Of a DNA stretch of 64,000 nucleotides, positions 1 to 64,000 are shown piece by piece. The DNA lies in assembly GCA_045586505.1 (NCBI GenBank), contig JAZNAL010000013.1:49804-113803 (forward strand), in the 5' to 3' direction. How positions within the stretch are numbered: the first letter of the stretch is position 1; every line of letters starts with the position of its first letter. This stretch comes from Candidatus Flemingiibacterium sp. (lineage in GTDB: Bacteria > Bacillota > Clostridia > Oscillospirales > CAG-272). The translations under genes were made by a program, and so were the position numbers. The notes beneath the pieces are model-generated. The model had not been told where the DNA came from, ran no database searches, and worked only from the letters and a program-made list of their open reading frames with translations.

Positions 1-123
1 AAGCACGGCGGTGAGCTCACCCTTCTTTCCGAGGAAGCGTATTCTAAGCGCTTCGAGATCGGCATCGGGAGCCGCAAGCTCAGCGACTGCCGCTTTCCTT
101 ATCTGTTCAAGCTTTTCTTTCAT
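1..123 (-). CDS. pheS: phenylalanine--tRNA ligase alpha subunit, N-terminal end only (gene runs off the window)
   Basis: Reverse-strand ATG at 123-121 after an AAAGGA RBS. Translation MKEKLEQIRKAAVAELAAPDADLEALRIRFLGKKGELTAVL matches the conserved PheS N-terminus (LR..YLGKKGELT). A T-box leader lies directly upstream. Confidence 0.8.
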   Translation of the reverse strand, partial: MKEKLEQIRKAAVAELAAPDADLEALRIRFLGKKGELTAVL

Positions 124-171
124 GGTGTTGGATCCTTTCTGTAAAACAAATTATACTATCGAGGTGTTCGC

Positions 172-455
172 GACTAAAAAGCCGCTTCGCCCTCAGAAAA
201 CTCAAGGACGAAGCGGCATATTTTTATATGCGTTTCCGCGGTACCACCTTATTTTATTGCCTGTGACCAAGCAATACACTCGGCGACTCTTTAACGGGAG
301 TCGATCGTCAACAGCTACAAGTTCCCCTTCACTGTCGATGCTCGTGAGCGAAACGCCATACCGTCGGGGAAGGGACCGCTCGCACCCATGCCAAAGCAAG
401 GCGGTCATCTCTGTGCATTCCCAAAATGCGGCAGGCAAACTCCATCATCGCATTT
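172..455 (-). promoter_or_regulatory. T-box leader (tRNA-sensing riboswitch) of pheS with intrinsic terminator
   Basis: The minus strand carries the conserved T-box sequence AATAAGGTGGTACCGCGG (rc of 236-253). It overlaps a terminator hairpin GCCGCTTCG...CGAAGCGGC followed by a T-run (rc of 172-218). A TTGCTT-17-(TGc)TATACT promoter lies at 489-461 on the minus strand. Confidence 0.8.
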
Positions 456-584
456 ATATCAGTATAGCACAGTTTTTTGAAAAAAGCAAGAGGGTACGGG
501 AAGTTTTTTGAAATTTTTTGAAAATAACAAGAATTAAACATTTTTAATCGCTTTTTAACAGTCTTCGAATAGCATAAAAGAAAA

Positions 585-622
585 AAGACCATGTCCGCGT
601 TTTTTGCAGACATGGTCCTTAT
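585..622 (-). terminator. intrinsic terminator after the HPr-like gene
   Basis: Hairpin GACCATGTC/GACATGGTC followed by a T-run on the minus strand, just downstream of the stop at 639. Confidence 0.6.
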
Positions 623-638
623 ATCAATGCTTTAAGTG

Positions 639-866
639 TCAGATGATATAGGGGTTGATCTCTTCCATGAGCGCTTCAGCATTCTCGCTGTGAGCGGTGA
701 GCTGGATGGGCTTGAGAAGGTCAAGAGAGAAGATGCCCATGATGGACTTTGCGTCAACTATGTAACGTCCGGACATGAGGTCGATATCCATATCATACTT
801 TGATACGATATTTACAAAATTGCGTACATCCTCGATAGAGGAGAGCTTGATATCTACTGTTTTCAT
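639..866 (-). CDS. HPr-fold (PTS phosphocarrier-like) small protein lacking the His15 motif
   Basis: 75-aa ORF. The segment VDAKSIMGIFSLDL resembles the HPr Ser46 region (KSIMGVMSL). No GLHARP-type His15 motif is seen at the N-terminus. Confidence 0.5.
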   Translation of the reverse strand: MKTVDIKLSSIEDVRNFVNIVSKYDMDIDLMSGRYIVDAKSIMGIFSLDLLKPIQLTAHSENAEALMEEINPYII

Positions 867-1054
867 GATAATTCAACTCCTTTTGTTATTTACATATATA
901 TAATATCCTAAATTCCGTATTTTGTCAATAGCTATAACGTAAATTTTTTGCGAGAGCTTTCAAGCGTTATTAGCGATTCGACTTACACCGTATCGGAATG
1001 ACGATTTCATATTAAAATGGTATAAATTATGTCAGAATATGTATCGCGCCTTGT

Positions 1055-2317
1055 CTATAGTGTGATTTTTCTTGCCTCTAAGTAAAAGCGCTTGTCATCC
1101 GCCTCGCCCATGGAGAAGGTTTTGCGCGGCAGTGCACCGTCGCGTACCACGGTGGGGAATAGTTCGGATTTTTCCATACCCTTGAAGATAAAGCCGATGG
1201 CATTTTTGGCAGACGCCAGCTTCTTGGTGGACTCAACTCCGTGAATGTAGTCGATGACCGCACCCTCGCAGGTCTTTATGTAACCATCAAGGAAGGTTTG
1301 CAGCGTTCCCACGGGCAGGAGAGAAGTGGGATTATCCACGGTCATTTCTTTGCAGCCGCTGGCATCTATGATGCTGAAGGTCTGAGAGGGAATATCGCTT
1401 GCGGGAAGCGATTTTACATAGGCGGCGAGATCGTTTATCAGCTTTTCGGGATCGACACCGAAGATCACGCGGTAGATCGGCTCAAATTCAAGCGACTCAT
1501 CGTGAATATTGACGATCTCGCACAGTGCGTATCTTGCGGGATGTACCGCGAGCTCCTCTTTGGTGAGCGTGGGCTTCAACTGTTCCCAGAATGCCTTTGC
1601 GGAGGCGAGGGAATGGTTGCCGTCGCCCATAGCGAACACCAGCGGCTTGTCGCAGCTCTGATCTGCGGCGGCGTTGTCATAGAGAGCATCAAGCGCGGCG
1701 GAGATGCGAGCGATCTCATCAGCGGGAATGAACTTTCCGAGCGAGTGACCGCCGTTTGCCATAAGCGTGAAATCGTATGCGGTCTCATATGCGCCGGCTT
1801 TTTCGATGATCGGCTCGATTACTGTGCGCTTCGGGTCGTCGATGAGTATCATGATGTGCGGAAGCTCAACAGATGCCCCCTCGCGAATCTTTACGCGCGG
1901 CGGTATGCGGTCGAGTACCGTGCCCTCGGTGGCGCGTACCAGCGATTTTGCACCCTTGGTGTAATCGTAGCACTCAAGATCAATGGCGCCCACCAGACCA
2001 CGGCGGATCTTGCCGTTATTCTGGGTGCGCTCAAGGTAGATCATGGTATCCTTGTGCTCGCAGAGTATGCCGCCTGCGTACTTTTTCATGGTTTCGTTGA
2101 TACCGGGGATGCGTTTGTCGGCTTCGGAAAGATAAATTTCGGGAAGTGTTATGCGAAGCGTCGACGGTGCCGTGCCGACGATACTCTCGATGTTGTTCCA
2201 ATACTCCGGCTCGGAGGTGTACTGGTCGCAGGCGATGCAGGACCAGCTTTTCATCGCCTCAGCGTTGTTTGCGAAGCTCGGCAGAAGTATATCAGCGGGA
2301 TAAAAGCAGTGTTTCAT
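1055..2317 (-). CDS. DUF1015 family protein
   Basis: 420-aa ORF. GDGNHS (compare the ADGHHR core), FEPIYRV and the C-terminal LPRKTFSMG..K.FYLEARK resemble DUF1015 signatures. The long + strand ORF 1241-2323 is its antisense shadow. Confidence 0.5.
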   Translation of the reverse strand: MKHCFYPADILLPSFANNAEAMKSWSCIACDQYTSEPEYWNNIESIVGTAPSTLRITLPEIYLSEADKRIPGINETMKKYAGGILCEHKDTMIYLERTQNNGKIRRGLVGAIDLECYDYTKGAKSLVRATEGTVLDRIPPRVKIREGASVELPHIMILIDDPKRTVIEPIIEKAGAYETAYDFTLMANGGHSLGKFIPADEIARISAALDALYDNAAADQSCDKPLVFAMGDGNHSLASAKAFWEQLKPTLTKEELAVHPARYALCEIVNIHDESLEFEPIYRVIFGVDPEKLINDLAAYVKSLPASDIPSQTFSIIDASGCKEMTVDNPTSLLPVGTLQTFLDGYIKTCEGAVIDYIHGVESTKKLASAKNAIGFIFKGMEKSELFPTVVRDGALPRKTFSMGEADDKRFYLEARKITL

Positions 2318-2609
2318 GGGTGAGACTCCTTGTAAGGTTTTTTATATAGTAGTATGATACCATATTTTGTTGTTTCTTGCAAGAGGTATTATAAAAATAT
2401 TTCTATCGGATATTTTATATTAAGGGGCTCATATAAAAATAAGATCAATCAGGCTATTACAAACAAGGTTGGTTTCCAAAAAACTTTATCTTTCAATAAT
2501 TTTTCCGTACTTCATCATACAGCCGTCACATTCGGGCTTTATAATATGTGCGTACGATAGAGAAAAAGCCGCAAACGCGGTATAACCTATACAGGAGGAA
2601 TATATATTT

Positions 2610-4076
2610 ATGGATAACGAACGTAATTTTAACGAAATTGATAATAATGAACCAGCGCCCGCTGCGGAGGATACCACGTCTCCCGTCTCCCCGGAGCCTG
2701 TTCAGGAAGCGGCTGGTTCCGAGGCTGCCACTCCCGAAGTAATTGGGGCACCCGAACCCGCATCTTCCGAGCCTGTGCGTGATTTCAGCCGCTATCAGAC
2801 GGCGGCGCCCACTTACACCACAACCACGTCCTATGAATCTCCTCGCGAGACAGTTTATGCGGGCGCTCCCAAAACCGAAAAGAAGCCTAAGGCAAGACTC
2901 GGAGTCGGAGCGACGGCGATCCTTATCGCGGCTTGTATGCTTCTGTCGGGAGGTGCGGCATTCGCTGGCACTTACATTGCAAACAGCATGACCCAATCTG
3001 CCGAGGCTCCCGCGGGCGGTGCGGGCAAGACAAACGCAGGTATCCCGTCCGTGGTGCTTCAGTCCTTTGCCAATCCCAACAAGACAGCGGGCGCCTATGA
3101 GCAGGTGGCGGCGGCTGTCGCACCTACGGTTGTTGAGATCACCACTGAGTCCATCGTTACGGACTCCGTGTTCTGGGGCGGCAACTATGTCACCTCCGGT
3201 GCGGGAAGCGGCGTCATCATCAGCGCCGACGGACTTATCATTACCAACAACCACGTAGTCAGCGGCGCCAATGCCATCACCGTTACCACTACTGACGGCA
3301 CCGAATATATCGCGAAGGTTATCGGTACCGATGCCGACTCGGATATTGCCGTTATCAAAGTGGAAGCAACAGATCTCCCCTTTGCTCTTATGGGTGACAG
3401 CGATACGCTTGTGGTCGGACAGGAGGTACTCGCGGTGGGTAACCCCCTCGGTGAGCTTGGCGGCACTGTGACAAACGGCATCGTCAGTGCACTTTCCCGC
3501 GATGTCAGGATTGACGGCACAGAGATGACCCTCATCCAGACTAACGCGGCGGTCAATCCCGGCAACTCCGGCGGCGGTCTTTTTAATCTCTACGGTGAGC
3601 TTGTCGGTATCGTAAACGCAAAATCCAGCACCACCTCCTCCGGCACATCCGTCGAGGGTATCGGATTCGCGATTCCCGCAAACACCGCCGTGAAGGTTAC
3701 CGAGGAGCTTATCAATTATGGTTATGTGCGCGGTAAGGTAATGCTCGGCATCACCTACGTTGATGTTGATACCTCTTATGAGGCTATGTACTATCGTGTC
3801 AGCGCGCTGGGCGTATATATCGCTACCTCCGAGTACACCGACGAGCTGAAGCCCGGCGACCGCATCGTTGCTGTTGACGGCACAGAGGTCACATATGGAG
3901 CCGAAGTCAAGGCGGCGATCAAGGATCGCGCGGTAGGCGATGAGATCACCGTGACCGTTGTACGCGACGGCAAGTATGTAGACGTCAAGGTGGTGCTCCG
4001 CGAGTACGTTCCCTCCGAAGCACAGGCAACCGAGGAGCAGACCTCACGCTTTGAAAGTAACTTCGGTATCAAATAA
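2610..4076 (+). CDS. htrA: HtrA/DegP-family serine protease (N-terminal TM segment, trypsin-like domain, PDZ)
   Basis: AGGAGG RBS. Catalytic motifs TNNHV, DSDIAVIK and GNSGGGLF are present. There is a hydrophobic anchor ILIAACMLLSGGAAFAG and a PDZ-like C-terminus. Confidence 0.85.
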   Translation: MDNERNFNEIDNNEPAPAAEDTTSPVSPEPVQEAAGSEAATPEVIGAPEPASSEPVRDFSRYQTAAPTYTTTTSYESPRETVYAGAPKTEKKPKARLGVGATAILIAACMLLSGGAAFAGTYIANSMTQSAEAPAGGAGKTNAGIPSVVLQSFANPNKTAGAYEQVAAAVAPTVVEITTESIVTDSVFWGGNYVTSGAGSGVIISADGLIITNNHVVSGANAITVTTTDGTEYIAKVIGTDADSDIAVIKVEATDLPFALMGDSDTLVVGQEVLAVGNPLGELGGTVTNGIVSALSRDVRIDGTEMTLIQTNAAVNPGNSGGGLFNLYGELVGIVNAKSSTTSSGTSVEGIGFAIPANTAVKVTEELINYGYVRGKVMLGITYVDVDTSYEAMYYRVSALGVYIATSEYTDELKPGDRIVAVDGTEVTYGAEVKAAIKDRAVGDEITVTVVRDGKYVDVKVVLREYVPSEAQATEEQTSRFESNFGIK

Positions 4077-4230
4077 TCCACTTATCTGAATATATTTCGC
4101 TTCATATTCATATATATCCCACGAGGTGATAGCGTGAAAAACTTTTTCACGCAGGGGTTTGCTACGCAAAACCACCCACAATTACCCGAGAAAGGAAGCT
4201 TTCGCTAACGCGAAAGCCACAGTGATTATT

Positions 4231-5373
4231 ATGAATATGAAGCGATTTCTTTCATTATTATTAGTAGTTATTCTTACACTTGCATTTGCACTTCCTGTCG
4301 CTGCCGGGGATTATAACGCGCGTTCCTACATACTTATGGAAGCTTCCACGGGTACGGTGCTTCTGGAGGAAAACGCCGATGAAGCGCTTCCGCCGGCTTC
4401 GGTTACCAAGATTATGACGCTTCTTATTGTTATGGAAGCCGTCGATGACGGACGGCTTAAGTGGGACGATACCGTGCAGTGCTCCGAATATGCCGCATCT
4501 ATGGGCGGGTCCCAGGTATATCTCGAGCCTGGCGAGGAGATGAGCGTATCAGAGATGGTAAAATGCGTAGTGATCTCCAGCGCCAATGACGCCGCAGTTG
4601 CGCTTGCGGAAAAGGTGGCGGGCAGTGAGGAGGCGTTCGTCGGGATGATGAATGAGCGCGCCGCCGAGCTAGGTATGACGAACACCGTGTTCAAAAACAC
4701 CAACGGACTTGACGATGACGTGGACGGACACGTCACCAGCGCTCGCGATATCGCGATCATGTCCCGCGAGCTTATCACAAAGCATCCGCAGATACTTGAA
4801 TATTCCTCCATCTGGATGGACAGCATCCGAAACGGTGAGTTCGGGCTGACCAATACCAACCGTCTCGTGCGATTTTACCGCGGTGCCAACGGCTTAAAGA
4901 CCGGTTCCACCTCAAAAGCAAAATTCTGTATCTCAGCCACCGCCCTGCGGGACGGCATGCAGCTTATCGCCGTAGTTATGGCATCACCCACCCGTGACGA
5001 GCGCAATGAAACTGCGAAAAAACTGCTGGACTACGGCTTTGCGGGGTGGGAGATCGCGAATATTACTCCCGATGCGCCCCTGGAATCGCTCAGAGTGGTC
5101 GGCGGAGTCACAGATTCGGTGGCGCTTGTATGCAGGGCGGACTCTGTACTGCTGAAAAAAGGTCAGACTGCGAAAATTACGCAGGAAATTTTTCTTCCGG
5201 AATATATTTCAGCACCGGTAAAGGCGGGAGATGAGGTCGGACGCATAGATTTTTCTGTAGAAAATGAAGTTGTCGCCACAGTTCCGATCACAGCGGCGGA
5301 AAATGCCGAAAAGATAGGCTACAGCGGGATTTTTTTGCGTTTGCTGAGTAAAATGCTGTTGGTCGAGCTTTAA
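4231..5373 (+). CDS. D-alanyl-D-alanine carboxypeptidase (S11, PBP5/DacF-like)
   Basis: Signal peptide MNMKRFLSLLLVVILTL. Motifs SVTK (SxxK), SAND (SxN) and KTGST (KTG) are present. The internal ATG at 4231 is preferred over the TTG at 4159. Confidence 0.85.
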   Translation: MNMKRFLSLLLVVILTLAFALPVAAGDYNARSYILMEASTGTVLLEENADEALPPASVTKIMTLLIVMEAVDDGRLKWDDTVQCSEYAASMGGSQVYLEPGEEMSVSEMVKCVVISSANDAAVALAEKVAGSEEAFVGMMNERAAELGMTNTVFKNTNGLDDDVDGHVTSARDIAIMSRELITKHPQILEYSSIWMDSIRNGEFGLTNTNRLVRFYRGANGLKTGSTSKAKFCISATALRDGMQLIAVVMASPTRDERNETAKKLLDYGFAGWEIANITPDAPLESLRVVGGVTDSVALVCRADSVLLKKGQTAKITQEIFLPEYISAPVKAGDEVGRIDFSVENEVVATVPITAAENAEKIGYSGIFLRLLSKMLLVEL

Positions 5374-5597
5374 TATTAAACCCCATTTAAAATTACAAAT
5401 ACCTTACAAGATAAGGAAACCTATTGCAAAAAAAAAGGACTTGTAGTATCATATGTACAGGGAAAATCTTCAATCATTGCAAAACCAGCGCCAAAAGGTG
5501 CAGGACATTCATGTGAGACCGGATGTCGGTACCCAAGGCAGGGAATGCAAATGAAGATTTTACCGCAAAAATTATTTTTAAAAGGAGAAACACCACA

Positions 5598-8500
5598 ATG
5601 AGAAATCTCAAGAAGTTTCTTGCATTAGTGCTTGCTATGATCATGGTAGTAAGTGCTGCTGCAGTAGTTTCCGCTGATTTCACTGACGTTGCCGCTGATG
5701 ACCGCTATGCAGCAGCTATCAACGACCTCGCTGTGAAGGGTATCGTTAAGGGTACCTCGGACACTACTTTTGGTCCTACTCAGAATGTTACCAGAGAGCA
5801 GATGGCTCTCTTCGTAGCAAGATCCATTACCGGTGAGCTCAACGACGAAGCTTGGGCTAACGGTATCATTCCTTTCGCTGATGTTACTCGTTACAAGGGC
5901 GCTATTCAGTGCGCATACCTCAACGGTATCATCAACGGTACTCCCGCTGGCACCTTCGATCCCGAGGGTGGCATCACCTACGTTGCAGCTCTCAAGATGG
6001 CAGTTTGCGCACTTGGCTACGGCGAAGGTCTTGAGTGGCCTTGGGGCTACTACAACAAGGCAGTTGAACTCGGTCTCACCGCTAACATGGCAGTTGATAC
6101 CCTCGAGGCTGAGCTCAACAGAGCTGAGACCGCTCAGGTTATCTACAACATGATCTATGCTGCTCGCAAGGACAGCGATAAGACTTTTGCAGCTGAGAAG
6201 TTCGATATTGCACTCGAAGAGAACACCACTCTCTTTGCAATTACCGCTACTCCTAAGCAGTATGCTTACACCGAGTCCGGCGCAGGCGCATACAACTCTG
6301 CTGCTGATGTCGACGGCACCTTCGTTGGTCTCCAGACCATCGTAAACGGTGTTCCCAGCGGCAAGATGCTGTATGTAGCAGTTGAGTCCATTGGTCTTAC
6401 CGAGGAAAACGTTGAAGATTACTTCAACTATGCTGTAGAGCTTATCAACTTTGACGCAGCTACCGGCGCATTTACCGGCTACGTTCTTGGCGAAGCTCCT
6501 AAGACCATCACTCAGAAAGATGTAGGTTATGCTTCTAATTACTCCAAGATTAAGGTTGACGATGTAACCTACACCGGCGTTGATGAATTCACCGGCGCAT
6601 CCCTCATCAACGAGATCGTAATCTACGACGGTACCGGCGTTGCTACCGCCGCTAAGATGCTCCTCACCAACAAAGATGGTCATATCATCGACGGTAAGGG
6701 TAATCTTCTTGCAACCTTGGCTCACAACTCTTCTACCGGCGCTAAGTACTACTACGACGAGGAAGGCGGTAATAAGAAGGTAATCACCGAAGCTACTGCT
6801 CTTGCTAAGTACGGCGTATATATTGATGATGCTGAGGCATCTGAGTATATTGAGTACAACACCATCAACAGCGTTGGTGGCGGCGTTAAGTCTACTCTTT
6901 ACACAAAGGCATATGAGCTGAAGCTCTTCGATGACGACCACGATGATCTTTACGATCGTGCATACTACAGCCCCATCTACATGAGCGTTTACAACACCTA
7001 CAAGGGTAATGTAGGCGGCAAGGAAAAGGTTGTCGACGGTATGCTTGCTAAAGTATTAGGTGATGATTACATCATGGAAGCTTCCACTGTTACCTACACC
7101 GATACTGCTGCTCAGGAAGAAGGCGCTGTTGTAGTATTTACCTACAACAAGCAGCTTAAGACCGTTAATGTAATTGATGTTGTTGAAATGCAGACCGGTT
7201 TTATCGATAAGATCGACGCTACCGAATACACTAAAACTTCCAACAATATCGGTAAGGGTGACCTTAATCTTACCATTGACGGCACAACCTACGCTATCGC
7301 ATACTACTATAATGGCAGCAGCTACACTACCGATGCTGCACTTGGCGCAGATCTCGTAGCTTTCAATGAATACAACACCAATCGTTCTGTTGAGGATGTA
7401 GCAAACAAGCCTTTCATTAGCCTTATCCCCCAGAGAGGCCTGTTCATCGATGACCTTAAGGTTGATGAGTATGTTGGCTTCTACGCTTACAACGGCTATA
7501 TCATCTACGCTTCTGAGCTTGAAACTAAGGATCTCTATGACTTCGCAGTTGTAGAAGAATTCGAAGATTTCAATCTTGGCGAGATCTTCCTTGATATGTG
7601 GGTAGGCGCTGAGGTTCAGAAAGAGGCTCGTGTAACCTCTATCGACGGTAAGGATCTTGAGGATCTTTCTTCCTACAAGCTCTCTATGCTCATTTCTAAG
7701 GGTGAGTACTTCTATCCCGGCACTATCTACGCATTCAACAAGGTTGAGGACGCTTACAACCTTAAGGAAATCGTAGATGAGGATAACTATGAAGATTATG
7801 ACCTCATCGATGCTAAGTATGCAGATGATGCATATACTGGCGACTCCGGTGTTCTCGCTTTCGAGGACGGTTCTACCAGAGGCGAAGACAGAGAACTCAG
7901 ACTCCGCACATCCTCCAACACTGTATTCTACTTCATCAATGAAGCAGAGTGCAACAATCCTAAGGGCAAGTGCGATCCTACCAATGATAAGCATGATGTG
8001 AAGTGCGACAGCCTTGATCCTTACCTCACCGAAGTAAGAGTATTCGTTGGTCAGCCCGACGATGCTAAGATCTACTTCGATGAAAACTCCAAGATTTGGG
8101 TAGACGCTCTTGGCCACGGTACAGGCAAGTCCTTCGGTAAGGCTTCCGTTGTATTCGTAATTGACGCTTACGACGAAGGCTTCTTCGGCAAGACCGATTC
8201 CGTATATGCATTCTCCATTATCGCTAACAGCATGGATAGAGTTCTTGTTGACAATGCTGAAGACCTCGGTATGCCTGAGGGCTACACCGGTGTATACTAC
8301 AAGTACGCAAACGGTGCTGTAAACCTCGATACCGGTAAGAAGATGGACCTCTACTCCAAGGTTAAGCTCAGCTACAATAAGGTTTACAAGGTAAATGAAG
8401 ATGGCGTAGTAGCTCTCTCTGACGATAACAACTTCAATCCCAACGACGCAACTTACGGACCTTACCTTGATGAAAATGGTTTAATCCCGGATGCTTCCGC

Positions 8501-9290
8501 TGATAATAAGAATCACGACAAACTTGAGGTAAGATGGACCACCGCTGGTGCATTAGATAGATACGAACCCGAAGCATTCAAGAACTATATCAAGTACGGT
8601 ATCTATGATGTAAGCGGCGATACCAAGGAACAGATCGATGACGCTTGGGGCATATCTAACGGCGTAGTTAACTACTTTGACTACCTCTGGTATAAGGGCA
8701 GATATAACGATCCTGACACTGTTGCTGAAGCAGTTGATGCATACGCTGAAGGTCTCGCAGATGTAGCTAACGCAGTTATTGGCGGAGCTACTTACGAAGA
8801 CGCTTACAAGGAAGAGTTTGTTGTAGGTACTGCAACTCCTGTTATTGCTGGTGCAGGCGACAAGATGTGGGATGTTGTTGAAGACTTCCTCGCTCCTTTT
8901 GTTGACGCTGGCGAAACCGTTACAGCTGCTGACGTTAAGGATGCATTCGCTCCTATCGATGACATTGATAACTACTATGAAATCGAAACCTATGAGCCTC
9001 CGTTCTTTGCAGAATATAATGATGACGGTAATGTAGTAATCGAAATGCTCGAAGACGTTGCTGGTTACACCGGTAAGTACTTTATCAGCGAGCAGGATGA
9101 TGTAACCGATATCTACGTTATCAACGTTGGCGATTATTCGATTTATGACGGTGAGGAAGCTTGCGCAATCCTCAACTCTGCAACTCAGTTTGGTTGGGTT
9201 GGTCAGGGTCATACCGAGAATCTCTTTGATGAGTACATCAAGGATGGTAGCATCGTATTCATCGTAAGCTACACCAACAAAAACAAATAA
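5598..9290 (+). CDS. large SLH-domain cell-surface (S-layer-like) protein
   Basis: AAAGGAGA RBS and signal peptide MRNLKKFLALVLAMIMVVSAAAVVSA. N-terminal SLH repeats are visible (FTDV..AINDLAVKGIVKG..FGP..VTREQMALFVAR). Codon usage is strongly biased and a strong terminator follows. Confidence 0.8.
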   Translation: MRNLKKFLALVLAMIMVVSAAAVVSADFTDVAADDRYAAAINDLAVKGIVKGTSDTTFGPTQNVTREQMALFVARSITGELNDEAWANGIIPFADVTRYKGAIQCAYLNGIINGTPAGTFDPEGGITYVAALKMAVCALGYGEGLEWPWGYYNKAVELGLTANMAVDTLEAELNRAETAQVIYNMIYAARKDSDKTFAAEKFDIALEENTTLFAITATPKQYAYTESGAGAYNSAADVDGTFVGLQTIVNGVPSGKMLYVAVESIGLTEENVEDYFNYAVELINFDAATGAFTGYVLGEAPKTITQKDVGYASNYSKIKVDDVTYTGVDEFTGASLINEIVIYDGTGVATAAKMLLTNKDGHIIDGKGNLLATLAHNSSTGAKYYYDEEGGNKKVITEATALAKYGVYIDDAEASEYIEYNTINSVGGGVKSTLYTKAYELKLFDDDHDDLYDRAYYSPIYMSVYNTYKGNVGGKEKVVDGMLAKVLGDDYIMEASTVTYTDTAAQEEGAVVVFTYNKQLKTVNVIDVVEMQTGFIDKIDATEYTKTSNNIGKGDLNLTIDGTTYAIAYYYNGSSYTTDAALGADLVAFNEYNTNRSVEDVANKPFISLIPQRGLFIDDLKVDEYVGFYAYNGYIIYASELETKDLYDFAVVEEFEDFNLGEIFLDMWVGAEVQKEARVTSIDGKDLEDLSSYKLSMLISKGEYFYPGTIYAFNKVEDAYNLKEIVDEDNYEDYDLIDAKYADDAYTGDSGVLAFEDGSTRGEDRELRLRTSSNTVFYFINEAECNNPKGKCDPTNDKHDVKCDSLDPYLTEVRVFVGQPDDAKIYFDENSKIWVDALGHGTGKSFGKASVVFVIDAYDEGFFGKTDSVYAFSIIANSMDRVLVDNAEDLGMPEGYTGVYYKYANGAVNLDTGKKMDLYSKVKLSYNKVYKVNEDGVVALSDDNNFNPNDATYGPYLDENGLIPDASADNKNHDKLEVRWTTAGALDRYEPEAFKNYIKYGIYDVSGDTKEQIDDAWGISNGVVNYFDYLWYKGRYNDPDTVAEAVDAYAEGLADVANAVIGGATYEDAYKEEFVVGTATPVIAGAGDKMWDVVEDFLAPFVDAGETVTAADVKDAFAPIDDIDNYYEIETYEPPFFAEYNDDGNVVIEMLEDVAGYTGKYFISEQDDVTDIYVINVGDYSIYDGEEACAILNSATQFGWVGQGHTENLFDEYIKDGSIVFIVSYTNKNK

Positions 9291-9321
9291 TCACTCTTAC
9301 GACTGATTAGACGTTAGACAC

Positions 9322-9350
9322 AAACCGCTCCCCTCGGGGAGCGGTTTTGT
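9322..9350 (+). terminator. intrinsic terminator of the SLH protein gene
   Basis: Hairpin ACCGCTCCCC/GGGGAGCGGT followed by TTTTGT. Confidence 0.75.
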
Positions 9351-9365
9351 CATACTTAAATAACC

Positions 9366-9405
9366 GAAAAAAAGAGCAGTCACAAGTTGAAAGCTTGTGA
9401 CTGCT
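9366..9405 (-). terminator. intrinsic terminator on the minus strand (end of the dnaD/dnaC-like operon transcript)
   Basis: Hairpin GAGCAGTCACAAG/CTTGTGACTGCTC followed by T7 on the minus strand, about 125 nt past the stop at 9530. Confidence 0.6.
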
Positions 9406-9529
9406 CCTAGCGCGTATATACCCAAACAAAGCGTTTTTTCGTTTGAAGCATAAGAAGGCTTCACATTGTCGGGGTGGGTTGTATCGTACAGGGGTGCTGC
9501 ACTTATGAGCAGCACCCCTGTTTTACTAT

Positions 9530-10504
9530 TCACGAAAGCTTCTGCAGGCGGATATCCTTGCCTTGGAAGCGCATGACCATGAAATCGCCGAACAGACGGC
9601 TAGTGATGCGATCGCTGTAGCGGTCGCGGATCTCGTTTTGGGTAAGATTGGTGCTGATTATCATCGAGCCTGAGTTGTTGATGCGGGTATTGATTATGTT
9701 GTACAGACAGGAGACGGTGAATTGATTGGCGACCTCGGTACCAAGGTCATCGATTATAAGAAGATCGCAGTTGAAATACTTGTCTGTGCGCGACTCGGAG
9801 GTGTCGCCGTAGCCGCGAGTAAAGCGCTCGTATTCGAAATCTGCCAATATGTTCTGTGAGGTGTCGTATACGACATCAAAGCCACGCTCGATCAGTCTTT
9901 TGGCGACCGATGTGGAAAGATGGGTCTTACCGAGCCCAGTGGTACCGCAGAAGAACATATTATCGCTACTGTCCGCCGAGAAGCGCTCGGCATAGGTACG
10001 GCAGGTGTCGAGGATCAGCTTCATGTTGCGGCGTTCCTCGGGGGTGCGGTTGTAATAATCGAGGCTGAAGGTGTCGAAGGTCTGTGTGCGGATAAGATTA
10101 CCGATACCGGAGCTTTCATAGCCGGCAAGGATCAGATCGCGGCGCATACATTCGCACAGCTTTGTGCCGATAAAGCCGGTGTCACTGCACTTCTCGCACT
10201 CATATTTTACTGCGGTGTAGTCTGACGGGTATCCGATGGATCTGAGATACTCCGCACGTACCGCCTGCAGCTCGCGATTGCTCTCGCGCAGCTTTGCAAT
10301 ACGCTCTTCCAGCCCTTCCTTGCCTTTAAGCGACTCGCGCATGATATTGAGTCCTGTCTCGGACAGAACGCGGTCGATCTTCATAAGCTCGGGGTATTTT
10401 TGATGCAATTCATTGGCACGGTGCTCGGCGGCTTCCTTGGCACGCAGATTTTTGTCCGCGTATTCCTGCCGTATTCTCAGATAGTTGTCTTTATTGTATC
10501 CCAT
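9530..10504 (-). CDS. DnaC/DnaI-like helicase-loader ATPase
   Basis: Walker A GTTGLGKTHLS and Walker B LLIIDDLG. An N-terminal Cys cluster CEKCSDTGF..CEC is present. It lies immediately downstream of a DnaD-domain gene. Confidence 0.75.
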   Translation of the reverse strand: MGYNKDNYLRIRQEYADKNLRAKEAAEHRANELHQKYPELMKIDRVLSETGLNIMRESLKGKEGLEERIAKLRESNRELQAVRAEYLRSIGYPSDYTAVKYECEKCSDTGFIGTKLCECMRRDLILAGYESSGIGNLIRTQTFDTFSLDYYNRTPEERRNMKLILDTCRTYAERFSADSSDNMFFCGTTGLGKTHLSTSVAKRLIERGFDVVYDTSQNILADFEYERFTRGYGDTSESRTDKYFNCDLLIIDDLGTEVANQFTVSCLYNIINTRINNSGSMIISTNLTQNEIRDRYSDRITSRLFGDFMVMRFQGKDIRLQKLS

Positions 10505-10522
10505 GCGTTACCTCGCTTACGG

Positions 10523-11518
10523 TCAACTGCCCGATTTATTCTTCTCAAGATATTTTTGACTGCGTGCAAGCGCCGCTTCGAAATATTCGTTGGTTTCGAA
10601 GCCCGAAGCGCTCTTTTCGGCGTCAGACTTGCTCTTCTGATGTGCCGCAAGGGAGGATTCCACCTCTTCGAGGGTCCTAAGCCCTTGATCGTGCCAGTTT
10701 TCAAGCACTTTGTTCATGTAGGCAATCTTATATTCGCCGATAGAATCGATCATGATCTCATACGCCCGTGTGATGACGGAGATGTCGAATTTCCACTCGG
10801 AGATCCAGCATTCGGTCATCTTTTTTTCCCTGGGGGTAAGTGAACGTGAGCCCACACCGATCAGTGTGCGGATCTGCGAGGTCACCTCGTCGACACGCTC
10901 GCGGCGCTCGATGTACTCGCTGAGGGCTTCGGTGGTAACGATGCCGTCGTCGTGCATACCGATTGCCACCTTTTCGATGTAACGGGGTGAGGTTTTACCG
11001 TTTGCCTTGCAGTAGGAGTAAAGCGTTTCTATGTAGCCGGGGTCACTCAGGTGCAGGAAGTCGTACATGCCGACGATAGACGCGGATTCGGCGGGGGTGA
11101 ATATCTTGCCCACGATCTGCTGGCACGCGTCGATGATCTGCGAGAGCTCCTTGTGGGCATCCATCACGTCTGCCGCCTGACTTTCGGTGTAGGTTGGCAG
11201 AGAGTTTGACTGCAGCGTCTTGTTGCCGGCGACCTTTTCGGCAGGTGCGCCCGTGGGAGCCGCTTCAGCGGCGTCCATAACGCCAGCACGGCGCCAGAAG
11301 TCAAGCGCACGTCCGAGGGCAGTCTTGGTGCAGTCAAGTTGCTTGCAGAGCCGTTCACAGGCGCTGTCATAGTCGGCGCGCAGGGAATCATCCGCCGCCG
11401 CAAGGAGGAGCACCTTTAATTCAAATCCGCCCGCAGAGGGAAGTGTCAGCATAACCTTCTCGCGAGGGAGCGAGAAAACACTGTCGCCGTATTCGATTTT
11501 CAGTTTTTTCGCGCTCAT
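10523..11518 (-). CDS. DnaD-domain replication initiation / membrane attachment protein
   Basis: 331-aa ORF with two DnaD-like repeats (..FTPAESASIVGMYDF.., ..LTPREKKMTECWISEWKF..). It is gene-paired with the DnaC-like ATPase. Confidence 0.65.
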   Translation of the reverse strand: MSAKKLKIEYGDSVFSLPREKVMLTLPSAGGFELKVLLLAAADDSLRADYDSACERLCKQLDCTKTALGRALDFWRRAGVMDAAEAAPTGAPAEKVAGNKTLQSNSLPTYTESQAADVMDAHKELSQIIDACQQIVGKIFTPAESASIVGMYDFLHLSDPGYIETLYSYCKANGKTSPRYIEKVAIGMHDDGIVTTEALSEYIERRERVDEVTSQIRTLIGVGSRSLTPREKKMTECWISEWKFDISVITRAYEIMIDSIGEYKIAYMNKVLENWHDQGLRTLEEVESSLAAHQKSKSDAEKSASGFETNEYFEAALARSQKYLEKNKSGS

Positions 11519-11533
11519 ATATTCCTCCTGAGG

Positions 11534-12208
11534 TTATTTCGTTAGCTCATAGCACAGGGTCATCAGTGAATCTCCCATGTGAACGTTTTGTACGACCACG
11601 CCCTTGTGGGAGAGATCGATCTCGGTGCTGGCGAAGTTCCAAAGACCCTTGATGCCGATATCCGCGAGACGTTCAGCCATTTCGCGTACAGCGGTCTTGG
11701 GCACGGTCAGCACCGCGATGTTTACGGTGTTGTTTTTGCAGTAATCTTCAAGCTCGTTAAGGGATTTGACGGTATAGCCTGCGATGGTTTTGCCGATCAC
11801 GTTTGGCGAAACGTCAAAAAGTGCGGTGAGCTTGACTCCGCGGCGCTCAAAGATGGGGCTTGCGGCAAGTGCACTGCCGAGGTTTCCCGCGCCTATTATC
11901 ACAGCGTTGAAATTTTGTGTAACACCGAGTATTTCGCCTATTTTGCCGTAGAGATATTTAACATTGTAGCCATAGCCTTGTTGACCGAAACCGCCGAAGC
12001 AGTTGAGGTCCTGACGTATCTGGGAAGCCGTGACGTTCATGAGCTTTGAAAGCTCACCCGACGAGATGCGCAGAATGTCGTTCTGCAGAAGCTCGCGAAG
12101 ATAACGGTAATATCTCGGCAAGCGCTTTATAACCGCCGGAGAGACGTGGTTTTTTACCTCGTCGACCGAGTCTTCGTCACGGTATTTATCACGGGATTCG
12201 GGTTTCAT
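11534..12208 (-). CDS. rex: redox-sensing transcriptional repressor Rex
   Basis: VIKRLPRYYRYL wHTH, GYGYNV and the Rossmann motif IIGAGNLG match Rex. Confidence 0.9.
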   Translation of the reverse strand: MKPESRDKYRDEDSVDEVKNHVSPAVIKRLPRYYRYLRELLQNDILRISSGELSKLMNVTASQIRQDLNCFGGFGQQGYGYNVKYLYGKIGEILGVTQNFNAVIIGAGNLGSALAASPIFERRGVKLTALFDVSPNVIGKTIAGYTVKSLNELEDYCKNNTVNIAVLTVPKTAVREMAERLADIGIKGLWNFASTEIDLSHKGVVVQNVHMGDSLMTLCYELTK

Positions 12209-12286
12209 ATGCGTTCTTTCCTTTCACGGTGTGAAGCCAAGATGTAGGGCGTCGGGAGCGAAAGGCTCCCGTACGGCCATTATTTC

Positions 12287-13456
12287 TTAAAGAGACTTTA
12301 CGGTGTCCATTACGTATGCTGCAAACTCGTCGCAGGTCGCGCCGGTATCTCTGCCGGTGACAACATACTTCTTGTCCTCAAACATACAGTAGTCGAGTGC
12401 CTTTTCCAGTTTGTCCGCCTCATCCTGTCTTCCGATGTGGGAGAGAAGGAGCACAGCCGCACGGAGCATGGAGCAGGGATCTGCGTACTTGCCGCGGCCT
12501 TCCTTGATCATTCTGGGAGCGGAACCATGGATAGCTTCGAACATTGCGTACTTCTTACCGATATTAGCCGAGCCTGCGGTACCAACACCGCCCTGGAACT
12601 CTGCCGCTTCGTCGGTGATGATGTCGCCGTAAAGGTTGGGAAGCACGAAAACCTTGAAATCGGTGCGACGCTTCTCGTCAACTAACTTCGCGGTCATAAT
12701 ATCGATGAACCACTCATCGGTATTGATCTCGGGATAATCCTTGGCGATCTCCTCGCAGATGCGGAGGAACTTACCGTCGGTGGTCTTGATGATGTTTGCC
12801 TTGGTAACGATGGATACGCGATCCTTCTTGTTTTTGCGTGCGTACTCGAAGGCAAGGCGTGCGATACGGTTGGTACCCTCGGTGGTGGTTACGCAGAAGT
12901 CAACTGCGAGATCATCGGTAACGTTCACGCCCTGAGAGCCGACAGCATAGCTGCCCTCGGTATTCTCACGGAAGAAGGTCCAGTCGATGCCCTTATCGGG
13001 AACCTTAACAGGACGAACATTTGCGAAAAGGTCGAGGTTCTTACGCATTGCAACATTTGCGGACTCGATGTTGGGCCAGGGATCGCCTGCGCGAGGAGTG
13101 GTGGTGGGGCCCTTCAAGATAACATCGCACTTGTAGAGCTCTTCCATAACATCATCGGGAATAGCCTTCATGCAAGCCGCACGGTTTTCGATGGTGAGAC
13201 CGTCGATAACCTTGAAGACGACCTTGCCTGCCTTAACCTCATCAGCAAGCAGGAATTCAAGTACATCCTGAGCCGCCTTGGTGATGATGGGACCGATTCC
13301 GTCGCCGCCGCAGATACCGATGGTAAGTACGGGAAGCGCGGTGTAATCAACAAAATCCTTTGCTGCGTTTATCTTTTCAACGCGCTCGAGCTGAGAGCGA
13401 AGAACAGCTTCAAACTTTTCAACAGCCGATTTGATGTTTGCATCATAATTGTTCAT
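12287..13456 (-). CDS. icd: isocitrate/isopropylmalate dehydrogenase family enzyme, most likely isocitrate dehydrogenase
   Basis: KGPTTTP....ANVAMRKNLDLFANVRP, NLYGDIITD and FEAIHGSAP motifs of the beta-decarboxylating dehydrogenases. The substrate loop is more ICD-like than LeuB-like. Confidence 0.7.
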   Translation of the reverse strand: MNNYDANIKSAVEKFEAVLRSQLERVEKINAAKDFVDYTALPVLTIGICGGDGIGPIITKAAQDVLEFLLADEVKAGKVVFKVIDGLTIENRAACMKAIPDDVMEELYKCDVILKGPTTTPRAGDPWPNIESANVAMRKNLDLFANVRPVKVPDKGIDWTFFRENTEGSYAVGSQGVNVTDDLAVDFCVTTTEGTNRIARLAFEYARKNKKDRVSIVTKANIIKTTDGKFLRICEEIAKDYPEINTDEWFIDIMTAKLVDEKRRTDFKVFVLPNLYGDIITDEAAEFQGGVGTAGSANIGKKYAMFEAIHGSAPRMIKEGRGKYADPCSMLRAAVLLLSHIGRQDEADKLEKALDYCMFEDKKYVVTGRDTGATCDEFAAYVMDTVKSL

Positions 13457-13659
13457 TTTCTGGTACTCCGTTTCATATAATAGGTATTTATGATCAGTGG
13501 GATATCCACATTATCAACAAAGTTATCAACAGCCGTCATGGCTGTTTTTTTGAAAAAAACTGTCGCGGGATGCCATATTATCCGATATTTCGCGGCAGAA
13601 CGTACGTTTTTTGCGCACTTGTCCACAGGTTGTGGAAACTATCGATGGGTTTTCCACAA

Positions 13660-14667
13660 TTATTTACCGGTGGCCTTTGCGTTCAGCGAGGTGTCCGCGC
13701 GGACTCCCGCAAGGTATTCATAGTACCCCTGAGCCGCAATCATTGCCGCGTTGTCACCGCAGAGTGAGCGCGGCGGCATATAGAGCTTTATCCTGCGTTT
13801 GGCGGCGAATTGTTCAAGCGCGGTGCGCAGATGCGAGTTCGCGGCAACTCCGCCTGCCATAACAAGCGCGGACATACCGGTGGCATCCATTGCCATGCCG
13901 AGCTTCTTGACAACAGACGTGGTAACCGCCTTGGTAAATGATGCAGCGATGTCCTCTTTTATACAGGTCTCACCCTTTTGCCCAAGATTGTGCAGATGAT
14001 TGATGACCGCAGTTTTGAGTCCGCTGAAGGAAAAGTCGAGATTATCACCGATGACCGCTGCGGACGGGAATTTCACCGCCTCGCTGTCGCCGAGAGATGC
14101 CAGCCTGTCCATTTCCGCGCCACCCGGATAGGGAAGTCCCATCACGCGTCCGACTTTGTCGAACGCTTCGCCGATGGCATCGTCACGCGTTCTGCCGACA
14201 GTCTCGAAATCGGTATAGCTTGTGACCTTAATAAGGGATGTATGTCCGCCCGATGCCACCAGTGCAAGAAACGGCGGCTTCAGGTCGGGATGGACGAAAT
14301 AATTCGCCGCCACATGACCTCTGATGTGGTTGACCGGTATCAACGGTTTATTGTTGGCAAATGCCAGCGCCTTGGCAAAGTTTACGCCCACCAGAAGTGC
14401 GCCGATCAGTCCGGGGGTGGATGTGACGGCAACGGCGTCGATATCGTCAAGGGTTACGCCCGCCGTATCAAGCGCTTCGTAGGTGATGCCGGATATGGCA
14501 TCGCAGTGCGCGCGACTGGCGATCTCGGGAACCACACCGCCGTACAGCTTATGCGTCTCTATCTGTGATGCGATTATATTAGAGCGAATGACACGCTCAT
14601 CACCGTTGAATTCGCAAACGGCGGCAGAGGTCTCATCGCAGGAGCTTTCAAGTGCAAGTATCAGCAT
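13660..14667 (-). CDS. tsaD: tRNA N6-adenosine threonylcarbamoyltransferase
   Basis: MLILALESSCDETSAAV.., HC..H, GGVAAN: classic TsaD/Kae1 signatures. Confidence 0.95.
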   Translation of the reverse strand: MLILALESSCDETSAAVCEFNGDERVIRSNIIASQIETHKLYGGVVPEIASRAHCDAISGITYEALDTAGVTLDDIDAVAVTSTPGLIGALLVGVNFAKALAFANNKPLIPVNHIRGHVAANYFVHPDLKPPFLALVASGGHTSLIKVTSYTDFETVGRTRDDAIGEAFDKVGRVMGLPYPGGAEMDRLASLGDSEAVKFPSAAVIGDNLDFSFSGLKTAVINHLHNLGQKGETCIKEDIAASFTKAVTTSVVKKLGMAMDATGMSALVMAGGVAANSHLRTALEQFAAKRRIKLYMPPRSLCGDNAAMIAAQGYYEYLAGVRADTSLNAKATGK

Positions 14668-14678
14668 TGTTTTGATCC

Positions 14679-15128
14679 TTATCTGTCATCTTCTGTTATC
14701 ACGCGGCTCATGAGTACTGCATCCTCGCGGGGCTTTGAGTAAAAGCCCTTGCGTATGCCGTCGACGGAAAAGCCGCATTTTTCATACAGCGCACGCGCCG
14801 CTGTGTTGGATACGCGCACATCAAGCAGTAGACGTTCAAGCCCATCTACCCTGTAAAGCTGTGCAAGCAGTGCCGAAGCGGCACCGAGACGGCGGTATTT
14901 TCCCGTGACCGCGAGATTGGTGATCTCACCCTCGCCGAGGATCAGATGCATTCCCACATATCCGCAGACTTCGCCATTGTATACCGCCGCAAAGCAGTGA
15001 GAACAGCCATTGGCGAAGAAATCTTCAAAGCTTTTTGCACTCCACGGAGAGGAAAAGCATTCAAGCTCAAGTGCGCATAAAGCGGGGATATCGTCATATG
15101 TAGCTTTTCGAATTATAATATCAGCCAT
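14679..15128 (-). CDS. rimI: ribosomal-protein-alanine N-acetyltransferase
   Basis: 149-aa GNAT with the RRLGAASALL acetyl-CoA motif, in the conserved position upstream of tsaD. Confidence 0.85.
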   Translation of the reverse strand: MADIIIRKATYDDIPALCALELECFSSPWSAKSFEDFFANGCSHCFAAVYNGEVCGYVGMHLILGEGEITNLAVTGKYRRLGAASALLAQLYRVDGLERLLLDVRVSNTAARALYEKCGFSVDGIRKGFYSKPREDAVLMSRVITEDDR

Positions 15129-15759
15129 TGTTTGTTGATCGGGGCAGATATTTATACATAACCTCGCCTACAGCGGCGCAGGTCTTGGTGGAGCGATCGT
15201 AGATATAATTCTCGCCACCGTCCGCCTCTATATATACGAGATTGTAATAGATGCCCTCATATTTGTCGGAGGAGAACTTAAGCTTGTACACCTCTCCCTC
15301 TGGGATGATGGTGGTGCGCTCACCGCTCTCGAAGGCTTTGATTATCGCTTTAATATCCTCAGAATCGGTAATTACGCCGATGCCTGTGGTGATCATCTGC
15401 TCGACACAGATGATTATCTCGTTTGCCTCAAACTCGGTGAGTGTGGGAAGCGATATCGCGCCGTCGGCATAGTAGATCGAGCCGATCCCCTCGTATTTTT
15501 CACTGAGCCACAGTGAGGTATCGCAGCCCACGATGCCGTAAAGCTGAAGCTTTAGTTCGGCGCATTCGGCGTAGGGTGTGATCTCGGTGGAGATAGGTTC
15601 AAAGCACATCGGGGCGTTTATATATGTAATTCCGTTCGCCTTGTCGATGAGATTGCCCCCCTCGTTTGTCAGCTTGACGAGCTTTGGTGAGCCGCAGGAG
15701 GCAACGGATGCCGCAAGCAAAAGCAATGCCGCGAGTACCGCTAAAATAGGCTTTTTCAT
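15121..15759 (-). CDS. hypothetical lipoprotein
   Basis: MKKPILAVLAALLLLAASVASCGS is a signal peptide with a lipobox. The internal ATG at 15759 is preferred because it avoids overlapping the upstream deaminase gene. Confidence 0.55.
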   Translation of the reverse strand: MKKPILAVLAALLLLAASVASCGSPKLVKLTNEGGNLIDKANGITYINAPMCFEPISTEITPYAECAELKLQLYGIVGCDTSLWLSEKYEGIGSIYYADGAISLPTLTEFEANEIIICVEQMITTGIGVITDSEDIKAIIKAFESGERTTIIPEGEVYKLKFSSDKYEGIYYNLVYIEADGGENYIYDRSTKTCAAVGEVMYKYLPRSTNNG

Positions 15760-15763
15760 TTTT

Positions 15764-16252
15764 TTAATAACCAAACTTTCCGGAAAGACTGTCGTCATCG
15801 TCTATCCAGCTCTGTACATCGATCTCGTTATAGGTATCGGGACCGGTTCTTACGATTACCTTTTCGATACCTGCGTTGATAACCAGGCGCTTGCACATCA
15901 TGCAGGAGCAAGTGTCGCCCACAAGCTCACCGGTCTTGCCGTCAACGCACGCCATGTAGAGGGTGGCGCCCAGCATCTGCTCACGGGAGGCGGCAATGAT
16001 CGCATTGGCTTCCGCATGCACAGAGCGGCACATCTCATAGCGCTCACCGCGGGGGATGTTCAGCTTGTCACGCATACATACACCGAGGTCGGTGCAGTTT
16101 TTTCTGCCTCTGGGGGCGCCGTTGTAGCCTGTGGAAACAATGGTGTCGTTTTTGACGATAATGGCGCCGTATTTCTTGCGCATGCAGGTGGCACGCTCGG
16201 CCACAGTCTGGGCTATATCAAGATAGTAGTTTGTCTTGGAAACTCGCTCCAT
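15764..16252 (-). CDS. comEB: deoxycytidylate (dCMP) deaminase, ComEB-like
   Basis: Zinc motifs HAEANAI and CSCMMC..L plus a dCMP_cyt_deam fold pattern. Confidence 0.85.
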   Translation of the reverse strand: MERVSKTNYYLDIAQTVAERATCMRKKYGAIIVKNDTIVSTGYNGAPRGRKNCTDLGVCMRDKLNIPRGERYEMCRSVHAEANAIIAASREQMLGATLYMACVDGKTGELVGDTCSCMMCKRLVINAGIEKVIVRTGPDTYNEIDVQSWIDDDDSLSGKFGY

Positions 16253-16269
16253 AGGTATCTCCCCCTTTA

Positions 16270-17145
16270 TTATTCTATAGTCTTTGCAAATTCAAGAAGG
16301 AATTTTTTGAAATCCTCGCCTACTTCGGGATGGTCGACGGCAGACTTGACGTTTGCCATCAAGAATCCCAGCTTTGAGCCGAAATCGAAGCGCTCACCCT
16401 CGAAGTCTACGGCGGTCATACCGCACGTTCTCGCAAGCACACTCATTGCATCGGTAAGCTGGATCTCACCGCCTGCTCCGGGAGGAGTTTCTTCGAGAAT
16501 ATCGAAGATATCGGGAGTCAGTAGTACACGTCCGAGGATGGACAGATTTGTAAAGACCTGCTCGGGCTTGGGTTTTTCGATCATATCGGTAACATGATAA
16601 GTGTTGTCACCGTTGGAATCAGCTTTGAGTGAGCAGTATCTGGATACCAGCTCCCACGGCACGGGCTTGACGCCGCAGCAGGGCTTGCCGTACTTTTCAA
16701 ATGCATTTGCAAGCTGTGTGCAGACGGGAGTTTTTGAGAGAATAACGTCGTCACCGTAAAGGATATAGAAGGGCTCATCCGCGATGAAGTTTTTGGCTGT
16801 AAGTACCGCGTGTCCGAGACCTTTGGTCTCCTTCTGACGGATGAAGTACACATTTGCCATGGAGCAGATGCGGCGCATTTCCTCTATCTGCTCGGTCTTG
16901 CCGGACTCGGCGAGCTTTTTCTCGTATTCTATGTTAAAGTCGAAGTAATTTTCGATAGTATCCTTGCCTCTGCCGGTGATGATGAGGATATCCTCCGCAC
17001 CTGCCGCCGCTGCCTCCTCCACAAGGACGGATATTGCGGGGCGGTCAACGATGGGGAGCATTTCCTTGGGCACGGACTTTGAAATAGGCAGCATTCGCGT
17101 GCCAAGTCCTGCGGCGGGGATTACGGCTTTTTTTATTTTAGGCAT
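16270..17145 (-). CDS. galU: UTP--glucose-1-phosphate uridylyltransferase
   Basis: KAVIPAAGLGTRMLPISKSVPKEMLPIVDRP N-terminus. The start is taken at the ATG at 17145, which has an AAAGGGA RBS. Confidence 0.9.
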   Translation of the reverse strand: MPKIKKAVIPAAGLGTRMLPISKSVPKEMLPIVDRPAISVLVEEAAAAGAEDILIITGRGKDTIENYFDFNIEYEKKLAESGKTEQIEEMRRICSMANVYFIRQKETKGLGHAVLTAKNFIADEPFYILYGDDVILSKTPVCTQLANAFEKYGKPCCGVKPVPWELVSRYCSLKADSNGDNTYHVTDMIEKPKPEQVFTNLSILGRVLLTPDIFDILEETPPGAGGEIQLTDAMSVLARTCGMTAVDFEGERFDFGSKLGFLMANVKSAVDHPEVGEDFKKFLLEFAKTIE

Positions 17146-17401
17146 ACTTATTCCCTTTCTGCAATTATTAGTAAAAATTTGCATTCTACAGGTAAAAACA
17201 ATTTATCACTATATATTATACCGCGAATTTATGAAGAAATCAAGTAGTTTACAGCACAAAAACGAGGCTTATTGAGGAAAACCACGTTATTTTTATCGAT
17301 GCGGACAGCACTGCGGCGTAATTCGACATTTTTTGCGTCACACCTTGCATTTGTTTTCCGGATGGTGTATAATATAATTACTACTTATATTGGAGCTTGA
17401 T

Positions 17402-18520
17402 ATGATTAAAATTCTGCACTGCGCCGATCTTCACCTTGACAGCCCGCTGTCATCGCTTGATATTGATAAAGCCGAGATGCGTCACAGCGATATGCGTGCC
17501 TCGTTTACCTCGCTGACCTTGTCCGCCAAGATGAACGAGGTTGATTTTCTTTTGATCTCCGGCGATCTTTTTGACGGCGCGTTCGTGTCGCGTGATACCA
17601 TAGCGCTTATCTGCCGCGAATTTGCCGCGATTCCCGACTGTAAGATCATCATTGCCCCCGGTAATCATGATCCCTATACTCAGTCAAGCTACTACCGACT
17701 CGGAGAATTTCCCGAAAACGTGTATATTTTTGATTCTCCCGAGCTGTCCTGCTTCGAGTTCCCGGAAAAGAACACCACGGTCTACGGCTGGGCATTCACC
17801 TCGGAGCATATGGAAAGCTGTCCGCTTGAGGGCTTTTCCGTGGAGGATCCCACACGCATAAATCTGCTTTGCGCACACGGTGAGCTTGATGTGAACGAAT
17901 CAAAATACTGTCCGATTCCCTCAAAGCTTCTTGCCGACTGCGGCTTCGATTATGCGGCACTGGGGCATATTCACGCCTACAGTGATACGAAAAAGCTGGG
18001 GGCTGGTTATGCCGCATACAGCGGATGTCTTGAAGGCCGCGGATTTGATGAATGCGGTGAGAAGGGGGCAGTACTCGCTGTAGCGGACAAGGAAGTATCC
18101 CTGCAGTTTGCCGCCAAATTCGTGCGCTTCTGCAAGCGGTGCTATCAGATCGAGCGGCTGGATATCACCGGAGCCGCATCTAATGCCGACGCGGTGGACA
18201 AACTGTCCGCGCTGATAAATGAAAAGCATTACGGCGCGGATACCGCGCTGAAGGTTCGGCTTGTCGGAAATGTGGCAGGAGATTTCAAGCTGTCGCCGAA
18301 GTTCTTGTCCGAGCAGTTTCCACAGCTATTTATGCTCGAGGTCATCGACGACACTCTGCCGCTCCTTGATGGAGACAAGCTGCGCGATGATCCCACCCTT
18401 CGCGGTGAGTTTTACCGCAGCCTTGAAGCGATGCTGTCAAGCGATGATCCCGAGAGCCGTGCAACTGCGGCGGCGGCACTGCGATGCGGACTTGCGGCAC
18501 TTTCGGGCGAGGAGATTTGA
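17402..18520 (+). CDS. metallophosphoesterase DNA-repair exonuclease (SbcD/YhaO-like)
   Basis: MIKILHCADLHLD, GDLFD, GNHD and GHIH motifs. Confidence 0.8.
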   Translation: MIKILHCADLHLDSPLSSLDIDKAEMRHSDMRASFTSLTLSAKMNEVDFLLISGDLFDGAFVSRDTIALICREFAAIPDCKIIIAPGNHDPYTQSSYYRLGEFPENVYIFDSPELSCFEFPEKNTTVYGWAFTSEHMESCPLEGFSVEDPTRINLLCAHGELDVNESKYCPIPSKLLADCGFDYAALGHIHAYSDTKKLGAGYAAYSGCLEGRGFDECGEKGAVLAVADKEVSLQFAAKFVRFCKRCYQIERLDITGAASNADAVDKLSALINEKHYGADTALKVRLVGNVAGDFKLSPKFLSEQFPQLFMLEVIDDTLPLLDGDKLRDDPTLRGEFYRSLEAMLSSDDPESRATAAAALRCGLAALSGEEI

Positions 18521-18525
18521 GGTGC

Positions 18526-20688
18526 ATGATGTTTATTGAGAAGATACACATTGATACCTTCGGAAAGCTCTCGGACTTTGATCTTGAGCTGTCTCCGGGG
18601 ATGAATATAATCGAGGGCGCCAATGAAAGCGGAAAATCCACCCTCGCGGCATTTATTAAGTTTATACTTTACGGAATGAATTCCCGAGAGCGCGAGGCAA
18701 TGGCTTCCTGGCGTACCGGCGGCGCGGCGGGAAGTCTGACCGTTTGTGTCGATTCTCACCGTTACCGTATCGAACGTACTATGGTAGGGAGTCGTGAGGC
18801 GGTACAGCTTATCGACGGCGAAAACAATATGCCCATGCGTGGAAAGCTTGATGGGACAACTCCGGGTGAGATGTTCCTTGGTGTTGACGCCGAGATGTTC
18901 GCGTCAACGGCATTTGTGTCTCAGCTTGGTGGTATGTCGGCGGGCGGTGCAAAGGTTAGTGAGGGAATAGAAAACATCCTGTTCTCCGCTGATGAAAGCG
19001 TGAATACACAGCGTGCGCTGGCAAAGCTGGATGCGGCGCGTGCCGCCTTGCTTCACAAAAACGAAAAGGGCGGACGGCTTTATGAATTGGATGATGAGTG
19101 CGCAAAGCTTGAAGTAAGACTGGCAGACGCGCTGCGTGTACACGAAGACATCCTTTCAAGAGAAGCACAGCTTGCTGATTCTAAGGGGAAGCTTGAGGCA
19201 TCCTCAGCGAAGGCGAGTGAGCTTGGCGGTAAGATACAGCAGTTTGAAATTAACGCTCTGCTTGAGCTGTTTGAACGCCGCCGCTCCATTAAAGCGCGGA
19301 CTGAGGCATTAAGTGCTAAGCTGGAAAGTACAACTGCGCAGGAACTTGCAGTGCTTTCGAAGATGGACAGCTATGAAAAAAAGCACGCACTGCTCAAAAA
19401 GGAGCTTGAGGACGTTACATCCCGCCTGGCGGAACAGCAACAGGCGACCGTCGATTCCGAACTGGACGAATACATAAGTCTTGGCGGCAGAGAGGTGTTG
19501 GAAGCGAAACTTGAAAGCAGCCGAGTCAAGGCAAAAGCCTATGTTGCAGTAGGCATTGCGGCGTTGTTCTTTGGACTTGCGGAGCTTGCCCTCGGTCTGC
19601 GTCCTATGCTGATGGGCGGAGATGCGCATACTGCGCTTTGTGCTGTCGGTGCCGTATTGACGGCGCTTGCGGTTACACTGTTTATGCTCAGTTTCAGTGC
19701 GAGAAAGCGTGTCGAGGAGATTGAGCTATACTATGATTTTGATGCGCTTGACCGTGCGGCGGATGAGCATAAAGCGGCACAGGAGACGGCAAAATTCACA
19801 AGCCTTACGGCAACTGACGTACGGCGCCGGTATGATGAGCTGTGCGAGGAGATAGCCCGTGAGTGCGGATGCGAGGCGGATGAGCTTGCGGCAAGATGCA
19901 CCGCGCTTGATGCCAAAATGCGGGAGTCAAGCAGTCTCAAGGCGGAGCACGACAAGTATGCAACACTCTTGTCACAGATGAACGCGCAGTTAAGGAGTTA
20001 CGACGAGGACGAGCTTCGTGGGATGCTTGTTGAAGGCGCGGATATGTCGGATATCGACATCGATAATCTGCCGGAGCTTCGTCGGGAGGCGGATTTTGCC
20101 GCCAAAATGGCGGATTCCCTTGAAAAGCACTGCGGAGAGCTTGAAAAGACGCTGGCGGGTCTGTATCCTGTCTCCGAGGATCCGAAGCTGCTTGCGGATA
20201 AGCTGGCGGCGCTGAAGGTCGAGCGCGGTGAGCTTCAGAAGAAGCATTCGGCTTATAAGCTGGCATACGAAAAGCTCGTTGAAGCGAGTGAGAGCCTGCG
20301 CGGCAGTGTGGCACCCAGACTTGCCATCGACGCGGCGCAGAATATGGCTTATATCACAGATGGTAAATACCGTGAGCTTGGCGTGGGAGCCGATCTCTCC
20401 ATGTCTGCTGAGACCGAGAGCGGTCAGCGCGCACTTGCCGTGCTCAGCGCAGGCACACAGGATGCGGCGTATCTCTGTTTGAGACTTGCGCTCATATCCC
20501 TGCTTTACCGTCACTCCGAGCCGCCCATGATTTATGATGAATCGTTTGTAAGGCAGGACGACGTGAGGCTTTCGAATCTTTTGCGGCTGATCTCGGTGCA
20601 GAAATCCCAAAGTCTGATCTTCACCTCAAACGATCGCGAATCCACCCTGATGCGCAAATTTGGAGAGTTCAAACACATAAAACTGTAA
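18526..20688 (+). CDS. AAA/SMC-like ATPase (SbcC/YhaN-like) with central TM hairpin
   Basis: N-terminal Walker A GANESGKST, long coiled-coil and a hydrophobic segment AYVAVGIAALFFGLAELALGL. The C-terminal signature is followed by YDESF (Walker B-like). It is paired with the SbcD-like gene. Confidence 0.75.
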   Translation: MMFIEKIHIDTFGKLSDFDLELSPGMNIIEGANESGKSTLAAFIKFILYGMNSREREAMASWRTGGAAGSLTVCVDSHRYRIERTMVGSREAVQLIDGENNMPMRGKLDGTTPGEMFLGVDAEMFASTAFVSQLGGMSAGGAKVSEGIENILFSADESVNTQRALAKLDAARAALLHKNEKGGRLYELDDECAKLEVRLADALRVHEDILSREAQLADSKGKLEASSAKASELGGKIQQFEINALLELFERRRSIKARTEALSAKLESTTAQELAVLSKMDSYEKKHALLKKELEDVTSRLAEQQQATVDSELDEYISLGGREVLEAKLESSRVKAKAYVAVGIAALFFGLAELALGLRPMLMGGDAHTALCAVGAVLTALAVTLFMLSFSARKRVEEIELYYDFDALDRAADEHKAAQETAKFTSLTATDVRRRYDELCEEIARECGCEADELAARCTALDAKMRESSSLKAEHDKYATLLSQMNAQLRSYDEDELRGMLVEGADMSDIDIDNLPELRREADFAAKMADSLEKHCGELEKTLAGLYPVSEDPKLLADKLAALKVERGELQKKHSAYKLAYEKLVEASESLRGSVAPRLAIDAAQNMAYITDGKYRELGVGADLSMSAETESGQRALAVLSAGTQDAAYLCLRLALISLLYRHSEPPMIYDESFVRQDDVRLSNLLRLISVQKSQSLIFTSNDRESTLMRKFGEFKHIKL

Positions 20689-20693
20689 AAACA

Positions 20694-20740
20694 AAAGCGC
20701 ATCCCAACCGAGCATTATTTCGGGCGGGATGCGCTTTTTG
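20694..20740 (+). terminator. intrinsic terminator
   Basis: Hairpin AAGCGCATCCC/GGGATGCGCTT followed by a T-run. Confidence 0.7.
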
Positions 20741-20922
20741 CATAAAAGCAGATACGAGGGGCAATCCTATTCTTTGAATCAAGTCTGAAAAATGGATCAT
20801 TTTTCAGACGATGAAGTTTTGTGCCTTTCGCATCTTCGATGCGAATTTCCTAACGGAAACCGCCACAAAACTTCGTATTCGTTAGAAAGGAATGGTCATA
20901 ATTAAGCTGTATTTTGGAGAAA

Positions 20923-21333
20923 ATGATGCGAAGAATCGGTGAATATGCGATCGTATATACTATAGGTGGTGTAGGGTACACCATAATTGAAATACTGTGG
21001 CGCGGCTACACGCATTGGACTATGGCGATGACAGGTGGGATGTGTCTGACGCTTATCTACATGAATGAGGCGTTCCACAATCATGCGCCGTTATGGAAGC
21101 GATGCCTTGTGGGCAGTCTCATAATTTCGCTGTCCGAGCTTGCTGTCGGATTTGTGGTAAATATCCTCCTCGGCTGGAAGGTTTGGGACTATTCTAACCA
21201 GCTTTTCAACCTTTTTGGACAGGTTTGTGTGCTTTACTCCGCGCTTTGGTATCTTCTCTGCATCCCTGCCGCAGGTCTCTGCACCTTCCTGCGAAAATGG
21301 CTTCGCGGTGCAAACGGCAAGTCTACAGTATGA
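20923..21333 (+). CDS. small polytopic membrane protein (CmpB / putative ABC-transporter type IV-like family)
   Basis: The pattern GGVGYTIIEILWRGYTHWTMAMTGG plus four hydrophobic helices resembles that family. Assigned from memory only. Confidence 0.45.
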   Translation: MMRRIGEYAIVYTIGGVGYTIIEILWRGYTHWTMAMTGGMCLTLIYMNEAFHNHAPLWKRCLVGSLIISLSELAVGFVVNILLGWKVWDYSNQLFNLFGQVCVLYSALWYLLCIPAAGLCTFLRKWLRGANGKSTV

Positions 21334-22801
21334 TGCAGATCAGCCCGCCACTGCCTTCGTTTATGATGCGTCCGAGAGTTTCCGAGAGCTTTGCACGGGC
21401 GTCCTCGGGCATATGACCGAGCTTGGTGTGAAGCCCCTCGTTGACAAGCTGATGGAGGGTCTTGCCAAACATATTGGAGCCCCAGATCTTCCTCGGATCC
21501 TCCTCGAACTCCTTTAACATATACTTGACCAGCTCCTCGGATTGCTGTTCGGTGCCAACAACAGGGTTTATTTCTGTCTCGATGTTGGCTTTGATCATAT
21601 GGATGCTGGGTGCCGATGCGCGAAGACGCACTCCGTACCCTCCCGACTGCTTGACGATCTCGGGCTCCTCCAAACGCAGGTCCTCGATCTCAGGCATTAC
21701 GATACCGTAGCCCTTTTCGCTGACATCCGCCAGTGCCGCGGAAACGCGGTCGTATTTTTCCTTCATCCCCGCAAGCTCGCGAAGGAGAATGATCAGCTTC
21801 TCCTCGCTTGAAATGTCGAATCCGCACAGCTCGCTGATTATCTTATAGTAAAGTCCGTCGGCAAGCTCCACTGACAGCTCTGCAGTGCCCTTGCCGAGGT
21901 CGATCTTGTCGGCTTTGACGCACTTGACGTATTCGTTCTCGCAGGGCTCGGTGAAAATACTTCCGATCTCGCCGATCTTATAAACACGGTCAGCGCGCTC
22001 CATGATAAAATCACAAAGCGCGGTGCGCAGACGGTGAGATGGCTCAAGGGCGTTTGTCCAGTCGGGGAGTTTCACCTTGACCTCGCTGATTGGGAACTCC
22101 ATGAGCACAAGCTCTAAAATATGGCGGATGTCGTCCCCGTCAAGGCGCAGACAGTTGACCAGCGCTACGGGGGCACCATATTTGCTCTCCAGCTCGTATG
22201 CAAGGCGAACTGCGTCGTCGCTTTCGGGGGCTGCGGAATTCAGTATGATGGCGAAGGGTTTGCCTGTTTCCTTAATCTCACGTACCACGCGCTCCTCCGC
22301 TTCGACGTAATTATCGCGCGGAATCTCACCGATGGTGCCGTCGGTGGTCACAAGCATCCCCACGGTGGAATGCTCGTTTATGACCTTGCGGGTGCCGTAT
22401 TCCGCCGCCTCTGTAAACGGCATCGGCTCTGCCTGCCACGGCGTATGCACCATGCGCGCGTGTCCGTCCTCGATATGTCCCATGGCATCGGGAACTATGT
22501 AGCCAACGCAGTCTACCATTTTCACCTTCATCACCGCATTGTCGGCGAGTGTGATTTCCACCGCTTCGTCGGGGACGAATTTGGGCTCGGTGGTCATGAC
22601 GGTCTTTCCCGCGGCACTCTGCGGGATCTCGTCTCTGGCGCGCTCGCGCTCATGCTCGTCGCGGATGCCCGGAATGACCAGCGCTTCCATAAACTTTTTG
22701 ATAAACGTGGATTTTCCCGTGCGCACAGGACCGATCACACCGAGGTAAAAGGTGTTGGCGCACCGCTCTGCGATGTCCCTGTAGATTGATGTGTCTGCCA
22801 T
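21323..22801 (-). CDS. spoIVA: stage IV sporulation protein A (spore coat morphogenetic ATPase)
   Basis: 492 aa. Colinear with B. subtilis SpoIVA from IYRDIAERC..YLGVIGPVRTGKSTFIKKFME to the C-terminal RIINEGSGGLICIIL. Confidence 0.95.
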   Translation of the reverse strand: MADTSIYRDIAERCANTFYLGVIGPVRTGKSTFIKKFMEALVIPGIRDEHERERARDEIPQSAAGKTVMTTEPKFVPDEAVEITLADNAVMKVKMVDCVGYIVPDAMGHIEDGHARMVHTPWQAEPMPFTEAAEYGTRKVINEHSTVGMLVTTDGTIGEIPRDNYVEAEERVVREIKETGKPFAIILNSAAPESDDAVRLAYELESKYGAPVALVNCLRLDGDDIRHILELVLMEFPISEVKVKLPDWTNALEPSHRLRTALCDFIMERADRVYKIGEIGSIFTEPCENEYVKCVKADKIDLGKGTAELSVELADGLYYKIISELCGFDISSEEKLIILLRELAGMKEKYDRVSAALADVSEKGYGIVMPEIEDLRLEEPEIVKQSGGYGVRLRASAPSIHMIKANIETEINPVVGTEQQSEELVKYMLKEFEEDPRKIWGSNMFGKTLHQLVNEGLHTKLGHMPEDARAKLSETLGRIINEGSGGLICIIL

Positions 22802-23081
22802 TACTTAAATCCTCCTCGAGATAGTTACTGACATATTTATATTTACGTGTGGGGGAAAATATGCAGGAATGGTTTACACCGGGGAGAAGTTCAGTGAAAA
22901 AAGCTTCGATAATTCTCCCATGGGCGGCAGTATGCCACAAAAAACCTGCCGCGTAGACGGATAAAACGCGCTGTTGATCAAAAATCTACTGCTACGTGGC
23001 AATAAAGGGTGTATTTAACCTTGACAAATCGCGAGATTTAATGTATCATATATTATATCACAGCAAAAAGGAGGCTTTAAC

Positions 23082-24137
23082 ATGAAGGAAATGAAAATGA
23101 CATTCCGACACTACGGTGACAGCGACCCCGTAAGTCTTGAGTATATCTCGCAGATTCCGGGTATGAGCGGCATCGTGTCGGCTGTTTACGATGTATCCCC
23201 CGGAAAAGAGTGGAGTACTGAAAGCATTGCTAAGATCAAATCCGACGCGAAGGCTCACGGTCTTGCTTTTGAAGTAGTCGAGAGCGTTCCTGTACACGAG
23301 GACATCAAGCTCGGCAAGCCCTCCCGCGATGAGTATATCGAGGTTTACCGCAGAAATATCAAGAAGCTTGCAGATGCAGGTGTTAAAGTTATCTGCTACA
23401 ACTTTATGCCCGTATTCGACTGGCTTCGTTCTGACCTTTCTCACAAAAATCCCGACGGCTCCACCTGCCTCATCTACCGCGACGCGGAGGTTTTAGCGAT
23501 GGATCCCAACACCGAGAAACTGTCGCTTCCCGGCTGGGACGAGAGCTACACTCAGGACGGTCTGCGCGCACTGCTCGCAGAGTATAAGTCCGTTGACGAG
23601 GAAAAGCTTTGGGAGAATATGAGCTACTTCTTGCACGGAATCATTCCCGTGTGTGAGGAGAGCGGCATCAAGATGGCTATCCATCCGGACGATCCGCCGT
23701 GGGGCATCTTCGGCCTGCCCAGAGTTATCACCAACGCAAAGAATCTGGAGCGCTTCTGTAATCTCATTGACAGCGAGTGCAACGGTCTGACTCTCTGCAC
23801 CGGTTCTCTCGGTGTTAATCCCGCCAACAATGTTGTTGACATGATCCGCCACTTCGGTGCAAAGCGCCGCATCCACTTCCTGCACGCGCGCAACATCAAG
23901 ATCACCGGTACCCGCGACTTCAACGAAACGGGTCATCTCAGTGAAGACGGTTCACTTGATATGTACGATGTGCTGAAGGCGGCTTGGGATGTTGATTTCG
24001 ACGGCTATATCCGTCCCGACCACGGTCGTATGATCTGGGGTGAGACAGGTAAGCCCGGCTACGGTCTCTATGACCGCGCACTCGGAGCCGTTTACCTTAA
24101 CGGTATCTGGGAAGCTATCAACAAAGAGAATAAGTAA
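23082..24137 (+). CDS. uxuA: mannonate dehydratase
   Basis: [46 protein letters not shown] and RPDHG match UxuA. Confidence 0.9.
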
Positions 24138-24190
24138 ATATTAAAAGACAGCGTAAATGCATACACATTTACGCTGTCTTGTTGTATAAT

Positions 24191-24225
24191 AAAAATCTGC
24201 AGCTCGTGCGAGCTGCAGATTTTTT
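24191..24225. terminator. bidirectional terminator between uxuA and hom
   Basis: Perfect hairpin ATCTGCAGCTCG/CGAGCTGCAGAT flanked by A5 and T5. A second hairpin at 24145-24180 follows uxuA. Confidence 0.75.
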
Positions 24226-24234
24226 GGCTGTATA

Positions 24235-25428
24235 TTAAAGAATGCGCATAGCTGTGAAGTTTTCGCTGAGAGTGATGCCGATCTCAAGCAGACTTACTTC
24301 TCCGGTGACTACTGCATAGCAGTCATCGCTGTCCTCAAGCACCTCAGCCTCAAGCATACAGAGGCAGTGATTCGGCTTCTTGTCGAAGCGCATGTACCAG
24401 CGGGATTTCAGCTTGTCCGCAGACAGTATCTCATCGTCATTCAGACGCTCCCAAACGGGGGTGTTGTGAGTCGGATGAGTGATAAAGGTAGCAATTTCAA
24501 TAATATCGGAGACTACTGCGCTGGCGGTGGGAAGCTTGCCCGCACCTCTGCCGTAGAACATTACATCGCCGATAGCGTTTCCGTTGACCAGCACACCGTT
24601 GTAAACGTCGCTGATGCTGGAAAGGGGATTGGAGTGGCGTACAAGGGAGGGGGCTACACAAGCGCTGATCTTGTCGCCTACACGAACCGCTTTACCGATA
24701 AGCTTGATGGACGCACCGAACTTTGCGGCATTTGCCACATCACGTAGTGTTACATTACGGATACCTTGGGTCTGAACCTTTTCGGGTGGAATGAGCTTGC
24801 CGAAAGCCATAGCCGAGAGAATGGAGATCTTGCGGCAGGTGTCGATGCCGTCAACGTCTGCGGAGGGGTCGCGCTCGGCATAACCCTTTTCCTGAGCTTC
24901 CGCGAGAGCGGTGTCGAAATCCTTGTTCTCATTTATCATCTGAGTAAGGATATAGTTGGTGGTGCCGTTCAGAATGCCGTTGACCTCGGTGATATCGTTT
25001 GCGGTCAGACAGTTGCCGATGGGGTGGATTACGGGGATACCGCCGCCAACGCTGGCTTCAAAGAGATAACGCACATTGTTTTCCGCCGCGATTTTAAGAA
25101 GCTCGGGGCCGAAATTTGCCACAACCTCTTTGTTGGAGGTAACAACGCTCTTGCCCGCCTCCATAGCGGCGCTGGAAAACTCGAATGCGGGATGGGAGCC
25201 GCCCATCAGCTCCGCGCAGATCTTGACCTCGGGGTCGTTTAAGATAACATTCACATCATGGACTATCTTATCTTCAAAGGGACTACCGGGAAAATCGCGC
25301 AGATCGAGGATGTATTTTATATTGATGTCGTCGCCGACACGCTCGGAGATGAGCTTGGCGTTCTGGGTAAGCACCTCGGCGGTACCGCCTCCGACCACAC
25401 CGAATCCGAAAATTGCTACGTTAATCAT
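24235..25428 (-). CDS. hom: homoserine dehydrogenase (with C-terminal ACT-like domain)
   Basis: MINVAIFGFGVVGGG NAD motif and NKEVVA, GGIPVI, ILNGTTNYIL motifs. The ATG at 25428 has an AAAGGA RBS. Confidence 0.9.
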   Translation of the reverse strand: MINVAIFGFGVVGGGTAEVLTQNAKLISERVGDDINIKYILDLRDFPGSPFEDKIVHDVNVILNDPEVKICAELMGGSHPAFEFSSAAMEAGKSVVTSNKEVVANFGPELLKIAAENNVRYLFEASVGGGIPVIHPIGNCLTANDITEVNGILNGTTNYILTQMINENKDFDTALAEAQEKGYAERDPSADVDGIDTCRKISILSAMAFGKLIPPEKVQTQGIRNVTLRDVANAAKFGASIKLIGKAVRVGDKISACVAPSLVRHSNPLSSISDVYNGVLVNGNAIGDVMFYGRGAGKLPTASAVVSDIIEIATFITHPTHNTPVWERLNDDEILSADKLKSRWYMRFDKKPNHCLCMLEAEVLEDSDDCYAVVTGEVSLLEIGITLSENFTAMRIL

Positions 25429-25518
25429 TGTCTTGTTCCTTTGTTTCAAATAGAATTATACTCTATTGTATCACATATATCGCTTTAATGCAATAAAAAC
25501 TTCAAAATTTTACAAAAA

Positions 25519-26952
25519 TCAGCTGAAATATCGAAGTATCGTCTTGATGACCGAATAATTGTCGTCAAAAGGCGGATAACGGAAGCTGTTCAAGTCAAGG
25601 CTTGTGGCTTTCAGTACCGAGGACTCGGTGCTGAAGGTGTCAAAGCCCGCCTTGCCGTGATAACGTCCCATGCCGCTCTCTCCAACGCCGCCGAAGGGCA
25701 GGTTGGGGTTTGCAACCTGAAGAAGGGTGTCGTTTACACAGCCACAGCCGTAGTCGAGATTCATCATCACGTTTTTCTGCATAGCCTTGCTTCTTGTAAA
25801 GAGGTACAGTGCCAGCGGCTTCGGACGCTTGCGGATGGTGTTGATCACCACATTGATATCACTGAACTCAAACACAGGAAGGATGGGGCCAAAGATTTCT
25901 TCGCTCAGGAGCTTGCTGTCCTTGTCGATCTCCTCCATGAGCGTCAGCGCGATTCTGCCGGTGGATTCATCGGCATCGCCGCCCATAATGACTTTACCGT
26001 CATCCAGATAACCACGCAGGCGGTCGAAGTGCATACGGTTGATGATACGAGGATAGTAGCTGTTCTCGCAGGGTTCGGTGGTGCAGTATCTGTCGTGGTA
26101 TTCCTTGATATAGCCGAGCAGTTCATTCTTGACCGAGCTTTCCACAAACAGGTAGTCGGGCGCGATGCAGGTCTGACCGGCGTTGATGAGCTTACCGCAG
26201 ACGATACGGCGAGCCGCAAGGCGCAGATTTGCGGTCTTGTCGACAATACAGGGACTCTTCCCGCCAAGCTCCAGCACCACAGGGGTAAGCTGAGCCGCGG
26301 CTGCCTTCAATACGATGCGCGCCACAGCAGAGCCGCCGGTGTAGAACACCATTCCCAGAGGCTCACGGCGGATAGCCTTGATTGCTTCGAAGCTGTCCAT
26401 ATATGCGGCGATGTATTCGCGGTCGAAGTATTTGAAGATCAGATCGCAGAGCAGGCGGCTTGTGTGGGGCGCGTGCTCGGAGAGCTTTAAAATGGTACAG
26501 TTTCCTGCCGCGATGGAGGAAATGAGCGGGATCATCGCAAGCTGGAAGGGGTAGTTCCAGGGCGAGAAGATCATAACCAGTCCGCGCGGACGGGGGAGCT
26601 TACTGCTGGTGGACGGGAACATATAGAAGGGCGTGGGAACACTTCTCGGCGCGCTCCATGCACGCAGATGACGGATGGCGTGGTTGATCTCCTGCTCCAC
26701 CATACCGATCTCCGTAAGATAACCCTCGCCGAAGGACTTCCCTAGATCGGCGCGAAGCGCCTCCAAAATAAGCCCTTCGTTATCTCGGATCATGATTTTC
26801 AAATTTATAAGAAGCTGACGGCGGAATCTTATATCGCGGGTTTTGCCGGTGGCAAAAAACTCACGCTGAGCGGTAATGATCTCGTGGAGATCCGCAGCGA
26901 TGCCGTTATTGTCCGATTGCTTGCTGTATTTGCTGTTTTCTTGGTTGTTCAT
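25519..26952 (-). CDS. aldehyde dehydrogenase (ALDH3-type, NAD(P)+)
   Basis: FSPWNYP, ELGGKSPCIV, catalytic Cys in GQTCIAPDY and FGGVGESGMG. Confidence 0.85.
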   Translation of the reverse strand: MNNQENSKYSKQSDNNGIAADLHEIITAQREFFATGKTRDIRFRRQLLINLKIMIRDNEGLILEALRADLGKSFGEGYLTEIGMVEQEINHAIRHLRAWSAPRSVPTPFYMFPSTSSKLPRPRGLVMIFSPWNYPFQLAMIPLISSIAAGNCTILKLSEHAPHTSRLLCDLIFKYFDREYIAAYMDSFEAIKAIRREPLGMVFYTGGSAVARIVLKAAAAQLTPVVLELGGKSPCIVDKTANLRLAARRIVCGKLINAGQTCIAPDYLFVESSVKNELLGYIKEYHDRYCTTEPCENSYYPRIINRMHFDRLRGYLDDGKVIMGGDADESTGRIALTLMEEIDKDSKLLSEEIFGPILPVFEFSDINVVINTIRKRPKPLALYLFTRSKAMQKNVMMNLDYGCGCVNDTLLQVANPNLPFGGVGESGMGRYHGKAGFDTFSTESSVLKATSLDLNSFRYPPFDDNYSVIKTILRYFS

Positions 26953-27243
26953 TGTAGTCCTCCGAAAGAGTAGGATGCTTGTATATATATATTATATACT
27001 ACAAATTGTTAAAAAAGCAACCCTAAATGCAATATTTGTTAGAAAAAAGTAGTGATTTTTTGATTTTAGCTCATGAAAACCCGCTGATTTTCCTGAGTTT
27101 CATAATTTTACTTAACATTTATCATCTTTTGACGCAGTACAGACATTAACTATAACATCAGGTGCTATACTATGTAAAGCAAGTTTCGCACAGGCGAGCT
27201 TCGCGATCTGTACATAGTATAAAGTAAAGGATAGGTAAAATTT

Positions 27244-28986
27244 ATGACGATTTTTGATGTACTCACCCTTATTGGAGGACTGTGCCTGTTCCTCTTCGGC
27301 ATGAATATTATGGGAGAGGGACTTGAACGACGTGCGGGTAACGGTCTTAAGGCGTTGCTCGGAAAGCTGACTGGCAGTAAACTGAAAGGCTTTCTCACAG
27401 GACTCGGCGTTACGGCTGTAATTCAAAGCTCATCTGCTACCACCGTAATGGTAGTGGGTTTTGTAAATTCAAAAATAATGACCCTGAAGCAGTCTATCGG
27501 AGTTATTATGGGAGCAAATATCGGAACTACTGTTACTGCATGGGTGCTTAGCCTCGGAGGAATTTCAAGCGATAATATTTTTATAAAGCTTCTTAAACCT
27601 ACATCCTTCACCCCTGTTCTTGCCCTTATTGGCACAGCGCTCCTTATGTTTGCAAAATCCGGCAAGAAAAAGGATGTTGGAACAATACTCCTTGGATTTG
27701 CAACCCTTATGTTCGGCATGGATACCATGTCGACCGCGGTGTCGGGGCTTGCGGATGTACCTGCATTCCAAAATCTGTTCCTTCTCTTTAAGAATCCCAT
27801 ACTAGGTGTTGTTGTGGGCGCAGTGCTTACCGGCATAATTCAGTCAAGCTCCGCTTCTGTGGGCATTCTACAGGCGCTTTCCGCAACAGGTGCGGTATCC
27901 TATGGTGCGGCGGTTCCGATTATAATGGGACAGAACATCGGCACTTGCATTACCGCGCTGCTGTCTTGTGTTGGCACAAACAAGAATGCCAAGCGTGCGG
28001 CGGCGATACACTTATCATTTAATGTCATCGGTACAGTTGTATGGCTTTCTGTATTCAGCGTAATATCCGCACTTTTCCATCCTGCCATACTTGATATGTC
28101 TGCCGATTATTTCGGCATTGCCGTGGCGCATTCTGCATTTAACACTCTGTGTACAATTCTTCTTCTGCCGCTGTCATTTGTGCTTGAATGGATTGCTTAT
28201 AAAATCGTTCCGGAAGATGGAGAGGGTGAAACTCCTGTTGTGCTTGACGAAAGATTGCTTGCGGCTCCCTCGGTTGCACTTGCAGAGAGCGGCAGTCTTG
28301 TCTGCAAAATGGCGCACTTAGCTGTTGACGGATTTAAGTCAAGTCTTGCTCTCATTAGTGAGTACAGTGCGGAGACGGCGGAAAATATCAGGTGTCTTGA
28401 AAACGAGACGGACCGCTATGAGGATATACTCGGAACGTATCTTACAAAGATATCAAGTCATCAGATAGGTGATGAGGACAGCACGGAGATATCAAAACTT
28501 CTTAAGGTTATAGGTGATTTTGAGCGTATTTCCGACCACAGTGTAAACATACTTGAATCTGTGGAGGAGCTGAGGGAAAAGGGAATCGAGTTTTCCGATG
28601 GCGCAAAGGCAGAGCTTGGTACTCTATCGGCGGCGCTTTCCGAAATACTTGACTTGACCCTTGATTCGTTTGAAAATAATAATGTTGACCTTGCGTATTG
28701 TGTCGAGCCGCTTGAGCAGGTTATTGACCGCCTTAAGGAAAAACTACGTGACAGTCACATAATAAGACTTCGAAGCGGCGACTGTACGGTTGAAGCAGGA
28801 TTTATCTGGGTGGACCTTCTTACCAATCTCGGGAGAGCGTCGGACCATTGCTCAAATGTGGCAGGATGCATAATAGATGCAAAAAACAGCAACATGAATC
28901 TTCACGAGTCCCTTCGCGAGATAAAGGCAGGCAGTCCTGAATTCAGGGCGAGATACGAGGCATATGCGGCAAAGTATTCTCTGTAA
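27244..28986 (+). CDS. Na/Pi cotransporter family protein with C-terminal PhoU-like domain
   Basis: Duplicated motif G(A/Q)NIGTT/C..A and QSSSA(T/S) of the Na/Pi-cotransporter II-related family, plus PhoU-like helices (..ERISDHS.., ..GRASDHCSN..). Confidence 0.85.
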   Translation: MTIFDVLTLIGGLCLFLFGMNIMGEGLERRAGNGLKALLGKLTGSKLKGFLTGLGVTAVIQSSSATTVMVVGFVNSKIMTLKQSIGVIMGANIGTTVTAWVLSLGGISSDNIFIKLLKPTSFTPVLALIGTALLMFAKSGKKKDVGTILLGFATLMFGMDTMSTAVSGLADVPAFQNLFLLFKNPILGVVVGAVLTGIIQSSSASVGILQALSATGAVSYGAAVPIIMGQNIGTCITALLSCVGTNKNAKRAAAIHLSFNVIGTVVWLSVFSVISALFHPAILDMSADYFGIAVAHSAFNTLCTILLLPLSFVLEWIAYKIVPEDGEGETPVVLDERLLAAPSVALAESGSLVCKMAHLAVDGFKSSLALISEYSAETAENIRCLENETDRYEDILGTYLTKISSHQIGDEDSTEISKLLKVIGDFERISDHSVNILESVEELREKGIEFSDGAKAELGTLSAALSEILDLTLDSFENNNVDLAYCVEPLEQVIDRLKEKLRDSHIIRLRSGDCTVEAGFIWVDLLTNLGRASDHCSNVAGCIIDAKNSNMNLHESLREIKAGSPEFRARYEAYAAKYSL

Positions 28987-29022
28987 AATCGGGAAAAGAG
29001 CGCAGATAATGCGAAAAAACAC

Positions 29023-29051
29023 TTGACAAACTTAAAACTCAGGTGTATAAT
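29023..29051 (+). promoter_or_regulatory. sigma-A type promoter of the thrS leader
   Basis: TTGACA-17 nt-TATAAT. Confidence 0.7.
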
Positions 29052-29057
29052 GTATTG

Positions 29058-29341
29058 TATAAAGGCCGAATGGATTCATCCGGGAGAATGCGTTTTCAGA
29101 GAGAGTCTTGTAGCTGTGAGAGACTTAACGCGGCATCGGATACGAGACCGCCATTCAGCAGATGTTTTTTGCTATAGGCTCCGCGCAGGAAATGGCGCGG
29201 CGGGTGACGCCGTTACACGGACACGCGGTATATACCGATACGGTGCTTGCCGCAGGACAGAGTTAAAAAATCGGGTGGAACCGTGGGAATTATCTCACCC
29301 CGAAGGTATAATTTTATTATTATGCCCTCGGGGTGTTTTTG
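29058..29341 (+). promoter_or_regulatory. T-box leader of thrS with terminator/antiterminator
   Basis: T-box sequence AAATCGGGTGGAACCGTGGG at 29268-29287 overlaps the terminator hairpin CACCCCGAAGG...CCCTCGGGGTG plus T5 (29296-29341). Confidence 0.8.
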
Positions 29342-29375
29342 TATCCTCGGGGCACGAAAGGAATGGTATTATACT

Positions 29376-31313
29376 ATGTTCAAAATCAAGTTTGACGGCA
29401 TCGAACAGCCCATCGAGTTCGATGCTCCCATCACTGTTTACGAGGCAGCAAAGGCTCATAATCTTACTGACCGCTCCTCGCTCGCCGCAAGTGTTAACGG
29501 CAATGTTGTTGCGCTTTCCCACACACTTTCCGAGGATGCTGAGGTAAAGATCCTTACCTTCAACGATGCTGACGGCAAGCACGTTTTCTGGCACACAGCA
29601 TCCCATATCCTCGCGCAGGCGGTCAAGCGCCTCTATCCCGCGGCTAAGCTGACCATCGGCCCCGCGATCGAGACCGGATTCTACTACGATATTGACAGCG
29701 AGGTTGCATTTACTCCCGATATTCTCGCAAATATCGAGGCTGAGATGCAGAAGATCGTTAAGGAAAACCTCCTCATCGAGCGCTTCACTCTCCCGCGCGA
29801 CGAGGCAATCAAGCTTATGACTGAGAAGGAAGAGCCTTACAAGGTACAGCTCATTGAGGAGCTTCCCGAGGGCGAGGAAATTTCTTTCTACAAGCAGGGT
29901 GAGTTCACTGACCTCTGCGCAGGACCTCACATCTTCTCCACCGGCGCTGTTAAGGCATTAAAGCTTATCCAGTGCACAGGCGCATATTGGAAGGGCGATC
30001 AGAACAATAAGCAGCTTCAGCGTATCTACGGTGTGGCGTTCCCCGCGAAGGATATGCTGAAGGAGCATCTTGCGCAGGTGGAGGAAGCCAAGAAGCGCGA
30101 CCACAACAAGCTTGGACGTGAGCTTGAGTTGTTTACGACGGTTGATTCTATCGGTCAGGGACTTCCTATCATGCTTCCCAAGGGCGCACGCCTTATCCAG
30201 CTTCTCCAGAGATGGATCGAGGATGAGGAGCAGAAGCGCGGCTATCTGCTTACCAAAACTCCTTTAATGGCAAAATCCGATCTTTACAAGATTTCCGGTC
30301 ACTGGGATCACTATAAGGACGGTATGTTCGTTCTCGGCGATGAGGAAAAGGACAAGGAGGTCTTTGCACTCCGTCCCATGACATGCCCCTTCCAGTATCA
30401 GGTATTCCTTAACCGTCAGCGCTCCTACCGTGACCTTCCCATGCGTCTCGGTGAGACCTCCACTCTGTTCAGAAATGAGGACAGCGGTGAGATGCACGGT
30501 CTTATCAGAGTCCGTCAGTTCACCATCTCCGAGGGACATCTCATTCTCCGTCCCGAGCAGCTTGAGGAAGAGTTCAAGGGCTGCGTTGAGCTTGCGAAGT
30601 ATACTCTTGACACACTCGGTCTTGGCGAGGACGTTTCCTACCGCTTCTCACAGTGGGATCCGGACAACCGCGACAAGTACGAGGGTACAGACGAGCAGTG
30701 GGCTGAGGCGCAGGACGCTATGAAGAAGATCCTTGATAATCTCGGTATCAATTACGCTATTGGTATCGGTGAGGCGGCATTCTACGGTCCTAAGCTCGAT
30801 ATCCAGATCAAGAACGTTCACGGCAAGGAAGACACCCTTATTACCATCCAGATCGACCAGCTTCTTGCTGAAAAGTTCGGTATGGAGTATATCGATGTCG
30901 ACGGTCAGAAGCGCCGTCCCTATATCATCCACAGAACCTCCGTGGGCTGCTATGAGCGTACACTTGCGCTTCTTATAGAGAAGTACGCAGGCGCGTTCCC
31001 CACATGGCTTGCTCCCACCCAGATCGCAGTGCTTCCTATCGGCTTCGATCAGCACGAGTATGCGGAAGCGCTAAACGCAAAGCTTGAAGCGGCAGGCATA
31101 CGCACCTTCCTCGACGAGCGCAACGAAAAGATCGGCTACAAGATCAGAAGCGCACAGCTTGAAAAGATTCCCTATATGCTTGTCATCGGCGACAACGAAA
31201 AGAACGCAGGTACCGTTGCGGTACGCTCCCGCAAGGAGGGCGACCTTGGCGTCATGAGCCAGGATGAGTTCCTTGCTAAGGTACTCTGCGAGATCGCAAC
31301 CAAGGCAAGATAA
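29376..31313 (+). CDS. thrS: threonine--tRNA ligase
   Basis: TGS domain start MFKIKFDG, editing domain HTASHILAQA, class II motifs FRNEDSGEMHGLIRVRQF and GFYGPKLD, anticodon-binding C-terminus. The ATG at 29376 is chosen because the upstream part of the ORF is the T-box leader. Confidence 0.95.
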   Translation: MFKIKFDGIEQPIEFDAPITVYEAAKAHNLTDRSSLAASVNGNVVALSHTLSEDAEVKILTFNDADGKHVFWHTASHILAQAVKRLYPAAKLTIGPAIETGFYYDIDSEVAFTPDILANIEAEMQKIVKENLLIERFTLPRDEAIKLMTEKEEPYKVQLIEELPEGEEISFYKQGEFTDLCAGPHIFSTGAVKALKLIQCTGAYWKGDQNNKQLQRIYGVAFPAKDMLKEHLAQVEEAKKRDHNKLGRELELFTTVDSIGQGLPIMLPKGARLIQLLQRWIEDEEQKRGYLLTKTPLMAKSDLYKISGHWDHYKDGMFVLGDEEKDKEVFALRPMTCPFQYQVFLNRQRSYRDLPMRLGETSTLFRNEDSGEMHGLIRVRQFTISEGHLILRPEQLEEEFKGCVELAKYTLDTLGLGEDVSYRFSQWDPDNRDKYEGTDEQWAEAQDAMKKILDNLGINYAIGIGEAAFYGPKLDIQIKNVHGKEDTLITIQIDQLLAEKFGMEYIDVDGQKRRPYIIHRTSVGCYERTLALLIEKYAGAFPTWLAPTQIAVLPIGFDQHEYAEALNAKLEAAGIRTFLDERNEKIGYKIRSAQLEKIPYMLVIGDNEKNAGTVAVRSRKEGDLGVMSQDEFLAKVLCEIATKAR

Positions 31314-31647
31314 GACGATAGGTTTTACAGAAATAATCACGCTTCAAAAAGAAAAAACGAAACGGACACGATCAAGTAAATAACGGCGAAAGCAGTATTG
31401 AGCTTGAAAAGTCCGCCAATCGCAATTTAATTACGGGCAGCCGCGTGGGCGGTTGCCCATTTTTATGCCTTGGGGATCTAGCTTCCGGTGAACGGCTCTA
31501 AATATTCTTTGAAGCTTAACTGATCTGATGCCATATCTTCCTGCAACTGGTTGCGCACATATACAGCAATTCGCTTATTGTTTTTTCTGCTTGAATCAAA
31601 AGATTTTTAATCCCACCACCCCAAGCGGTGGTTATTTTGCGCTATAG

Positions 31648-33174
31648 CTACAAAACAAAAACACCATCCACAAGGGATGGTGTTTCGTTTTGGTGAGCCA
31701 CGGTACTTTGCAGTCGAACGCCCTGCTGTAATCCGGCGTCAATCTCCATAAGTGTAATTGTTCGGTTGTCGCCAGAATAGTTAAACGTTAATACGACCTT
31801 ATCGTCATACACAAATACGGAGTTTATGAAAGTCTTTATCAAACGTTTCTGGCATTCCAAATCAGTGTAATCCATATTGGAAAACTGATGCAGAAAATAA
31901 ACGATGTGTTCTTTCTTCAGTCCTAAGTTTTCCTTCAACTTTGCAGAAGCAAGTGCCGCCTTAATTTCTGCTTTCTGTTCATCAAGCTCGTCCATTCTAT
32001 GTTTTGTCGCATCGTTAAAAATGCCTTGCTCAATGGCTCTTACTAAGTTTGAGATAGATTTTTCTACTTCAGCCAAACTCTTTTGCAGAGAATCCGTATA
32101 CGAGGTATCGGTGTTTTGTGCTATGTAATACTGATATGTGTTTTCCGCAATAAACTCTAAGAGTTCTTCGTCCTGAACAAGCTTGATTGCATATTCAAGC
32201 ACGAGATTTTCTATCCACACCTGTCGCACAGGCTTTTTATTACACAGCTTCTTTCGTTGATTATGACAGTAATAGTAGTGATGTCGGTTTCCTGTTCTGC
32301 TTGTGCCGCACACGCCTACCATCATAGCACCGCATTTGCCGCAGAAAAGCTTTTCTGTCAGCAGATACTCAACCTTTGAATTCTTGTGTGCCGCTGCTTT
32401 CTGATTGTATTTGAGCATTTCCTGCACTTTATAGAAAGTATCTTCGCTTACTATTGGCGGAACTGCATTCTCAATGCGTACCTCGTCGTTGTATGTATAA
32501 ATACCGATATACTTTTCATTTTTGAGTATGGTTCTCAAACTATTATAGGTAAACGGTGTGCCTTTTGATGTTCTGTGCCCTTTTTCATTTAAAACCTTTA
32601 TGATTTGTGAAACAGTATGACCTTTTGCATACATATCATAAATCAGCCGTACTGTCGGGGCGGTCTTTTCGTCTATAACATATTTTTTATCGTTGTCTAC
32701 TGCATATCCAAGTGGAATGTTGCCGCCGGTACATTGTGCCTTTGTTGCACTTGCTTTCATACCTCTGCGGACATTTTGTGACAACTGCTCGGAGTAATAT
32801 GCCGCCATACCTTCAATAACAGATTCAAGGATAATTCCCTCGGGTGTATCGGGTATCATTTCGGCAACATAGTAAATCTTAATCCCGTTTTTCTTAAGAT
32901 GATATTTGTTAAGGGCAATCTCTTCCTTGTTTCTTCCTATGCGGTCTGTTTTCCATACGATAAGCGCATCAAACTTATTTTTTGTCGCATCTGCAAGCAT
33001 TAGCTGAAACTGTTCGCGGTTATCGTTTCGTCCTGTCTGTGCTCTGTCAGCATATACATGTATGATTGTCAGTCCGTGTTCAGAAGCAAAGCGTTCTGCT
33101 TCGGCGACTTGACCTTCTATTGACTGCTCACCTTGTCTATGGCTCGAAAAACGGGCATAAACAACAGCGTTCAT
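31648..33174 (-). CDS. large serine recombinase (resolvase/invertase N-domain + recombinase domain + zinc ribbon)
   Basis: MNAVVYARFSSHRQGEQSIEGQ (catalytic Ser region), LIVWKTDRIGRN, a recombinase domain and CGKCGAMM...HHYYYC zinc-ribbon motifs. Confidence 0.9.
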   Translation of the reverse strand: MNAVVYARFSSHRQGEQSIEGQVAEAERFASEHGLTIIHVYADRAQTGRNDNREQFQLMLADATKNKFDALIVWKTDRIGRNKEEIALNKYHLKKNGIKIYYVAEMIPDTPEGIILESVIEGMAAYYSEQLSQNVRRGMKASATKAQCTGGNIPLGYAVDNDKKYVIDEKTAPTVRLIYDMYAKGHTVSQIIKVLNEKGHRTSKGTPFTYNSLRTILKNEKYIGIYTYNDEVRIENAVPPIVSEDTFYKVQEMLKYNQKAAAHKNSKVEYLLTEKLFCGKCGAMMVGVCGTSRTGNRHHYYYCHNQRKKLCNKKPVRQVWIENLVLEYAIKLVQDEELLEFIAENTYQYYIAQNTDTSYTDSLQKSLAEVEKSISNLVRAIEQGIFNDATKHRMDELDEQKAEIKAALASAKLKENLGLKKEHIVYFLHQFSNMDYTDLECQKRLIKTFINSVFVYDDKVVLTFNYSGDNRTITLMEIDAGLQQGVRLQSTVAHQNETPSLVDGVFVL

Positions 33175-33194
33175 CTATTCACCCCCTATGGTTA

Positions 33195-33902
33195 TTACAT
33201 AGTACCGCCATTATATATATAACATTCTTTTATAAAACTAAACACCCTGGAATTATTGCACATTTCTGATGATGTAAGTATAGTGTAAAGTATTCTTCTC
33301 ATTAGTTGGATTTCTTCATTTCCAAAACAATTATAATCATGATCGTAAGCACCATTACCAAGCTGCAAATGCACCCTGTTTCGTAACTCGCGAAGTATTT
33401 TTAGTGCTGGAAATGCATTATGATCAATAGATAATAAGTGCCTTTTTTCAATTTTTTTAATCATTGAATCCAAATCCATACGCATATTGTGTTCTGGAAC
33501 TTGTTTAAATAAGTGTGTTTCGATTTTTGTATTAATATTATTTACGATTTTTGGATTAGAAGCAATGGTAGAAACTTCTTCCCATATAGTTGTGTTCCAA
33601 TTGCCTGTACGATGTAGCAAGTTAACAAATAAAGCTTCGATTATAGACATTGATGTAATTATATAAGATTTGTATAGCATCGTAATTATTACAGTCGATA
33701 GATTTAATTCACGCAGTTGCTTTTCGATATATTCTATATATTGCATACTGTAAGCAAAATTACTTTTTAACCGTTTTGCATCATCGTCATTACCTGAAAC
33801 CTTAATAGCATTTTTATAATAATCAACCGGTTCAGGATACCATCTTTCTGCTGTTTTATTTTTTTCGTTTTGAATAAGCGTAATAAAGGGTAATTCTGGC
33901 AT
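33195..33902 (-). CDS. hypothetical protein, possible HEPN-type (Abi-like) domain
   Basis: AT-rich 235-aa ORF. The C-terminal LKILRELRNRVHLQ fits the HEPN Rx4-6H pattern. It is co-oriented downstream of the XRE gene. Confidence 0.35.
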   Translation of the reverse strand: MPELPFITLIQNEKNKTAERWYPEPVDYYKNAIKVSGNDDDAKRLKSNFAYSMQYIEYIEKQLRELNLSTVIITMLYKSYIITSMSIIEALFVNLLHRTGNWNTTIWEEVSTIASNPKIVNNINTKIETHLFKQVPEHNMRMDLDSMIKKIEKRHLLSIDHNAFPALKILRELRNRVHLQLGNGAYDHDYNCFGNEEIQLMRRILYTILTSSEMCNNSRVFSFIKECYIYNGGTM

Positions 33903-33965
33903 CGTTATATTTCACCTCATATTTTGCATTGTAATCATCTTAAAAACTGCAACTAAATTTTGTTA

Positions 33966-34589
33966 TTACTCCGTAAGTGTTTCCAAATTCAGAGCAAGTC
34001 TTGCAGTGTTTCTGTCTTTTAGACTTGCCTTGTCATACGCTCTTGCAATCTCATATGCACCGGCGGATATTTCGCTTGGTACATACACTTTCCCGCCTGT
34101 CCACACCTCAAGAGGAACATTGAGTGCTTCGGATAACTTCAGCGCAATAGGCAGAGGCGCATCTTTCATGCGGCGTACAATAATGGAGCGTACCTGTCTG
34201 TCGGTAAGTCCTGTAATTCTTACAATATCGGGAATATTTAATCCTATTTCTTCTGTCACATCAATAAATATTTTATAAAAAGGCTTACCTTGCAGCTTCC
34301 CGCACAACTCGTCATAGACCGCTTCTGCTTCATTATCGCCTAAAAGATAGTCCACAGATACCTTTAATTTTTCCGCATACTTGCGTACCTGATCTATTTT
34401 GGGAGAGCGCTGTTCAAGTTCATAGCGGCTTAGTATTTGTTTCGATGAACCAAGCAGTTTGGCAAACTCATCCTGCGTAAGGCCCATTTCCTTGCGTATC
34501 TCCCTCAATCTCTCACCAAAAGAAGTAAAATGTATATCGACTTCGGGCAGGCTTTCTATTAAAGCCTGTTCTTTTTTATTGTCTTTCAT
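33966..34589 (-). CDS. XRE-family HTH transcriptional regulator (phage-repressor-like)
   Basis: LREIRKEMGLTQDEFAKLLGSSKQILSRYELEQRSP is a classic HTH_3 motif. It is divergent from a + strand module. Confidence 0.85.
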   Translation of the reverse strand: MKDNKKEQALIESLPEVDIHFTSFGERLREIRKEMGLTQDEFAKLLGSSKQILSRYELEQRSPKIDQVRKYAEKLKVSVDYLLGDNEAEAVYDELCGKLQGKPFYKIFIDVTEEIGLNIPDIVRITGLTDRQVRSIIVRRMKDAPLPIALKLSEALNVPLEVWTGGKVYVPSEISAGAYEIARAYDKASLKDRNTARLALNLETLTE

Positions 34590-34814
34590 ATAAGATAGCT
34601 CCTTTTTTGTAATCTACACACATATTATAGCACATAAAATCAACATTGTCAATATATTTTATTTATATATACAAAATTATCTCCAAACGGTTGACAAACG
34701 GGGCGTTTTGATGTAAAATATAATCAAAGTCAACCGAATGGTGACAAATAGAGCAAAATGGAGGTGATTAAACCTATCCTCTCAGTTCGGATTATTCCGA
34801 AAACCATTCCGAGT

Positions 34815-34973
34815 ATGGAAAAGAAATTACTGTGTGCCACAGTTCTTGATGCAGTCATACGTTTTTACGAGAATCCCGAAAACGAATCAGCATTTGAGAA
34901 GTGGTACGCAGAGAAAGGAGAAAACATATATGGACAAGAGAACAGCGGACATGCTTCGAGAAAAATACCCTAA
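34815..34973 (+). CDS. small hypothetical protein (uncertain)
   Basis: The ORF contains RFYENPENESAFEKWYAEKGE. It overlaps the next, better-supported ORF by 44 nt in another frame. Confidence 0.25.
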   Translation: MEKKLLCATVLDAVIRFYENPENESAFEKWYAEKGENIYGQENSGHASRKIP

Positions 34974-35160
34974 TCATATCCCTCTTAAGGTAGCATCGCA
35001 ATTCCTCGGCGTATCACCCCGACAGTTATCGATGCTTATTGCGGATAACCGCGAACCCTTTGCATCAATCGGTGCCAATATTGGAACCAGACAGAAGTAC
35101 GCCAGAATCTACACCGAAAGAATGATTGCCTATCTGAACGGTGAACTTCCGAATATTTAA
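34930..35160 (+). CDS. small HTH protein (excisionase/regulator-like)
   Basis: AAAGGAGA RBS 7 nt upstream of the ATG at 34930. The HTH-like segment is VASQFLGVSPRQLSMLIADN. Confidence 0.5.
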   Translation: MDKRTADMLREKYPNHIPLKVASQFLGVSPRQLSMLIADNREPFASIGANIGTRQKYARIYTERMIAYLNGELPNI

Positions 35161-35285
35161 GTGAGAAAGGCTCTTACTTGTATTGGAGGGTGGTTAGCTT
35201 CCTTGAAGGCAAAAAATAATTGTCAGGTGATATGACTGCACTTTTTGCTTTTCATATCACCTGATTTTTTCATATGGAGGTTATT

Positions 35286-36350
35286 ATGAAACTTCACGAC
35301 AACCAGTTATATCTTATACGGCACCTTATTCGTTTTCATTATCTTGATTATGAAAGCTGTCTTGACATACTTGATACCCAAAACACTCATGACAGAATTG
35401 CACTTTCCTATGTGTTCCGTCCGCTTACTAAAAATAGGTACATATCAAAGAATAAAGATGGCATTGTATCCGTACTGAAAAGAGGCAAGGCTTTATTTCC
35501 AAATGAAAAGCCGCTCGTATCCTCGGGTGGTGAAAAACAGCGTATTATTCAAGTGTCAAGGATGGTATCACTTTTGGAGCGAAACGGGATTACCATCACA
35601 GACACCATCCCGAACAGTCAAAATCCTCATTTCATTCCATCTGCTTGTTGGCGAGACATTGCTCCCGGAATACTTTCTACTACACGTTTTGTCGGAATGC
35701 TGTTGGCATACGGCAAGAAGTATGCTGTTTACGATATTGGTGACGGCAGTGTTGAATGGCAAGTTCGCGCGGAAAGTTCACTCTTTTACACAAAATACGG
35801 TTTGTATGAAACAAAGGCAGACGGAATGATACTTGTTTGTGATGATGACAAAAGAGAGGCTATCGCAACAAACATAATCCGTCAGACTATGTGGCATAGA
35901 AAAAGCCTGATGAATGAGAACTATACCGAGCGTGAAAGGCCGGTCCGTTTTTCAAGATCTCCGATAAAACTGCGAACACAATACGAGCACGTTTATCTTA
36001 CAACGCCGTCAACACTGAAAACATCATTATACCGCATATATACTGAAGATTCGGTGATTCAAGGTGTTATGGAAAATGGAGCAAAAACAAACGATCCGAA
36101 ATCAGGAGATTTTGAAATTTGGCCAAGCCGCTACTATGTAAATCCAGCATTTGACCTATTGAAACTGGTATATTTTTTCTCGGCTGTAAAACTGCATGTT
36201 GAAATGGATAAGGAAAGTTATGCTGTTTCAGAACTCACATATGCAATAGTGATGTACAAAAAGGATTTGTCCATCATTAAAATGTACCCGGATGTACTGC
36301 ATTCAGAAAGGGTGGTGCTTTATGAACTTGAATCTGATGAAGACTCTTAA
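35286..36350 (+). CDS. hypothetical protein with N-terminal winged-helix-like region (possibly replication-relaxation-like)
   Basis: GGAGG RBS. LYLIRHLIRFHYLDYESCLDIL resembles the N-termini of replication-relaxation family proteins. Weak assignment. Confidence 0.3.
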   Translation: MKLHDNQLYLIRHLIRFHYLDYESCLDILDTQNTHDRIALSYVFRPLTKNRYISKNKDGIVSVLKRGKALFPNEKPLVSSGGEKQRIIQVSRMVSLLERNGITITDTIPNSQNPHFIPSACWRDIAPGILSTTRFVGMLLAYGKKYAVYDIGDGSVEWQVRAESSLFYTKYGLYETKADGMILVCDDDKREAIATNIIRQTMWHRKSLMNENYTERERPVRFSRSPIKLRTQYEHVYLTTPSTLKTSLYRIYTEDSVIQGVMENGAKTNDPKSGDFEIWPSRYYVNPAFDLLKLVYFFSAVKLHVEMDKESYAVSELTYAIVMYKKDLSIIKMYPDVLHSERVVLYELESDEDS

Positions 36351-36924
36351 AAATATTGAGAAGAAGATTGCTGGTGACCGTATCCCCAAAATCGAAGAAT
36401 TGGAGAAAGCATACGAATACACACTGCGTTTGCGGAGTCAATTGATTTCGGTGATATATGATATCAGGCAGTATGTTGACACCGATAATCCAAAGGAAAA
36501 TATATCGGCAAAAGCATGCGGATATCATGCTGACAAAAAGGCAGTAGTATTAACGATCAGAGAGCCATTGCCGGCGATCAAAGAATTTACGGCTTCGGTG
36601 GAGGAACACTGGATAGAGATGATACACGGTGCTATTGCAGAGGCAAGCAAAGACGGTCTCCCAAATTTCGAAAAGGCGTTTGTCATGATTGAAATCACAA
36701 CCTCGAGGGGGACTGCTAATCATCAGGTGTGGGATACTTCGAACCGCGCTATCAACGTTATCATCAACAATCTCAAAGGCATATTCTTTAGAGATGATGA
36801 TTTCGAGCATATGGCTTTCGGTATTGCCGCAAAGTGGGGCGAAAATGCCAAGACGGTTATTAAAATCTGTGAATTTGACGAACGATTCAAAGCAAATCTT
36901 GATATCTTTTTCGAGGATCCATGA
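36322..36924 (+). CDS. hypothetical protein (weak RusA-like pattern)
   Basis: Start overlaps the previous stop. WDTSNRAINVIINNLKGIFFRDDD loosely resembles the RusA D.DN..K...D motif. Confidence 0.25.
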   Translation: MNLNLMKTLKNIEKKIAGDRIPKIEELEKAYEYTLRLRSQLISVIYDIRQYVDTDNPKENISAKACGYHADKKAVVLTIREPLPAIKEFTASVEEHWIEMIHGAIAEASKDGLPNFEKAFVMIEITTSRGTANHQVWDTSNRAINVIINNLKGIFFRDDDFEHMAFGIAAKWGENAKTVIKICEFDERFKANLDIFFEDP

Positions 36925-37106
36925 TACTTCTGAAATTACCATGGAGAAAAGATATGTAAGTTTGGAAACACGATGTAAAATGCCATGTAAAACCCGCATT
37001 GGCTCTGATAGGCGAAACTGTATGGCTGTCAGACCGTATCAAATTCAGAGAGGTTCAGAGAGGGGATTTCGCGCGAGCGTAATCCTCTCTCTGAACAAGC
37101 GGAAAT

Positions 37107-37156
37107 AAGCCCAACCTGAACTTGCCTTTTTCGCAGGCTTTGGTTGGGCTTTTTAA
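37107..37156 (+). terminator. intrinsic terminator
   Basis: Hairpin AAGCCCAACC/GGTTGGGCTT followed by T5. Confidence 0.65.
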
Positions 37157-37268
37157 AAACAACAGGACTTATGTAAATCATTGACGACTCATCCCTGCAA
37201 AAGTATGACATTGTTACGATGTGGTAAAATATATACACAGCATAATGAAACAGAGGAGTTGTCAAGTT

Positions 37269-38108
37269 ATGAAAAAAATCACTGATAAACTTATACAAAA
37301 CTTTAAAAATCACCTTATTAATGAAGAGAAAAGCAGTGCTACTATTGAGAAATATATCCGAGATATTTCCGCTTTTCTGGGGTGGCTTCACGGAAGAACT
37401 GTTGATAAAGCGACCGTTCTTGCATACAAAGCATATTTGGTAGAGCGTTACAAGCCGGCAAGCGTTAACTCGGTTATATCGTCCCTGAACAGTTTCTTTT
37501 CTTTTGGCGAATGGTACGATTGCAAGGTAAAATCTCTAAAAATACAAAAACAGATTTTTGCTTCAAAGGAAACCGAACTAACCAAGACAGAGTACGAGCG
37601 ACTGCTTGACGCAGCAAGGTCAAAGAAAAACGAGCGGCTGTTTCTGCTGATGCAGACAATCTGCTCGACCGGAATCCGCGTGTCGGAGCTGCGTTTTATC
37701 GATATAAACGCTGTAAACACAGGAGTTGCTAATATCAATTGCAAGGGCAAACTCCGTCAAGTGTTTTTGCCGAAAGTTCTTCGTAAGATGCTTACAAGGT
37801 ATGCAAAAGAGCAAAATATAAAAAGCGGTCCCGTGTTCGTATCGCGAACAGGTAAACCGCTTGATAGATCGAATATTTGGTCTGATATGAAAAAACTCTG
37901 CGAATCCGCAGGAGTATCAAAGGATAAGGTCTTTCCGCATAATCTTCGCCATCTTTTTGCACGCACTTACTATTCGCTCCAAAAAGATATTGTTCGTCTT
38001 GCAGATATACTCGGACATTCAAGCGTGAATACCACAAGAATCTATACAATGGAGACAGGAGAGGTGCACAAGAAGCATATCGAGAAATTAGGGTTGCTCA
38101 AATGCTGA
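37269..38108 (+). CDS. tyrosine site-specific recombinase (XerC/D-like; candidate invertase)
   Basis: N-terminal SAM-like domain (ATIEKYIRDISAFLGWL). Catalytic residues in GIRVSELRFI (R), HNLRHLFA (HxxR) and LGHSSVNTTRIY (H..Y). The stop lies 5 nt before inverted repeat IR-L. Confidence 0.9.
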   Translation: MKKITDKLIQNFKNHLINEEKSSATIEKYIRDISAFLGWLHGRTVDKATVLAYKAYLVERYKPASVNSVISSLNSFFSFGEWYDCKVKSLKIQKQIFASKETELTKTEYERLLDAARSKKNERLFLLMQTICSTGIRVSELRFIDINAVNTGVANINCKGKLRQVFLPKVLRKMLTRYAKEQNIKSGPVFVSRTGKPLDRSNIWSDMKKLCESAGVSKDKVFPHNLRHLFARTYYSLQKDIVRLADILGHSSVNTTRIYTMETGEVHKKHIEKLGLLKC

Positions 38109-38112
38109 AATA

Positions 38113-38134
38113 ACATAATCACTATTATGTGGTA
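38113..38134. repeat. left inverted repeat (IR-L) of invertible DNA segment
   Basis: ACATAATCACTATTATGTGGTA is the perfect reverse complement of 38358-38379. Confidence 0.9.
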
Positions 38135-38177
38135 AAAGTATTTGATATGGAATAATCCACCCCAATTACACCCATTT

Positions 38178-38206
38178 ATTATATCATAAATCGGGGTATA
38201 AGTCAA
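38178..38206 (-). promoter_or_regulatory. consensus promoter inside the invertible segment, currently pointing away from the surface-protein operon
   Basis: Minus strand TTGACT (rc 38206-38201), a 17-nt spacer, then TATAAT (rc 38183-38178). Confidence 0.7.
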
Positions 38207-38357
38207 TGATTTACATAAAAAATATAAATACTTTTTGAATTTAGGCATAACAAAGCCGACCAATGTAATTTTTGTTTTTTGCATTGGTCTTTTTGTGCTG
38301 CAATGATTACTATGAGTTTAATTTTTTAGAATGGCGTGAATTTACATGAGTTTTTTC

Positions 38358-38379
38358 TACCACATAATAGTGATTATGT
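38358..38379. repeat. right inverted repeat (IR-R) of invertible DNA segment
   Basis: TACCACATAATAGTGATTATGT is the perfect reverse complement of 38113-38134. The two repeats are 223 bp apart. Confidence 0.9.
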
Positions 38380-38397
38380 CATAGAGAGGATGAGTAT

Positions 38398-38949
38398 ATG
38401 AGCAAGGACGAATATATGATGATACGGGAAGAAATGATGTTTAACCAAAAACGTCAGGACAGTATTACGCAGTTTACATATACGACTGCAGTTGCGATAT
38501 GGGCGGCTGCACTAACCGTAAACAATGCGTGGATTGTTTACTCATCATTGTTTGTAACATTACTAATGGCATTAAGAATATCTGATTGCAGGAGAGCAAT
38601 TTCTTTTTTAGCCGGGTATATGAAAGTAATGTTAGAACCAAATATTGAATTTGAGTGGGAAACAATGAGTTGTAAGTACTATGAAACACATAGGAGAACC
38701 GCAATGGAATGGCTCTTATATGTGGGCTCAAAGTTTGATTTTGCAATTCTTAGTATCGTAAGTTCAATATTGTTTTGGGGACTTAGAGATTGGACTTTTA
38801 TAGTGCATGACTCTTTGATTTTGGCTTATGTGGTTTTAATTGTTCAAATTTTTATTGTAGCATTTGAAATTCTTCTTTATTTCAAATATTCAAGTGTTGC
38901 ATCAATGAAAAATAAATTTATTAGCAATTGGGAGGTTGTATTGAAATGA
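38398..38949 (+). CDS. hypothetical polytopic membrane protein
   Basis: GAGAGGA RBS. 183 aa with about 4-5 hydrophobic helices. It is the first gene after IR-R. Confidence 0.6.
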   Translation: MSKDEYMMIREEMMFNQKRQDSITQFTYTTAVAIWAAALTVNNAWIVYSSLFVTLLMALRISDCRRAISFLAGYMKVMLEPNIEFEWETMSCKYYETHRRTAMEWLLYVGSKFDFAILSIVSSILFWGLRDWTFIVHDSLILAYVVLIVQIFIVAFEILLYFKYSSVASMKNKFISNWEVVLK

Positions 38950-41900
38950 TGAAAAAAGATTTAATAATCCAAAAGACAGCACCTTGTAAAGCAGGTAAGA
39001 GAGTATTATCTGCGATTATGGCATTGGCAATGCTATGCACAATGATGTGCGGAATAACCGTTCCTGTAACGGCAACAAGCTATGAATTACTCAATCCTAT
39101 TACGGGAACTGTACAAGGTGCTGGTTATGACGAAACCGCGGGACATTACGGCATCGATTTGTATCCGTACAATTACGGTGATCCAGTATATGCAGTTGCA
39201 TCGGGAACAATTATGTATTCTTGTCCGAGAAATCACACGAAAGAATATCAATCCGGTGACGATTGCTGTACCGTAAAGATTATTCTTGACGAACCGATTA
39301 CATACAACGGCACAACATATGTGTGTGCATTCTATACACATATGTCCGCGCTTGTATATGACATTTACTGCGGTTACAAGGCAGCATGTGTAGAGGAATA
39401 TAACGCAGGGTTGCGTACAGATGCACTTCCTACCGAATCCGTTCACGTAGAAGCAGGCGACCTTATTGGATATGTCGGAAAAGGCAACGGTGCGACACAT
39501 CTTCATTTTTCCTTTGAAGCATCCGAGGCCGATGGATACGCTATGATGCCGAATAGTGAGTATTATGACGTATTCGAGTGGTGCTATAATGATAGTATTA
39601 CTGCTGGCGGCACGACAAGTGTATCGAACAATGTTGCTTCTGCATACTCAACGGGTATGACATTGACTCAGCTTCAAGCCAAATTCCCAGAGGGGAAATA
39701 TTGGAATGGAGGAAATGCTGATGGTTATACTTCCTATGCATGTACATGTCATGGTCAAGGAATATGTATTGCAGGAACGTCTCCATGCACTTGTAATCAC
39801 TTTCAAGGTGGTACGCAATGCAATGGATTCGCAAGGAAATTAGCGTATGATGCTTATGGTTCGCATTTGAGCACCTGGCAAACAACATCATCATCTAGTT
39901 ACGTGGATTCGCTCAAACCGGGAGATGTAGTATATAACGATTCGCCACACTGGTTTATGGTTATTTCGGTTAGCTCGGATTCGGTTACTGTAGGTGAATG
40001 CAACTGGGGAAGCAGATGTGTAATTAAATGGAGTAGAACAGTAAAAAAATCAACGATAAAAGGGTATGATGGATTAAATATTTTTATTGCTCCTTATTCA
40101 TTGACTAGTGGTTCTTCAACAAGTGTTCATACACATACATATTCCATAACTGAATATGAAGCAGCACATCCTCATAAGGCATATATTAAGTGCTCCTGTG
40201 GGGAGTTTGGTGGCTATACAGGAGCAACAAAGTATGTGTCTAGTTGTTCATCTTGTAGCGATACTTGCACTTGCTCCTCAAGTTACGCAGGAACATATAC
40301 ATGCATTACTACCAATTATCCTCTGACAATTCGTTCAGGACATGGAACAAGCTATGATGCAATTGGATCTATTCCTTCAGGTGCGTCAGTTACCGTTACA
40401 AGAGCTAACGGAAGTTGGGCTCACGTTACATATAATGGTGTAAGTGGATATGCTTCAATGGAATATTTGGCAAAGCCATATTCTACTTCAAGTGCATATC
40501 CTGTACCTTTTAAATGTTATACACTTTCTGATGACAATCATGCAGCAGACGCATTTGATGCTCCAAATGGTAATCATATTGGATATATTTACGGAACGGA
40601 TTATTGTACTGTAAAGGAGATATACTCAAACGGTTGGTGCTTGGTAAACGTACCGTGGGATAGCGGAACTAAGGATGTGTATACATATACGGGAAACTTT
40701 TTTAATACCTCTTTTACTCCTGTTATAGATGTTGTAGAATCATCGGGAAACACCTATATACGATACAATACATCAACTAGATTGGGAAATGTTGATGCTG
40801 GTGATAAAGTAACAATTGTAGATAGGTATGGGGTTCAAGTTCAGGCGATATATCCACACACCGATGGAACGTATCGCTGTGCTTGGATAAACGCATATCA
40901 TTTTGATCATACGCATACTCCAGGTGCTGCAGCGACTTGTACATCTCCACAAGTGTGTACAACTTGTGATGCGATAATCGCTGGTGTTACAAGCCACACA
41001 CCCGGTGCTGCTGCAACCTGTACTTCTAACCAAACTTGCACAGTTTGCGGAGTGATTTTGAATACGCAGACTGCACATACCCCCGGTGCTGCAGCCACTT
41101 GTACGACTGTTCAAAAGTGTACGGTTTGTGGAATTATACTTGCAGGAACTATAGAACATAGTTACACTGCTGGCGACTACACTGATCCTACCCATCCGCA
41201 TACTATTTACAATACTTGTGATTGTGGAGCAATGTCTGATTCGGGCTATTATGCGAAAGTTTTAAGTTGCACTGAATGTTATCCTACCCCTACAATATCG
41301 GGTATCACATACAGCCCGTCAACCGTAAAGGTGGGTGATACAGTAACATTTACTTTGAATGCTACCGGAGGTACAGAACACTGTATTTGTATCGGCGATG
41401 GAACCGATGAAATATTCAAGTCGCTGACAAGCTCTTGTACATATCAATTCACAAAAGCCGGTACCTATTACATTTACGGATGGGTAAGAAACGCAAGCGG
41501 AACAAAATATCCCGATACTGTTACCCTTGTTGTTGAAGATAATATTGTATCCGTAAACAGTGTATCTCTGAATAAGACAAGTGCAACCATTGATGTAGGC
41601 GATACACTGAACCTGACAGCGACTGTAGCCCCTTCAAATGCAACGAATAAGAATATTACTTGGAATTCCTCTAACACGAGCATCGCTTCTGTTTCAAACG
41701 GTGTTGTTACAGCAAAGTCGGCAGGAACTACAACGATAACCGCAACAACAGTGGATGCTTCAAAGACTGCTACCTGCATAGTCATCGTATCTGCACCGGA
41801 AGAACCGATAAATCCAAATGCCGCAGCAATAGTAGTAAATGATATTACTACAAGAGCAGGCGAAACATTTGATGTAACAGTAGATGTAGCAAATAATCCC

Positions 41901-42431
41901 GGTATGTGCTTCCTTCAGGTAACTCTTGAATATGATGAATCGGTGTTAACGCTGAAAGGTGCCTCCAATGGTTCTGTACTCTCAACTTTTGAAAATGGCG
42001 TAAACTTGCAATGGAGTGCAGATGCAGATACCTCAAAAAACGGCACTCTTGTTACTTTGACATTTGAAGTGAATGAAGATGCAGAGGCAGGAGAATACAC
42101 GGTAAACACAATTTTCCGTGAAGCGTACGATTCGGATCTGAATGATGTTGTCTTTACTGTCGCAGCCGGAACGATTACTGTCGCAGACTTTATCTACGGT
42201 GATGCTAACGGTGATGGTGAAGTAACTGGAAAGGATGCAGTGCTGCTTCGTAAATACATGGTGAATTACAATTACGATACAGGGACATCTTCTGTTGCGG
42301 TTTCCCCCGGAGCGGATGCCAATGGCGACGGTGAAGTAACTGGAAAGGACGCAGTACTGCTTCGCAAATACATGGTGAACTATAACTATGATACCGGAAC
42401 ATCATCAGTCGTTCTCGGTCCACAGCAGTAA
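38946..42431 (+). CDS. secreted multidomain peptidoglycan hydrolase: M23 peptidase + CHAP/NlpC-P60-like + SH3b + Cys-repeat + Big_2 + cohesin + dockerin
   Basis: Signal peptide. M23 motifs HYGIDL (HxxxD) and HLHFSF (HxH). CHAP-like QCNGFARKL ... PGDVVYNDSPHWFMVISV..GECNWG. SH3b (YPLTIRSGHGTSYDAIGSIPSGASVTV..WAHVTYNGVSGYA). Big_2 (VNSVSLNK..ITWNSSNTSIASV). Cohesin-like AGETFDVTVDVANNPGMCFLQVTLEYDESVLTL. Two dockerin EF-hand repeats DANGDGEVTGKDAVLLRKYMV. Confidence 0.8.
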   Translation: MMKKDLIIQKTAPCKAGKRVLSAIMALAMLCTMMCGITVPVTATSYELLNPITGTVQGAGYDETAGHYGIDLYPYNYGDPVYAVASGTIMYSCPRNHTKEYQSGDDCCTVKIILDEPITYNGTTYVCAFYTHMSALVYDIYCGYKAACVEEYNAGLRTDALPTESVHVEAGDLIGYVGKGNGATHLHFSFEASEADGYAMMPNSEYYDVFEWCYNDSITAGGTTSVSNNVASAYSTGMTLTQLQAKFPEGKYWNGGNADGYTSYACTCHGQGICIAGTSPCTCNHFQGGTQCNGFARKLAYDAYGSHLSTWQTTSSSSYVDSLKPGDVVYNDSPHWFMVISVSSDSVTVGECNWGSRCVIKWSRTVKKSTIKGYDGLNIFIAPYSLTSGSSTSVHTHTYSITEYEAAHPHKAYIKCSCGEFGGYTGATKYVSSCSSCSDTCTCSSSYAGTYTCITTNYPLTIRSGHGTSYDAIGSIPSGASVTVTRANGSWAHVTYNGVSGYASMEYLAKPYSTSSAYPVPFKCYTLSDDNHAADAFDAPNGNHIGYIYGTDYCTVKEIYSNGWCLVNVPWDSGTKDVYTYTGNFFNTSFTPVIDVVESSGNTYIRYNTSTRLGNVDAGDKVTIVDRYGVQVQAIYPHTDGTYRCAWINAYHFDHTHTPGAAATCTSPQVCTTCDAIIAGVTSHTPGAAATCTSNQTCTVCGVILNTQTAHTPGAAATCTTVQKCTVCGIILAGTIEHSYTAGDYTDPTHPHTIYNTCDCGAMSDSGYYAKVLSCTECYPTPTISGITYSPSTVKVGDTVTFTLNATGGTEHCICIGDGTDEIFKSLTSSCTYQFTKAGTYYIYGWVRNASGTKYPDTVTLVVEDNIVSVNSVSLNKTSATIDVGDTLNLTATVAPSNATNKNITWNSSNTSIASVSNGVVTAKSAGTTTITATTVDASKTATCIVIVSAPEEPINPNAAAIVVNDITTRAGETFDVTVDVANNPGMCFLQVTLEYDESVLTLKGASNGSVLSTFENGVNLQWSADADTSKNGTLVTLTFEVNEDAEAGEYTVNTIFREAYDSDLNDVVFTVAAGTITVADFIYGDANGDGEVTGKDAVLLRKYMVNYNYDTGTSSVAVSPGADANGDGEVTGKDAVLLRKYMVNYNYDTGTSSVVLGPQQ
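40914..41156 (+). repeat. three tandem 81-bp coding repeats (27-aa HTPGAAATCT..C..C units)
   Basis: Repeat units start at 40914, 40995 and 41076. Each encodes HTPGAAATCTxxQxCTxCxxI. Confidence 0.85.
42201..42410 (+). repeat. tandem duplicated dockerin segments (114-bp period)
   Basis: DANGDGEVTGKDAVLLRKYMVNYNYDTGTSSV is encoded twice, starting at 42201 and 42315. Confidence 0.85.
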
Positions 42432-42473
42432 TTCACATTTGGTTTAATAAAATACGAAAGAGGAAATATTACG

Positions 42474-45400
42474 ATGAAAAGATTTTGGTCATCAGTTTTG
42501 ATCTTTTTGATGGTGTTTAGCACCATTGTTATACCAGTAGAAGTAAGTGCGGCAGATGCACTTATGATAAGTGCCGACACACAATCTGCAGAAGCTGGAG
42601 AAACTGTCACAATTACACTGTCAGCTTCAAACAATCCTGGTCTGTCATTTTTGCAAGTGACGCTCCAGTATGACACATCTGTATTAACTCTCGAAAGTGC
42701 CACAAATGGAAACGTATTTTCTACCTTTGAAAAAGGCGTAAATCTTCAATGGAGTTCGGACGAAGATTCTACAAATAACGGAACACTCGCAACATTAAAA
42801 TTTAAAGTTACTGAAAATGCGGCTGTGGGGAGTTATGCCGTAAATGCAATCTTTCGCGAAGCATACGATTCGGATATCAATGATGTTGCCGTAGTCGTTA
42901 ATCCTGGTGCGGTAATCGTTACATCTGAACTTGTAGGCAAACAAACTGTAGCCGTTACCGCTCCTGTTAAAGGTGCAGTTCCGCAGGCTACAATCGCCGC
43001 TGGAAGCGGATACACAGGAACAATCGCTTGGGAAGGAAATCCCACAAAGTTTGCAGCGGATACTGTTTATGTCGCAAACATTACACTCACCGCGGCAGAT
43101 TGGTACGTTTTTGCTCCAACCGCAACCGGTAGTGTCAGCGGCGCAACTGTTACGAATAACTCTGTTTCAAGTGACGGAAGCACTCTGACATTCAAGGCAA
43201 CATTCCCGAATACCGCAGGTAAAGATACTCCTGCTTGTACCGCACCTGCGAATGTAACAGCAACCTATGGTCAGAAGCTCTCCGATATTACACTTACCAA
43301 TCCCGCAGGTAATACCACAGGCACTTGGACTTGGGCAGCTCCTACGACCTCTGTCGGAAATGTCGGAACAAAGACCTTCAAGGCAACATTTACACCAACT
43401 AATACAAACGATTATGTAGCTGTTGAGAATATCGATGTATCCGTTACGGTAAAGCCCAAGCCAATTACCGTTACTGTCGATAACATTGCCGATCAGCAGT
43501 ATACCGGTAGTCAGATCAAGCCTACAGTTACAGTAAAGGGCGATGGCAAGACTCTCGTTCTTAACACTGATTACACTGTCGAGTACGGCACAAACAAAAA
43601 CGTTGGTGCAACTGGCGGTTCTGTAACCGTTAAAGCAAAATCCGGCAGTAACTATACTTTCAGCAACACCACAGAGAACTTCAATATTGTTGCCCAAGCA
43701 GGTCAGGTTACAATCAGTGGAAATCTTAATGTAACTTATCCTAACACTGTTCCCAACGCAACGATTGATAAGCATGGCAGTGACGGCAGCGTAACCGTAT
43801 ACTACTACACCAACGAAGCCTGCACCAGCGGTAGGACAACTACCAAGCCTACCAATACAGGCAACTATTGGGCAAAAGCTGAAATGGCAGCCGGAACTAA
43901 CTATGGCTCTGCTGTAAGTAATGTCCTCGCATTTACTATTTCCCGTGCAAGCATAACACCTAGTGTTTCTATTGCAAATTGGACTTATCTCGGCAACGCA
44001 AGTACTCCATCCGTTACAGGCAACACCGGCAACGGCACTGTAACCTATCAGTACAAGGCTAAGGACGCTAACGATAATACATACACTGCAACGGTTCCCA
44101 CTAAAGCAGGTGATTACACCATTAAGGCTACTGTGGCACAGAGCTCGAACTATAACGGTGCAACTGCAACAGCAGATTTCAAGATCAACCCCAAGAATAT
44201 CTCCGAGGTGACGATTGACGCAATTGCTGATCAGACCTATACCGGCAATGCAATCACTCCCAAGCCTTCTGTTAAGGATGGCATCACTCCGCTCGTTCTC
44301 GACACTGATTTTACATACAGTTATGAGAATAATACCAATGTAAGTACTACCGCAACCGTTAAGGTAGTCGGTAAAGGTAACTACACCGGCACTGCAAGCA
44401 AAACCTTTACTATCATTCGCAAAGATCTTTCCATTACAGTAAGCATAACAGGATGGACTGTTGGCGGTACACCTAACGCTCCTGCTGTTACAGGTAATCT
44501 CGGCAACGGTGCTGTAACTTATCAGTACAAGGTTAAGGGTGCAGCAGATAGCACATATTCTGCTACAGTTCCGACAGCTGTAGGCAACTACACAGTAAAG
44601 GCGACCGTAGCACAGACTGCAAATTATAACGGCGCTACCGCAACAACCGATTTTGCTATCAGCACAAAATCGGCACAGAACATTACCGCTGACAATGTAA
44701 CAGTTACCTACGGCGACTCCGGAAAGAAAGTTTCCGGTACAACCAACGGTAACGGAACAATCAGCTATGCTGTAAAGAGCGGTTCCGATGTTGTAGAGGT
44801 CAACAGCACGACCGGTGCACTGACCATCAAGAAGGTTGGTACGGCTACTATCACTGTTACTGCATCTGAAACAACTTCTCATGCAGCAGCTACAAAGGAC
44901 ATTACCGTAACCGTCAACCCCAAGAAGATTACCGCACCTGCGGCTGACACCACTGTTTATACCTATAACGGAAGCGAACAGACCTACAAGATCACAGCAA
45001 ATGATGCTTATACCGTAACAGGTAACAAGCAGACTGCGGCTAATGAAACAGGTTACACTGTAACCGTAGCTCTCAAAGATAAGGTGAACTATCAGTGGAG
45101 TGATGGTTCCACTGAAGATCAGACATACACCTTCATCATAAAGAAGGCAAGTGTTACTGCACCGGCAGCTAACAATACGACTTTCGCATATACCGGAAAA
45201 GAGCAGACCTACTCTCTTACTGCAAATGATGCTTATACCATCACCGGGAACAAGCAGACTGCGGCTAACGAAACCGGCTACACCGTAACAGTGGCTCTTA
45301 AGGATAAGGTAAACCGTCAGTGGAGCGATGGCACTACCGATGACAAAACCTACACCTTCATTATTAAGAAAGCAACTATTACAATTACCGCAAAGAACAA

Positions 45401-46460
45401 GAGTGCATATACTGGAAATACTGCGCCTACCCTCGGTGATAGCGATTATACAGTAACCGGACTTGTAAACGGCGAGACACTGAAAACAAAGCCCACCATC
45501 GCTTATGAAACTACACCGGATATGAGCAAGGCTGGTACAACTAATATCCTTGTTTCCGATGCTGTAGCTCCCGATGGCAGCAACTACAATGATATCGTAT
45601 ATATCAGCGGTACATTGACAATAGCGAAAGATGCCGATGAATATGAGTGGTTGTGGTATTACCTCATGGTACTCCAGAGCCAGAAATTCGATGTTACGGC
45701 AACCGCAACCGCAGGAGGCGAAATTGATCCTGCCGGTGTGAGCAAGGTACAGTATTCCAAGAGCATTACCTATACCATCACTCCCGATGCCGGCTATGCA
45801 ATCAAGTCTGTTCTCGTAGACGGCGAGGATGTTGGCTCTGCCAGCGAATACACCTTCAAGAACGTTACCAAGAAACATACTATTCACGCTGTCTTTGAAC
45901 AAGTCAATCCCTACACCGACATAAAAGCTGACGATTGGTTCTATGATGATGTGCTTTATGTAACTTCTAAGGGCCTGATGGAAGGTACAGGTAACGGCAA
46001 GTTCTCTCCCGAAATTTCCACCGACCGCGCGATGCTCGTAACGGTTCTGTGGAGACTGGAAGGCTCTCCTGTTGTTGACAATCCTGTTGATTTCCTCGAC
46101 GTTGCAGACGGACTGTGGTACTCTGATGCTATCGATTGGGCTTCCGCAAACGGCATCGTAAACGGTTACGGTGATGGCAGATTCGGCCCCACCGACACAA
46201 TTACCCGTGAACAGATGGCAACCATCATGTGGCGTTATGCAAAGTACAAGGGATACGATGTATCGGTCGGCGAGAACACCGACATTCTCTCCTACACCGA
46301 CGCTGAAACGGTAAGCGATTGGGCAATTCCTGCAATGCAGTGGGCGTGCAGCAAAGATATGATTAAGGGTATTGTAAATAACATTCTTGATCCTGCCGGC
46401 GACGCAACCCGAGCACAAATTGCAGCAATTCTGTATCGTTTCTGCCAGACAATCAAATAA
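42474..46460 (+). CDS. cell-wall-anchored cohesin protein: N-terminal cohesin + many Ig-like/MBG-type repeats + C-terminal triple SLH
   Basis: Signal peptide. The cohesin-like domain is clearly paralogous to the one in the upstream gene (AGETVTITLSASNNPGLSFLQVTLQYDTSVLTL). Repeats of the YTG..I.P.V.V..G...L...DYTV.Y type are present. The C-terminal SLH repeats read YTDIKADDWFYDDVLYV.., FLDVADGLWYSDAIDWA.., YTDAETVSDWAIPAMQWA... Confidence 0.8.
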   Translation: MKRFWSSVLIFLMVFSTIVIPVEVSAADALMISADTQSAEAGETVTITLSASNNPGLSFLQVTLQYDTSVLTLESATNGNVFSTFEKGVNLQWSSDEDSTNNGTLATLKFKVTENAAVGSYAVNAIFREAYDSDINDVAVVVNPGAVIVTSELVGKQTVAVTAPVKGAVPQATIAAGSGYTGTIAWEGNPTKFAADTVYVANITLTAADWYVFAPTATGSVSGATVTNNSVSSDGSTLTFKATFPNTAGKDTPACTAPANVTATYGQKLSDITLTNPAGNTTGTWTWAAPTTSVGNVGTKTFKATFTPTNTNDYVAVENIDVSVTVKPKPITVTVDNIADQQYTGSQIKPTVTVKGDGKTLVLNTDYTVEYGTNKNVGATGGSVTVKAKSGSNYTFSNTTENFNIVAQAGQVTISGNLNVTYPNTVPNATIDKHGSDGSVTVYYYTNEACTSGRTTTKPTNTGNYWAKAEMAAGTNYGSAVSNVLAFTISRASITPSVSIANWTYLGNASTPSVTGNTGNGTVTYQYKAKDANDNTYTATVPTKAGDYTIKATVAQSSNYNGATATADFKINPKNISEVTIDAIADQTYTGNAITPKPSVKDGITPLVLDTDFTYSYENNTNVSTTATVKVVGKGNYTGTASKTFTIIRKDLSITVSITGWTVGGTPNAPAVTGNLGNGAVTYQYKVKGAADSTYSATVPTAVGNYTVKATVAQTANYNGATATTDFAISTKSAQNITADNVTVTYGDSGKKVSGTTNGNGTISYAVKSGSDVVEVNSTTGALTIKKVGTATITVTASETTSHAAATKDITVTVNPKKITAPAADTTVYTYNGSEQTYKITANDAYTVTGNKQTAANETGYTVTVALKDKVNYQWSDGSTEDQTYTFIIKKASVTAPAANNTTFAYTGKEQTYSLTANDAYTITGNKQTAANETGYTVTVALKDKVNRQWSDGTTDDKTYTFIIKKATITITAKNKSAYTGNTAPTLGDSDYTVTGLVNGETLKTKPTIAYETTPDMSKAGTTNILVSDAVAPDGSNYNDIVYISGTLTIAKDADEYEWLWYYLMVLQSQKFDVTATATAGGEIDPAGVSKVQYSKSITYTITPDAGYAIKSVLVDGEDVGSASEYTFKNVTKKHTIHAVFEQVNPYTDIKADDWFYDDVLYVTSKGLMEGTGNGKFSPEISTDRAMLVTVLWRLEGSPVVDNPVDFLDVADGLWYSDAIDWASANGIVNGYGDGRFGPTDTITREQMATIMWRYAKYKGYDVSVGENTDILSYTDAETVSDWAIPAMQWACSKDMIKGIVNNILDPAGDATRAQIAAILYRFCQTIK

Positions 46461-46469
46461 TTCATTTAT

Positions 46470-46510
46470 AGAAGAAACCACACTCTACAAAATAGAGTGT
46501 GGTTTCTTCT
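46470..46510 (+). terminator. intrinsic terminator of the surface-protein operon
   Basis: Hairpin AGAAGAAACCACACTCT/AGAGTGTGGTTTCTTCT. Confidence 0.75.
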
Positions 46511-46658
46511 ATATGGAGACATTTTTTAAGTTTTATTCAACTCAATAGTTATAATTCTTAACACTAATTATAATTCACAAAGAATGTGTAGATTGCTGGA
46601 AAATTATGTGATATAATACACTTTAGTAAAGATATTTGGTGCCATGGGAGAAATAATT

Positions 46659-46802
46659 ATGATGCTAGATATATCTGATACGCAATTTAAAAGAATTTTC
46701 TCTAACCCTAAATTTTATCTTCCTATTCGCTGGGATAATAAAGACTTTTTATATACATTAAAGGCGTTAATGTGGATGGGTGTGTTGTTTGTGTTATTGT
46801 AA
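46659..46802 (+). CDS. possible 47-aa small protein with hydrophobic C-terminus (below the ORF-track cutoff)
   Basis: GGGAGA RBS. MMLDISDTQFKRIFSNPKFYLPIRWDNKDFLYTLKALMWMGVLFVLL. Confidence 0.25.
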   Translation: MMLDISDTQFKRIFSNPKFYLPIRWDNKDFLYTLKALMWMGVLFVLL

Positions 46803-46872
46803 TTAGAGACAACTCAAGTAATTGATTATTTGGATACGTTTTACTTTATGTGTCGATTTTTACATATTAATG

Positions 46873-46901
46873 TTGCAAAATATAATGTGTTGTGATATAA
46901 T
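46873..46901 (+). promoter_or_regulatory. promoter of the 46943-49277 two-gene module
   Basis: TTGCAA-17 nt-TATAAT, 42 nt upstream of the ATG, which has a GGGAGG RBS. Confidence 0.6.
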
Positions 46902-46942
46902 AATAATTGAAAAAGAAAAAAGTATAAAAGGGAGGATGTATT

Positions 46943-47566
46943 ATGGTAAATACAGTAGTGGATATTAGTGAATTTTACCAGACAATCAATGATATTGAAA
47001 CTTTAGGATTTGACACACATTTGTTTATCAACGCAATTAACAAAATATATAATTCGCCTATTTTTATATTAATAAATGATAAAACTGAAGATAAGGTTTT
47101 ACCATCTGATGAATTAAATTCATTGCGAATTTTGGGTACACCGGTCTATGTATCTGTTACGCAAATTAAAGACAATTTAAAAAGTGATTTTTTCAATATG
47201 GTACTACGTATTTTTTTAAATAGTATTTCTAAACAAAATAGAGAAATGGTTGTTTCTTTGCTTGAACAGTTGTTGCCTCAAATAATTGCAAGCATACACT
47301 ACATTACTAAAGAAGAAAGATGTATGTATGCTATTGCAATAGAATTTTATTTAAGAGATAGTCAAAAGTTTCATAGCCCCGAGGAATTCAAACCCAAGCT
47401 GTTAGAAAATTATTGTGATAACCTTACCGTAAACTGCTCACATAGAAAGAACACAAAATGTTTTATTAGTATGGAGCGAGTGTATAATTCGTTAAATAGT
47501 TTAGAAAGCAAGCATATATTAGAGAGGAACAAGGAAACAAATGGGTACAAATACATACGATGGTAA
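46943..47566 (+). CDS. hypothetical protein, component A of a two-gene module
   Basis: 207-aa AT-rich ORF with a strong RBS. No recognisable catalytic motif. The C-terminal VYNSLNSLESKHILERNKETNGYKYIRW looks winged-helix-like. It overlaps the next gene by 26 nt. Confidence 0.6.
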   Translation: MVNTVVDISEFYQTINDIETLGFDTHLFINAINKIYNSPIFILINDKTEDKVLPSDELNSLRILGTPVYVSVTQIKDNLKSDFFNMVLRIFLNSISKQNREMVVSLLEQLLPQIIASIHYITKEERCMYAIAIEFYLRDSQKFHSPEEFKPKLLENYCDNLTVNCSHRKNTKCFISMERVYNSLNSLESKHILERNKETNGYKYIRW

Positions 47567-49277
47567 TGAAGTAATGATAAACAATAACAATGATGACTTG
47601 TTTTCCACTGCTTCCTTTGAGCCAGAGGCAATTGAAATTTTAACTGCGGATGATGTATATGGTGCAACTGCTGATATTTTAGAGAAAGAATTTGAGAGTC
47701 TTTATGAAATAAAGCAAAACTTGGAAACATCAGGAGCTACAAAATCAGCAGTTATATTTCGAGATATTCTATGGAAAATACTTTTTAGGAATAATGAAAA
47801 TATCCCCACTCCTTTTATTATTTTAAAAGAGTCGTTTCATATTAACAGAGTGTATTATGATAGTTATAGTTCTCATCTTTCTGCCAAGCATTTTCCACGC
47901 AAGCAATATTGCAAGAGACTATTCTTTTTAAGTTGTCCAATATACTCTGATGACCTTTTTGATAAAAGTGAAAACGAGTTGTGTGATTTACTAATAGGTT
48001 CTTGTGTTATAAGACCGTCTCTTGAAAACGAGAACATTATTGGGCAAACGCTTTTGAATCCAAAATGTTTTGAAAAATGGAAAAACGAATATATATGCAC
48101 AGCTTCATACAAATTAACTATGTTCGGTAAACGTGTAAGTCTCGAAGCATTTCCTTATATGATGCAAGATGGGGAAGTTATTACTTGTGCAGAAACAACT
48201 TTAATTCATTTGTTGGATTATTTTAGTAATCGTTATAGTTCATACAGATCCGTAGTTCCCAGTGATTTGTTTGAAATTGAAAAAGAGCTATCTTTTGAAC
48301 GTATTATTCCAAGTAAAGGGATGACTTATAAAACAGTTTCACATCTTTTGACCAAGTTAAACTTTCATCCTAAATTATATGGTTTTGATAATAATGATAC
48401 AATTGTAGATAAAAGAACTATGCATCATTATATTGATTCGGCGATCCCAGTCGCAGTAAGTTTGAATCCAGGGAATGCCGAACAATCCCACTCAATTGTT
48501 GCTATAGGAATATCAAAAACTTTATTGCCGATAAATAAGGTGTCCTCTAAATTAAAGCCACAAAATGGATTGTATTTTCTAGATATTTCGGATTTGTATT
48601 ATGAATATATAGTTATGAATGATTCTTCTGCACCTTATACAAAGATATCTATGGTTACAGATGGTTGCAAAGAAAAGAGATTTAAATTCCAAATAGAAAA
48701 TACAGTTGGAAATTTTGAAATTTCATCAATAATTGCTCCTTTGGCAAAAAGAATGTATCTAGACGATTTTAAGGCTTCGGAAATTGCATTAAGTTTTATT
48801 TCAAATGATAATGTAGGAATAAAAAAGGCAATTGAAATGGCTGGTATTGATGAATATAGCCAGTTGGGATTGACTAAAAATGATCCTATATTGTATCGCT
48901 TGTTTTTGGTAAGAGCCGGTAGTTTTAGAAGAAAACGATCGTTTAACTTAAAGAAAAAAACCTTGCGATGGACGGTATATAGTAGTATTCCTTTGCCAAA
49001 ATTTGTTTGGGTATGTGAATTGTATAGCAAGTCTTCGTTGGAAAAAGGGAAAGCAATTGGAGAAGTGGTTATTGATGCTACTGCGAGTGAAATGGATGGA
49101 ATTTCAAGTGCAATAATACTAAATTATCCAGGTTGCTTTTCCTATCGTACTCCGGAAGAATCATTTGATATTTTTGTAAAACGATATGAATCCAATGATC
49201 AACCGACCGATTGGTCGCTAATTGAACCATATATACATTTTCAAGAACCCCAAGAGGAATATTTAGAAAATAATTAA
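47541..49277 (+). CDS. hypothetical protein with central papain-fold (C39-like) cysteine peptidase signature, component B
   Basis: 578 aa. FPYMMQDGEVITCAETTLIHLLDYF shows a Q..C nucleophile context as in C39/papain-like peptidases. A downstream AEQSHSIVAIG is a candidate catalytic His. The N- and C-terminal regions are unassigned. Confidence 0.5.
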   Translation: MGTNTYDGNEVMINNNNDDLFSTASFEPEAIEILTADDVYGATADILEKEFESLYEIKQNLETSGATKSAVIFRDILWKILFRNNENIPTPFIILKESFHINRVYYDSYSSHLSAKHFPRKQYCKRLFFLSCPIYSDDLFDKSENELCDLLIGSCVIRPSLENENIIGQTLLNPKCFEKWKNEYICTASYKLTMFGKRVSLEAFPYMMQDGEVITCAETTLIHLLDYFSNRYSSYRSVVPSDLFEIEKELSFERIIPSKGMTYKTVSHLLTKLNFHPKLYGFDNNDTIVDKRTMHHYIDSAIPVAVSLNPGNAEQSHSIVAIGISKTLLPINKVSSKLKPQNGLYFLDISDLYYEYIVMNDSSAPYTKISMVTDGCKEKRFKFQIENTVGNFEISSIIAPLAKRMYLDDFKASEIALSFISNDNVGIKKAIEMAGIDEYSQLGLTKNDPILYRLFLVRAGSFRRKRSFNLKKKTLRWTVYSSIPLPKFVWVCELYSKSSLEKGKAIGEVVIDATASEMDGISSAIILNYPGCFSYRTPEESFDIFVKRYESNDQPTDWSLIEPYIHFQEPQEEYLENN

Positions 49278-49368
49278 AAAATAGCGATTTACTATTGACT
49301 AATAATCAAATTTGTGATATACTATATTAGCTCGGAAGTTACGGAGACGATAGAAAGAGGAAATAATT

Positions 49369-49548
49369 ATGTTTTTAAAACCTAAAAAGGTTTGTATTGA
49401 GAAAAATTTTGCACCAAGAGTGCATTCTGTAAAAATTACCCAGCAGCATATTGACGAATTGAATAGAGAAATTCAGAAAAATGTTATGGAAAAAGAAATC
49501 GAACGAGAAAAAGGCTTAGAAATTGCTGTTCGTTGTCGTATGAGATGA
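49369..49548 (+). CDS. stand-alone 59-aa basic/coiled-coil small protein (below the ORF-track cutoff)
   Basis: It has its own TTGACT-17-(TGa)TATACT promoter at 49295-49323, a GAAAGAGGA RBS and a terminator hairpin at 49602-49645. Sequence: MFLKPKKVCIEKNFAPRVHSVKITQQHIDELNREIQKNVMEKEIEREKGLEIAVRCRMR. Confidence 0.45.
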   Translation: MFLKPKKVCIEKNFAPRVHSVKITQQHIDELNREIQKNVMEKEIEREKGLEIAVRCRMR

Positions 49549-49730
49549 TTCTGATTGCCTTTTATGTCAATTACGGTCACTATGTAGTTGCAAATATTGT
49601 AAAATACCACTCGAGAACGCTATGTCTTGAGTGGTATTTGTTTTAAAATGAGTATTATCTCCACAACAAATATAATAAAAAACAATCAAATTGAATTTGC
49701 ATATCAAATATGATTAGTATGCAGATATCC

Positions 49731-49759
49731 TTGACTTTCTGCATATAATATAGTATAAT
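49731..49759 (+). promoter_or_regulatory. promoter of the Fic operon with overlapping operator-like repeats
   Basis: TTGACT-17 nt-TATAAT. The 8-10 nt element TATGCAGA(TA) occurs at 49718-49727 (direct), 49738-49745 (inverted, within the spacer) and 49762-49771 (direct). Confidence 0.65.
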
Positions 49760-49784
49760 TATATGCAGATAAGGAGCGTGTATT

Positions 49785-50831
49785 ATGAGAAAGTTTGATT
49801 ATTCGTTTTTAAATAACGGTTTGTTACCTGCTAATCTAATAAACTTGACATCAAGTATTGCATCTCTTAAAACAATGGCTGGGGTACGTAAAGAAGAGTA
49901 TGCAAAGATTTTCACTGAGCTTGAAGCAGTGGCAAAAGTGCAGTCTGTTAAAAGCTCTAATGCCATTGAGGGCATCGTTACAAGTGATGAGCGTATTGCC
50001 GCTATCGTTAATCAGGATAGTGCCCCGCTCAATCATACTGAAGGTGACATTGCCGGATACCGTGATGCACTTAATGCTATTCACTTAAATCACGATAACC
50101 TTGATTTGCGTGAATCTGACATTTTGAGACTGCATCAAACAATGATGCAGATAGCAGGTTACGAATATGGCGGTCAATATAAGACCGGAGATAATTATAT
50201 TATTGAGGAAGATAAGGACGGAAACAGAAACGTAAGATTTAGACCAACTCCCGCTAATGAAGTAAAGGAAGCAATGGAGCAGTTGGAGCTTGCTTATATG
50301 GAAGCACGAAACGATGCTAACATCAATCAGCTTTTGCTTATTCCTTGTGTTATTCTTGACTTTTTGTGTATTCACCCGTTCAGAGATGGCAATGGAAGAA
50401 TGTCAAGACTCATATCATTGCTATTGCTTTACAAAAACGGATATGACGCAGGAAAATATGTTTCCTTTGAAGAGCAGATAAATAATTACAAAGGCTTTTA
50501 TTATGAAGCCCTCAGAGAATCTTCAATAGGTTGGCACGAGAATCAAAACACATACGTTCCTTTTATTGAAAATTTCTTGTCCACTCTTTATATGTGCTAC
50601 AAAGAACTTGATAAGCGTTTTGCGGTTGTAAATGGTAAAAAGATTACAAAGACAGCAAGAATTGAAGCAACCGTTTTGAATAGCCTTGTACCCATATCAA
50701 AGGCGGAGATTTGTGACGTTTTGCCAGATGTAAGCCCTACAACCGTTGAAGCGATTTTAAGCGTTATGGTAAAGAAAGGGCAGATTAAAAAGATTGGACA
50801 AGCAAGGATGACGAGGTATATTAAAGTTTAA
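49785..50831 (+). CDS. Fic-family protein (AMPylase-type) with N-terminal inhibitory-helix motif and C-terminal wHTH
   Basis: Fic motif HPFRDGNGRMSRL. The N-terminal SSNAIEGI fits the (S/T)xxxE(G/N) auto-inhibition motif. The C-terminus is wHTH-like. Confidence 0.85.
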   Translation: MRKFDYSFLNNGLLPANLINLTSSIASLKTMAGVRKEEYAKIFTELEAVAKVQSVKSSNAIEGIVTSDERIAAIVNQDSAPLNHTEGDIAGYRDALNAIHLNHDNLDLRESDILRLHQTMMQIAGYEYGGQYKTGDNYIIEEDKDGNRNVRFRPTPANEVKEAMEQLELAYMEARNDANINQLLLIPCVILDFLCIHPFRDGNGRMSRLISLLLLYKNGYDAGKYVSFEEQINNYKGFYYEALRESSIGWHENQNTYVPFIENFLSTLYMCYKELDKRFAVVNGKKITKTARIEATVLNSLVPISKAEICDVLPDVSPTTVEAILSVMVKKGQIKKIGQARMTRYIKV

Positions 50832-50848
50832 ATAAGGAAGTAGATGTT

Positions 50849-52411
50849 ATGAAAGAGGTTATATTGCGTGAATATCAGGTAAATGCACTAAATTCCATTG
50901 AACAAGCCTTGAAACAAGGGCGAAAGCGTATAGCTATAGAAATGCCTGTTGGATGTGGAAACAGTGTTATTTTATTAAAACTATTGGAAATCCTGTCTGA
51001 ATTTAATAGGGGCAAAACTCTTGTTGTTACTCATACTCTTGAGGCGAAAAAATATGTTCTGCAATCATTATTAAAAAACAATAACGATTCTGACCAAACT
51101 GTTGTAGAAACTCAGCAGAAGCTTATAAAGCTTTCTGAAAAAGATACAATTGAATATCAGTTTGTTATTTTTTATGATGTTGTAATAACAAAAAGTTTAA
51201 GCGCAGTATTTGATAACAAAGACATAACAATTATTGCCCTCCTTAAAGACAATTCTATTGGGATGCAAGAGCGCTTTACCTCTGAGGATGTAGTATTTTC
51301 ATATAGTTATAAGCAGGCTGTTGACGATGGATACATTACTCCTGCAATGGATGCAAAAGCTTTTGAACCTGCGGTTGAAGCATTTAGCAAACAATTGTTA
51401 GAGCAATTTGGTTATACTCAAGTTAATTGCGATAAAAGCATACAGGACTTCGGCTGGGATTTGATAGTAAAAAACAATGATCAAACATTATTGGTAGAAT
51501 GTAAAGCATACAAAAGCCAAGTGGTTTCTCCGTTTGCGGCAGATTCTATGTTAAAAAGTGTTGTATTGCGAAAAACAAAACAAAATCTTCAGCAGAACGA
51601 TTTAGTTCTGTTAATAGTTTTAAGTAGTATTCCCAGTTTTCGTAAAAAAGAAATTTATGAAAGATTTGGAACCATTATTTGGGATATTCAAAATTTAGTA
51701 TTTTACAGCAAACAAGATCCTGATTTGATTAAACAATTATCCCAAATTACATATTTCCCTATTGACTATATTGAGGGACAGCCTTCCGAAGAAGCAGAAG
51801 CTGCCGGATTAAGCTATGTTGGTGTTGAAGACAAAATTGTTTCTGAAGCGGAAAAAGAAACAATTGAAGTTGAGGAACTTATTCAACAGTTAGAGGAGTG
51901 TAAAGCAGGAAAGAAGTATTCACGAGAATATGAAAGCATCTGCGAAAGGATATTAAGTAGCCTTTTTGCATCAAATTATTTCAATAGGTTAACAAACCAA
52001 CACAAAACAAGCGATGAGCATTTCAGAATGGATATGATAGGTTCTTTAAAGATAAGTCAAAAGAATGAGGAAAGTATGCACCCTCTGTGGAAAATGTTTG
52101 TACAGCATTATAATTCTCATTTTGTTGTTTTTGAGTTTAAAAACTACTCAAAAGAAATCGATCAGAATTTGATTTATATTACCGAAAAATATCTATTTGA
52201 TGCAGCACTAAGAAATGTGGCTATAATTATATCACGAAAAGGTTTTTCAAAATCTGCGAAGTTTGCGGCAGAAGGATGTTTGAAAGAACACGGAAAACTT
52301 ATCCTTGATATTACCGACAAAGACTTAATACAAATGTTGGAACATAGTGATGAAGCCGCAGATCATTTACTGATGAAATTAGAAGAATTTTTAATGCGTA
52401 TAAGCAAATAA
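50849..52411 (+). CDS. three-domain protein: degenerate helicase N-lobe + Mrr-like PD-(D/E)xK nuclease + second PD-(D/E)xK-like domain
   Basis: LREYQ followed by PVGCGNS replaces a PTGxGKT Walker A, so the Lys is missing. GWDLIVKNNDQTLLVECKAYK is a D..ExK motif of Mrr type. RMDMIG...FVVFEFKNY is a second D..ExK-like motif. Confidence 0.55.
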   Translation: MKEVILREYQVNALNSIEQALKQGRKRIAIEMPVGCGNSVILLKLLEILSEFNRGKTLVVTHTLEAKKYVLQSLLKNNNDSDQTVVETQQKLIKLSEKDTIEYQFVIFYDVVITKSLSAVFDNKDITIIALLKDNSIGMQERFTSEDVVFSYSYKQAVDDGYITPAMDAKAFEPAVEAFSKQLLEQFGYTQVNCDKSIQDFGWDLIVKNNDQTLLVECKAYKSQVVSPFAADSMLKSVVLRKTKQNLQQNDLVLLIVLSSIPSFRKKEIYERFGTIIWDIQNLVFYSKQDPDLIKQLSQITYFPIDYIEGQPSEEAEAAGLSYVGVEDKIVSEAEKETIEVEELIQQLEECKAGKKYSREYESICERILSSLFASNYFNRLTNQHKTSDEHFRMDMIGSLKISQKNEESMHPLWKMFVQHYNSHFVVFEFKNYSKEIDQNLIYITEKYLFDAALRNVAIIISRKGFSKSAKFAAEGCLKEHGKLILDITDKDLIQMLEHSDEAADHLLMKLEEFLMRISK

Positions 52412-52453
52412 CAGAAATATGTAGAAAGTGATTGATTGTTAAAGGATATAGAC

Positions 52454-53185
52454 ATGAACAATGTAGAAGATTTTGAAAACACTAAACTTTCGCTAATTAA
52501 TTCGAAACAGTTAGAAGAGATCAAAAACAATCCAGCCACTAAGGCAACCATATTGTCAGTAATTAAAGCTATCCCTGTGTTGGGAGAATTAATTGACGGA
52601 ACGATTGATGCATCTTTAAACAAATTTCAGCAAAGTAAGAGAAACGAGTTGCTGGATATTGTTTTAAGCACATCCGAGACGATTACTACAGAAATGGTAA
52701 ATGATGTAGAATTTATAATAAATTTTGCAAAGACATTAGAAGCTGTAAATAGGCTTGGCTCTAATGATAAGGTGAAATATTTTGCAAACATTATTAAAAA
52801 CGGATATTTATCAGGGCAAAGAATAACAGATGGCGAATTCGAGGAATACCTATACGCCTTATCAACGATGTCTTACAGACAAATAAATATTCTTATTGAT
52901 TTGTATATTTATGAGCAGAACAATGTTGCAGAGGACAATACCGAAGATAAGACAAAGAAAAATAACAAGCTTGCACCAAGACATGATACATGGAGCACAT
53001 TTGTTAACAGTGTGGCTGAAAAATATAGTATTACACTAGAAGATGTAATTAGTATACTGACAAGCATATCTAAAACAGGTTTTTGTAGTGAGGTAACCGG
53101 GGCATATTTTGGTTACACGGGAGGAGTCTTTTACATCACCAGTAGTTGCAAAAAATTTATAGAGATGATTTCGGATAGAATGTGA
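52454..53185 (+). CDS. hypothetical protein
   Basis: 243-aa ORF (AAAGGA RBS, ATG at 52454) with no recognisable motif, tightly packed between the nuclease and SIR2-like genes. Confidence 0.55.
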   Translation: MNNVEDFENTKLSLINSKQLEEIKNNPATKATILSVIKAIPVLGELIDGTIDASLNKFQQSKRNELLDIVLSTSETITTEMVNDVEFIINFAKTLEAVNRLGSNDKVKYFANIIKNGYLSGQRITDGEFEEYLYALSTMSYRQINILIDLYIYEQNNVAEDNTEDKTKKNNKLAPRHDTWSTFVNSVAEKYSITLEDVISILTSISKTGFCSEVTGAYFGYTGGVFYITSSCKKFIEMISDRM

Positions 53186-53191
53186 GGGTAT

Positions 53192-54456
53192 ATGGCAAAA
53201 GGATTATTGTTGGGGGCAGGTTTTTCTTTTGATTTGGGAATGCCGTTGGCATCTGAGTTTTCAGATACATTATTCGGCTTTTTAAATTCTTTTAAAATTG
53301 AGAATTTAATTAACAATATGAGAGGTCATAGACCATACAGTAATGACAGAACGCTCTGTGATGTCACACTCAACCGGTTACTTGAGATATACAATGGATT
53401 TCTTAATTCTGAGAATAAAAATTATGAAGAATTATTCAGGATTGTTGAGAGTTTGCAGGTGAACAGTAGAGAAGCACAAGAAACGGTTAGTTATTTTCTT
53501 TCAAAGATAAGAAATATCATAAACGAATTGTTCCTTATATATCAGAAAAACACATATTTTTACTATATTCTTAACAGAGATAAATACAAGTGGTTGATAG
53601 ATCAATTTGAAAAAGAAGAATTATGGGTATTTACACTGAATCACGATGTGTTAATCGAAATGCTGTGTATTGATTATAAAATACCATTAAATGAGGGGTA
53701 TTCGCGAACCATGCAAATTCCTATGTCAAATATAAATATGGAAGAGTGCATTGACTTTGGAAAAATTGATGCAACAGAGAAAGATGTTGATAAGTTAAAC
53801 TACCTCAAAAATACAAAAGGAATAAACATTTTAAAAATACATGGTGGATTAAACGAGTTTTTTCAGGGGGATGAAAAAACAGGCAGACATCGTATGATAT
53901 TTGATTACCATAAATTTGAAAGTTCTTTAAACTATTTGAATGCATTGGAGTCATTTATTCATGCTCCGCACTATTACATAAATGACAGACCTCCCAATAT
54001 AGAAAGTGAAATATGTGTAAGTGATTTTGACGGTGTTTTGCAATTTATGCACCTTCGATTTTAACCGGAAGCAAAAAGTATCACAAAACAATATCCCAAA
54101 ATCAGCGTGAAGAAAAAATCGAGCTGTTTTCATCTGGATTGACCAAAATAGATGAGCTGTATATTATAGGGTACAGTTTTGCTGACAAACATATAAATAA
54201 CAGAATATCACATGCTATGCATCTGAATGATAAATTAAAAGTACTTGTAGTAAGTCCTACAGCTCAAAAGCAGGAACTGTTCGAACCATTTGATTATAAT
54301 GCAAGAGTACGTTATTGTAATACTTCATTTCCTGTTTGGGCAGATTATGAAAAGAAAGGTGAATGGGATTCTGAATTCAGTAAAACGATAAGTGAATTGA
54401 CTGATACTGTCAGAAAGCCGTTGATTGCATCTGTAAAAGAAAGCATTATTAAATGA
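53192..54456 (+). pseudogene. SIR2-like (SIR2_2 type) NADase-family gene interrupted by a frameshift
   Basis: LLLGAGFSFDLGMP (GAGxS), FTLNHDVLIE and KIHGG lie in frame 2, which stops at 54062-54064. The expected continuation APSILTGSKKY...LYIIGYSFADKHIN is in frame 1, open from 54031. T4 runs at 54036-54039 and 54059-54062 lie in the overlap. Confidence 0.6.
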
Positions 54457-54463
54457 GCGTAGA

Positions 54464-54506
54464 AAAACCTACCACCTAAGCCACTATGACTTAGGTGGTA
54501 GGTTTT
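54464..54506 (+). terminator. intrinsic terminator of the Fic-SIR2 operon
   Basis: Hairpin AACCTACCACCTAAG/CTTAGGTGGTAGGTT followed by a T-run. Confidence 0.75.
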
Positions 54507-54559
54507 CTGTAAATGCAAAGACATTCTTCACAATGTGTAAGGTTCGTCTTTGCGTGTTT

Positions 54560-54634
54560 TGGTGACCCGTACGGGAATCGAACCCATGTTTCCGCCTTGA
54601 GAGGGCGGCGTCTTAGCCGCTTGACCAACAGGCC
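54560..54634 (-). tRNA. tRNA-Glu (anticodon CUC)
   Basis: rc = GGCCTGTTGGTCAAGCGGCTAAGACGCCGCCCTCTCAAGGCGGAAACATGGGTTCGATTCCCGTACGGGTCACCA. It forms a cloverleaf with anticodon loop CUCUCAA and an encoded CCA. It has its own TTGACA-17-TATAAT promoter (rc 54681-54653). Confidence 0.85.
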
Positions 54635-54879
54635 GATCATCAGAACACGAATATTATATCATATCCCATTTTATTTGTCAATATCTTTTTGAAAAAAACT
54701 TAAAATATTTTTATTTAATCAGCAGCATTGTAGATATGCTATATCGGCAGTTATTCCTCAAAGCTCCAGTACGCCCATATTCAAGGTGTTTATATCATGC
54801 GACAGCGGTTGTCAAGGGGGATGGCAAACATCACTTAAAAAGGAATCGCCTTTGTCAAAGGACAAAGGCGATTCCTTTT

Positions 54880-54953
54880 TGGCTGGGGATGAGGGGTTCG
54901 AACCCCCACAAACAGAGTCAGAGTCTGTCGTGCTACCGTTACACAAATCCCCA
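54880..54953 (-). tRNA. tRNA-Gln (anticodon CUG)
   Basis: rc = TGGGGATTTGTGTAACGGTAGCACGACAGACTCTGACTCTGTTTGTGGGGGTTCGAACCCCTCATCCCCAGCCA. The acceptor stem TGGGGAT/ATCCCCA is perfect and the anticodon loop is CUCUGAC. A TTGACA-17-(TGg)TATAAT promoter lies upstream on the minus strand. A terminator hairpin at 54841-54876 lies downstream. Confidence 0.85.
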
Positions 54954-55079
54954 ATGTGATTTATTCAACGGACAATATTATACCACAACATAATGGGTTT
55001 GTCAATAGGTTTTAGAAAATATTTTTCGTTTTTCAGGAGGAAATTTTTTCAAAAATTCTCCAACTTCCCGATAATGTAA

Positions 55080-55108
55080 TTGACATGGCGTCAATTATAT
55101 GTTAAAAT
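55080..55108 (+). promoter_or_regulatory. promoter of the TerB/ATPase/helicase operon
   Basis: TTGACA-17 nt-TAAAAT. Confidence 0.55.
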
Positions 55109-55146
55109 AATATAATAACCAAAACTCGGTCGAAGGAGGCGAAAAT

Positions 55147-56898
55147 ATGAGCGATAAACCGAAAAATCTCAGCGATATCGACAGATTCTGGGATCTTGAT
55201 TCCCTGCTGCCAAAAAAGCGCCCCGTTACACCCTCGGTGCGTTCGGTGAATACCGACACCGTGGAGTTTTCCGTGGGCACGGATGATAACACCCCTGATG
55301 GCGGCGCGGCGATACCGCCGAGGGATTCGAATGCACCCCTTCCCGAGCGCACCTCCCCCCACGATCAGGCACGGCGTCTGAACGAACTGCCCATGCGCAC
55401 ACGTGCGCAGGAGTACCGCTCAAAGCCGCTTGATCCGTATCTTATCTATGAGCCTGAAAACACGCTTATCCGCCGCGTTGAGGTGTCAAAATGGGACTCG
55501 CGGTTCAATTTCTACGAAAACTTTCAGTCCGATGTGAAGCGGCTGTGGTCACGCGCCGCCGTACCTGCCGACCACGTCTCCTTCTTCTCATATGTGCCGC
55601 AGTATTCCCAGCTTAAATACGCTCAACTCAAATGGTACCTCTGGTGGCGCGAAAATGTACGGCGCGGTACGTACCTACGTACCGATTTCTGCTACATCCT
55701 TTTATACATCTACGAGATCATCAACTGCCCCGACCTGATAACGCCCGAAAAGGGGCTCGAGCTTCTCTGCGACATCTGGACAAACTACCGCGGCGAACAC
55801 CGCAGGATCGACAGCTATATGTGCGACTGGCTGTGCGACTACTGTCTTATCAATAAGCTCCCCTGTCCCGCAAATCGCCTTGAACCCATAATCGGTGACA
55901 TCGTGGCGGCGGCAAATTTCAAGGAGTTCTACATCGGTTCGGGGAAGGGCGACGTTGCTGCAAGCATTCTCGCCTATTCCTCCACCTACGACTGGCGTAA
56001 AAGCCGCTATGTTACGAGCGAAAACATGGAGCTTTTCGCGTTACACATACGCGGCGCATTTGAAAAAGCGTACCGCGAGGTGCTCTCGGAAAAGGACGAC
56101 AGCTTCGCTAAGGAGTTCCGCGTGGAACGCAGTGCATACGACGGCGCGCTTTGTGTATATAATATGAAGCGGACGATCACGGTGGAATATGCATCTTACA
56201 CACGCTCGCCGAAGTTCCGTTTCGTGGTGACTGATATAATCAAATACAGCGAAAACCGCATCCGCATGGCGCTTGGCGTCAAATCCCGTCTCAAGGTGGA
56301 CTCGCTCGGAGATAAATTAAAGGCGTGCCTTGATGAATATTTCGATACACACCTCCCCCTTCCGAAAAAGAGCCGCGCATCAAAATCCGCGGCGATCCTG
56401 CCGGAGGTAAACGAATACGACAAGCTCTATGAGCCGACCTCTACCACGCTTTCTCTTGAAAACGCGCTCAGGATCGAACAAAGCTCCTGGAGCACCACCG
56501 ACATACTCACCTCGGCGTTTGAGGAATCTTCGGAGCAAGCACCATCGAAGCCTGTACCCAAAGCCGTGCCGGAGCCCATCCCGGAACCGAGCTCTCAACA
56601 AAAGTCCATCCCCGAGACGCTTTCTTACACCGAAACGCCGGAAGGTACCGACGAGTTTGAGGGATTTGTCGCTTCTCTTGACGGCATCGCCCGCGAAGCG
56701 CTGACACAGCTAGCAAACGGCGATAGTGCCGCGCTGGCAAAGGCTGCATCGACGGCGGGCATACTTGCAGATGCCCTGGCAGACAAAATCAACGAAGCAG
56801 CGTTCGATATCATCGGCGACAGCGTGATCGAACCACACGTCGGCGGATATCGGCTCATTTCCGATTACGAAGGAGATCTTGTAAAATGGCTGAAATGA
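55147..56898 (+). CDS. TerB-N / TerB-C domain protein (Shango SngA-like)
   Basis: FFSYVPQYSQLKYAQLKWYLWWRENVRRGTYLRTDFCYILLYIYEIIN matches the TerB_N signature. The C-terminal ..ILADALADKINEAAFDIIGDSVIE matches TerB_C. Confidence 0.7.
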   Translation: MSDKPKNLSDIDRFWDLDSLLPKKRPVTPSVRSVNTDTVEFSVGTDDNTPDGGAAIPPRDSNAPLPERTSPHDQARRLNELPMRTRAQEYRSKPLDPYLIYEPENTLIRRVEVSKWDSRFNFYENFQSDVKRLWSRAAVPADHVSFFSYVPQYSQLKYAQLKWYLWWRENVRRGTYLRTDFCYILLYIYEIINCPDLITPEKGLELLCDIWTNYRGEHRRIDSYMCDWLCDYCLINKLPCPANRLEPIIGDIVAAANFKEFYIGSGKGDVAASILAYSSTYDWRKSRYVTSENMELFALHIRGAFEKAYREVLSEKDDSFAKEFRVERSAYDGALCVYNMKRTITVEYASYTRSPKFRFVVTDIIKYSENRIRMALGVKSRLKVDSLGDKLKACLDEYFDTHLPLPKKSRASKSAAILPEVNEYDKLYEPTSTTLSLENALRIEQSSWSTTDILTSAFEESSEQAPSKPVPKAVPEPIPEPSSQQKSIPETLSYTETPEGTDEFEGFVASLDGIAREALTQLANGDSAALAKAASTAGILADALADKINEAAFDIIGDSVIEPHVGGYRLISDYEGDLVKWLK

Positions 56899-58256
56899 CA
56901 CGAAAGATACCAAAACGAATACTCACGGGACTGCTCTCGTCAATCTCGGCGGGTGTAGTGCCGCGTATGGGTGCGCCCTATATCGCCATAGGACGAAACG
57001 AGGAGATCGAAGCGCTGCTCTCTGATCTCGAAGCCGTCAACGACGGCGGCGGTACCATGCGCTTTATCATAGGTAAATACGGAAGCGGCAAGAGCTTCCT
57101 TATCCAGCTCGTACGCGGCTTTTCCATAGAGCGCGGCTTCATCACCGCCGATGCGGATCTGTCCCCTGAACGCCGTATCTGCGGTGCAAAGGGTACGGGT
57201 ATTGCAACCTACCGCGAGCTGATACGCAACCTCGCCTCAAAATCCTCACCTGACGGCGGTGCACTGCAGCAGATAATCGCGAAATGGCTGTCAGATCTGC
57301 AGTCATCGGTGGCGGCGGAGGGGCACGAGATTGGCTCAGATGCGTTCCTGCGTGAGCTGACCTCCCGAATCTATTCACAGACCCGCGAGCTCGAAGCGCA
57401 GATTGGCGGCTTCGATTTTGCCACGGTGCTTACACAGTATTACAAAGCGTACATGGACGGCGACGAGGAGAAAAAGTCCGCCTGTATGCGATGGCTTCGC
57501 GGTGAATACTCCACTAAGACTGAGGCGCGCAATGCTATCGGTGTATCTCTCGGAGGTATCATCGACGATGACAACTGGTACGAGTATATAAAGCTTTTTG
57601 CGGTATTTTTCAGAAAGCTCGGCTACCGCGGATTTGTGGTATTCATCGACGAGTGTGTGAATCTTTATAAGATCGCCAACCGCATCTCACGCGAGAACAA
57701 CTACGAAAAGCTACTGTCCATGTTCAACGACACCTTGCAGGGCAAAGCCGAGGGGCTTGCGCTGATCTTCGGCGGCACACCGCAGTTTTTGGAGGACACC
57801 CGCCGCGGCCTGTTCTCCTATGAAGCACTCCGCAGCCGACTGTCCGACGGACAGTTTCAAAAGGACGGCTTCAAAAACCTGATCGGCCCCGTGATCCGTC
57901 TTCGCAGACTGTCCGATGATGAGCTGTATGCGCTGATTGCACGCATCACGGGTCTGCACGCCCAGAATTACGTCTGGGAGCCGCGGGTGACAAACGAGGA
58001 TATGCTGACATTTCTTAAGATCTGCCTTGACCGTGCGGGTGCTGACACCATGATAACCCCCCGTGAGATCATCCGCGACTATATAACTCTTTTGAACATC
58101 CTCCTGCAGAATCCCGACACCACGTTTACCGATGTGGTGGGCAGCGGAGTCGTCAAGCTCTCTCACGGCGAGGATGAGGAGAATGCTATTATCGTAGACG
58201 AAGGCGGCAGACCGCAGGTACGGACCGATTTTTCGGCGGAAGACATCGAATTATAA
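56886..58256 (+). CDS. DUF2791/BrxD-like P-loop ATPase (Shango-like ATPase component)
   Basis: GVVPRMGAPYIAIGRNEEIEAL....FIIGKYGSGKSFL (Walker A) and VVFIDEC (Walker B). It overlaps the TerB gene by 13 nt. Confidence 0.65.
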   Translation: MAEMTRKIPKRILTGLLSSISAGVVPRMGAPYIAIGRNEEIEALLSDLEAVNDGGGTMRFIIGKYGSGKSFLIQLVRGFSIERGFITADADLSPERRICGAKGTGIATYRELIRNLASKSSPDGGALQQIIAKWLSDLQSSVAAEGHEIGSDAFLRELTSRIYSQTRELEAQIGGFDFATVLTQYYKAYMDGDEEKKSACMRWLRGEYSTKTEARNAIGVSLGGIIDDDNWYEYIKLFAVFFRKLGYRGFVVFIDECVNLYKIANRISRENNYEKLLSMFNDTLQGKAEGLALIFGGTPQFLEDTRRGLFSYEALRSRLSDGQFQKDGFKNLIGPVIRLRRLSDDELYALIARITGLHAQNYVWEPRVTNEDMLTFLKICLDRAGADTMITPREIIRDYITLLNILLQNPDTTFTDVVGSGVVKLSHGEDEENAIIVDEGGRPQVRTDFSAEDIEL

Positions 58257-58277
58257 AATATGAGGAGATAAAAAGTC

Positions 58278-58748
58278 ATGAACACGGCAGTAGAATACAT
58301 GAACGCGCGCGGCTACGGCGAGCGTGTCCGCATACTCACCGAATCCACCGCCACCGTAGCTCTTGCCGCACAGGCACTTGGTGTCACGGAGGGCGAGATC
58401 GCGAAAACGCTTTCGTTTATGCTCGGCGGCGCTCCCATACTCATCGTTATGGCGGGCGATGTCAAGACCGACAACCATAAGTACAAGGCAAAATTCTGCA
58501 CTAAAGCGAAAATGCTCACACCCGACGACACGGTGGAGCTGATCGGTCATGCCGTCGGTGGCGTTTGCCCCTTTGGCATCAAGGACGGCGTCACGGTATA
58601 CCTCGACGAATCGCTGAAGCGCTTCGAGCTTGTCTTTGCGGCGTGCGGCGCTATCGACACCGTCATCGGGCTCAGCATTCCCGAGCTTGAAACTCTGTCG
58701 GGGTATGCCTGTTGGGTGGATGTTACAAAGCCCCACGAGGCGGTGTGA
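58278..58748 (+). CDS. YbaK/EbsC-type aminoacyl-tRNA trans-editing (deacylase) domain protein
   Basis: 156 aa. ..EIAKTLSFMLGGAPILIVMAGDVKTDNHKYK....IGHAVGGVCPFG fits the pattern of the YbaK/ProX family. Its stop is 4 nt before the helicase start. Confidence 0.7.
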   Translation: MNTAVEYMNARGYGERVRILTESTATVALAAQALGVTEGEIAKTLSFMLGGAPILIVMAGDVKTDNHKYKAKFCTKAKMLTPDDTVELIGHAVGGVCPFGIKDGVTVYLDESLKRFELVFAACGAIDTVIGLSIPELETLSGYACWVDVTKPHEAV

Positions 58749-58752
58749 GAAA

Positions 58753-61044
58753 ATGGCAGACAACGAAATCTTCTACCGGTTCTCCCCGTTCATACAGGAT
58801 TTCATTTACCGAAACGGCTGGCAGGATCTGCGCGCGGTGCAGCTTGCGGCGGCACGGGTGATATTCGATACAAACAAGAATCTGCTTATTACCTCCTCCA
58901 CTGCATCCGGTAAGACGGAGGCGGCATTCTTCCCGATCATCTCGCAGATGTATGAGGATATGCCGAAGAGCATTGGTACGTTGTATATCGCGCCGCTGAA
59001 AAGTCTAATCAACGACCAGTTTTCGCGTCTTGACGAGCTGCTTGATCTGACGGGTATCCCCGTGTTCCATTGGCATGGCGACGTTGCGCAGTCGCACAAA
59101 TCCAAGCTTCTGAAGGATCCCCGCGGTATTCTGCAGATCACCCCCGAATCCCTTGAAAGTATGCTCATGAACCGCTCCAACGACCTCGTGCGCCTGTTCG
59201 GCGACCTTAGGTATGTGGTCATCGACGAAATACACACTCTGACGGGTACTGACCGCGGCAATCAGATCATCTGTCAGCTCGTACGCCTTGCAAGGCTCAT
59301 CGGTCATACGCCGAGGCGTATCGGGCTTTCCGCCACCATCGGTGACGCATCCCTTGCGGCAGAATGGCTTGGCGGCGGCACGGATGTTGAGACTGTAGTG
59401 CCGGAGATAAACGAGGGCAAGACCAAATGGCGGCTCGGCATGGAGCATTTCTATATCCAAGGCGAGGATCTCGATCAAAGCCACGACTTCCAGGGTCAGG
59501 ACATAAAAAAAGAGCCCGAATCCACGGAGCCCTTGCAGGGTGAAGCGTCTATAGACGAGCCGTCTCACGGCAAGGTTGAGATCGATCCCGGTTACGAGTA
59601 CATCTACGACTGCGTCAAAAACAAAAAAGCGATCATCTTCTCAAACTCCCGCGAGGAGACCGAGTATGTGACCGCCACCATGCGTCAGATTGCCGATAAC
59701 CGTCATGAGACGGACAATTTCCTCATCCATCACGGCAACCTGTCCGCTTCAATTCGCGAGGAAGCCGAGTCCAAGATGAAAAACGACGAGATGAAGTGCG
59801 TCACCTGCGCCACCGTTACAATGGAGCTTGGAATCGACATCGGACGGCTTGAGCGCATTATACAGAACGATGCGCCGAACTCCGTGTCAAGCTTTCTGCA
59901 AAGACTTGGACGCTCGGGCAGACGCGGTACGCCGCCGGAAATGATGATGGTATTCCGAGAGGAAAATCCGCTTCCCAATACTCCGCTTCCACAGCTTATT
60001 CCGTGGGGATTTCTCCGCGCCATTGCTATTGTGCAGCTGTATATTGAAGAAAAATTCATCGAACCGCCATTTACCAAAAAGCTCCCCTTCAGCCTTGCAT
60101 TCCAGCAGACTCTTTCTACCCTTGCGTCCTCGGGCGAGCTGACGCCGAAGCGTCTCGCCGAGCGCATACTGACGCTTCCTGCATTTAAAAATATCGACAA
60201 GGAAGATTACCGCACACTGTTGCTCAGCATGCTGCAGAACGACTTTTTGGAGCTGACCGAGGAAAAAGGTCTGATAGTGGGCTTAAAGGGCGAGCGACTT
60301 ATAAACAGCTTCAAATTCTACGCCGTGTTCAAGGACAGCGAGGACTACACCGTCCGCTGTGAATCCGACGAGATCGGTACCATCACCACCCCGCCGCCGG
60401 TGGGCGACCGTTTCGCACTTGCGGGACGGGTCTGGGAGGTGGAGGAGCTGGATATTGCGAGAAAGCTCATCTATGTAAAGGCGGTCAAGGGAAAGATGGA
60501 GGTCTCTTGGCCCGGCGACTACGGCGAGATACACACAAAGATTCTGGAGCGTATGCGCCGAATACTGTACGAGGATACCGTTTATCCCTACTTAAAGCCA
60601 AATGCCCGCCATCGCCTTGAGGTCGTACGAAACCTTGCCCGCAATACCGGAATGCTGTCCCATTCGCTGGTGCCGCTTGGCGGCTACACCTGGTGTCTGT
60701 TCCCTTGGCTTGGTACTCGCTCTTTCAGAACACTTCGCAAATTCATCATGCAGAACGCCGCGCGCTTCAAGATCACCAACCTCGAATTTGAGGGCTGTTA
60801 CTACATGATGTTCAAAATGGAAAATGCGAGCGACTACGCCCTCATCAAAGGTCTTTGCGACATTATTGAGCGTGAGGGCATCGACAAGTCAAAGCTGGTG
60901 AATGCAAACGAAATGCCAGTGTTCGAAAAATACGACGACTATATACCCGCCGAGCTGCTCCGAAGGCAATACGCTGCGGACAAGCTCCGCACAGATGAAA
61001 TTAAACTGCGTCTGCCGCAGATACTCTCCGAGTACGAGGACTAA
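58753..61044 (+). CDS. DEAD/DEAH-box (Lhr/BrxHI-like) helicase (Shango-like helicase component)
   Basis: Q-motif region LRAVQ, motif I SSTASGKTEAAF, motif II VVIDEIH, SAT, and motif VI QRLGRSGRRG, plus a long C-terminal extension. Confidence 0.8.
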   Translation: MADNEIFYRFSPFIQDFIYRNGWQDLRAVQLAAARVIFDTNKNLLITSSTASGKTEAAFFPIISQMYEDMPKSIGTLYIAPLKSLINDQFSRLDELLDLTGIPVFHWHGDVAQSHKSKLLKDPRGILQITPESLESMLMNRSNDLVRLFGDLRYVVIDEIHTLTGTDRGNQIICQLVRLARLIGHTPRRIGLSATIGDASLAAEWLGGGTDVETVVPEINEGKTKWRLGMEHFYIQGEDLDQSHDFQGQDIKKEPESTEPLQGEASIDEPSHGKVEIDPGYEYIYDCVKNKKAIIFSNSREETEYVTATMRQIADNRHETDNFLIHHGNLSASIREEAESKMKNDEMKCVTCATVTMELGIDIGRLERIIQNDAPNSVSSFLQRLGRSGRRGTPPEMMMVFREENPLPNTPLPQLIPWGFLRAIAIVQLYIEEKFIEPPFTKKLPFSLAFQQTLSTLASSGELTPKRLAERILTLPAFKNIDKEDYRTLLLSMLQNDFLELTEEKGLIVGLKGERLINSFKFYAVFKDSEDYTVRCESDEIGTITTPPPVGDRFALAGRVWEVEELDIARKLIYVKAVKGKMEVSWPGDYGEIHTKILERMRRILYEDTVYPYLKPNARHRLEVVRNLARNTGMLSHSLVPLGGYTWCLFPWLGTRSFRTLRKFIMQNAARFKITNLEFEGCYYMMFKMENASDYALIKGLCDIIEREGIDKSKLVNANEMPVFEKYDDYIPAELLRRQYAADKLRTDEIKLRLPQILSEYED

Positions 61045-61286
61045 CCCCGTCCCACGGACAGGTCACACACCACAGCACCGCCCACTATAAGAAGAAGTGA
61101 CATCAGTGCGTGCTCAAGTTCGGCATATAAGAGCGGATACAGCCGCGCCGCGTCATACGCCTCAAGTGATGCAGTGGTAAACGCTATGTATATAAGTGCG
61201 GCGGCGACAAGCGGCAGTCCGCAGTTAAGTATCATCAGAGCGGCTCTGGAGGGGCATGTTTTTTTTAACGGTTTCTTTGTTTTCAT
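61041..61286 (-). CDS. small hypothetical membrane protein
   Basis: 81 aa with two hydrophobic helices. Convergent with the helicase gene. Confidence 0.4.
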   Translation of the reverse strand: MKTKKPLKKTCPSRAALMILNCGLPLVAAALIYIAFTTASLEAYDAARLYPLLYAELEHALMSLLLIVGGAVVCDLSVGRG

Positions 61287-61591
61287 TGACTTCTCCTCTG
61301 CTTTTCTGCATCCATTATACCATATGAGGAGTCGAAAGTCATCAATCGCTTTTTGGGAGCAGCCCCTGTCTTAACTTGCAGAGGAAGCATTATGAAAACG
61401 ATACCCATTATCTGAAAAAACCGTAAATAATGTCGCCGAAATGTGCCGCTCGAAGGTGCATTTGATAAGCTCGTAATACATGAATTGTAAGGAGAATCGC
61501 TACGGAAAACTCAAGGATAGGAGTATCAAGCGCCTGTTTCTATCCCGATGAAACGCTTGACTCCATAAAAAGATGCATCGGACTCGGGTTT

Positions 61592-62305
61592 ATGAATATC
61601 GAGATCTTCATGAACAGCTTTTCGGAGCTTGAAGAGCCGTATCTTAAAAGGATTGCCGAGGTCTGCCGTGAAAACGGTGTCAGGGTGACCGCCATCCATC
61701 CGTTTACCTCGGGCTTTGAATATATGTACTTTTTCTCTGCCTACAAAAAGCGTGCTCGCGATTCTGCGGATTATTTTTACCGCAAGTATTTCGAGGCGGC
61801 GGCATATCTCGGTGCGGATTACTTTGTATTCCACGGAGATGGCACCAAATCGCCATTTTTCGGGATGGATAACTACTGCGAGGTGTTGTCCATGCTCATG
61901 GAGACTGCGAGCAGTGAGGGCGTGACACTGGTGCATGAGAATGTTTCCACCGCGCGTGCGGGCAATCCCGAATTTATGCGGGAGGTTCACAAACGCTTTG
62001 GTGAGGGTCGCATCAAGTTTGTATTTGACTTGAAGCAGACGGTGCGCGGAGGATATGATCCGCACCTGATGCTTGACGCTATGGGGAGCGATATCGTTCA
62101 TGTGCACATCAACGACTGGAAAGACGGCGAATGCCGTCTGCCGTATGCGGGCAGTCTTGATGTAGACAGCGTTATCTCGCGGCTTGAAGCGGCCGGATAT
62201 GCAGGAAAATATATTATCGAGGTGTACAGACAAAATTTCAAGGATGACCGCGAGATCACCGCGGCGGCGGATGAGCTGCGTAGGCGAGACTATGCGGGTC
62301 AATAG
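61592..62305 (+). CDS. sugar phosphate isomerase/epimerase (xylose isomerase-like TIM barrel); true start probably upstream of the first ATG
   Basis: GADYFVFHGD and IEVY motifs. The frame stays open back to 61484. The upstream codons encode IGVSSACFYPDETLDSIKRCIGLGF, which looks like the genuine family N-terminus, but no ATG/GTG/TTG is available there. Confidence 0.7.
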   Translation: MNIEIFMNSFSELEEPYLKRIAEVCRENGVRVTAIHPFTSGFEYMYFFSAYKKRARDSADYFYRKYFEAAAYLGADYFVFHGDGTKSPFFGMDNYCEVLSMLMETASSEGVTLVHENVSTARAGNPEFMREVHKRFGEGRIKFVFDLKQTVRGGYDPHLMLDAMGSDIVHVHINDWKDGECRLPYAGSLDVDSVISRLEAAGYAGKYIIEVYRQNFKDDREITAAADELRRRDYAGQ

Positions 62306-62679
62306 CTCACAAGACGGAGTACAAAGTTATGAGCACAGGATGACGCAGAGTAGCAACCACATATGATTTCACATTTGTTGCAGACGGTGAAAAATTAACG
62401 TCAAAATACCCAAATCTCACTATGCCCCATATGAAATCGGTGACCGGTACCCTGTGAGAAAACACGAGGGTGCCTTCGGGGGGAGCATTTTATGTATTCA
62501 AAGCGTATGTGAATCCGTAATTTTATCGTGTCGACACTTCCATAAAAAGCCATTTTCACGACTTGTCGGAGGGTGGCTTTTTTGCATTATGCCCATAGTT
62601 ATATAACGCGATAGATAAAAATTTCGTTATACCATTACATTCACCAAAAATCAACATAAATAATCGTTGAAATTACCAA

Positions 62680-62708
62680 TTGACTTTTTTGCACAGATAC
62701 TATATAAT
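62680..62708 (+). promoter_or_regulatory. promoter of nrdD
   Basis: TTGACT-17 nt-TATAAT. Confidence 0.65.
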
Positions 62709-62725
62709 AGATACTGCACGGTCGA

Positions 62726-62777
62726 CAACACTATATATTGTGGTATCGTCGGTTTCGAGGTACTATATTTTGTGGTG
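62726..62777 (+). promoter_or_regulatory. tandem NrdR boxes
   Basis: CAACACTATATATTGTGG (62726-62743) and GGTACTATATTTTGTGGTG (62759-62777) resemble the NrdR consensus acaCwAtATaTwgtgt. They are spaced about three helical turns apart, just downstream of the -10 element. Confidence 0.65.
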
Positions 62778-62854
62778 TCGTGCCAAATGCTAAAGTTCCC
62801 CCTCTTTTGTAAACGGGGAGTTAATATACATAGTTTCAGTGAAGGAGAACGTCT

Positions 62855-64000
62855 ATGATTACTAAAATTGTTAAGCGCGACGGGCGCGAGGTACCGTTCA
62901 ATATCGAGAAGATCGCACAGGCGATCTTTAAGGCGGCTCAGGCTGTAGGTGGACATGATTATTCCACCGCCATGGACCTTGCCTGCAAGGTAGCTGATGC
63001 GCTTGAAGTAGAGTGCGGCGAGCGTGGCATTCCTACAGTCGAGCAGATCCAGGATACCGTGGAAAAGGTGCTGGTTAACAGCGGTCATGCCCGCACCGCC
63101 AAGGAATACATTCTCTACCGCGCACAGCGTACCCGTGCACGTGAGATGAATACCAAGCTGATGAAGACCTATGAGGATCTTACCTTCAAGGCGGCAAAGG
63201 ATTCCGATATCAAGCGCGAAAATGCCAATATCAACGGCGATACCGCTATGGGCACTATGCTCAAGTACGGCTCCGAGGGCGCAAAGCAGTTCTACGAGAT
63301 GTACATCCTCGACCCCGTTCATGCAAAGGCACACAATGAGGGCGAGATACATATCCATGACATGGACTTCCTGACGCTCACTACTACCTGCTGTCAGATA
63401 GATATCATCAAGCTCTTTGAGAAGGGCTTCTCCACCGGTCACGGCTTCCTTCGTTCCCCTAACGATATCGCGAGCTATGCGGCACTTGCCTGCATCGCGA
63501 TCCAGTCGAATCAGAACGACCAGCACGGCGGTCAGTCCATTCCCAACTTCGAATACGGCATGGCTCCCGGCGTTAAGAAGACCTACAAAAAGCACTACAG
63601 AAAGAACCTCGCAAAGGCTCTCGATCTGCTCTGCGGTATCGAGGACGCCGACACTGATGCAAGAGCATTACTCGATACCCTTAAAAACGAGGCTACTCTT
63701 GCAAACACTGCGGATTTTGTGTCCGAGATCACCTCGGTGCTCACCGAAAAATACGGCGAGACCACCGCGGCACGCATGATCGAGTTTACCCGCAAGTATA
63801 CCCTTGCCGAGACAGAGCGCGCTACCTATCAGGCAATGGAAGCGCTCATCCACAATCTCAACACAATGCACTCCCGCGCAGGCGCACAGATTCCGTTCAG
63901 CTCGCTTAACTATGGTCTTGATACCTCCGCCGAGGGACGTCTTGTGATGAAGTCCATCCTGCTTGCTACCGAAGCAGGTCTCGGAAACGGTGAAACTCCC
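62855..64000 (+). CDS. nrdD: anaerobic ribonucleoside-triphosphate reductase, N-terminal 382 codons (runs off the window)
   Basis: GAAGGAGA RBS. ATP-cone MITKIVKRDGREVPFNIEKI, then ..ENANINGDTAMG.., HIHDMD, CCQIDI: class III RNR signatures. The frame is open to the window end. Confidence 0.9.
   Translation, partial: MITKIVKRDGREVPFNIEKIAQAIFKAAQAVGGHDYSTAMDLACKVADALEVECGERGIPTVEQIQDTVEKVLVNSGHARTAKEYILYRAQRTRAREMNTKLMKTYEDLTFKAAKDSDIKRENANINGDTAMGTMLKYGSEGAKQFYEMYILDPVHAKAHNEGEIHIHDMDFLTLTTTCCQIDIIKLFEKGFSTGHGFLRSPNDIASYAALACIAIQSNQNDQHGGQSIPNFEYGMAPGVKKTYKKHYRKNLAKALDLLCGIEDADTDARALLDTLKNEATLANTADFVSEITSVLTEKYGETTAARMIEFTRKYTLAETERATYQAMEALIHNLNTMHSRAGAQIPFSSLNYGLDTSAEGRLVMKSILLATEAGLGNGETP

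What the first reader, a model, noticed from the sequence alone, without database searches (positions are those of the whole stretch)
38398..46460. Cohesin-dockerin module that appears to display a two-headed peptidoglycan hydrolase on the cell surface
The first large protein combines two lytic domains (M23 HxxxD/HxH and a CHAP-like Cys/His pair), SH3b, Big_2, its own cohesin and a C-terminal dockerin (2 x DANGDGEVTGKD). The next gene encodes a paralogous cohesin, long Ig-like repeat stalks and three SLH repeats for wall anchoring.

Cohesin-dockerin pairs normally assemble glycoside hydrolases (cellulosome/amylosome). Here the cargo looks like a lysostaphin/endolysin-type bacteriolysin. The inference is a surface-tethered lytic weapon or wall-remodelling complex that is possibly self-oligomerising, since the cargo carries both cohesin and dockerin. 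It is carried on an accessory element and placed under the inverton at 38113-38379.
Basis: partly seen in the sequence, partly recalled or inferred. Interest (0 to 1): 0.65.

Follow-up and report, generated by a model that had tools for sequence, protein, structure and literature searches.

The report
Cell-wall-cutting enzyme docked on a stalk
A gut-type Clostridia bacterium carries a switchable, mobile three-gene unit that most likely uses the cellulosome's plug-and-socket parts (dockerin and cohesin) to hang a two-headed bacterial-cell-wall-cutting enzyme on a long stalk anchored to its own surface; this is an unusual but not unprecedented use of that system.

Summary
Gene 38946-42431 encodes a secreted 1161-aa protein with these parts: an M23 metallopeptidase (HxxxD, HxH intact), a divergent CHAP/NlpC-P60-like Cys/His domain, SH3b, Big_2, cohesin and a dockerin. 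Gene 42474-46460 encodes a paralogous cohesin (53% identical), a ~985-aa repeat stalk and three SLH repeats.

The pairing of the two proteins is inferred, but from comparative evidence rather than adjacency alone. In all 8 loci that hold a homologous anchor, the upstream gene ends in a dockerin. Dockerin type and anchor-cohesin type switch together, independently of stalk and SLH. The two dockerin halves are identical in protein (32/32) despite 16 synonymous DNA differences.

The operon follows a tyrosine recombinase and a 28-nt inverted repeat. The segment between the repeats carries a strong promoter. It points away from the operon here and is inverted, facing the operon, in a related genome.

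The block lies on a ~15-kb serine-recombinase element found at different sites in three genomes.

This is not categorically new. R. flavefaciens RflaF_05439 (two NlpC/P60 modules plus dockerin), R. bromii Amy4 (cohesin plus dockerin) and SLH-cohesin anchors are precedents. Sister operons carry LRR cargo, so this is a general display platform. Whether the enzyme attacks other cells or the cell's own wall is untested.

The parts
31648..33174 (-). Large serine recombinase at the left end of the ~15-kb mobile element (element about 31651-46762)
   Evidence: Pfam Resolvase + Recombinase + Zn_ribbon_recom. Homology to L006 and L007 starts sharply at 31651/31652, and the left flanks differ in each genome.
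37221..38108 (+). Tyrosine recombinase next to the inverton (candidate invertase)
   Evidence: Pfam Phage_integrase, 98.9 bits. Conserved in L006 and L007 (626 and 638 bits). A more distant relative sits beside the same repeat core in L019.
38110..38137 (.). Left inverted repeat of the inverton
   Evidence: 28-nt arms, 93% complementary, 217 nt apart.
38138..38354 (-). Invertible segment carrying a strong sigma-70-like promoter (TTGACT-17-TG-TATAAT, 38206 to 38178, minus strand), pointing away from the operon here
   Evidence: Promoter scan, 11/12 matches with an extended -10. The segment aligns in reverse orientation in L006 while its flanks stay colinear. In L006 the promoter is on the + strand facing the operon. 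L007 has the same orientation as the window.
38355..38382 (.). Right inverted repeat of the inverton
   Evidence: The 20-nt core also flanks a ~350-bp segment beside a related recombinase in L019.
38398..38949 (+). 183-aa hydrophobic membrane protein with two broad hydrophobic regions (about aa 41-65 and 131-170). First gene of the operon, translationally coupled to the cargo gene (ATGA overlap). Function unknown.
   Evidence: No Pfam, NCBIfam, PHROGs or PADLOC hit. Conserved in L006 and L007. Overlap read. Hydropathy.
38946..39077 (+). Cargo signal peptide (ends ...PVTA|TS)
   Evidence: Sequence read, plus the aligned N-termini of 17 relatives. Inferred; no predictor was run.
39078..39590 (+). 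Cargo head 1: M23 metallopeptidase domain with a Cys-containing insert (H67, D71, H132, H185, H187)
   Evidence: Pfam PF01551, 31.1 bits against 28.7. Motif blocks align to zoocin A and lysostaphin. Residues invariant in 16 relatives and verified. The AF2 model of this part was low confidence.
39612..40121 (+). Cargo head 2: divergent CHAP/NlpC-P60-like cysteine peptidase/amidase domain (C292, H335, N353)
   Evidence: Invariant triad in 36 homologues. PDB profile hits are all NlpC/P60 or CHAP. AF2 pLDDT 88.5. Foldseek top hits are CHAP domains (2k3a, 5d74, 4cgk). In 5 relatives a second M23 domain takes its place.
40308..40490 (+). SH3b (SH3_3) wall-binding-type domain
   Evidence: Pfam, 48.6 bits. 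PDB 2kq8 'cell wall hydrolase' SH3 domain, E = 3.6e-9.
40491..41549 (+). Conserved middle region: unassigned domain (aa 516-650), three 27-aa Cys-rich repeats (HTPGAAATCTxxQxCTxCG), and one beta-rich module
   Evidence: Conserved in relatives. No Pfam family.
41550..41801 (+). Big_2 Ig-like domain
   Evidence: Pfam, 54.6 bits. PDB 7quz, E = 1.6e-17.
41811..42185 (+). Cargo cohesin ('type A')
   Evidence: Pfam PF00963, 39.5 bits against 24.1. Part of profile A3, which hits solved cohesins.
42186..42428 (+). Cargo dockerin. Two halves (42201-42296 and 42315-42410), each a Ca-loop DANGDGEVTGKD plus a helix.
   Evidence: Pfam PF00404, 43.3 bits. Solved type I dockerins at about E = 3e-5. The halves are 32/32 aa identical, with 16/96 nt differences that are all synonymous.
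42474..42551 (+). Anchor signal peptide
   Evidence: Sequence read. Inferred.
42552..42938 (+). Anchor N-terminal cohesin ('type A'), paralogue of the cargo cohesin
   Evidence: 53% identity over 143 aa, E = 3e-40. A profile seeded on it hits solved cohesins at E down to 8.8e-14. Not detected by Pfam directly.
42939..45893 (+). Anchor stalk of ~985 aa of repeated beta-rich modules
   Evidence: Weak MBG_2 and MBG_3 hits. 83-87% identical to the stalks of L007, L011 and L013. Internal repeats seen.
45894..46457 (+). Three SLH repeats (non-covalent wall anchor)
   Evidence: Pfam SLH, 90.4 bits, 3 stretches. B. anthracis Sap SLH structures, E about 1e-9.
46468..46513 (+). Perfect 18-bp stem-loop just after the anchor stop codon; probable end of the operon
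   Evidence: Sequence read. The consensus terminator scan did not call it, because there is no T-run.

Best explanation
This is a three-gene, phase-variable surface-display operon on a mobile element.

Shown at the level of sequence and fold:
- The anchor is secreted by Sec and carries three SLH repeats, a ~985-aa stalk and one terminal cohesin.
- The cargo is secreted by Sec and carries an M23 endopeptidase head, a CHAP/NlpC-P60-like Cys/His head, SH3b, spacer domains, a cohesin of the same type as the anchor's, and a C-terminal symmetric dockerin.

Inferred from co-variation:
- The cargo dockerin plugs into the anchor cohesin, so the peptidoglycan hydrolase sits at the tip of the stalk.

Inferred from paralogy and from the Amy4 precedent:
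- The cargo cohesin can accept another cargo dockerin, which would give daisy chains.

Partly shown:
- Expression is switched by the adjacent tyrosine recombinase flipping a 217-bp promoter segment. The window copy is in the presumed OFF orientation.

Inferred, about 50:50 against acting on the cell's own wall:
- The enzyme acts on peptidoglycan outside the producer's own sacculus. Targets could be neighbouring cells or wall debris, for antagonism or scavenging.
For: Domains:
- Domain identities rest.

Operon structure:
- The membrane-protein stop overlaps the cargo start (ATGA). A 42-nt gap with a ribosome-binding site precedes the anchor gene. A hairpin follows the anchor.

Pairing of cargo and anchor:
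- In 8 of 8 loci holding an anchor homologue, the gene immediately upstream ends in a dockerin. Its heads vary: M23+CHAP-like, CHAP-like alone, CHAP x2, LRR_5, Flg_new.
- Window versus L013: dockerin 91% and anchor cohesin 96% identical, although the L013 cargo has a different body and no cohesin.
- L007 versus L011: dockerin 82% and cohesin 72% identical, although SLH is only 34% identical.
- Window versus L007: stalk 83% and SLH 96% identical, but dockerin 24% and cohesin 27%. The replaced DNA, 41785-42941, spans exactly the cargo cohesin, the dockerin and the anchor cohesin.
- In 4 of the 8 loci the cargo's cohesin is 47-57% identical to the same-locus anchor cohesin. In L008 it is weakly similar (29%). 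Identity is 30% or less to anchor cohesins of a different type, but 46-50% between L007 and L011, which share one type.
- The dockerin halves are kept identical in protein despite 16 synonymous changes. This fits selection for a dual-binding dockerin.

Fusion evidence:
- Relatives P0007 and P0012 fuse the same heads directly to SLH.

Lytic identity of head 2:
- It is swapped for a second M23 domain in 5 relatives, and sits behind a canonical CHAP domain in P0022 and P0042.

Inverton:
-.

Accessory status:
- The same 15-kb block has different flanks in three genomes, and its GC content is low.

Precedents:
- PMC3573020, PMC6487960 and PMC4611034.
Against: - No binding, localisation or lytic activity has been measured.
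- The co-variation rests on 8 loci, and only two pairs share a type. The correlation (Pearson r = 0.87) is driven by those two points, and the loci are not independent.
- The M23 Pfam score only just passes its cut-off, and the AF2 model of that domain was poor (pLDDT 26-51).
- The CHAP-like domain is not a Pfam CHAP member, and its fold matches have low TM-scores (0.3-0.42).
- Sister operons carry non-lytic LRR cargo. That weakens any specific link between the platform and killing.
- The very short cohesin-dockerin linker leaves the cargo cohesin's function open.
- The strong promoter points away from the operon in this assembly. A weaker +strand promoter-like site overlaps the right repeat, so the ON/OFF assignment is inferred.
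Confidence: 0.65

Rival explanations
1. Own-wall autolysin. The complex remodels or splits the producer's own peptidoglycan (cell separation, wall turnover, perhaps spore or germination steps). Cohesin-dockerin docking would serve only to retain the enzyme near the wall, as with SLH-anchored autolysins.
For: - M23, CHAP and SH3b are the standard parts of autolysins as well as bacteriolysins. The Foldseek hits include PcsB and DipM/LytM-type proteins.
- SLH anchoring is native to this host: a chromosomal SLH protein lies at 5523-9290.
- The host forms spores (SpoIVA).
Against: - The operon sits on a mobile element that is absent at this chromosomal site in the related genomes examined, and it is under ON/OFF phase variation. 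That does not fit a housekeeping function.
- A ~985-aa stalk puts the heads far from the cell's own wall.
- Homologous operons swap the lytic cargo for LRR-type proteins.
Confidence: 0.2
2. Adhesion or co-aggregation platform. The cargo heads and SH3b act mainly as binders of other bacteria's walls, or of host or food particles. This would parallel the LRR/BspA-type cargo of sister operons. Catalysis would be secondary or lost, and phase variation would serve to evade immunity or phage.
For: - The commonest cargo heads in related operons are LRR_5 (BspA-type) and other non-enzymatic repeats.
- A related recombinase and repeat core sits beside a pectate-lyase-fold adhesin-like protein in L019.
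- Phase-variable surface proteins are typically adhesins or antigens (own knowledge).
Against: - All catalytic residues of both heads are invariant across the family. That argues for retained catalysis.
- Head 2 is exchanged only for other lytic domains (M23, CHAP) within this cargo family.
Confidence: 0.1
3. The neighbours are not partners. The cargo dockerin binds a scaffoldin encoded elsewhere in the genome, and the anchor cohesin captures other dockerin proteins. The adjacency and paralogy would reflect only a local duplication.
For: - Only 64 kb of a contig of at least 114 kb is visible.
- Relatives L002 and L004 have extra small cohesin-dockerin adaptor genes, so more complex networks exist.
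- P0005 stands alone next to uvrB with no anchor beside it.
Against: - Dockerin type and adjacent anchor-cohesin type match in every informative comparison. They are replaced together as one DNA cassette.
- L013 has the type-A dockerin next to a type-A anchor, even though its cargo has no cohesin and a different body.
Confidence: 0.05

Closest known systems
Ruminococcus flavefaciens RflaF_05439 (two NlpC/P60 modules plus X-dockerin, bound to the wall-anchored ScaE cohesin; PMC3573020)
   Same: A secreted protein with two papain-fold (NlpC/P60-superfamily) peptidase-like heads and a C-terminal dockerin, held on the producer's surface by a single-cohesin anchor. The organisms are related (Ruminococcaceae/Oscillospiraceae-type). 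In both cases the function is proposed but unproven.
   Different: Here:
- head 1 is an M23 metallopeptidase, and an SH3b domain is present
- the cargo also carries its own cohesin
- the anchor uses SLH repeats (non-covalent) rather than a sortase signal
- the dockerin has no X module
- cargo and anchor form a dedicated operon on a mobile element under an invertible promoter, outside any cellulosome gene set
Clostridium thermocellum OlpA/OlpC-type anchoring proteins (single cohesin plus SLH); own knowledge, with 3ul4_A as the top PDB hit
   Same: An N-terminal cohesin and three C-terminal SLH repeats that tether individual dockerin-bearing enzymes directly to the cell surface. The best solved-structure match of the anchor-cohesin profile is a 'cellulosome-anchoring protein' cohesin (E = 8.8e-14).
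   Different: The clients here are not glycoside hydrolases. A ~985-aa repeat stalk separates the cohesin from the SLH repeats. The cohesin comes in several exchangeable types that track the neighbouring dockerin.
Ruminococcus bromii amylosome enzyme Amy4 (cohesin plus dockerin in one enzyme; PMC4611034)
   Same: A catalytic protein that carries both a cohesin and a dockerin. In Amy4 the dockerin binds its own cohesin, which allows multimerisation, and it also binds a wall-anchored scaffoldin.
   Different: Amy4 is a GH13 amylase. Self-recognition is shown experimentally for Amy4 and is only inferred here.
Lysostaphin / zoocin A and modular staphylococcal or streptococcal endolysins (M23 or CHAP heads plus SH3b)
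   Same: M23 with the HxxxD and HxH motifs, and/or a CHAP head, combined with an SH3b wall-targeting domain. Two lytic heads in one polypeptide, as in phage 2638A endolysin or LysK-type enzymes (own knowledge; PDB hits).
   Different: Those enzymes are freely secreted or phage-released and are small (25-55 kDa). This one is 1161 aa with spacer domains and a cohesin-dockerin tail, and it has a dedicated surface anchor.
Clostridioides difficile cwpV-type phase-variable wall protein (RecV tyrosine recombinase plus invertible switch; own knowledge)
   Same: A tyrosine recombinase and short inverted repeats flip a regulatory segment upstream of a large, non-covalently wall-anchored surface protein in a clostridial organism.
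   Different: The cwpV switch acts through a terminator in the leader, and RecV is encoded elsewhere. Here the segment carries a promoter, and the recombinase gene abuts the repeat.

Membership tests
Dockerin (Pfam PF00404, type I-like) | Significant match to the family profile and to solved dockerins | tested here: met
   43.3 bits against a cut-off of 22.9. More than 25 solved dockerins at E down to about 3e-5.
Dockerin (Pfam PF00404, type I-like) | Duplicated segment, each with a 12-residue Ca-binding loop (D-x-N/D-x-D-G-...-D) followed by a helix | tested here: met
   Two copies of DANGDGEVTGKD + AVLLRKYMVNY..., 38 aa apart and 32/32 identical.
Dockerin (Pfam PF00404, type I-like) | Ca2+-dependent, specific binding to a cohesin | not testable with these tools
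   Only indirect evidence: the types co-vary with the adjacent anchor cohesin.
Cohesin (Pfam PF00963) | Significant profile match / jelly-roll cohesin fold: cargo domain | tested here: met
   39.5 bits against 24.1, covering profile positions 3-139 of 139.
Cohesin (Pfam PF00963) | Significant profile match: anchor N-terminal domain | tested here: met
   No direct Pfam hit at E <= 0.1. It is 53% identical to the cargo cohesin. A 21-sequence profile with this domain as first row hits 37 solved cohesins at E down to 8.8e-14.
SLH wall anchor (PF00395) | Three tandem SLH repeats | tested here: met
   3 stretches, 90.4 bits. Matches Sap SLH structures.
SLH wall anchor (PF00395) | Host makes the pyruvylated secondary wall polymer that SLH binds | not tested
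   No csaB search was done. The host does encode another SLH protein, at 5523-9290.
Peptidase M23 (lysostaphin/LytM type) | HxxxD and HxH zinc/catalytic motifs, plus the mid-domain catalytic His | tested here: met
   H67-Y-G-I-D71, H132 and H185-L-H187 are invariant in 16 relatives. They align to the zoocin A and lysostaphin motifs.
Peptidase M23 (lysostaphin/LytM type) | Profile score above Pfam gathering threshold; M23 fold | tested here: inconclusive
   31.1 bits against 28.7 is only marginal, because of a Cys-containing insert. AF2 pLDDT was 26-51 for this part. M23 structures still appear among the Foldseek hits.
CHAP (PF05257) / NlpC-P60 superfamily | Match to the Pfam CHAP or NLPC_P60 profile | tested here: not met
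   No hit at E <= 0.1. The domain is therefore not filed as a Pfam CHAP member.
CHAP (PF05257) / NlpC-P60 superfamily | Invariant catalytic Cys and His (plus a polar third residue) in the papain-like order | tested here: met
   C292 (QCxGFA), H335 and N353 are invariant in 36 homologues.
CHAP (PF05257) / NlpC-P60 superfamily | Fold similarity to solved members | tested here: met
   The seven best profile hits (E <= 0.21) are all NlpC/P60 or CHAP: 6b8c at 1.5e-3, Spr, PlyGRCS, Gsp amidase. The Foldseek top hits are 2k3a (2.6e-4), Ly7917 and PcsB at probability 0.98-1.0, but TM-scores are only 0.3-0.42.
Cellulosome / amylosome | Dockerin-borne carbohydrate-active enzymes assembled on a multi-cohesin scaffoldin | tested here: not met
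   Neither protein has a GH or CBM domain, each has a single cohesin, and the window holds no other cohesin or dockerin gene. It works like one but is not one.
Invertible promoter (inverton) | Inverted repeats flanking a promoter, an adjacent site-specific recombinase, and both orientations observed | tested here: met
   28-nt inverted repeats. Promoter inside the segment. Tyrosine recombinase abutting it. The segment is reversed in L006 with colinear flanks, and the promoter then faces the operon.

The most novel reading that the evidence does not exclude
This is a new kind of contact-dependent antagonism device in Gram-positive gut anaerobes: a phase-variable, horizontally mobile 'lysin on a stalk'. 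Dockerin-cohesin daisy chains would load several bifunctional peptidoglycan hydrolases onto an SLH-anchored mast, which lyses neighbouring cells on contact. Polymorphic cohesin/dockerin types would act as strain-specific compatibility labels that decide which cells can load which cargo.
Probability: 0.2. Interest if true: 0.8.

Novelty: new variant of a known kind. Interest (0 to 1): 0.55.

Why it matters
Cohesin-dockerin assembly is mostly thought of as a machine for degrading plant fibre and starch. This locus, and the family of sister operons found here, shows the same plug-and-socket used as a general, exchangeable surface-display system in uncultured Clostridia MAGs from gut and rumen sources (several named Ruminococcus/Ruminococcaceae or Oscillospiraceae).

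- Cargo ranges from LRR proteins to a lysostaphin/endolysin-like double lysin.
- Socket and plug types are swapped together as a cassette.
- In this element, expression is phase-variable and horizontally mobile.

If the lysin acts on other cells, this would be a tractable new route of interbacterial antagonism or necromass scavenging in the gut.

The matched cohesin/dockerin types are also candidate orthogonal parts for synthetic surface display.

The CHAP-like domain is a large family without a Pfam model and is worth curating.

Tried and rejected
- AF2 of both heads together gave a poor M23 model. Only the CHAP-like domain was re-modelled.
- Direct phmmer of the cargo against the PDB found nothing for either head, so profiles were needed.
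- Tandem Repeats Finder found no DNA repeat in the dockerin. The halves are identical only at the protein level.
- The type-A dockerin search returned only 9 short fragments, so the clientele of the anchor could not be listed.
- The search for the inverted-repeat core in metagenomes gave 3 loci. Only one (L019) holds a full inverton, and none is the same operon. ON/OFF frequencies could therefore not be estimated.
- No relatives of cargo or anchor were found in IMG/VR, so a prophage origin was rejected.
- Phage and plasmid collections gave only a weak cyanophage M23 match and a CHAP-like match in a R. albus 7 plasmid 'RICIN' protein.
- The 183-aa membrane protein has no hit in Pfam, NCBIfam, PHROGs or PADLOC. 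The ideas that it is an immunity protein or a holin stay untested.
- The Crov588 PDB hit for the head profile is a repeat artefact and was discarded.
- P0001 could not be located on a contig by exact look-up, so the host species was not identified. The relatives are Ruminococcus, Clostridia and Ca. Flemingiibacterium MAGs.

Full report
**What is in the sequence**

The region holds three same-strand genes. The first, 38398-38949, encodes a 183-aa hydrophobic protein with no match in Pfam, NCBIfam, PHROGs or PADLOC. The second is the cargo gene. Its true start is ATG 38946 (product 1161 aa, identical to database protein P0001), and this start overlaps the upstream stop as ATGA. The third, the anchor gene at 42474-46460 (1328 aa), follows after a 42-nt gap with a good ribosome-binding site. 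A perfect 18-bp hairpin lies just after its stop codon (46468-46513). The three genes therefore read as one operon.

**Cargo domains**

Pfam gives Peptidase_M23 (31.1 bits against a cut-off of 28.7), SH3_3, Big_2, Cohesin (39.5 bits) and Dockerin_1 (43.3 bits).

- *M23 head.* In an alignment of 16 relatives, the M23 residues H67xxxD71, H132 and H185-L-H187 are invariant. A family profile aligns both motif blocks to zoocin A and lysostaphin. The AF2 model of this head was poor (pLDDT 26-51), probably because of a Cys-containing insert. The M23 call therefore rests on motifs and the marginal Pfam score.
- *Second head (aa 223-392).* It has no Pfam hit, but it belongs to a large family: 94 domains among the 240 proteins retrieved. 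C292 (QCxGFA), H335 and N353 are invariant in 36 diverse members. The seven best PDB profile hits (E <= 0.21) are all NlpC/P60 or CHAP proteins: 6b8c, Spr/MepS, the PlyGRCS endolysin, Gsp amidase and a putative cell-wall hydrolase. A confident AF2 model (pLDDT 88.5, pTM 0.85) has CHAP domains as its best Foldseek matches: 2k3a at E = 2.6e-4, then the Ly7917 endolysin and PcsB, at probability 0.98-1.0. TM-scores are only 0.3-0.42. I therefore file it as a divergent member of the CHAP/NlpC-P60 superfamily, not as a Pfam CHAP domain.
- *Support for a lytic role of head 2.* In five relatives a second M23 domain takes its place. In P0022 and P0042 it follows a canonical CHAP domain.

**Cohesin, dockerin and anchor**

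The dockerin matches more than 25 solved dockerins. It has two canonical Ca-loop-plus-helix segments. The two 32-aa halves are identical in protein yet differ at 16 of 96 nucleotides, all synonymous. That is a clear sign of selection to keep both halves equivalent, as expected for a dual-binding dockerin.

The anchor has three SLH repeats. Its N-terminal domain is 53% identical to the cargo cohesin (E = 3e-40). Pfam misses that domain directly, but a profile seeded on it hits 37 solved cohesins at E down to 8.8e-14, with a C. thermocellum 'cellulosome-anchoring protein' cohesin on top. The ~985-aa stalk gives only weak MBG-type matches, so 'Ig-like' is not verified. No other cohesin or dockerin is encoded in the window.

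**Do cargo and anchor pair?**

This cannot be measured here, but the comparative evidence is strong. Anchor homologues (cohesin-stalk-SLH, 1255-1350 aa) are common in uncultured Ruminococcaceae/Oscillospiraceae-type Clostridia. I examined eight loci that hold one: the window, L007, L008, L011/L012, L013, L014, L015 and L016.

- In all eight, the gene immediately upstream ends in a dockerin. Its head varies: M23+CHAP-like, CHAP-like alone, two CHAP domains, LRR_5/BspA-type, or Flg_new.
- Cohesin and dockerin come in discrete types that switch together. The table below gives percent identities.

| Comparison | Dockerin | Anchor cohesin | Stalk | SLH |
|---|---|---|---|---|
| Window vs L013 | 91% | 96% | 85% | 90% |
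| L007 vs L011 | 82% | 72% | 87% | 34% |
| Window vs L007 | 24% | 27% | 83% | 96% |

- The L013 cargo has a different body and no cohesin, yet its dockerin and anchor cohesin still match the window's.
- The window and L007 carry the same mobile element. The DNA replaced between them (41785-42941) spans exactly the cargo cohesin, the dockerin and the anchor cohesin.
- In four of the eight loci the cargo's own cohesin is 47-57% identical to the same-locus anchor cohesin. In L008 it is weakly similar (29%). Identity is at most about 30% to anchor cohesins of a different type.
- Relatives P0007 and P0012 fuse the same heads directly to SLH repeats.

The sample is small. Only two pairs of loci share a type, so the correlation (r = 0.87) is indicative and not a formal test.

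**Daisy chaining**

The cargo cohesin is of the same type as the anchor cohesin. L011 has three cohesin-dockerin cargos in front of one single-cohesin anchor. Chains of the form anchor-cohesin <- dockerin-cargo-cohesin <- dockerin-cargo are therefore plausible. R. bromii Amy4 is an experimental precedent for a dockerin that recognises the cohesin of its own protein (PMC4611034). L002 and L004 additionally encode small cohesin-dockerin adaptor proteins.

**Regulation and mobility**

A tyrosine recombinase gene (37221-38108) ends 2 nt before a 28-nt inverted repeat (38110-38137 and 38355-38382, 93% complementary). The 217-bp segment between the arms carries a near-consensus promoter, TTGACT-17-TG-TATAAT, on the minus strand, pointing away from the operon.

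In a Candidatus Flemingiibacterium MAG (L006) the flanks are colinear, but this segment aligns in reverse. Its promoter then faces the operon. L007 has the window's orientation. Both switch states therefore exist in nature, and the window copy is in the presumed OFF state. A related recombinase with the same repeat core sits beside a different large surface protein in L019.

The block from the serine recombinase (31648-33174) to just past the anchor (about 46762) is shared by the window, L006 and L007. Homology starts at the same position in L006 and L007, and the left flanks differ in each genome. The block is lower in GC than the chromosome. Here it lies between thrS and a defence island. 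No relatives were found in IMG/VR viral contigs.

**Function**

The best-supported mechanism is surface display of a bifunctional peptidoglycan hydrolase on an SLH-anchored stalk, switched by promoter inversion. Three observations argue against a housekeeping autolysin and favour action on material outside the producer's own wall, such as neighbouring cells or wall debris:

- the operon is accessory and mobile
- it is phase-variable
- the stalk is long

This step is inference only. Because sister operons display LRR-type proteins, the platform itself is general, and adhesion or co-aggregation remains a live alternative.

**Comparison with the literature**

The concept is not new. R. flavefaciens RflaF_05439 has two NlpC/P60 modules and an X-dockerin that binds the wall-anchored ScaE cohesin (PMC3573020). 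Bensoussan et al. noted dockerins on putative DD-carboxypeptidases and lysozymes and suggested attack or defence roles (PMC6487960). C. thermocellum has single-cohesin SLH anchors (own knowledge; top PDB hit).

Full-text searches found no paper that combines M23, dockerin, cohesin and SLH, and none that links a dockerin to an invertible promoter. The following features appear to be undescribed:

- the M23 + CHAP-like + SH3b cargo with its own cohesin
- the dedicated cargo-anchor operon
- the concerted switching of cohesin and dockerin types
- promoter-inversion control of the operon
- carriage on a serine-recombinase element

**Verdict**

The biological target is open. This is a new variant of a known kind, of moderate interest.

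Noticed in passing
window 38110-38382 (with the recombinase at 37221-38108); L006 9156-9430; L007 about 6600-6880: The inverton is real. The 217-bp promoter segment is reversed in a Ca. Flemingiibacterium MAG while its flanks stay colinear. The window and L007 are in the presumed OFF orientation and L006 in ON.
   Followed up: yes
window 42201-42296 vs 42315-42410: The two dockerin halves are 32/32 identical in amino acids but differ at 16/96 nucleotides, all synonymous. This suggests strong selection for a symmetric (dual-binding) dockerin rather than a recent duplication.
   Followed up: partly
window 41785-42941 vs L007 about 9350-10500: Between two copies of the same element, the stretch spanning cargo cohesin, dockerin and anchor cohesin is replaced as one cassette by an unrelated type. 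At least five cohesin/dockerin types exist among anchor homologues with near-identical stalks.
   Followed up: yes
window 39612-40121: The CHAP/NlpC-P60-like Cys/His domain (motif KFPxGKYWN...QCxGFA...H...ECN) is a large family with no Pfam model. It often sits right after the signal peptide of cohesin-dockerin proteins. A copy lies in a 'RICIN domain-containing protein' on a Ruminococcus albus 7 plasmid (NC_014824.1).
   Followed up: partly
window 40896-41285: Three tandem 27-aa Cys-rich repeats (HTPGAAATCTxxQxCTxCG...) have invariant His and Cys positions across relatives. They may be small Zn-binding modules. There is no Pfam family, and much longer arrays occur in P0007 and P0012.
   Followed up: no
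window 38398-38949: A 183-aa hydrophobic membrane protein is translationally coupled (ATGA) to the cargo gene. It is conserved in L006 and L007 only and has no family in four libraries. It could be an immunity, export or regulatory factor.
   Followed up: partly
window 31651 to about 46762: A ~15-kb serine-recombinase element (recombinase, HTH repressor-like gene, two unknown genes, tyrosine recombinase, operon) is inserted after thrS. The same block sits next to different genes in L006 and L007. The 235-aa ORF at 33195-33902 is absent from both.
   Followed up: partly
window 49785-61044: A defence island lies downstream: SoFic-like Fic protein (49785-50831), ResIII-Mrr nuclease (50849-52411), SIR2-like protein (53192-54064), and a complete Shango system SngA/B/C (55147-56898, 56886-58256, 58630-61044).
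   Followed up: partly
window 46943-49277 and 52436-53185: Three ORFs (207, 578 and 249 aa) in the low-GC stretch (32-35% GC) have no hit in Pfam (apart from one sub-threshold TPR_Trm732 match for the 207-aa ORF), PHROGs or PADLOC.
   Followed up: no
window 5523-9290: A chromosomal 1255-aa protein has an N-terminal SLH repeat and no other recognised domain. It may be the host's S-layer or another wall protein, and it shows that SLH anchoring is native to the host.
   Followed up: no
L019 4817-10403: A related tyrosine recombinase and the same 20-nt repeat core flank a ~350-bp segment upstream of a 1424-aa Pectate_lyase_5 (adhesin-like) protein. This recombinase/inverton family therefore controls other large surface proteins.
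   Followed up: partly
L002 12118-14984; L004 12447-13163: In some relatives the M23 cargo gene is followed by small cohesin-dockerin or cohesin-cohesin-dockerin adaptor proteins and a further cohesin protein with Cys-rich repeats. This hints at multi-tier, scaffoldin-like networks with no CAZyme domains among the genes scanned in these loci.
   Followed up: partly

Follow-up and report, generated by a model that had tools for sequence, protein, structure and literature searches.

A candidate protease-based toxin/antitoxin-like immune module around a predicted papain-fold cysteine peptidase in a clostridial defence islet

Introduction

Among the defence genes in a 64,000-nucleotide stretch of clostridial DNA, referred to here as the window, lie two overlapping genes for proteins of 207 and 578 amino acids (aa). 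The first-pass annotation described them as an orphan two-gene module of a defence islet and pointed to peptidase-like motifs in the larger product. This raises three questions: whether the large protein is indeed a peptidase, where the genetic unit ends, and what such a unit may do for its host. The literature contains no description of this protease family or gene pair that we could find. We approached these questions by structure prediction, profile and fold searches and a comparison of related loci.

Results

A cassette of three genes

The unit to which both genes belong is a self-contained three-gene cassette on the + strand of the window (46870-49650), the core of which is a papain-like cysteine protease. 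Its features are:

46873..46901, + strand: candidate operon promoter, TTGCAA, 17 nt, TG-extended TATAAT (consensus scan; conserved in loci L091 and L014)
46943..47566, + strand: gene 1, 207 aa (open reading frame with a GGGAGG ribosome-binding site)
47541..49277, + strand: gene 2, the 578-aa protease (open reading frame; AF2, Foldseek and family conservation)
49295..49323, + strand: internal promoter of the small gene, TTGACT, 17 nt, TGATATACT (scan; conserved spacers)
49369..49548, + strand: gene 3, the 59-aa small partner (open reading frame with an AAGAGG ribosome-binding site; small-family profile match)
49602..49645, + strand: intrinsic terminator at the end of the cassette, in which UUUGUUUU comes after a 15-bp stem (RNA fold)

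Genes 1 and 2 overlap by 26 nt, as originally described, and the Shine-Dalgarno sequence of the protease gene (AAGGAA, 6 nt before the ATG) lies within the 3' end of gene 1. The strong AT-richness that had drawn attention to the pair is equally evident: the GC content of the cassette genes is 0.29-0.32 (about 31%) versus 0.50-0.52 in the flanking host DNA. The notion of a two-gene module, on the other hand, had to be amended. The two genes do occur together, but the 59-aa gene also belongs to the cassette, and the unit had thus been mis-delimited; it contains three genes and extends past 49277 to the terminator. The small gene was called independently by NCBI, and the DNA similarity between the window and the related locus L091 ends exactly at its stop codon. 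The terminator hairpin has a folding energy of -21.1 kcal/mol (z-score -6.9), and none of 200 shuffled sequences folds as well.

The TTGCAA-17-TATAAT promoter of the original description is present, but the AT-rich DNA around it shows no enrichment in promoter-like matches (23, versus 21.2 expected from shuffles), and the match is by itself statistically insignificant. It is retained as a candidate; the close loci L091 and L014 conserve the aligned -35 and TGTGnTAnAAT elements. The small gene has a separate, conserved promoter in the window's clade. Its -35 and extended -10 elements are invariant in four otherwise diverged spacers, and the strict motif, which has a background frequency of about 2e-5 per nt, recurs at an unchanged distance in L014, L001 and L023 as in the window itself. 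In L091, this promoter was seen in the spacer alignment only and is not part of the strict-motif set.

The large protein has a predicted papain fold

The AF2 model of the 578-aa protein is of high confidence (pLDDT 90.9, pTM 0.90). It consists of an N-domain (residues ~20-203), a papain-like cysteine-peptidase core (~204-400) and a C-domain (~401-560). The core is predicted to be sandwiched between the other two, which are conserved and of unknown fold. Foldseek searches of the PDB with this model recovered the peptidase fold. The matches comprise staphopains A, B and C (probability ~1.0), IdeS/Mac-1, the C39 domain of PCAT1, AvrRpt2, C70 peptidases and the papain-like toxins 9l5u and 8ssm, with probabilities of 0.94-1.0 for the staphopains and IdeS. 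The best matches of the core come from staphopains (MEROPS C47; scpAB, sspBC) and streptopain/IdeS-type members of clan CA, namely 1x9y, 1pxv, 1y4h, 1cv8 and 8oig, all at a probability of ~1.0, and 2au1. The Cpe1-type match is weak (E 0.2-0.6, TM ~0.6 on the target). A search against viral structures returned nothing informative.

The first-pass annotation had noted a Q-x6-C nucleophile context and a later SHSIVAIG, reminiscent of C39/papain-fold peptidases. Both motifs are real and fall in the modelled core: Q209-x6-C216 is located in MMQDGEVITCAETT, and SHSIVAIG contains H317. In the AF2 model, Cys216 opens a helix (216-231) and His317 a strand (317-324). The codons of the conserved residues are:

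48165-48167, + strand: Gln209
48186-48188, + strand: Cys216
48489-48491, + strand: His317
48621-48623, + strand: Asp361
49074-49082, + strand: D512-A-T514, invariant in the C-domain

Q209, C216, H317 and D361 are all invariant in an alignment of 50 sequences. Among 136 diverse representatives, C216, H317 and D361 remain so and Q209 is conserved in at least 90%. The family displays the clan CA order of Gln (oxyanion hole), Cys, His and Asn/Asp, and the predicted model has the papain-type alpha+beta fold of that clan, in which the nucleophilic Cys stands at the N-terminus of a helix and the His at the start of a beta-strand. The flanking domains contain invariant polar residues of their own (E97, D102, R106, R126, R169, E493, D512 and T514).

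At the level of sequence profiles, the 578-aa protein has no Pfam match at E <= 1. Scans of Pfam, NCBIfam, PADLOC and PHROGs found no match for either the 207-aa or the 578-aa protein, and PADLOC-DB v2 contains no family that matches either of them at E <= 1. The flanking regions of about 200 aa, originally described as devoid of any recognised motif, likewise match no library profile. The Peptidase_C39_2 and C10 profiles do match weakly in a few relatives (PF13529 in 2 of 50, best E 7.6e-5). Taken together, the AF2 model, the Foldseek matches, the invariant Cys, His and Asp with the near-invariant Gln, and these weak profile matches identify a papain-fold cysteine-peptidase core for which peptidase activity is predicted.

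The protein has no hydrophobic N-terminus, signal peptide or transmembrane segment (the maximum 19-aa hydropathy is 1.24), and the protease is therefore predicted to be soluble and cytoplasmic.

The term 'orphan' describes the protein only in that it has no name, since metagenomes contain 5,525 clusters (50% identity) of the protease family. The three-domain architecture is preserved end to end in the best 150 representatives of the family (E <= 1e-133), and none of the ~190 members inspected for fusions has either accessory protein fused to the protease.

Searches of PDB sequences returned nothing but a short motif in the N-domain, GxxVxRPxxxxIIGRxLL, that resembled HIV protease (GTVLVGPTPVNIIGRNLL). 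This retropepsin-like match was attributed to chance: its E-value reached 0.013 with tethered dimers alone, no single chain scored below 0.69, and the DTG/DSG motif is missing.

An upstream partner restricted to Clostridia

The N-terminal half of the 207-aa protein is helical; a helix and a beta-hairpin come after its four conserved cysteines. The cysteine codons are:

47321-47323, + strand: C127
47414-47416, + strand: C158
47435-47437, + strand: C165
47459-47461, + strand: C173

All 24 members of this family are encoded directly 5' of a long-form protease gene. Reciprocally, a protease gene follows independently retrieved 207-aa homologs on each of the 29 contigs checked, and the two genes co-occur outside the window. 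The 207-aa gene is a lineage-specific accessory of Clostridia, translationally coupled upstream of the protease. The protein search yielded only five clusters for this family, a consequence of a word-index limit, and a metagenome scan for further homologs found none.

The suggestion that the protein ends in a winged-helix-like segment is weakly supported. Nearly all of the weak Foldseek matches of its AF2 model are winged-helix domains, but none is better than E = 0.7, and the model, calculated from an alignment of five sequences, has a pLDDT of 55, which makes the fold search untrustworthy.

A near-universal small partner

The 59-aa product of gene 3 is basic and helical and matches the profile of a clostridial small family with E = 6e-20. 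That family is linked to a Bacteroidota family of 61-67-aa proteins both by shared members and by an hhalign comparison (probability 87%, E = 4e-6). A small partner was detected in 71 of the 82 assessable protease loci; further weak members are supported by their position, and about six assessable loci have no small partner at all. The ~60-aa protein is a near-universal partner of the protease family, and the three cassette genes are co-inherited.

In Bacteroidota, the gap between the protease gene and the small gene is about -11 to +12 nt, and the two are translationally coupled. The pairing is kept despite rearrangement: the small gene lies upstream in L002, is convergent in L031 and is divergent upstream in L006 and L020, the latter two being weak matches supported by position. 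The 52-60-aa open reading frames found upstream of distant plasmid-borne relatives occupy an equivalent position, with homology not demonstrable.

Small-partner sequences are most conserved in the C-terminal ~25 residues, which end in a hydrophobic tail, ...SAAxVILTA. The proteins of one clostridial clade end in ...VGGK(F); the protein of the window ends in ...AVRCRMR and, like most of the others, has no GG motif. Searches of Pfam and the PDB found no homology for the small protein (59-67 aa, of helix-favouring composition), and no antitoxin DNA-binding fold is recognisable in it. A ribbon-helix-helix identity was considered and found no support.

Genomic context and mobility

To the right of the cassette, the window contains SoFic, ResIII-Mrr, a split SIR2 and tRNA genes and, beyond them, a TerB/BrxCD-like/helicase trio, in agreement with the original view of the region as a defence islet. 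Neighbours of the relatives include Gabija and dCTP deaminase, a type I restriction-modification system with a kinase, and a reverse transcriptase with an AAA ATPase. Matches to defence families recur in the flanks of the relatives, where many other genes are housekeeping genes, and the association with defence is a qualitative one. The flanks of the protease loci are otherwise unconserved, as expected of a mobile cassette, and the cassette is found in variable regions beside recombinases, integrases, transposases and relaxases. It is horizontally mobile and moves as a unit between defence-rich contexts. Att-like direct repeats of tRNA were looked for at the islet borders and none were found.

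Most loci of the protease family are chromosomal, with distant relatives on conjugative plasmids. The protein of the window has no match in the phage and plasmid collections (72,556 plasmid records), and a Bacteroidota member has three distant matches among the same plasmid records, all annotated 'hypothetical'. The 252 flanking genes of about 50 loci include no secretion-system genes (T6SS, T7SS, CDI) and no recognisable trafficking domains. Neither the 207-aa nor the 578-aa protein was assigned to a known bacteriocin-processing or prophage function, an outcome that would have counted against the original interpretation.

Discussion

A protease restrained by a small partner

The cassette is a good candidate for a protease-based toxin/antitoxin-like immune module. 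In the reading that we favour, with a probability of roughly 0.45, it is a toxin-antitoxin-like or abortive-infection (Abi) module whose protease effector is restrained by, or acts through, the small partner. The protease would be the cytoplasmic effector, or toxin. Co-inheritance suggests that the small protein interacts with it, and the small protein may bind as a cognate inhibitor, a pseudo-substrate or a labile antitoxin. In the window's clade, its own promoter would supply it in excess, whereas Bacteroidota would produce it stoichiometrically via translational coupling. Phage infection or loss of the cassette would remove or out-compete the small protein, and the freed protease would then cleave essential host or phage proteins so that the infection is aborted. 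In the clostridial cassettes, it may instead be the Cys4/winged-helix partner that relays the signal. The small protein could also be the toxin or the substrate, in which case the roles would be reversed, and the conserved N- and C-domains, including D512-A-T514, could carry the real effector activity.

The arrangement is that of a toxin-antitoxin locus: a small gene and its larger neighbour are co-inherited, and either the two are coupled in expression or the small one has its own promoter. Reverse-order type II loci with a separate antitoxin promoter, such as mqsRA and higBA, similarly have the larger gene first and the small gene second, and their patchy, horizontally transferred distribution is also comparable; in the present family, the small gene either has its own promoter, as in the window's clade, or is coupled. 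However, known type II toxins are proteins of about 100 aa, mostly RNases, kinases and acetyltransferases, whereas the putative toxin here is a protease of 500-580 aa, and known type II antitoxins carry the DNA-binding folds that the small protein appears to lack.

The staphopains provide a structural parallel. They share the catalytic order Gln/Cys/His/Asx with the window protein, and in staphylococci, too, the protease gene is followed by a small gene in one operon. The small staphylococcal gene encodes a specific cytoplasmic inhibitor, staphostatin. Yet the 578-aa protein does not belong to PF05543 or any other Pfam family, and staphopains are made as zymogens that carry a signal peptide and a propeptide and are secreted, unlike the window protein with its predicted cytoplasmic location and two extra conserved domains. 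Staphostatin is a beta-barrel of ~105-110 aa, whereas the partner in the window's family is helical, basic and 59-67 aa long.

A precedent for the proposed mode of action is the papain-like protease Cpe1, which poisons bacteria from the cytoplasm by cleaving GyrB/ParE, arrests growth and is neutralised by the co-encoded Cpi1 (PDB 9l5u; PMC12136450). By analogy, it shows that a module of the kind proposed would be biochemically feasible. Cpe1 differs in being the C-terminal toxin domain of delivered T6SS/CDI effectors, while the window cassette has no delivery context, and the window family has a fixed three-domain architecture and an unrelated partner.

A possible anti-phage system of a new kind

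A more specific version, which we regard as tentative, is that of a widespread, unrecognised anti-phage/Abi system composed of a clan-CA family with two new domains, a ~60-aa latch, decoy or pseudo-substrate and, in Clostridia, a Cys4/winged-helix sensor-adaptor. Loss or displacement of the ~60-aa protein during infection would unleash the protease. Proteases are established components of anti-phage and Abi systems, including Lit, the caspase-like/CHAT effectors of type III CRISPR and Thoeris-like systems, gasdermin-activating proteases and protease-effector Avs/NLR proteins. The present cassette shares with these systems a location near defence genes and, in the proposed reading, the concept of a latent protease unleashed on infection. 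To our knowledge, none of them uses this protease family or its partner, and the cassette differs from them in having no linked sensor NTPase, cyclase or CRISPR component.

Alternative functions

Two alternatives appear about equally improbable. According to one, the small protein is a dedicated substrate that the protease cleaves or trims at the C-terminus, releasing an active peptide or a protein tag much as double-glycine leaders are processed or ubiquitin/Pup-like precursors are trimmed. The closest relatives in sequence and fold do include C39/C39_2 leader peptidases, PCAT1 C39 among them, and C39/C39_2 belongs to the same 'cluster I' of papain-like enzymes (PMC10318531). The strict one-to-one pairing, the conserved C-terminal segment of the small protein and the resemblance of ...VGGK(F) in one clade to a GG cleavage site all fit such a role, in which the small co-encoded protein could be the substrate. 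But the window protein has no PF03412 or PF13529 match and no fused ABC transporter, and most small proteins, the one in the window included, do not carry the GG motif of double-glycine leader peptidase substrates. No transporter, modification-enzyme or conjugation (E1/E2) gene is conserved beside the pair; in a first set, 2 of the 122 flanking genes contain ABC_tran, which does not figure among the families listed for the second. There is no signal peptide or secretion context either, and it would be unusual for a precursor to depend on a 500-aa, three-domain enzyme in which two more domains are conserved.

The other is that the toxin-antitoxin mechanics were selected for the stabilisation of genomic islands or plasmids instead of anti-phage defence. 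The location of the cassette in variable regions near mobility genes, the distant relatives on conjugative plasmids and the strongly atypical GC content are what one would expect of an addiction module. The chromosomal position of most loci, the many dedicated defence genes among the neighbours and the rarity of the family on sequenced plasmids, as given by the counts above, argue against it. The two roles, addiction and defence, are mutually compatible.

It is still less probable that the papain-fold core is not a protease, and that its Cys-His-Asp site serves for deamidation, transglutamination, acyl transfer or amide hydrolysis on a small molecule or the partner, with the N- and C-domains supplying the real specificity or a second activity. 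The Gln-Cys spacing of x6 differs from the x5 of papain, and two thirds of the protein are taken up by conserved domains of unknown kind that have invariant polar residues themselves. Acetyltransferases, deamidases and transglutaminases are all found in the papain-like superfamily (PMC10318531). The best structural matches, however, are all true peptidases, and the family preserves the oxyanion-hole Gln along with the triad, a pattern typical of clan CA peptidases.

Least probable of all is an interbacterial toxin-immunity pair like Cpe1-Cpi1 or CDI, in which the protease would be delivered as an antibacterial effector against which the small protein confers immunity: the toxin/immunity pair 9l5u and the CDI toxin 8ssm are among the Foldseek matches and the order of toxin and small downstream gene is that of effector-immunity loci, but secretion-system genes and trafficking domains are missing from the flanks, the architecture is uniform in the best 150 representatives listed with no domain shuffling of the polymorphic-toxin type, and the pTM of 0.90 indicates a single compact globule.

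Significance

A conserved three-domain cysteine protease, recognised by no annotation library and labelled 'hypothetical' in genomes, is common to about 5,500 protein clusters (at 50% identity). Its module moves as a cassette, in gut as well as environmental bacteria, through regions rich in defence genes. As the catalytic residues and the real gene module (the protease, its tiny partner and the clostridial third partner) are now defined, the family is directly testable. If the toxin-antitoxin/Abi model is true, bacterial immunity gains a new protease family and a new type of mini-regulator, along with a new specific protease/inhibitor pair; if it is false, there is still a large uncharted branch of papain-like enzymes with two unknown domains that is worth a structure. 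Should the reading as an unrecognised system be true, the immune mechanism would be new and protease-based, and its tiny regulator would be of a new kind. The taxa that fall under that reading are Clostridia, Bacteroidota, Chlorobi and Ignavibacteria and, distantly, plasmids of Proteobacteria.

Architecture and expression signals of the cassette

The module consists of three genes in the window, with a candidate promoter in front of them.

Features of the cassette
46873-46901, operon promoter candidate TTGCAA-17-TATAAT with a TG-extended -10
46943-47566 (+), gene 1, ORF of 207 aa, GGGAGG ribosome-binding site before the ATG
47541-49277 (+), gene 2, ORF of 578 aa, AAGGAA site 6 nt before the ATG
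49369-49548 (+), gene 3, ORF of 59 aa just 3' of the protease gene, AAGAGG ribosome-binding site

The first-pass annotation had reported genes 1 and 2 as a two-gene module. Their positions and 26-nt overlap are exactly as it gave them and both ORFs are co-inherited in Clostridia, but it overlooked gene 3, whose ~60-aa product is the near-universal partner of the protease. The 26-nt overlap is identical in an 80%-identical relative, and the AAGGAA site of gene 2 sits within the 3' end of gene 1, which makes translational coupling of the two genes plausible. DNA similarity between the window and this relative extends over 47108-49549; it begins within gene 1 and ends precisely with the stop codon of gene 3. 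The low GC content noticed earlier was borne out, at 29-32% in the cassette genes versus 50-52% in the flanking host DNA.

In this AT-rich DNA, promoter-like matches such as the one proposed for the operon are as common as in shuffled sequence, with 23 found and 21.2 expected, and hence the TTGCAA-17-TATAAT match alone is no proof. However, two related loci with diverged surroundings keep its -35 element and a TGTGnTAnAAT motif in alignment with the window, which supports a genuine operon promoter. A further promoter, TTGACN-17-TGnTAnAnT, lies in the spacer 5' of gene 3. It is invariant across four diverged loci and stands at a fixed distance within the window's sub-clade, with a background frequency of ~2e-5 per nt. 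Its conservation means that the small protein can be produced independently of the protease in the window's clade. Gene 3 is followed by a strong terminator (15-bp stem, dG -21.1 kcal/mol, z -6.9).

Between the terminator of an SLH-protein gene (about 46478-46510) and the cassette, the stretch 46593-46802 (+) contains a promoter-like element and a 52-aa ORF (46644-46802) whose product is hydrophobic at its C-terminus and matched nothing in Pfam. The element 5' of this ORF has a TGTGATATAAT core in common with the operon promoter.

The large protein is a predicted papain-like peptidase with two extra domains

The 578-aa protein matched no model in Pfam, NCBIfam, PADLOC or PHROG, and a sequence search of the PDB gave no significant match. 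An initial homology search returned 51 clusters, all unannotated. Their alignment shows Q209, C216, H317 and D361 unchanged even in sequences of as little as 17% identity. An exhaustive profile search extended the family to 5,525 clusters (50% identity) at E <= 1e-3, 2,652 of them at E <= 1e-30, with full-length coverage in nearly all of the best 150 matches listed. In 136 of the best 150 representatives, C216, H317 and D361 were strictly invariant and Q209 was at least 90% conserved.

An AlphaFold2 model built on the family alignment (pLDDT 90.9, pTM 0.90) indicates a single compact globule of three domains. As in papain, a helix begins with Cys216 and a strand with His317. Foldseek matched the model to staphopains B, A and C in the PDB with a probability of about 1.0, and further to IdeS/Mac-1, the C39 domain of PCAT1, AvrRpt2 (C70) and papain-like toxin domains. 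Weak profile matches to Peptidase_C39_2 and Peptidase_C10 were found in 2 and 1 of 50 relatives, respectively. A published classification of papain-like enzymes places all of these in its 'cluster I' (PMC10318531). The model, the fold matches and the conserved Q/C/H/D residues together uphold the papain-fold peptidase originally proposed.

The flanking regions, in which the first reading had recognized no motif, were likewise blank in every library scanned. The N-terminal domain (~aa 20-203) has G153, P159, E97, D102, R106, R126 and R169 as invariant or near-invariant residues, and the C-terminal domain (~aa 401-560) has P486, F488, W490, E493 and D512-A-T514. The N-domain motif GxxVxRPxxxxIIGRxLL (47997-48065, aa 153-175) was likened to the C-terminal GTVLVGPTPVNIIGRNLL of retroviral aspartic proteases. 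The match is probably due to chance, as E was 0.013 for tethered dimers only, single chains scored no better than 0.69, and no DTG/DSG motif is present.

The Cys4 partner of the Clostridial proteases

We called ORFs in 83 loci with protease relatives, 80 of them from genomes and 3 viral. Iterative HMM searches of all 5,701 ORFs yielded 24 members of the 207-aa family, each of them immediately preceding a long-form (550-590 aa) Clostridia protease gene, with gaps of -44 to +57 nt. Reciprocally, two homologs of the 207-aa protein retrieved independently of the protease, P0053 (11 contigs) and P0193 (18 contigs), were always followed by a protease gene. The two genes therefore do co-occur elsewhere, and prediction together with comparative genomics identifies the product of gene 1 as a Cys4 partner, plausibly co-translated, that is added in Clostridia.

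Of the cysteines C127, C158, C165 and C173, one is invariant and three are near-invariant, and they are followed by a conserved LxxLxxKxIL...Y+F end. The structure model, derived from a shallow alignment, is poor (pLDDT 55). Its order of elements (helix, helix, cysteine-bearing beta-hairpin, helix, beta-hairpin) would fit a winged helix carrying an inserted metal knuckle. A fold search gave no significant match (best E = 0.7), and the weak matches were almost all to winged-helix or PCI domains. The winged-helix-like segment suggested earlier is thus compatible with the model but not established by it. We infer that the protein is a regulator or adaptor.

The ~60-aa partner

Gene 3 belongs to a small-protein family (E = 6e-20 to its profile) whose members adjoin Clostridial protease genes. 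Short-form protease genes (480-520 aa) occur in Bacteroidota, Chlorobi and Ignavibacteria, and all 52 cases detected have a 61-67-aa ORF immediately downstream, the gap being typically -11 to +12 nt. The Clostridial and Bacteroidota-type sets have bridging members in common and align over their full length in a profile-profile comparison (hhalign probability 87%, E = 4e-6). A small partner was detectable in 71 of the 82 loci with enough flanking sequence; with HMMER filters off, weak matches supported by position, including divergent upstream copies, appeared in most of the others. By comparative genomics, the protease appears to be strictly co-inherited with the small protein. As the pairing persists through altered gene order and orientation, the two very likely act together. 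Prediction and comparative genomics place the small gene under a promoter of its own in the window's clade and under translational coupling elsewhere.

The family is basic (median net charge +4), and no relatives were found in Pfam or the PDB. Conservation is highest in a helix-like segment at the C-terminus, which reads ...vRReyq.Ke..Sq.sAa.vΦLtA-COOH in Bacteroidota and ...IRQNExERxASxEAAxK... in Clostridia.

Distant plasmid-borne protease relatives (about 22-25% identity) were found in Mesorhizobium, Shewanella and Hymenobacter. Each has a 52-60-aa ORF 66-85 nt upstream (L092:5701-5883, L093:5621-5779 and L094:5581-5754), none of which could be shown to be homologous to the small-partner family. 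Among the genes around these relatives are a multi-ubiquitin/ThiF system, AbiEi, a caspase-family protein and a TrlF-like ATPase.

Distribution and surroundings in relatives

When 185,579 species genomes were scanned for conserved motifs and the matches confirmed with tblastn, 162 stretches coding for a relative emerged. No member occurs in 50,697 phage genomes, 3 of 2.9 million viral contigs carry one, and the family is nearly absent from plasmids. The cassette has Gabija with a dCTP deaminase, type I R-M with a kinase, or a reverse transcriptase with an AAA ATPase as neighbours in relatives. Scans of 252 flanking genes revealed no conserved neighbour. Families linked to defence and mobile elements recur among them (GmrSD, MkoA, MADS, LeoA/BC, PDC-M71, PDC-S02, CapP, AbiLi, E1-E2-JAB, multi-ubiquitin and integrases), intermixed with housekeeping genes. 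Judged qualitatively, the pattern is that of a self-contained accessory unit that often lands in defence islands.

Four metagenome contigs (L095-L098, e.g. L095:1614-3771 and 6679-8627) carry the 80%-related cassette in a compact multi-system defence islet. A conserved trio on one side is made up of proteins of 140 aa and 340 aa, the latter with a CxxC-containing N-terminus and a hydrophobic stretch, and a Ser/Thr kinase of 244 aa; the opposite flank holds a reverse transcriptase and an AAA_15/21 ATPase. In a Lachnospiraceae locus (L030:4502-6670), a single 722-aa ORF fusing Prok-E2_A, ThiF (E1) and JAB lies one gene upstream of a 227-aa ORF that directly precedes the protease gene. The fusion is reminiscent of a CBASS-type or ubiquitin-like conjugation regulator. 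Its position probably reflects island co-location, but is worth noting given the relationship between the papain and deubiquitinase folds.

Proposed mode of action and classification

Prediction and comparative genomics point to a cytoplasmic papain-fold enzyme whose catalytic residues are under strict selection. Signal peptides and membrane segments are lacking in all three cassette proteins. In our preferred explanation, to which we assign a probability of roughly 0.45, the protease would be a latent effector held by the small protein, which may be its cognate inhibitor, a pseudo-substrate or a labile antitoxin. Infection or loss of the cassette would lift the inhibition, and the released protease would cleave essential proteins. 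In Cpe1-Cpi1, a papain-like protease arrests bacterial growth from the cytoplasm and is neutralised by a co-encoded protein (PMC12136450). By this inferred mode of action, its nearest counterpart would be a reverse-order toxin-antitoxin or abortive-infection module whose effector is a protease. The likeness of the cassette to the staphopain-staphostatin operon is in layout only.

The same tight pairing could also be that of an enzyme with a substrate that it processes, which we consider unlikely, and it is to a like degree improbable that the accessory unit is a mobile-element addiction module with no role in defence. There is a slim chance that the papain-fold enzyme is not proteolytic. An interbacterial toxin-immunity pair is very improbable.

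The 578-aa protein has the structural and catalytic-residue features of clan CA in its predicted structure, but it falls outside C39/C39_2 and the polymorphic toxins, and the cassette does not group with C47 staphopain and staphostatin. No PADLOC v2 system matched the 207-aa and 578-aa proteins, no member of the protease family is named in public sources, and no description of the family or the pair was found in the literature searched. Hence, we rate it as an uncatalogued large clan-CA family with two unassigned domains, a new mini-partner and a putative biological role, but not as categorically new.

Neighbourhood in the window

At the start of an 8-kb stretch with 32% GC (46.5-54.5 kb) stands the cassette; the stretch further holds a SoFic gene, a ResIII-Mrr fusion, a 249-aa gene and a frameshifted SIR2.

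Features to the right of the cassette
49731-49759, SoFic promoter, near-consensus TTGACT-17-TATAAT
49785-50831 (+), SoFic-type Fic protein (PADLOC SoFic E = 2e-34), directly after the cassette terminator
50849-52411 (+), 520-aa protein, N-terminal ResIII helicase motif and Mrr_cat/NERD-like nuclease domain
52436-53185, 249-aa gene directly upstream of the split SIR2
53192-54064 (290 aa) and 54139-54456 (105 aa) (+), split SIR2-family defence gene in different reading frames
54560-54634 (-), tRNA-Glu(CUC), right border of the low-GC islet
54880-54953 (-), tRNA-Gln(CUG), right border of the low-GC islet
55147-61044 (+), beyond the tRNAs, TerB_N/TerB_C protein, BrxC/BrxD-family ATPase (E = 6e-155) and DEAD/ResIII helicase

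The 520-aa protein, which gave no confident PADLOC system and no domain assignment in its C-terminal half, may be an uncatalogued single-gene defence nuclease. PADLOC SIR2 models match their N-terminal part in the 290-aa ORF and their C-terminal part in the 105-aa ORF, and the gene is probably a frameshifted pseudogene. The consecutive TerB, BrxC/D and helicase genes, at normal host GC, have the appearance of a further defence-type trio. No integrase lies within the islet itself; its borders show no att-like repeats, and the left border has no direct repeat of the tRNA 3' end.

Features to the left of the cassette
31648-33174 (-), large serine recombinase
33966-34589 (-), XRE-type HTH protein
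37221-38108 (+), tyrosine integrase

As these three genes lie in a segment of 33-41% GC (31648-38108), the whole of 31-55 kb can be regarded as a mosaic of mobile DNA. At 38928-46460 (+) lie the genes for two surface proteins of very large size. The first has M23 peptidase, SH3, Big_2, cohesin and dockerin domains. The second has an N-terminal segment that is cohesin-like by eye but gives no Pfam Cohesin match, a weak MBG repeat domain below the gathering threshold, and C-terminal SLH domains. Such a cellulosome-like wiring is in keeping with a Clostridia host.

What the first reader, a model, noticed from the sequence alone, without database searches (positions are those of the whole stretch)
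49785..54456. Uncharacterised four-gene defence-like operon: Fic, a degenerate-helicase/double-nuclease protein, an unknown protein and a SIR2-like gene
Four tightly packed, co-oriented, very AT-rich genes share one consensus promoter (49731-49759) and one terminator (54464-54506). Intergenic gaps are 17, 42 and 6 nt.
- Gene 1 is a Fic protein with an intact HPFRDGNGRMSRL motif and an N-terminal SxxxEG auto-inhibition motif.
- Gene 2 fuses a helicase-like N-lobe whose Walker A lysine is missing (PVGCGNS) to two PD-(D/E)xK nuclease-like domains.
- Gene 3 has no recognisable motif.
- Gene 4 is SIR2_2-like (GAGxS, NHD, HGG, IIGYSF motifs).

SIR2 NADases, PD-(D/E)xK nucleases and Fic/Doc toxins are each recurrent defence effectors. 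I do not recognise this particular four-gene combination as any named system (Thoeris, DSR, SIR2-HerA, pAgo-SIR2, AVAST, Lamassu and others). The locus sits next to tRNA genes and a Shango-like operon, which is a typical defence-island context.
Basis: partly seen in the sequence, partly recalled or inferred. Interest (0 to 1): 0.8.

Follow-up and report, generated by a model that had tools for sequence, protein, structure and literature searches.

The report
Fic-led stack of separable defence genes
The four genes are real and are probably transcribed together, but they are not one dedicated four-part immune system: they are separately assorting defence-type genes stacked behind a known type of Fic gene, and the SIR2 gene is broken here.

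Summary
Four co-oriented AT-rich genes (49785-54456) lie between a near-consensus promoter and a strong terminator, next to tRNA-Glu and a Shango operon.

The "novel four-gene system" reading does not hold.
- In DNA about 90% identical, the same promoter-to-terminator unit occurs as Fic-g3 (L015), Fic-g2-g3 (L018) and Fic-g2-g3-SIR2 (window, L039). The indels fall exactly at gene borders.
- Outside this lineage the genes separate. Of 95 loci seeded with g2, 89 have no Fic. Of 43 loci seeded with g3, 40 have none of the other three. A 71%-identical SIR2 stands alone.

What each gene is:
- Gene 1 matches PADLOC's SoFic, a named single-gene defence.
- Gene 2 is a usually solitary Mrr-type nuclease with one degenerate helicase lobe.
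- Gene 4 is closest to the SIR2 of SIR2-HerA but has no HerA. A 1-nt deletion inactivates it here.
- Gene 3 is the interesting part. It belongs to an unannotated family of about 900 clusters (helical domain plus winged helix). It sits just downstream of very different effector genes (Fic, HEPN, NUDIX, nucleases, membrane proteins) and also occurs in phage contigs.

Best reading: a modular defence array at a hotspot. Interest is moderate.

The parts
49602..49645 (+). Hairpin plus T run that ends the preceding small-ORF transcript and marks the left edge of the Fic unit
   Evidence: 15-nt inverted repeat, 93% complementary, at 49602-49616 / 49625-49639, followed by TTGTTTT. Homology with L015 and L018 begins just after it, at 49695.
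49718..49771 (+). Promoter (TTGACT-17-TATAAT, 49731-49759) with operator-like repeats: a perfect 12-nt palindrome TCTGCATATAAT / ATTATATGCAGA (49738-49749 / 49758-49769) bracketing the -10 element, and a third TATGCAGATA copy at 49718-49727
   Evidence: The same motifs are kept upstream of Fic in L015, L018 and L006 (L006 has no g3), so they travel with Fic. Repressor binding is inferred, not shown.
49785..50831 (+). Gene 1: class II Fic AMPylase-type protein with a C-terminal winged-helix region (SoFic-like)
   Evidence: Pfam Fic 7.8e-15. PADLOC SoFic 2.1e-34, covering profile positions 29-349 of 361. HPFRDGNGRMSR at residue 197 and SNAIEG at residue 58. Nearest solved structure is 8UQU, 8.5e-63. 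dN/dS 0.02-0.03. Its 90%-identity cluster has 144 members.
50849..52411 (+). Gene 2: a single SF2 RecA1-like lobe (Walker A Lys replaced by Asn38), an Mrr-type PD-(D/E)xK domain (D204, E217-x-K219) and a very conserved C-terminal domain with a D395...E429-x-K431 motif
   Evidence: Pfam ResIII 4.5e-10 and Mrr_cat 2.9e-6. Family alignment A3. Foldseek matches the N-lobe to LlaGI/LlaBIII, RadD, XPB, SauUSI and HsdR at E 4e-7 to 1e-5. phrog_31260 covers residues 202-520, E = 5.6e-53. dN/dS 0.11-0.12.
52454..53185 (+). Gene 3: unannotated protein with an N-terminal all-helical domain and a C-terminal winged helix. It recurs as the 3' neighbour of varied effector genes.
   Evidence: No significant match in Pfam, NCBIfam or PHROGs; the only PADLOC match is a weak one to PDC-S29, E = 0.0064. 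907 cluster representatives at E <= 1e-3. AlphaFold pLDDT 78. Foldseek gives only weak MarR-like winged-helix matches. Contexts.
53192..54456 (+). Gene 4: SIR2-family gene, a pseudogene here. A 1-nt deletion between 54051 and 54052 (CAACC to CACC) leads to a stop at 54062-54064.
   Evidence: Frames. The intact 421-aa homologue P0212 is 93% identical. Junction comparison. PADLOC generic SIR2 models reach about 1e-11; Pfam SIR2_2 scores 25.9 bits on the intact copy. The profile's nearest solved relatives are the SIR2 of SIR2-HerA systems, 5.6e-8.
54469..54509 (+). Intrinsic terminator shared by all gene-content variants of the unit
   Evidence: dG -28.6 kcal/mol, z = -8.3. It aligns to L018 and L015 directly after g3, and to L039/L040 after SIR2.
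54560..54634 (-). tRNA-Glu(CTC), convergent with the unit. It is the right-hand landmark of the site.
   Evidence: L018 and L040 have a tRNA-Glu in the same place.

Best explanation
The locus is a modular, co-transcribed stack of separately assorting defence-type genes at a tRNA-Glu-flanked site. It is not a four-component machine.

The constant part is a SoFic-type class II Fic gene with its own promoter and palindromic operator. Downstream genes have been added to or lost from the same transcription unit, exactly at gene borders.

Inferred working of each part, by analogy with its family:
1. Fic is held off by its N-terminal inhibitory helix (SNAIEG). When infection relieves that inhibition, it AMPylates cellular targets and arrests the cell (abortive infection).
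2. Gene 2 is an Mrr-like nuclease that acts on DNA. Its single helicase-like lobe lacks the Walker A lysine in this lineage, so it most likely serves binding or regulation rather than ATP-driven translocation.
3. Gene 4 would deplete NAD+, but a frameshift inactivates it in this genome.
4. Gene 3 is an accessory DNA-binding protein (winged helix) that rides at the 3' end of other effector genes. Its own activity is unknown.

Shown: gene content, motifs, family matches, modular distribution, purifying selection, and the frameshift. Inferred: all biochemical activities, anti-phage function, and operator binding.
For: 1. Same unit, three gene contents. blastn gives L018 = window 49695-53183 at 90.9%, then a jump to 54463-54634 (no SIR2). 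L015 = Fic (49695-50840) + g3 (52465-53183) + terminator (no g2, no SIR2). L039/L040 hold all four genes with an intact SIR2. The linker after the Fic stop codon (TAAATAAGGAAG..AGAT..ATG) is the same whether g2 or g3 follows.
2. Co-occurrence table. Of 95 g2-seeded loci, 89 have no Fic, g3 or SIR2. Of 43 g3-seeded loci, 40 have none of the others. Of 8 SIR2-seeded loci, only L039 has all four.
3. Cluster sizes at 90% identity are Fic 144, g2 8, g3 1, so Fic is far more widespread than its present neighbours.
4. Fic matches PADLOC SoFic at 2.1e-34. Relatives on plasmids at 38-45% identity mostly have no adjacent co-oriented partner gene. SoFic is reported as a single-protein defence (PMC12249575, PMC11514479).
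5. SIR2 at 71% identity is a lone gene beside MmeI and ApeA-HEPN genes.
6. g2 relatives lie among unrelated neighbours (GlmS, Na/Pi transporter, SNF2, HsdR, AAA_13). Some exist as 340-aa nuclease-only proteins, some of them on viral contigs.
7. All four genes are under purifying selection (dN/dS 0.02-0.19). Synonymous divergence differs between genes for the same genome pair: window versus L018 gives Fic 0.55, g2 0.27, g3 0.55. That indicates a mosaic history.
Against: - Tight spacing, one promoter and one terminator mean the products are made together, which is also what a multi-component system looks like.
- Fic-g2 adjacency recurs with two Fic types that are only 27% identical (L001-3 against L006-8 and the window). 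It is present in 3 of 6 distinct contexts of g2 homologues above 54% identity, which is more than a random neighbour would give.
- g3 overlaps its upstream gene by 4 nt in several loci. That suggests functional coupling of g3 to whatever precedes it.
- Sampling is limited. Many contigs are short, only up to 80 loci were returned per scan, and the neighbourhoods of the 144 members of the Fic 90%-identity cluster could not be examined.
- No experiment was done.
Confidence: 0.55

Rival explanations
1. Gene 3 is a promiscuous neutralising or regulatory partner (antitoxin-like, or a sensor) of whatever effector lies upstream. On this reading the functional core here is a toxin-antitoxin-like abortive-infection module, Fic(+g2)-g3, and SIR2 is a later add-on.
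For: - g3 homologues lie directly downstream of, and co-oriented with, very different effector-type genes: Fic (L015), g2 (window, L018), HEPN_RiboL-PSP (L030, 5e-15), an AbiGi-like gene (L029), NUDIX (L010), DUF4379 plus a nuclease (L009, L020), HsdS (L036) and membrane proteins (L012, L016).
- In 12 of 21 informative distinct loci, the upstream ORF ends within 90 nt. Three of these overlap by 4 nt.
- A possible NUDIX-g3 fusion exists (P0178).
- The C-terminal winged helix fits an autoregulating antitoxin.
- There is precedent: a gene downstream of SoFic (AS1) neutralises it (PMC12249575), and the Panacea domain pairs with dozens of toxins (PMC8832971).
Against: - Nearly the same g3 subtype (58-84% identical) follows four unrelated genes: Fic, g2, a 286-aa membrane protein and DUF4379. 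That is hard to reconcile with specific protein-protein neutralisation.
- About a third of loci have no close co-oriented partner.
- In 13 viral contigs g3 sits among small ORFs with no effector nearby.
- Fic at 91% identity exists without g3 (L006-8) and keeps the same operator.
- AS1 is 47 aa and is not comparable in size with g3 (243 aa).
Confidence: 0.27
2. The array is an obligate multi-component system in which the proteins act together. This is either the four-gene system the first reader proposed, or a three-gene Fic-g2-g3 core with a swappable SIR2 effector.
For: - One promoter and one terminator, with gaps of 17, 42 and 6 nt.
- The same four genes occur in L039, with SIR2 intact.
- All are under purifying selection.
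- No named system contains this combination.
Against: - The four-gene set is seen only in DNA about 90% identical to the window.
- L018 lacks SIR2 and L015 lacks both g2 and SIR2, yet their remaining genes are intact and conserved.
- Each gene is found alone elsewhere.
- The window's own SIR2 is frameshifted while the other three genes stay intact.
Confidence: 0.08
3. Two adjacent two-gene systems: Fic-g2 and g3-SIR2.
For: Fic-g2 pairs lacking g3 and SIR2 occur in L001-3 and L006-8. g3 and SIR2 are only 6 nt apart in the window.
Against: - None of the other g3-seeded loci (42 of 43; 34 of them distinct) has this SIR2 downstream.
- L018 has g3 followed directly by the terminator.
- L015 has Fic followed directly by g3.
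- The 71%-identical SIR2 has no g3.
Confidence: 0.04
4. The genes do not act in defence. They are AT-rich horizontally acquired cargo (a Fic regulator or toxin, a restriction-enzyme remnant, and decaying genes) with no joint or protective role.
For: - The SIR2 is a pseudogene.
- g2 lacks the Walker A lysine.
- The island is AT-rich relative to the host genome.
- No anti-phage test exists for any of these exact proteins.
Against: - Strong purifying selection on Fic, g2 and g3.
- The neighbourhoods here and in relatives are rich in restriction-modification, Shango, HEPN, Hachiman and Abi genes.
- The Asn38 variant is stable across three diverged copies that are otherwise conserved.
Confidence: 0.06

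Closest known systems
SoFic (single-gene class II Fic anti-phage defence; PADLOC/DefenseFinder 'SoFic'; PMC12249575, PMC11514479)
   Same: Gene 1 has the Fic motif HPFxDGNGRxxR, the N-terminal inhibitory motif SxxxEG and a C-terminal winged-helix region. It matches the PADLOC SoFic model almost end to end (2.1e-34).
   Different: It does not reach NCBIfam's equivalog cut-off for S. oneidensis SoFic (35.6 against 550 bits). Here it heads an operon with up to three further genes. The reported small antitoxin AS1 (47 aa) has no visible counterpart. No activity has been tested.
SIR2 subunit of SIR2-HerA (Nezha / Gao_Her_SIR) systems (PDB 8J4U, 8SU9, 8YHX, 8W9L; PMC11514289, PMC11472057)
   Same: Similar size (421 aa against 381-428 aa). 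These are the best solved-structure sequence matches to the gene 4 family profile (5.6e-8). The family has invariant GAGFS, N150-H151-D152 and H217-G218.
   Different: No HerA gene is adjacent in the window, in L039 or in L042-46. Similarity is weak and partial. The window copy is frameshifted.
Mrr-type (type IV) and helicase-nuclease restriction enzymes (Mrr_cat; type ISP LlaGI/LlaBIII, SauUSI, HsdR)
   Same: Gene 2 has an Mrr_cat PD-(D/E)xK domain. Its N-lobe matches the RecA1 domain of these motors in both structure and sequence.
   Different: It has only one RecA lobe and no Helicase_C. The Walker A Lys is replaced by Asn in this lineage. It carries an extra, highly conserved C-terminal domain of unproven fold. 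It has no methyltransferase or specificity partner, and it matches no PADLOC model.
Abi-alpha (Pfam PF14337/DUF4393; E. faecalis prophage Abi, PMC6356687)
   Same: Similar size (272 against 243 aa). Both are mostly helical, both occur in Firmicutes and on phage-derived DNA, and both can stand as single genes. A few gene 3 relatives give weak Abi_alpha matches (3 of 43 and 4 of 75; best E = 2.9e-4).
   Different: The window protein and most relatives give no match. None was seen to reach Pfam significance. Gene 3 has a C-terminal winged helix and usually follows another effector gene.
Hyperpromiscuous antitoxin domains such as Panacea/DUF4065 (PMC8832971, PMC10440598)
   Same: One conserved small protein sits next to many unrelated toxin or effector domains, in bacteria and in phages.
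   Different: No sequence or fold relationship was found. Gene 3 lies downstream rather than upstream of its neighbour. Neutralisation has not been tested. The same gene 3 subtype pairs with unrelated partners.

Membership tests
SoFic (single-gene Fic defence) | Fic domain with an intact catalytic motif HPFx[D/E]GNGRxxR | tested here: met
   Pfam Fic 7.8e-15; HPFRDGNGRMSR at residue 197.
SoFic (single-gene Fic defence) | Class II architecture: the inhibitory helix motif (S/T)xxxE(G/N) lies N-terminal to the Fic core | tested here: met
   SNAIEG at residues 58-63. Class definition taken from PMC12249575.
SoFic (single-gene Fic defence) | Full-length match to the system's profile | tested here: met
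   PADLOC PDLC03963 SoFic, E = 2.1e-34, protein residues 18-345 against profile 29-349 of 361. The stricter NCBIfam equivalog NF046030 is not met: 35.6 bits against a cut-off of 550.
SoFic (single-gene Fic defence) | Confers phage resistance or toxicity through AMPylation | not testable with these tools
   Needs cloning, phage challenge and an H197A control.
SIR2-HerA (Nezha) | SIR2 NADase with catalytic Asn and His | tested here: met
   N150 and H217 are invariant in the 42-sequence family alignment and are present in the window's first reading frame. The window gene is nevertheless truncated by a frameshift.
SIR2-HerA (Nezha) | Adjacent HerA-type ATPase gene | tested here: not met
   The terminator and tRNA follow SIR2 in the window. 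No HerA is present in L039 or L042-46.
Thoeris | ThsA (SIR2-SLOG) together with a TIR-domain ThsB | tested here: not met
   No TIR, SLOG, ThsA or ThsB match for any of the four proteins in Pfam or PADLOC.
DSR1/DSR2 | Large (about 1000 aa or more) SIR2 protein with a C-terminal sensor region. This size is from my own knowledge of the family. | tested here: not met
   The intact homologue is 421 aa, with SIR2 features spanning it.
Proposed new four-gene system | Conserved co-occurrence of the four families beyond close relatives | tested here: not met
   All four occur together only in the window and L039, at about 90% DNA identity. L018 and L015 hold sub-sets. Elsewhere the genes are separate.
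Abi-alpha (PF14337) | Significant match to the family profile | tested here: inconclusive
   The window gene 3 gives no match. Among relatives, 3 of 43 and 4 of 75 give weak matches (best E = 2.9e-4). No Abi-alpha sequences were to hand for a profile-profile test.
Type II toxin-antitoxin pair (effector plus gene 3) | Bicistronic pair with direct neutralisation of the toxin by the partner | not testable with these tools
   Gene order and 4-nt overlaps are compatible in several loci. Neutralisation needs co-expression assays.
PD-(D/E)xK nuclease (second domain of gene 2) | Recognisable PD-(D/E)xK fold or profile match | tested here: inconclusive
   Only the motif D395...E429-x-K431, which is invariant in the family. 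No Pfam or PDB match. hhalign against domain 1 gives probability 0.19. AlphaFold pLDDT is below 50 for residues 376-455.

The most novel reading that the evidence does not exclude
Gene 3 may define a new, widespread family (about 900 clusters at 50% identity) of promiscuous partner proteins, built from a helical domain plus a winged helix. On this reading it couples to, or neutralises, many unrelated defence effectors: Fic, HEPN, NUDIX, nucleases and membrane proteins. Phages would also carry it, possibly as a counter-defence. It would be a downstream-encoded analogue of the Panacea antitoxin domain. The Fic-anchored unit would then be a platform into which effectors are swapped at gene borders.
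Probability: 0.25. Interest if true: 0.65.

Novelty: new member of a known kind. Interest (0 to 1): 0.4.

Why it matters
It corrects a tempting over-interpretation. Tight packing under one promoter does not make a multi-component immune system. Comparison with near-identical relatives shows the genes come and go one at a time.

Three useful leads remain:
1. A gene-by-gene presence/absence series (Fic-g3, Fic-g2-g3, Fic-g2-g3-SIR2) in one transcription unit. This is a natural experiment for testing additive against cooperative defence.
2. Two sizeable unannotated families that live in defence neighbourhoods: the gene 2 double-nuclease family and the gene 3 helical/winged-helix family.
3. The gene 3 pattern of following very different effectors, and its presence in phage contigs. 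If functional, this would add a new promiscuous regulator or antitoxin class.

Tried and rejected
- My first working idea was two 2-gene systems, Fic-g2 and g3-SIR2. I dropped it after L015 showed Fic-g3 and L018 showed g3 followed by the terminator.
- Filing gene 3 under Abi-alpha: only sub-threshold matches in a few relatives.
- Fold searches with the gene 3 model against PDB and BFVD gave nothing at E <= 1e-3, only generic MarR-like winged-helix similarity.
- The gene 3 profile against PDB sequences gave only chance-level hits, E >= 0.13.
- tblastn of gene 3 against the INPHARED phage collection gave no match, although IMG/VR contigs do carry relatives.
- Exact look-up of P0121 to recover the source contig found nothing on record.
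- phmmer of the intact SIR2 against PDB gave nothing. A family profile was needed.
- hhalign of the two putative nuclease domains of gene 2 was not significant.
- The apparent Mur-ligase fusion P0177 and the 396-aa P0138 gave no interpretable extra domain, so I did not use them as evidence.
- Rfam found no RNA element in 46000-55200 other than the two tRNAs.
- PDB code 8UQU, the nearest Fic structure, is not mentioned in the paper library.

Full report
**1. What is in the sequence**

The region 49785-54456 holds four co-oriented ORFs on the + strand:
- Fic, 49785-50831, 348 aa.
- Gene 2 (g2), 50849-52411, 520 aa.
- Gene 3 (g3), 52454-53185, 243 aa from the ATG. A TTG at 52436 is the mechanical ORF start, but the database copy P0121 uses the ATG.
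- A SIR2-like gene read in two frames, 53192-54064 and onward to 54456.

The gaps are 17, 42 and 6 nt, as stated. GC is 0.32-0.38, against 0.50-0.54 in the flanks. The AT-rich stretch actually begins near 46000 and takes in two further unannotated ORFs.

A TTGACT-17-TATAAT promoter lies at 49731-49759. Such matches are frequent in this DNA (56 found, 41 expected), so the hexamers alone prove little. Two further observations support it. A perfect 12-nt palindrome (49738-49749 / 49758-49769) brackets the -10 element, and a third copy of TATGCAGATA lies at 49718-49727. The whole arrangement is also conserved upstream of Fic in three related loci.

The terminator is a 13-bp stem at 54469-54503 followed by a T run (dG -28.6 kcal/mol, z = -8.3). 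A separate hairpin at 49602-49639 closes the preceding small-ORF transcript.

tRNA-Glu and tRNA-Gln follow on the opposite strand. After them comes a Shango operon: SngA 4e-48, SngB 1e-168, and a DEAD helicase.

**2. The four proteins**

*Gene 1.* This is a class II Fic protein.
- Pfam Fic scores 7.8e-15.
- The catalytic motif HPFRDGNGRMSR is at residue 197 and the inhibitory-helix motif SNAIEG is at residue 58.
- It matches PADLOC's SoFic model nearly end to end, E = 2.1e-34.
- It does not reach NCBIfam's narrow equivalog for the Shewanella protein: 35.6 bits against a cut-off of 550.
- Its nearest solved structure is 8UQU, 8.5e-63.

*Gene 2.* This protein has three parts.
- An SF2 RecA1-like lobe: ResIII 4.5e-10; PDB profile hits to RadD, XPB and Dda; Foldseek hits to LlaGI/LlaBIII, RadD, XPB, SauUSI and HsdR at 4e-7 to 1e-5. 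There is no second RecA lobe.
- An Mrr_cat domain, 2.9e-6, with D204 and E217-x-K219.
- An almost invariant C-terminal domain carrying D395...E429-x-K431.

The family consensus at Walker A is GxGK(G/S), with Lys in at least 90% of members. The window, L018 and L039 have GCGNS. The second "nuclease" domain rests on the motif only: hhalign gives probability 0.19 and AlphaFold confidence is low over residues 376-455.

*Gene 3.* It has no significant match in Pfam, NCBIfam or PHROGs. Its only PADLOC match is a weak one to PDC-S29, E = 0.0064. Its AlphaFold model (pLDDT 78, pTM 0.74) is an all-helical N-domain plus a C-terminal winged helix. Foldseek gives only weak MarR-like matches.

*Gene 4.* It carries GAGFS, LNHD and IHGG in the first frame and IIGYSF in the second.
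- The intact homologue P0212 (421 aa, 93% identical) shows that the window has lost one A: TTTATGCAACCTTCG has become TTTATGCACCTTCG, between 54051 and 54052.
- The family profile's best solved relatives are the SIR2 subunits of SIR2-HerA systems: 8J4U/8SU9 at 5.6e-8, 8YHX at 1.3e-6, and 8W9L.

**3. Do the genes belong together?**

I looked at the neighbourhoods of homologues of each gene.

*g2.* There are more than 410 homologues, mostly 55-62% identical and about 525 aa long, from gut Firmicutes. Contexts:
- Fic sits directly upstream in L001-3. That Fic is only 27% identical to the window's. Fic is also directly upstream in L006-8, where it is 91% identical. Neither set has g3 or SIR2.
- g2 stands alone in L004-5.
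- g2 is preceded by a 155-aa unknown protein on an integrase element in L145-148.
- A metagenome scan gave 80 more loci, none with Fic, g3 or this SIR2. Their neighbours are unrelated: GlmS, a Na/Pi transporter, SpoIVB, SNF2, HsdR and an AAA ATPase.
- Many relatives are 340-aa nuclease-only proteins (phrog_31260, 5.6e-53) or are annotated as "restriction endonuclease" on plasmids.

*g3.* There are 91 homologues by word search and 907 cluster representatives by profile search. The gene sits downstream of strikingly different genes:

| Locus | Upstream gene |
|---|---|
| L015 | Fic |
| L009, L020 | DUF4379 zinc-ribbon repeats with an embedded nuclease |
| L010 | NUDIX |
| L030 | HEPN_RiboL-PSP (5e-15) |
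| L029 | AbiGi-like protein |
| L036 | HsdS |
| L012, L016 | membrane proteins |
| L024 | HExxH-like protein |

In 12 of 21 informative distinct loci, a co-oriented ORF ends within 90 nt, and three of these overlap by 4 nt. About a third of loci have no close partner. In 13 IMG/VR viral contigs g3 lies among small ORFs.

*SIR2.* The 71%-identical P0213 is a lone gene after MmeI and ApeA-HEPN genes. More distant relatives, at about 32% identity, occur in Vibrio, Shewanella and others.

*Overall table*:

| Seed gene | Loci examined | Result |
|---|---|---|
| g2 | 95 | 89 carry only g2 |
| g3 | 43 | 40 carry only g3 |
| SIR2 | 8 | only L039 carries all four |

**4. The decisive comparison**

DNA alignment of the window with its closest relatives gives three variants.
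- L018 (a Candidatus Flemingiibacterium MAG) matches 49695-53183 at 90.9%. It then continues at 54463-54634, that is, terminator and tRNA-Glu. It therefore carries Fic-g2-g3 with SIR2 cleanly absent.
- L015 matches Fic (49695-50840, 90%), then g3 (52465-53183, 85%), then the terminator. Both g2 and SIR2 are absent.
- L039 and L040 carry SIR2 intact before the same terminator and tRNA-Glu.

Homology starts about 90 nt before the Fic start codon in both L015 and L018. The linker after the Fic stop codon is the same whether g2 or g3 follows. One promoter-to-terminator unit therefore exists with two, three or four genes.

All the genes are under purifying selection:

| Gene | dN/dS |
|---|---|
| Fic | 0.02-0.03 |
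| g2 | 0.11-0.12 |
| g3 | 0.09-0.19 |
| repaired SIR2 | 0.11 |

The frameshift is therefore recent. Synonymous divergence also differs between genes for the same pair of genomes: window versus L018 gives Fic 0.55, g2 0.27 and g3 0.55, and for g3, L039 versus L015 gives 0.26 while window versus L039 gives 0.74. That points to recombination between arrays.

Cluster sizes at 90% identity are 144 for Fic, 8 for g2 and 1 for g3. Fic relatives on plasmids, at 38-45% identity, mostly have no adjacent co-oriented partner gene.

**5. Interpretation**

The best-supported reading is a modular array. A SoFic-type Fic gene with its own promoter and operator heads the unit, and other defence-type genes have been stacked behind it and removed from it.

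The expected activities are inferred from family knowledge and are not shown here:
- Fic: AMPylation leading to abortive infection, once autoinhibition is relieved (PMC12249575).
- g2: Mrr-like DNA cleavage. Its helicase-like lobe probably cannot hydrolyse ATP in this lineage.
- SIR2: NAD+ depletion (PMC11514289, PMC11472057), lost here through the frameshift.
- g3: unknown.

Because the operator motif is kept in L006, which lacks g3, it more likely belongs to Fic's own C-terminal winged helix than to g3. This is inference.

Two observations keep rival readings alive. First, the Fic-g2 pairing recurs with two unrelated Fic types. Second, g3 is tightly coupled to whatever lies upstream of it. 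A promiscuous antitoxin-like or sensor role for g3 is therefore a serious rival. It has precedents in the SoFic antitoxin AS1 (PMC12249575) and in the Panacea domain (PMC8832971). Against it, the same g3 subtype (58-84% identical) follows four unrelated genes, and phage copies have no partner.

**6. Comparison with known systems, and novelty**

- Gene 1 meets the sequence-level criteria of SoFic.
- Gene 4 resembles the SIR2 of SIR2-HerA but fails the defining requirement of an adjacent HerA. Thoeris and DSR are excluded by the lack of TIR/SLOG domains and by size.
- Gene 2 resembles Mrr and helicase-nuclease restriction enzymes, but it has one RecA lobe and an extra domain, and it matches no defence-system model.
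- Gene 3 shows at most a hint of Abi-alpha (PMC6356687).
- The proposed four-gene system fails its own test of conserved co-occurrence.

I classify the locus as a new member of a known kind: a defence island or hotspot whose genes assort one at a time. It contains two unannotated candidate families.

Interest is moderate (0.4). The headline claim is not supported. The natural series of gene contents and the g3 family are both worth experimental follow-up.

Noticed in passing
window 46943-49277 (+): Two overlapping AT-rich ORFs (207 aa and 578 aa, 26-nt overlap, GC 0.29-0.32) lie just upstream in the same low-GC island, with promoter-like sites at 46859-46901. Neither has a significant match in Pfam, PADLOC, NCBIfam or PHROGs (the only matches are three sub-threshold Pfam hits to the 207-aa ORF, best E 0.0016), and the 578-aa protein has no PDB sequence match. 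Their 90%-identity clusters hold only 1-2 members. This may be another unannotated two-gene cassette.
   Followed up: partly
window 49295-49645 (+): A small 59-aa ORF (49369-49548) has its own promoter-like site (TTGACT-17-TATACT, 49295-49323) and its own terminator hairpin (49602-49639). It lies between the unknown pair and the Fic unit, and it is not conserved in L015 or L018.
   Followed up: no
window 49718-49771: A three-copy TATGCAGA(TA) operator-like arrangement, including a perfect 12-nt palindrome around the -10 element of the Fic promoter. It is conserved in L015, L018 and L006. This suggests autoregulation, possibly through the Fic C-terminal winged helix.
   Followed up: partly
L130-L142 (IMG/VR viral contigs, 33-160 kb): Gene 3 relatives (42-54% identical) are carried on viral contigs from human-gut samples, set among runs of small ORFs with no effector gene beside them. 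They could act in superinfection exclusion or as a counter-defence.
   Followed up: partly
window 55147-61044 (+): A complete Shango-type operon (SngA with TerB_N/TerB_C, a BrxC/D-like SngB ATPase and a DEAD/Helicase_C helicase) at host-like GC of 0.54. It lies immediately beyond the two tRNA genes.
   Followed up: partly
window 31648-38108: A large serine recombinase (31648-33174, minus strand), an HTH_3 regulator (33966-34589, minus strand) and a tyrosine integrase (37221-38108, plus strand) lie in a low-GC stretch that begins near 32000. The defence genes may be part of, or lie next to, an integrated mobile element.
   Followed up: no
window 42474-46481: A 1104-aa ORF on the minus strand (43167-46481) lies entirely inside a 1328-aa SLH-domain gene on the plus strand (42474-46460). 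It is probably a compositional artefact of the repetitive surface-protein gene.
   Followed up: no
L001 2135-5713 and 15911 onward; L042-46: The neighbourhoods of relatives are dense in other defence genes. L001 has a HEPN_Swt1-SNF2 giant protein, Vsr with a Dcm methylase and EcoO109I, and HamA with a helicase (Hachiman). L042-46 have RdRP-like, MmeI and ApeA-HEPN genes next to the lone SIR2.
   Followed up: no
L059 225-1286: A 353-aa protein upstream of a gene 2 relative begins MNVTFLLGNGLDKAIGL. By eye this looks AbiH-like, but I ran no profile search on it.
   Followed up: no
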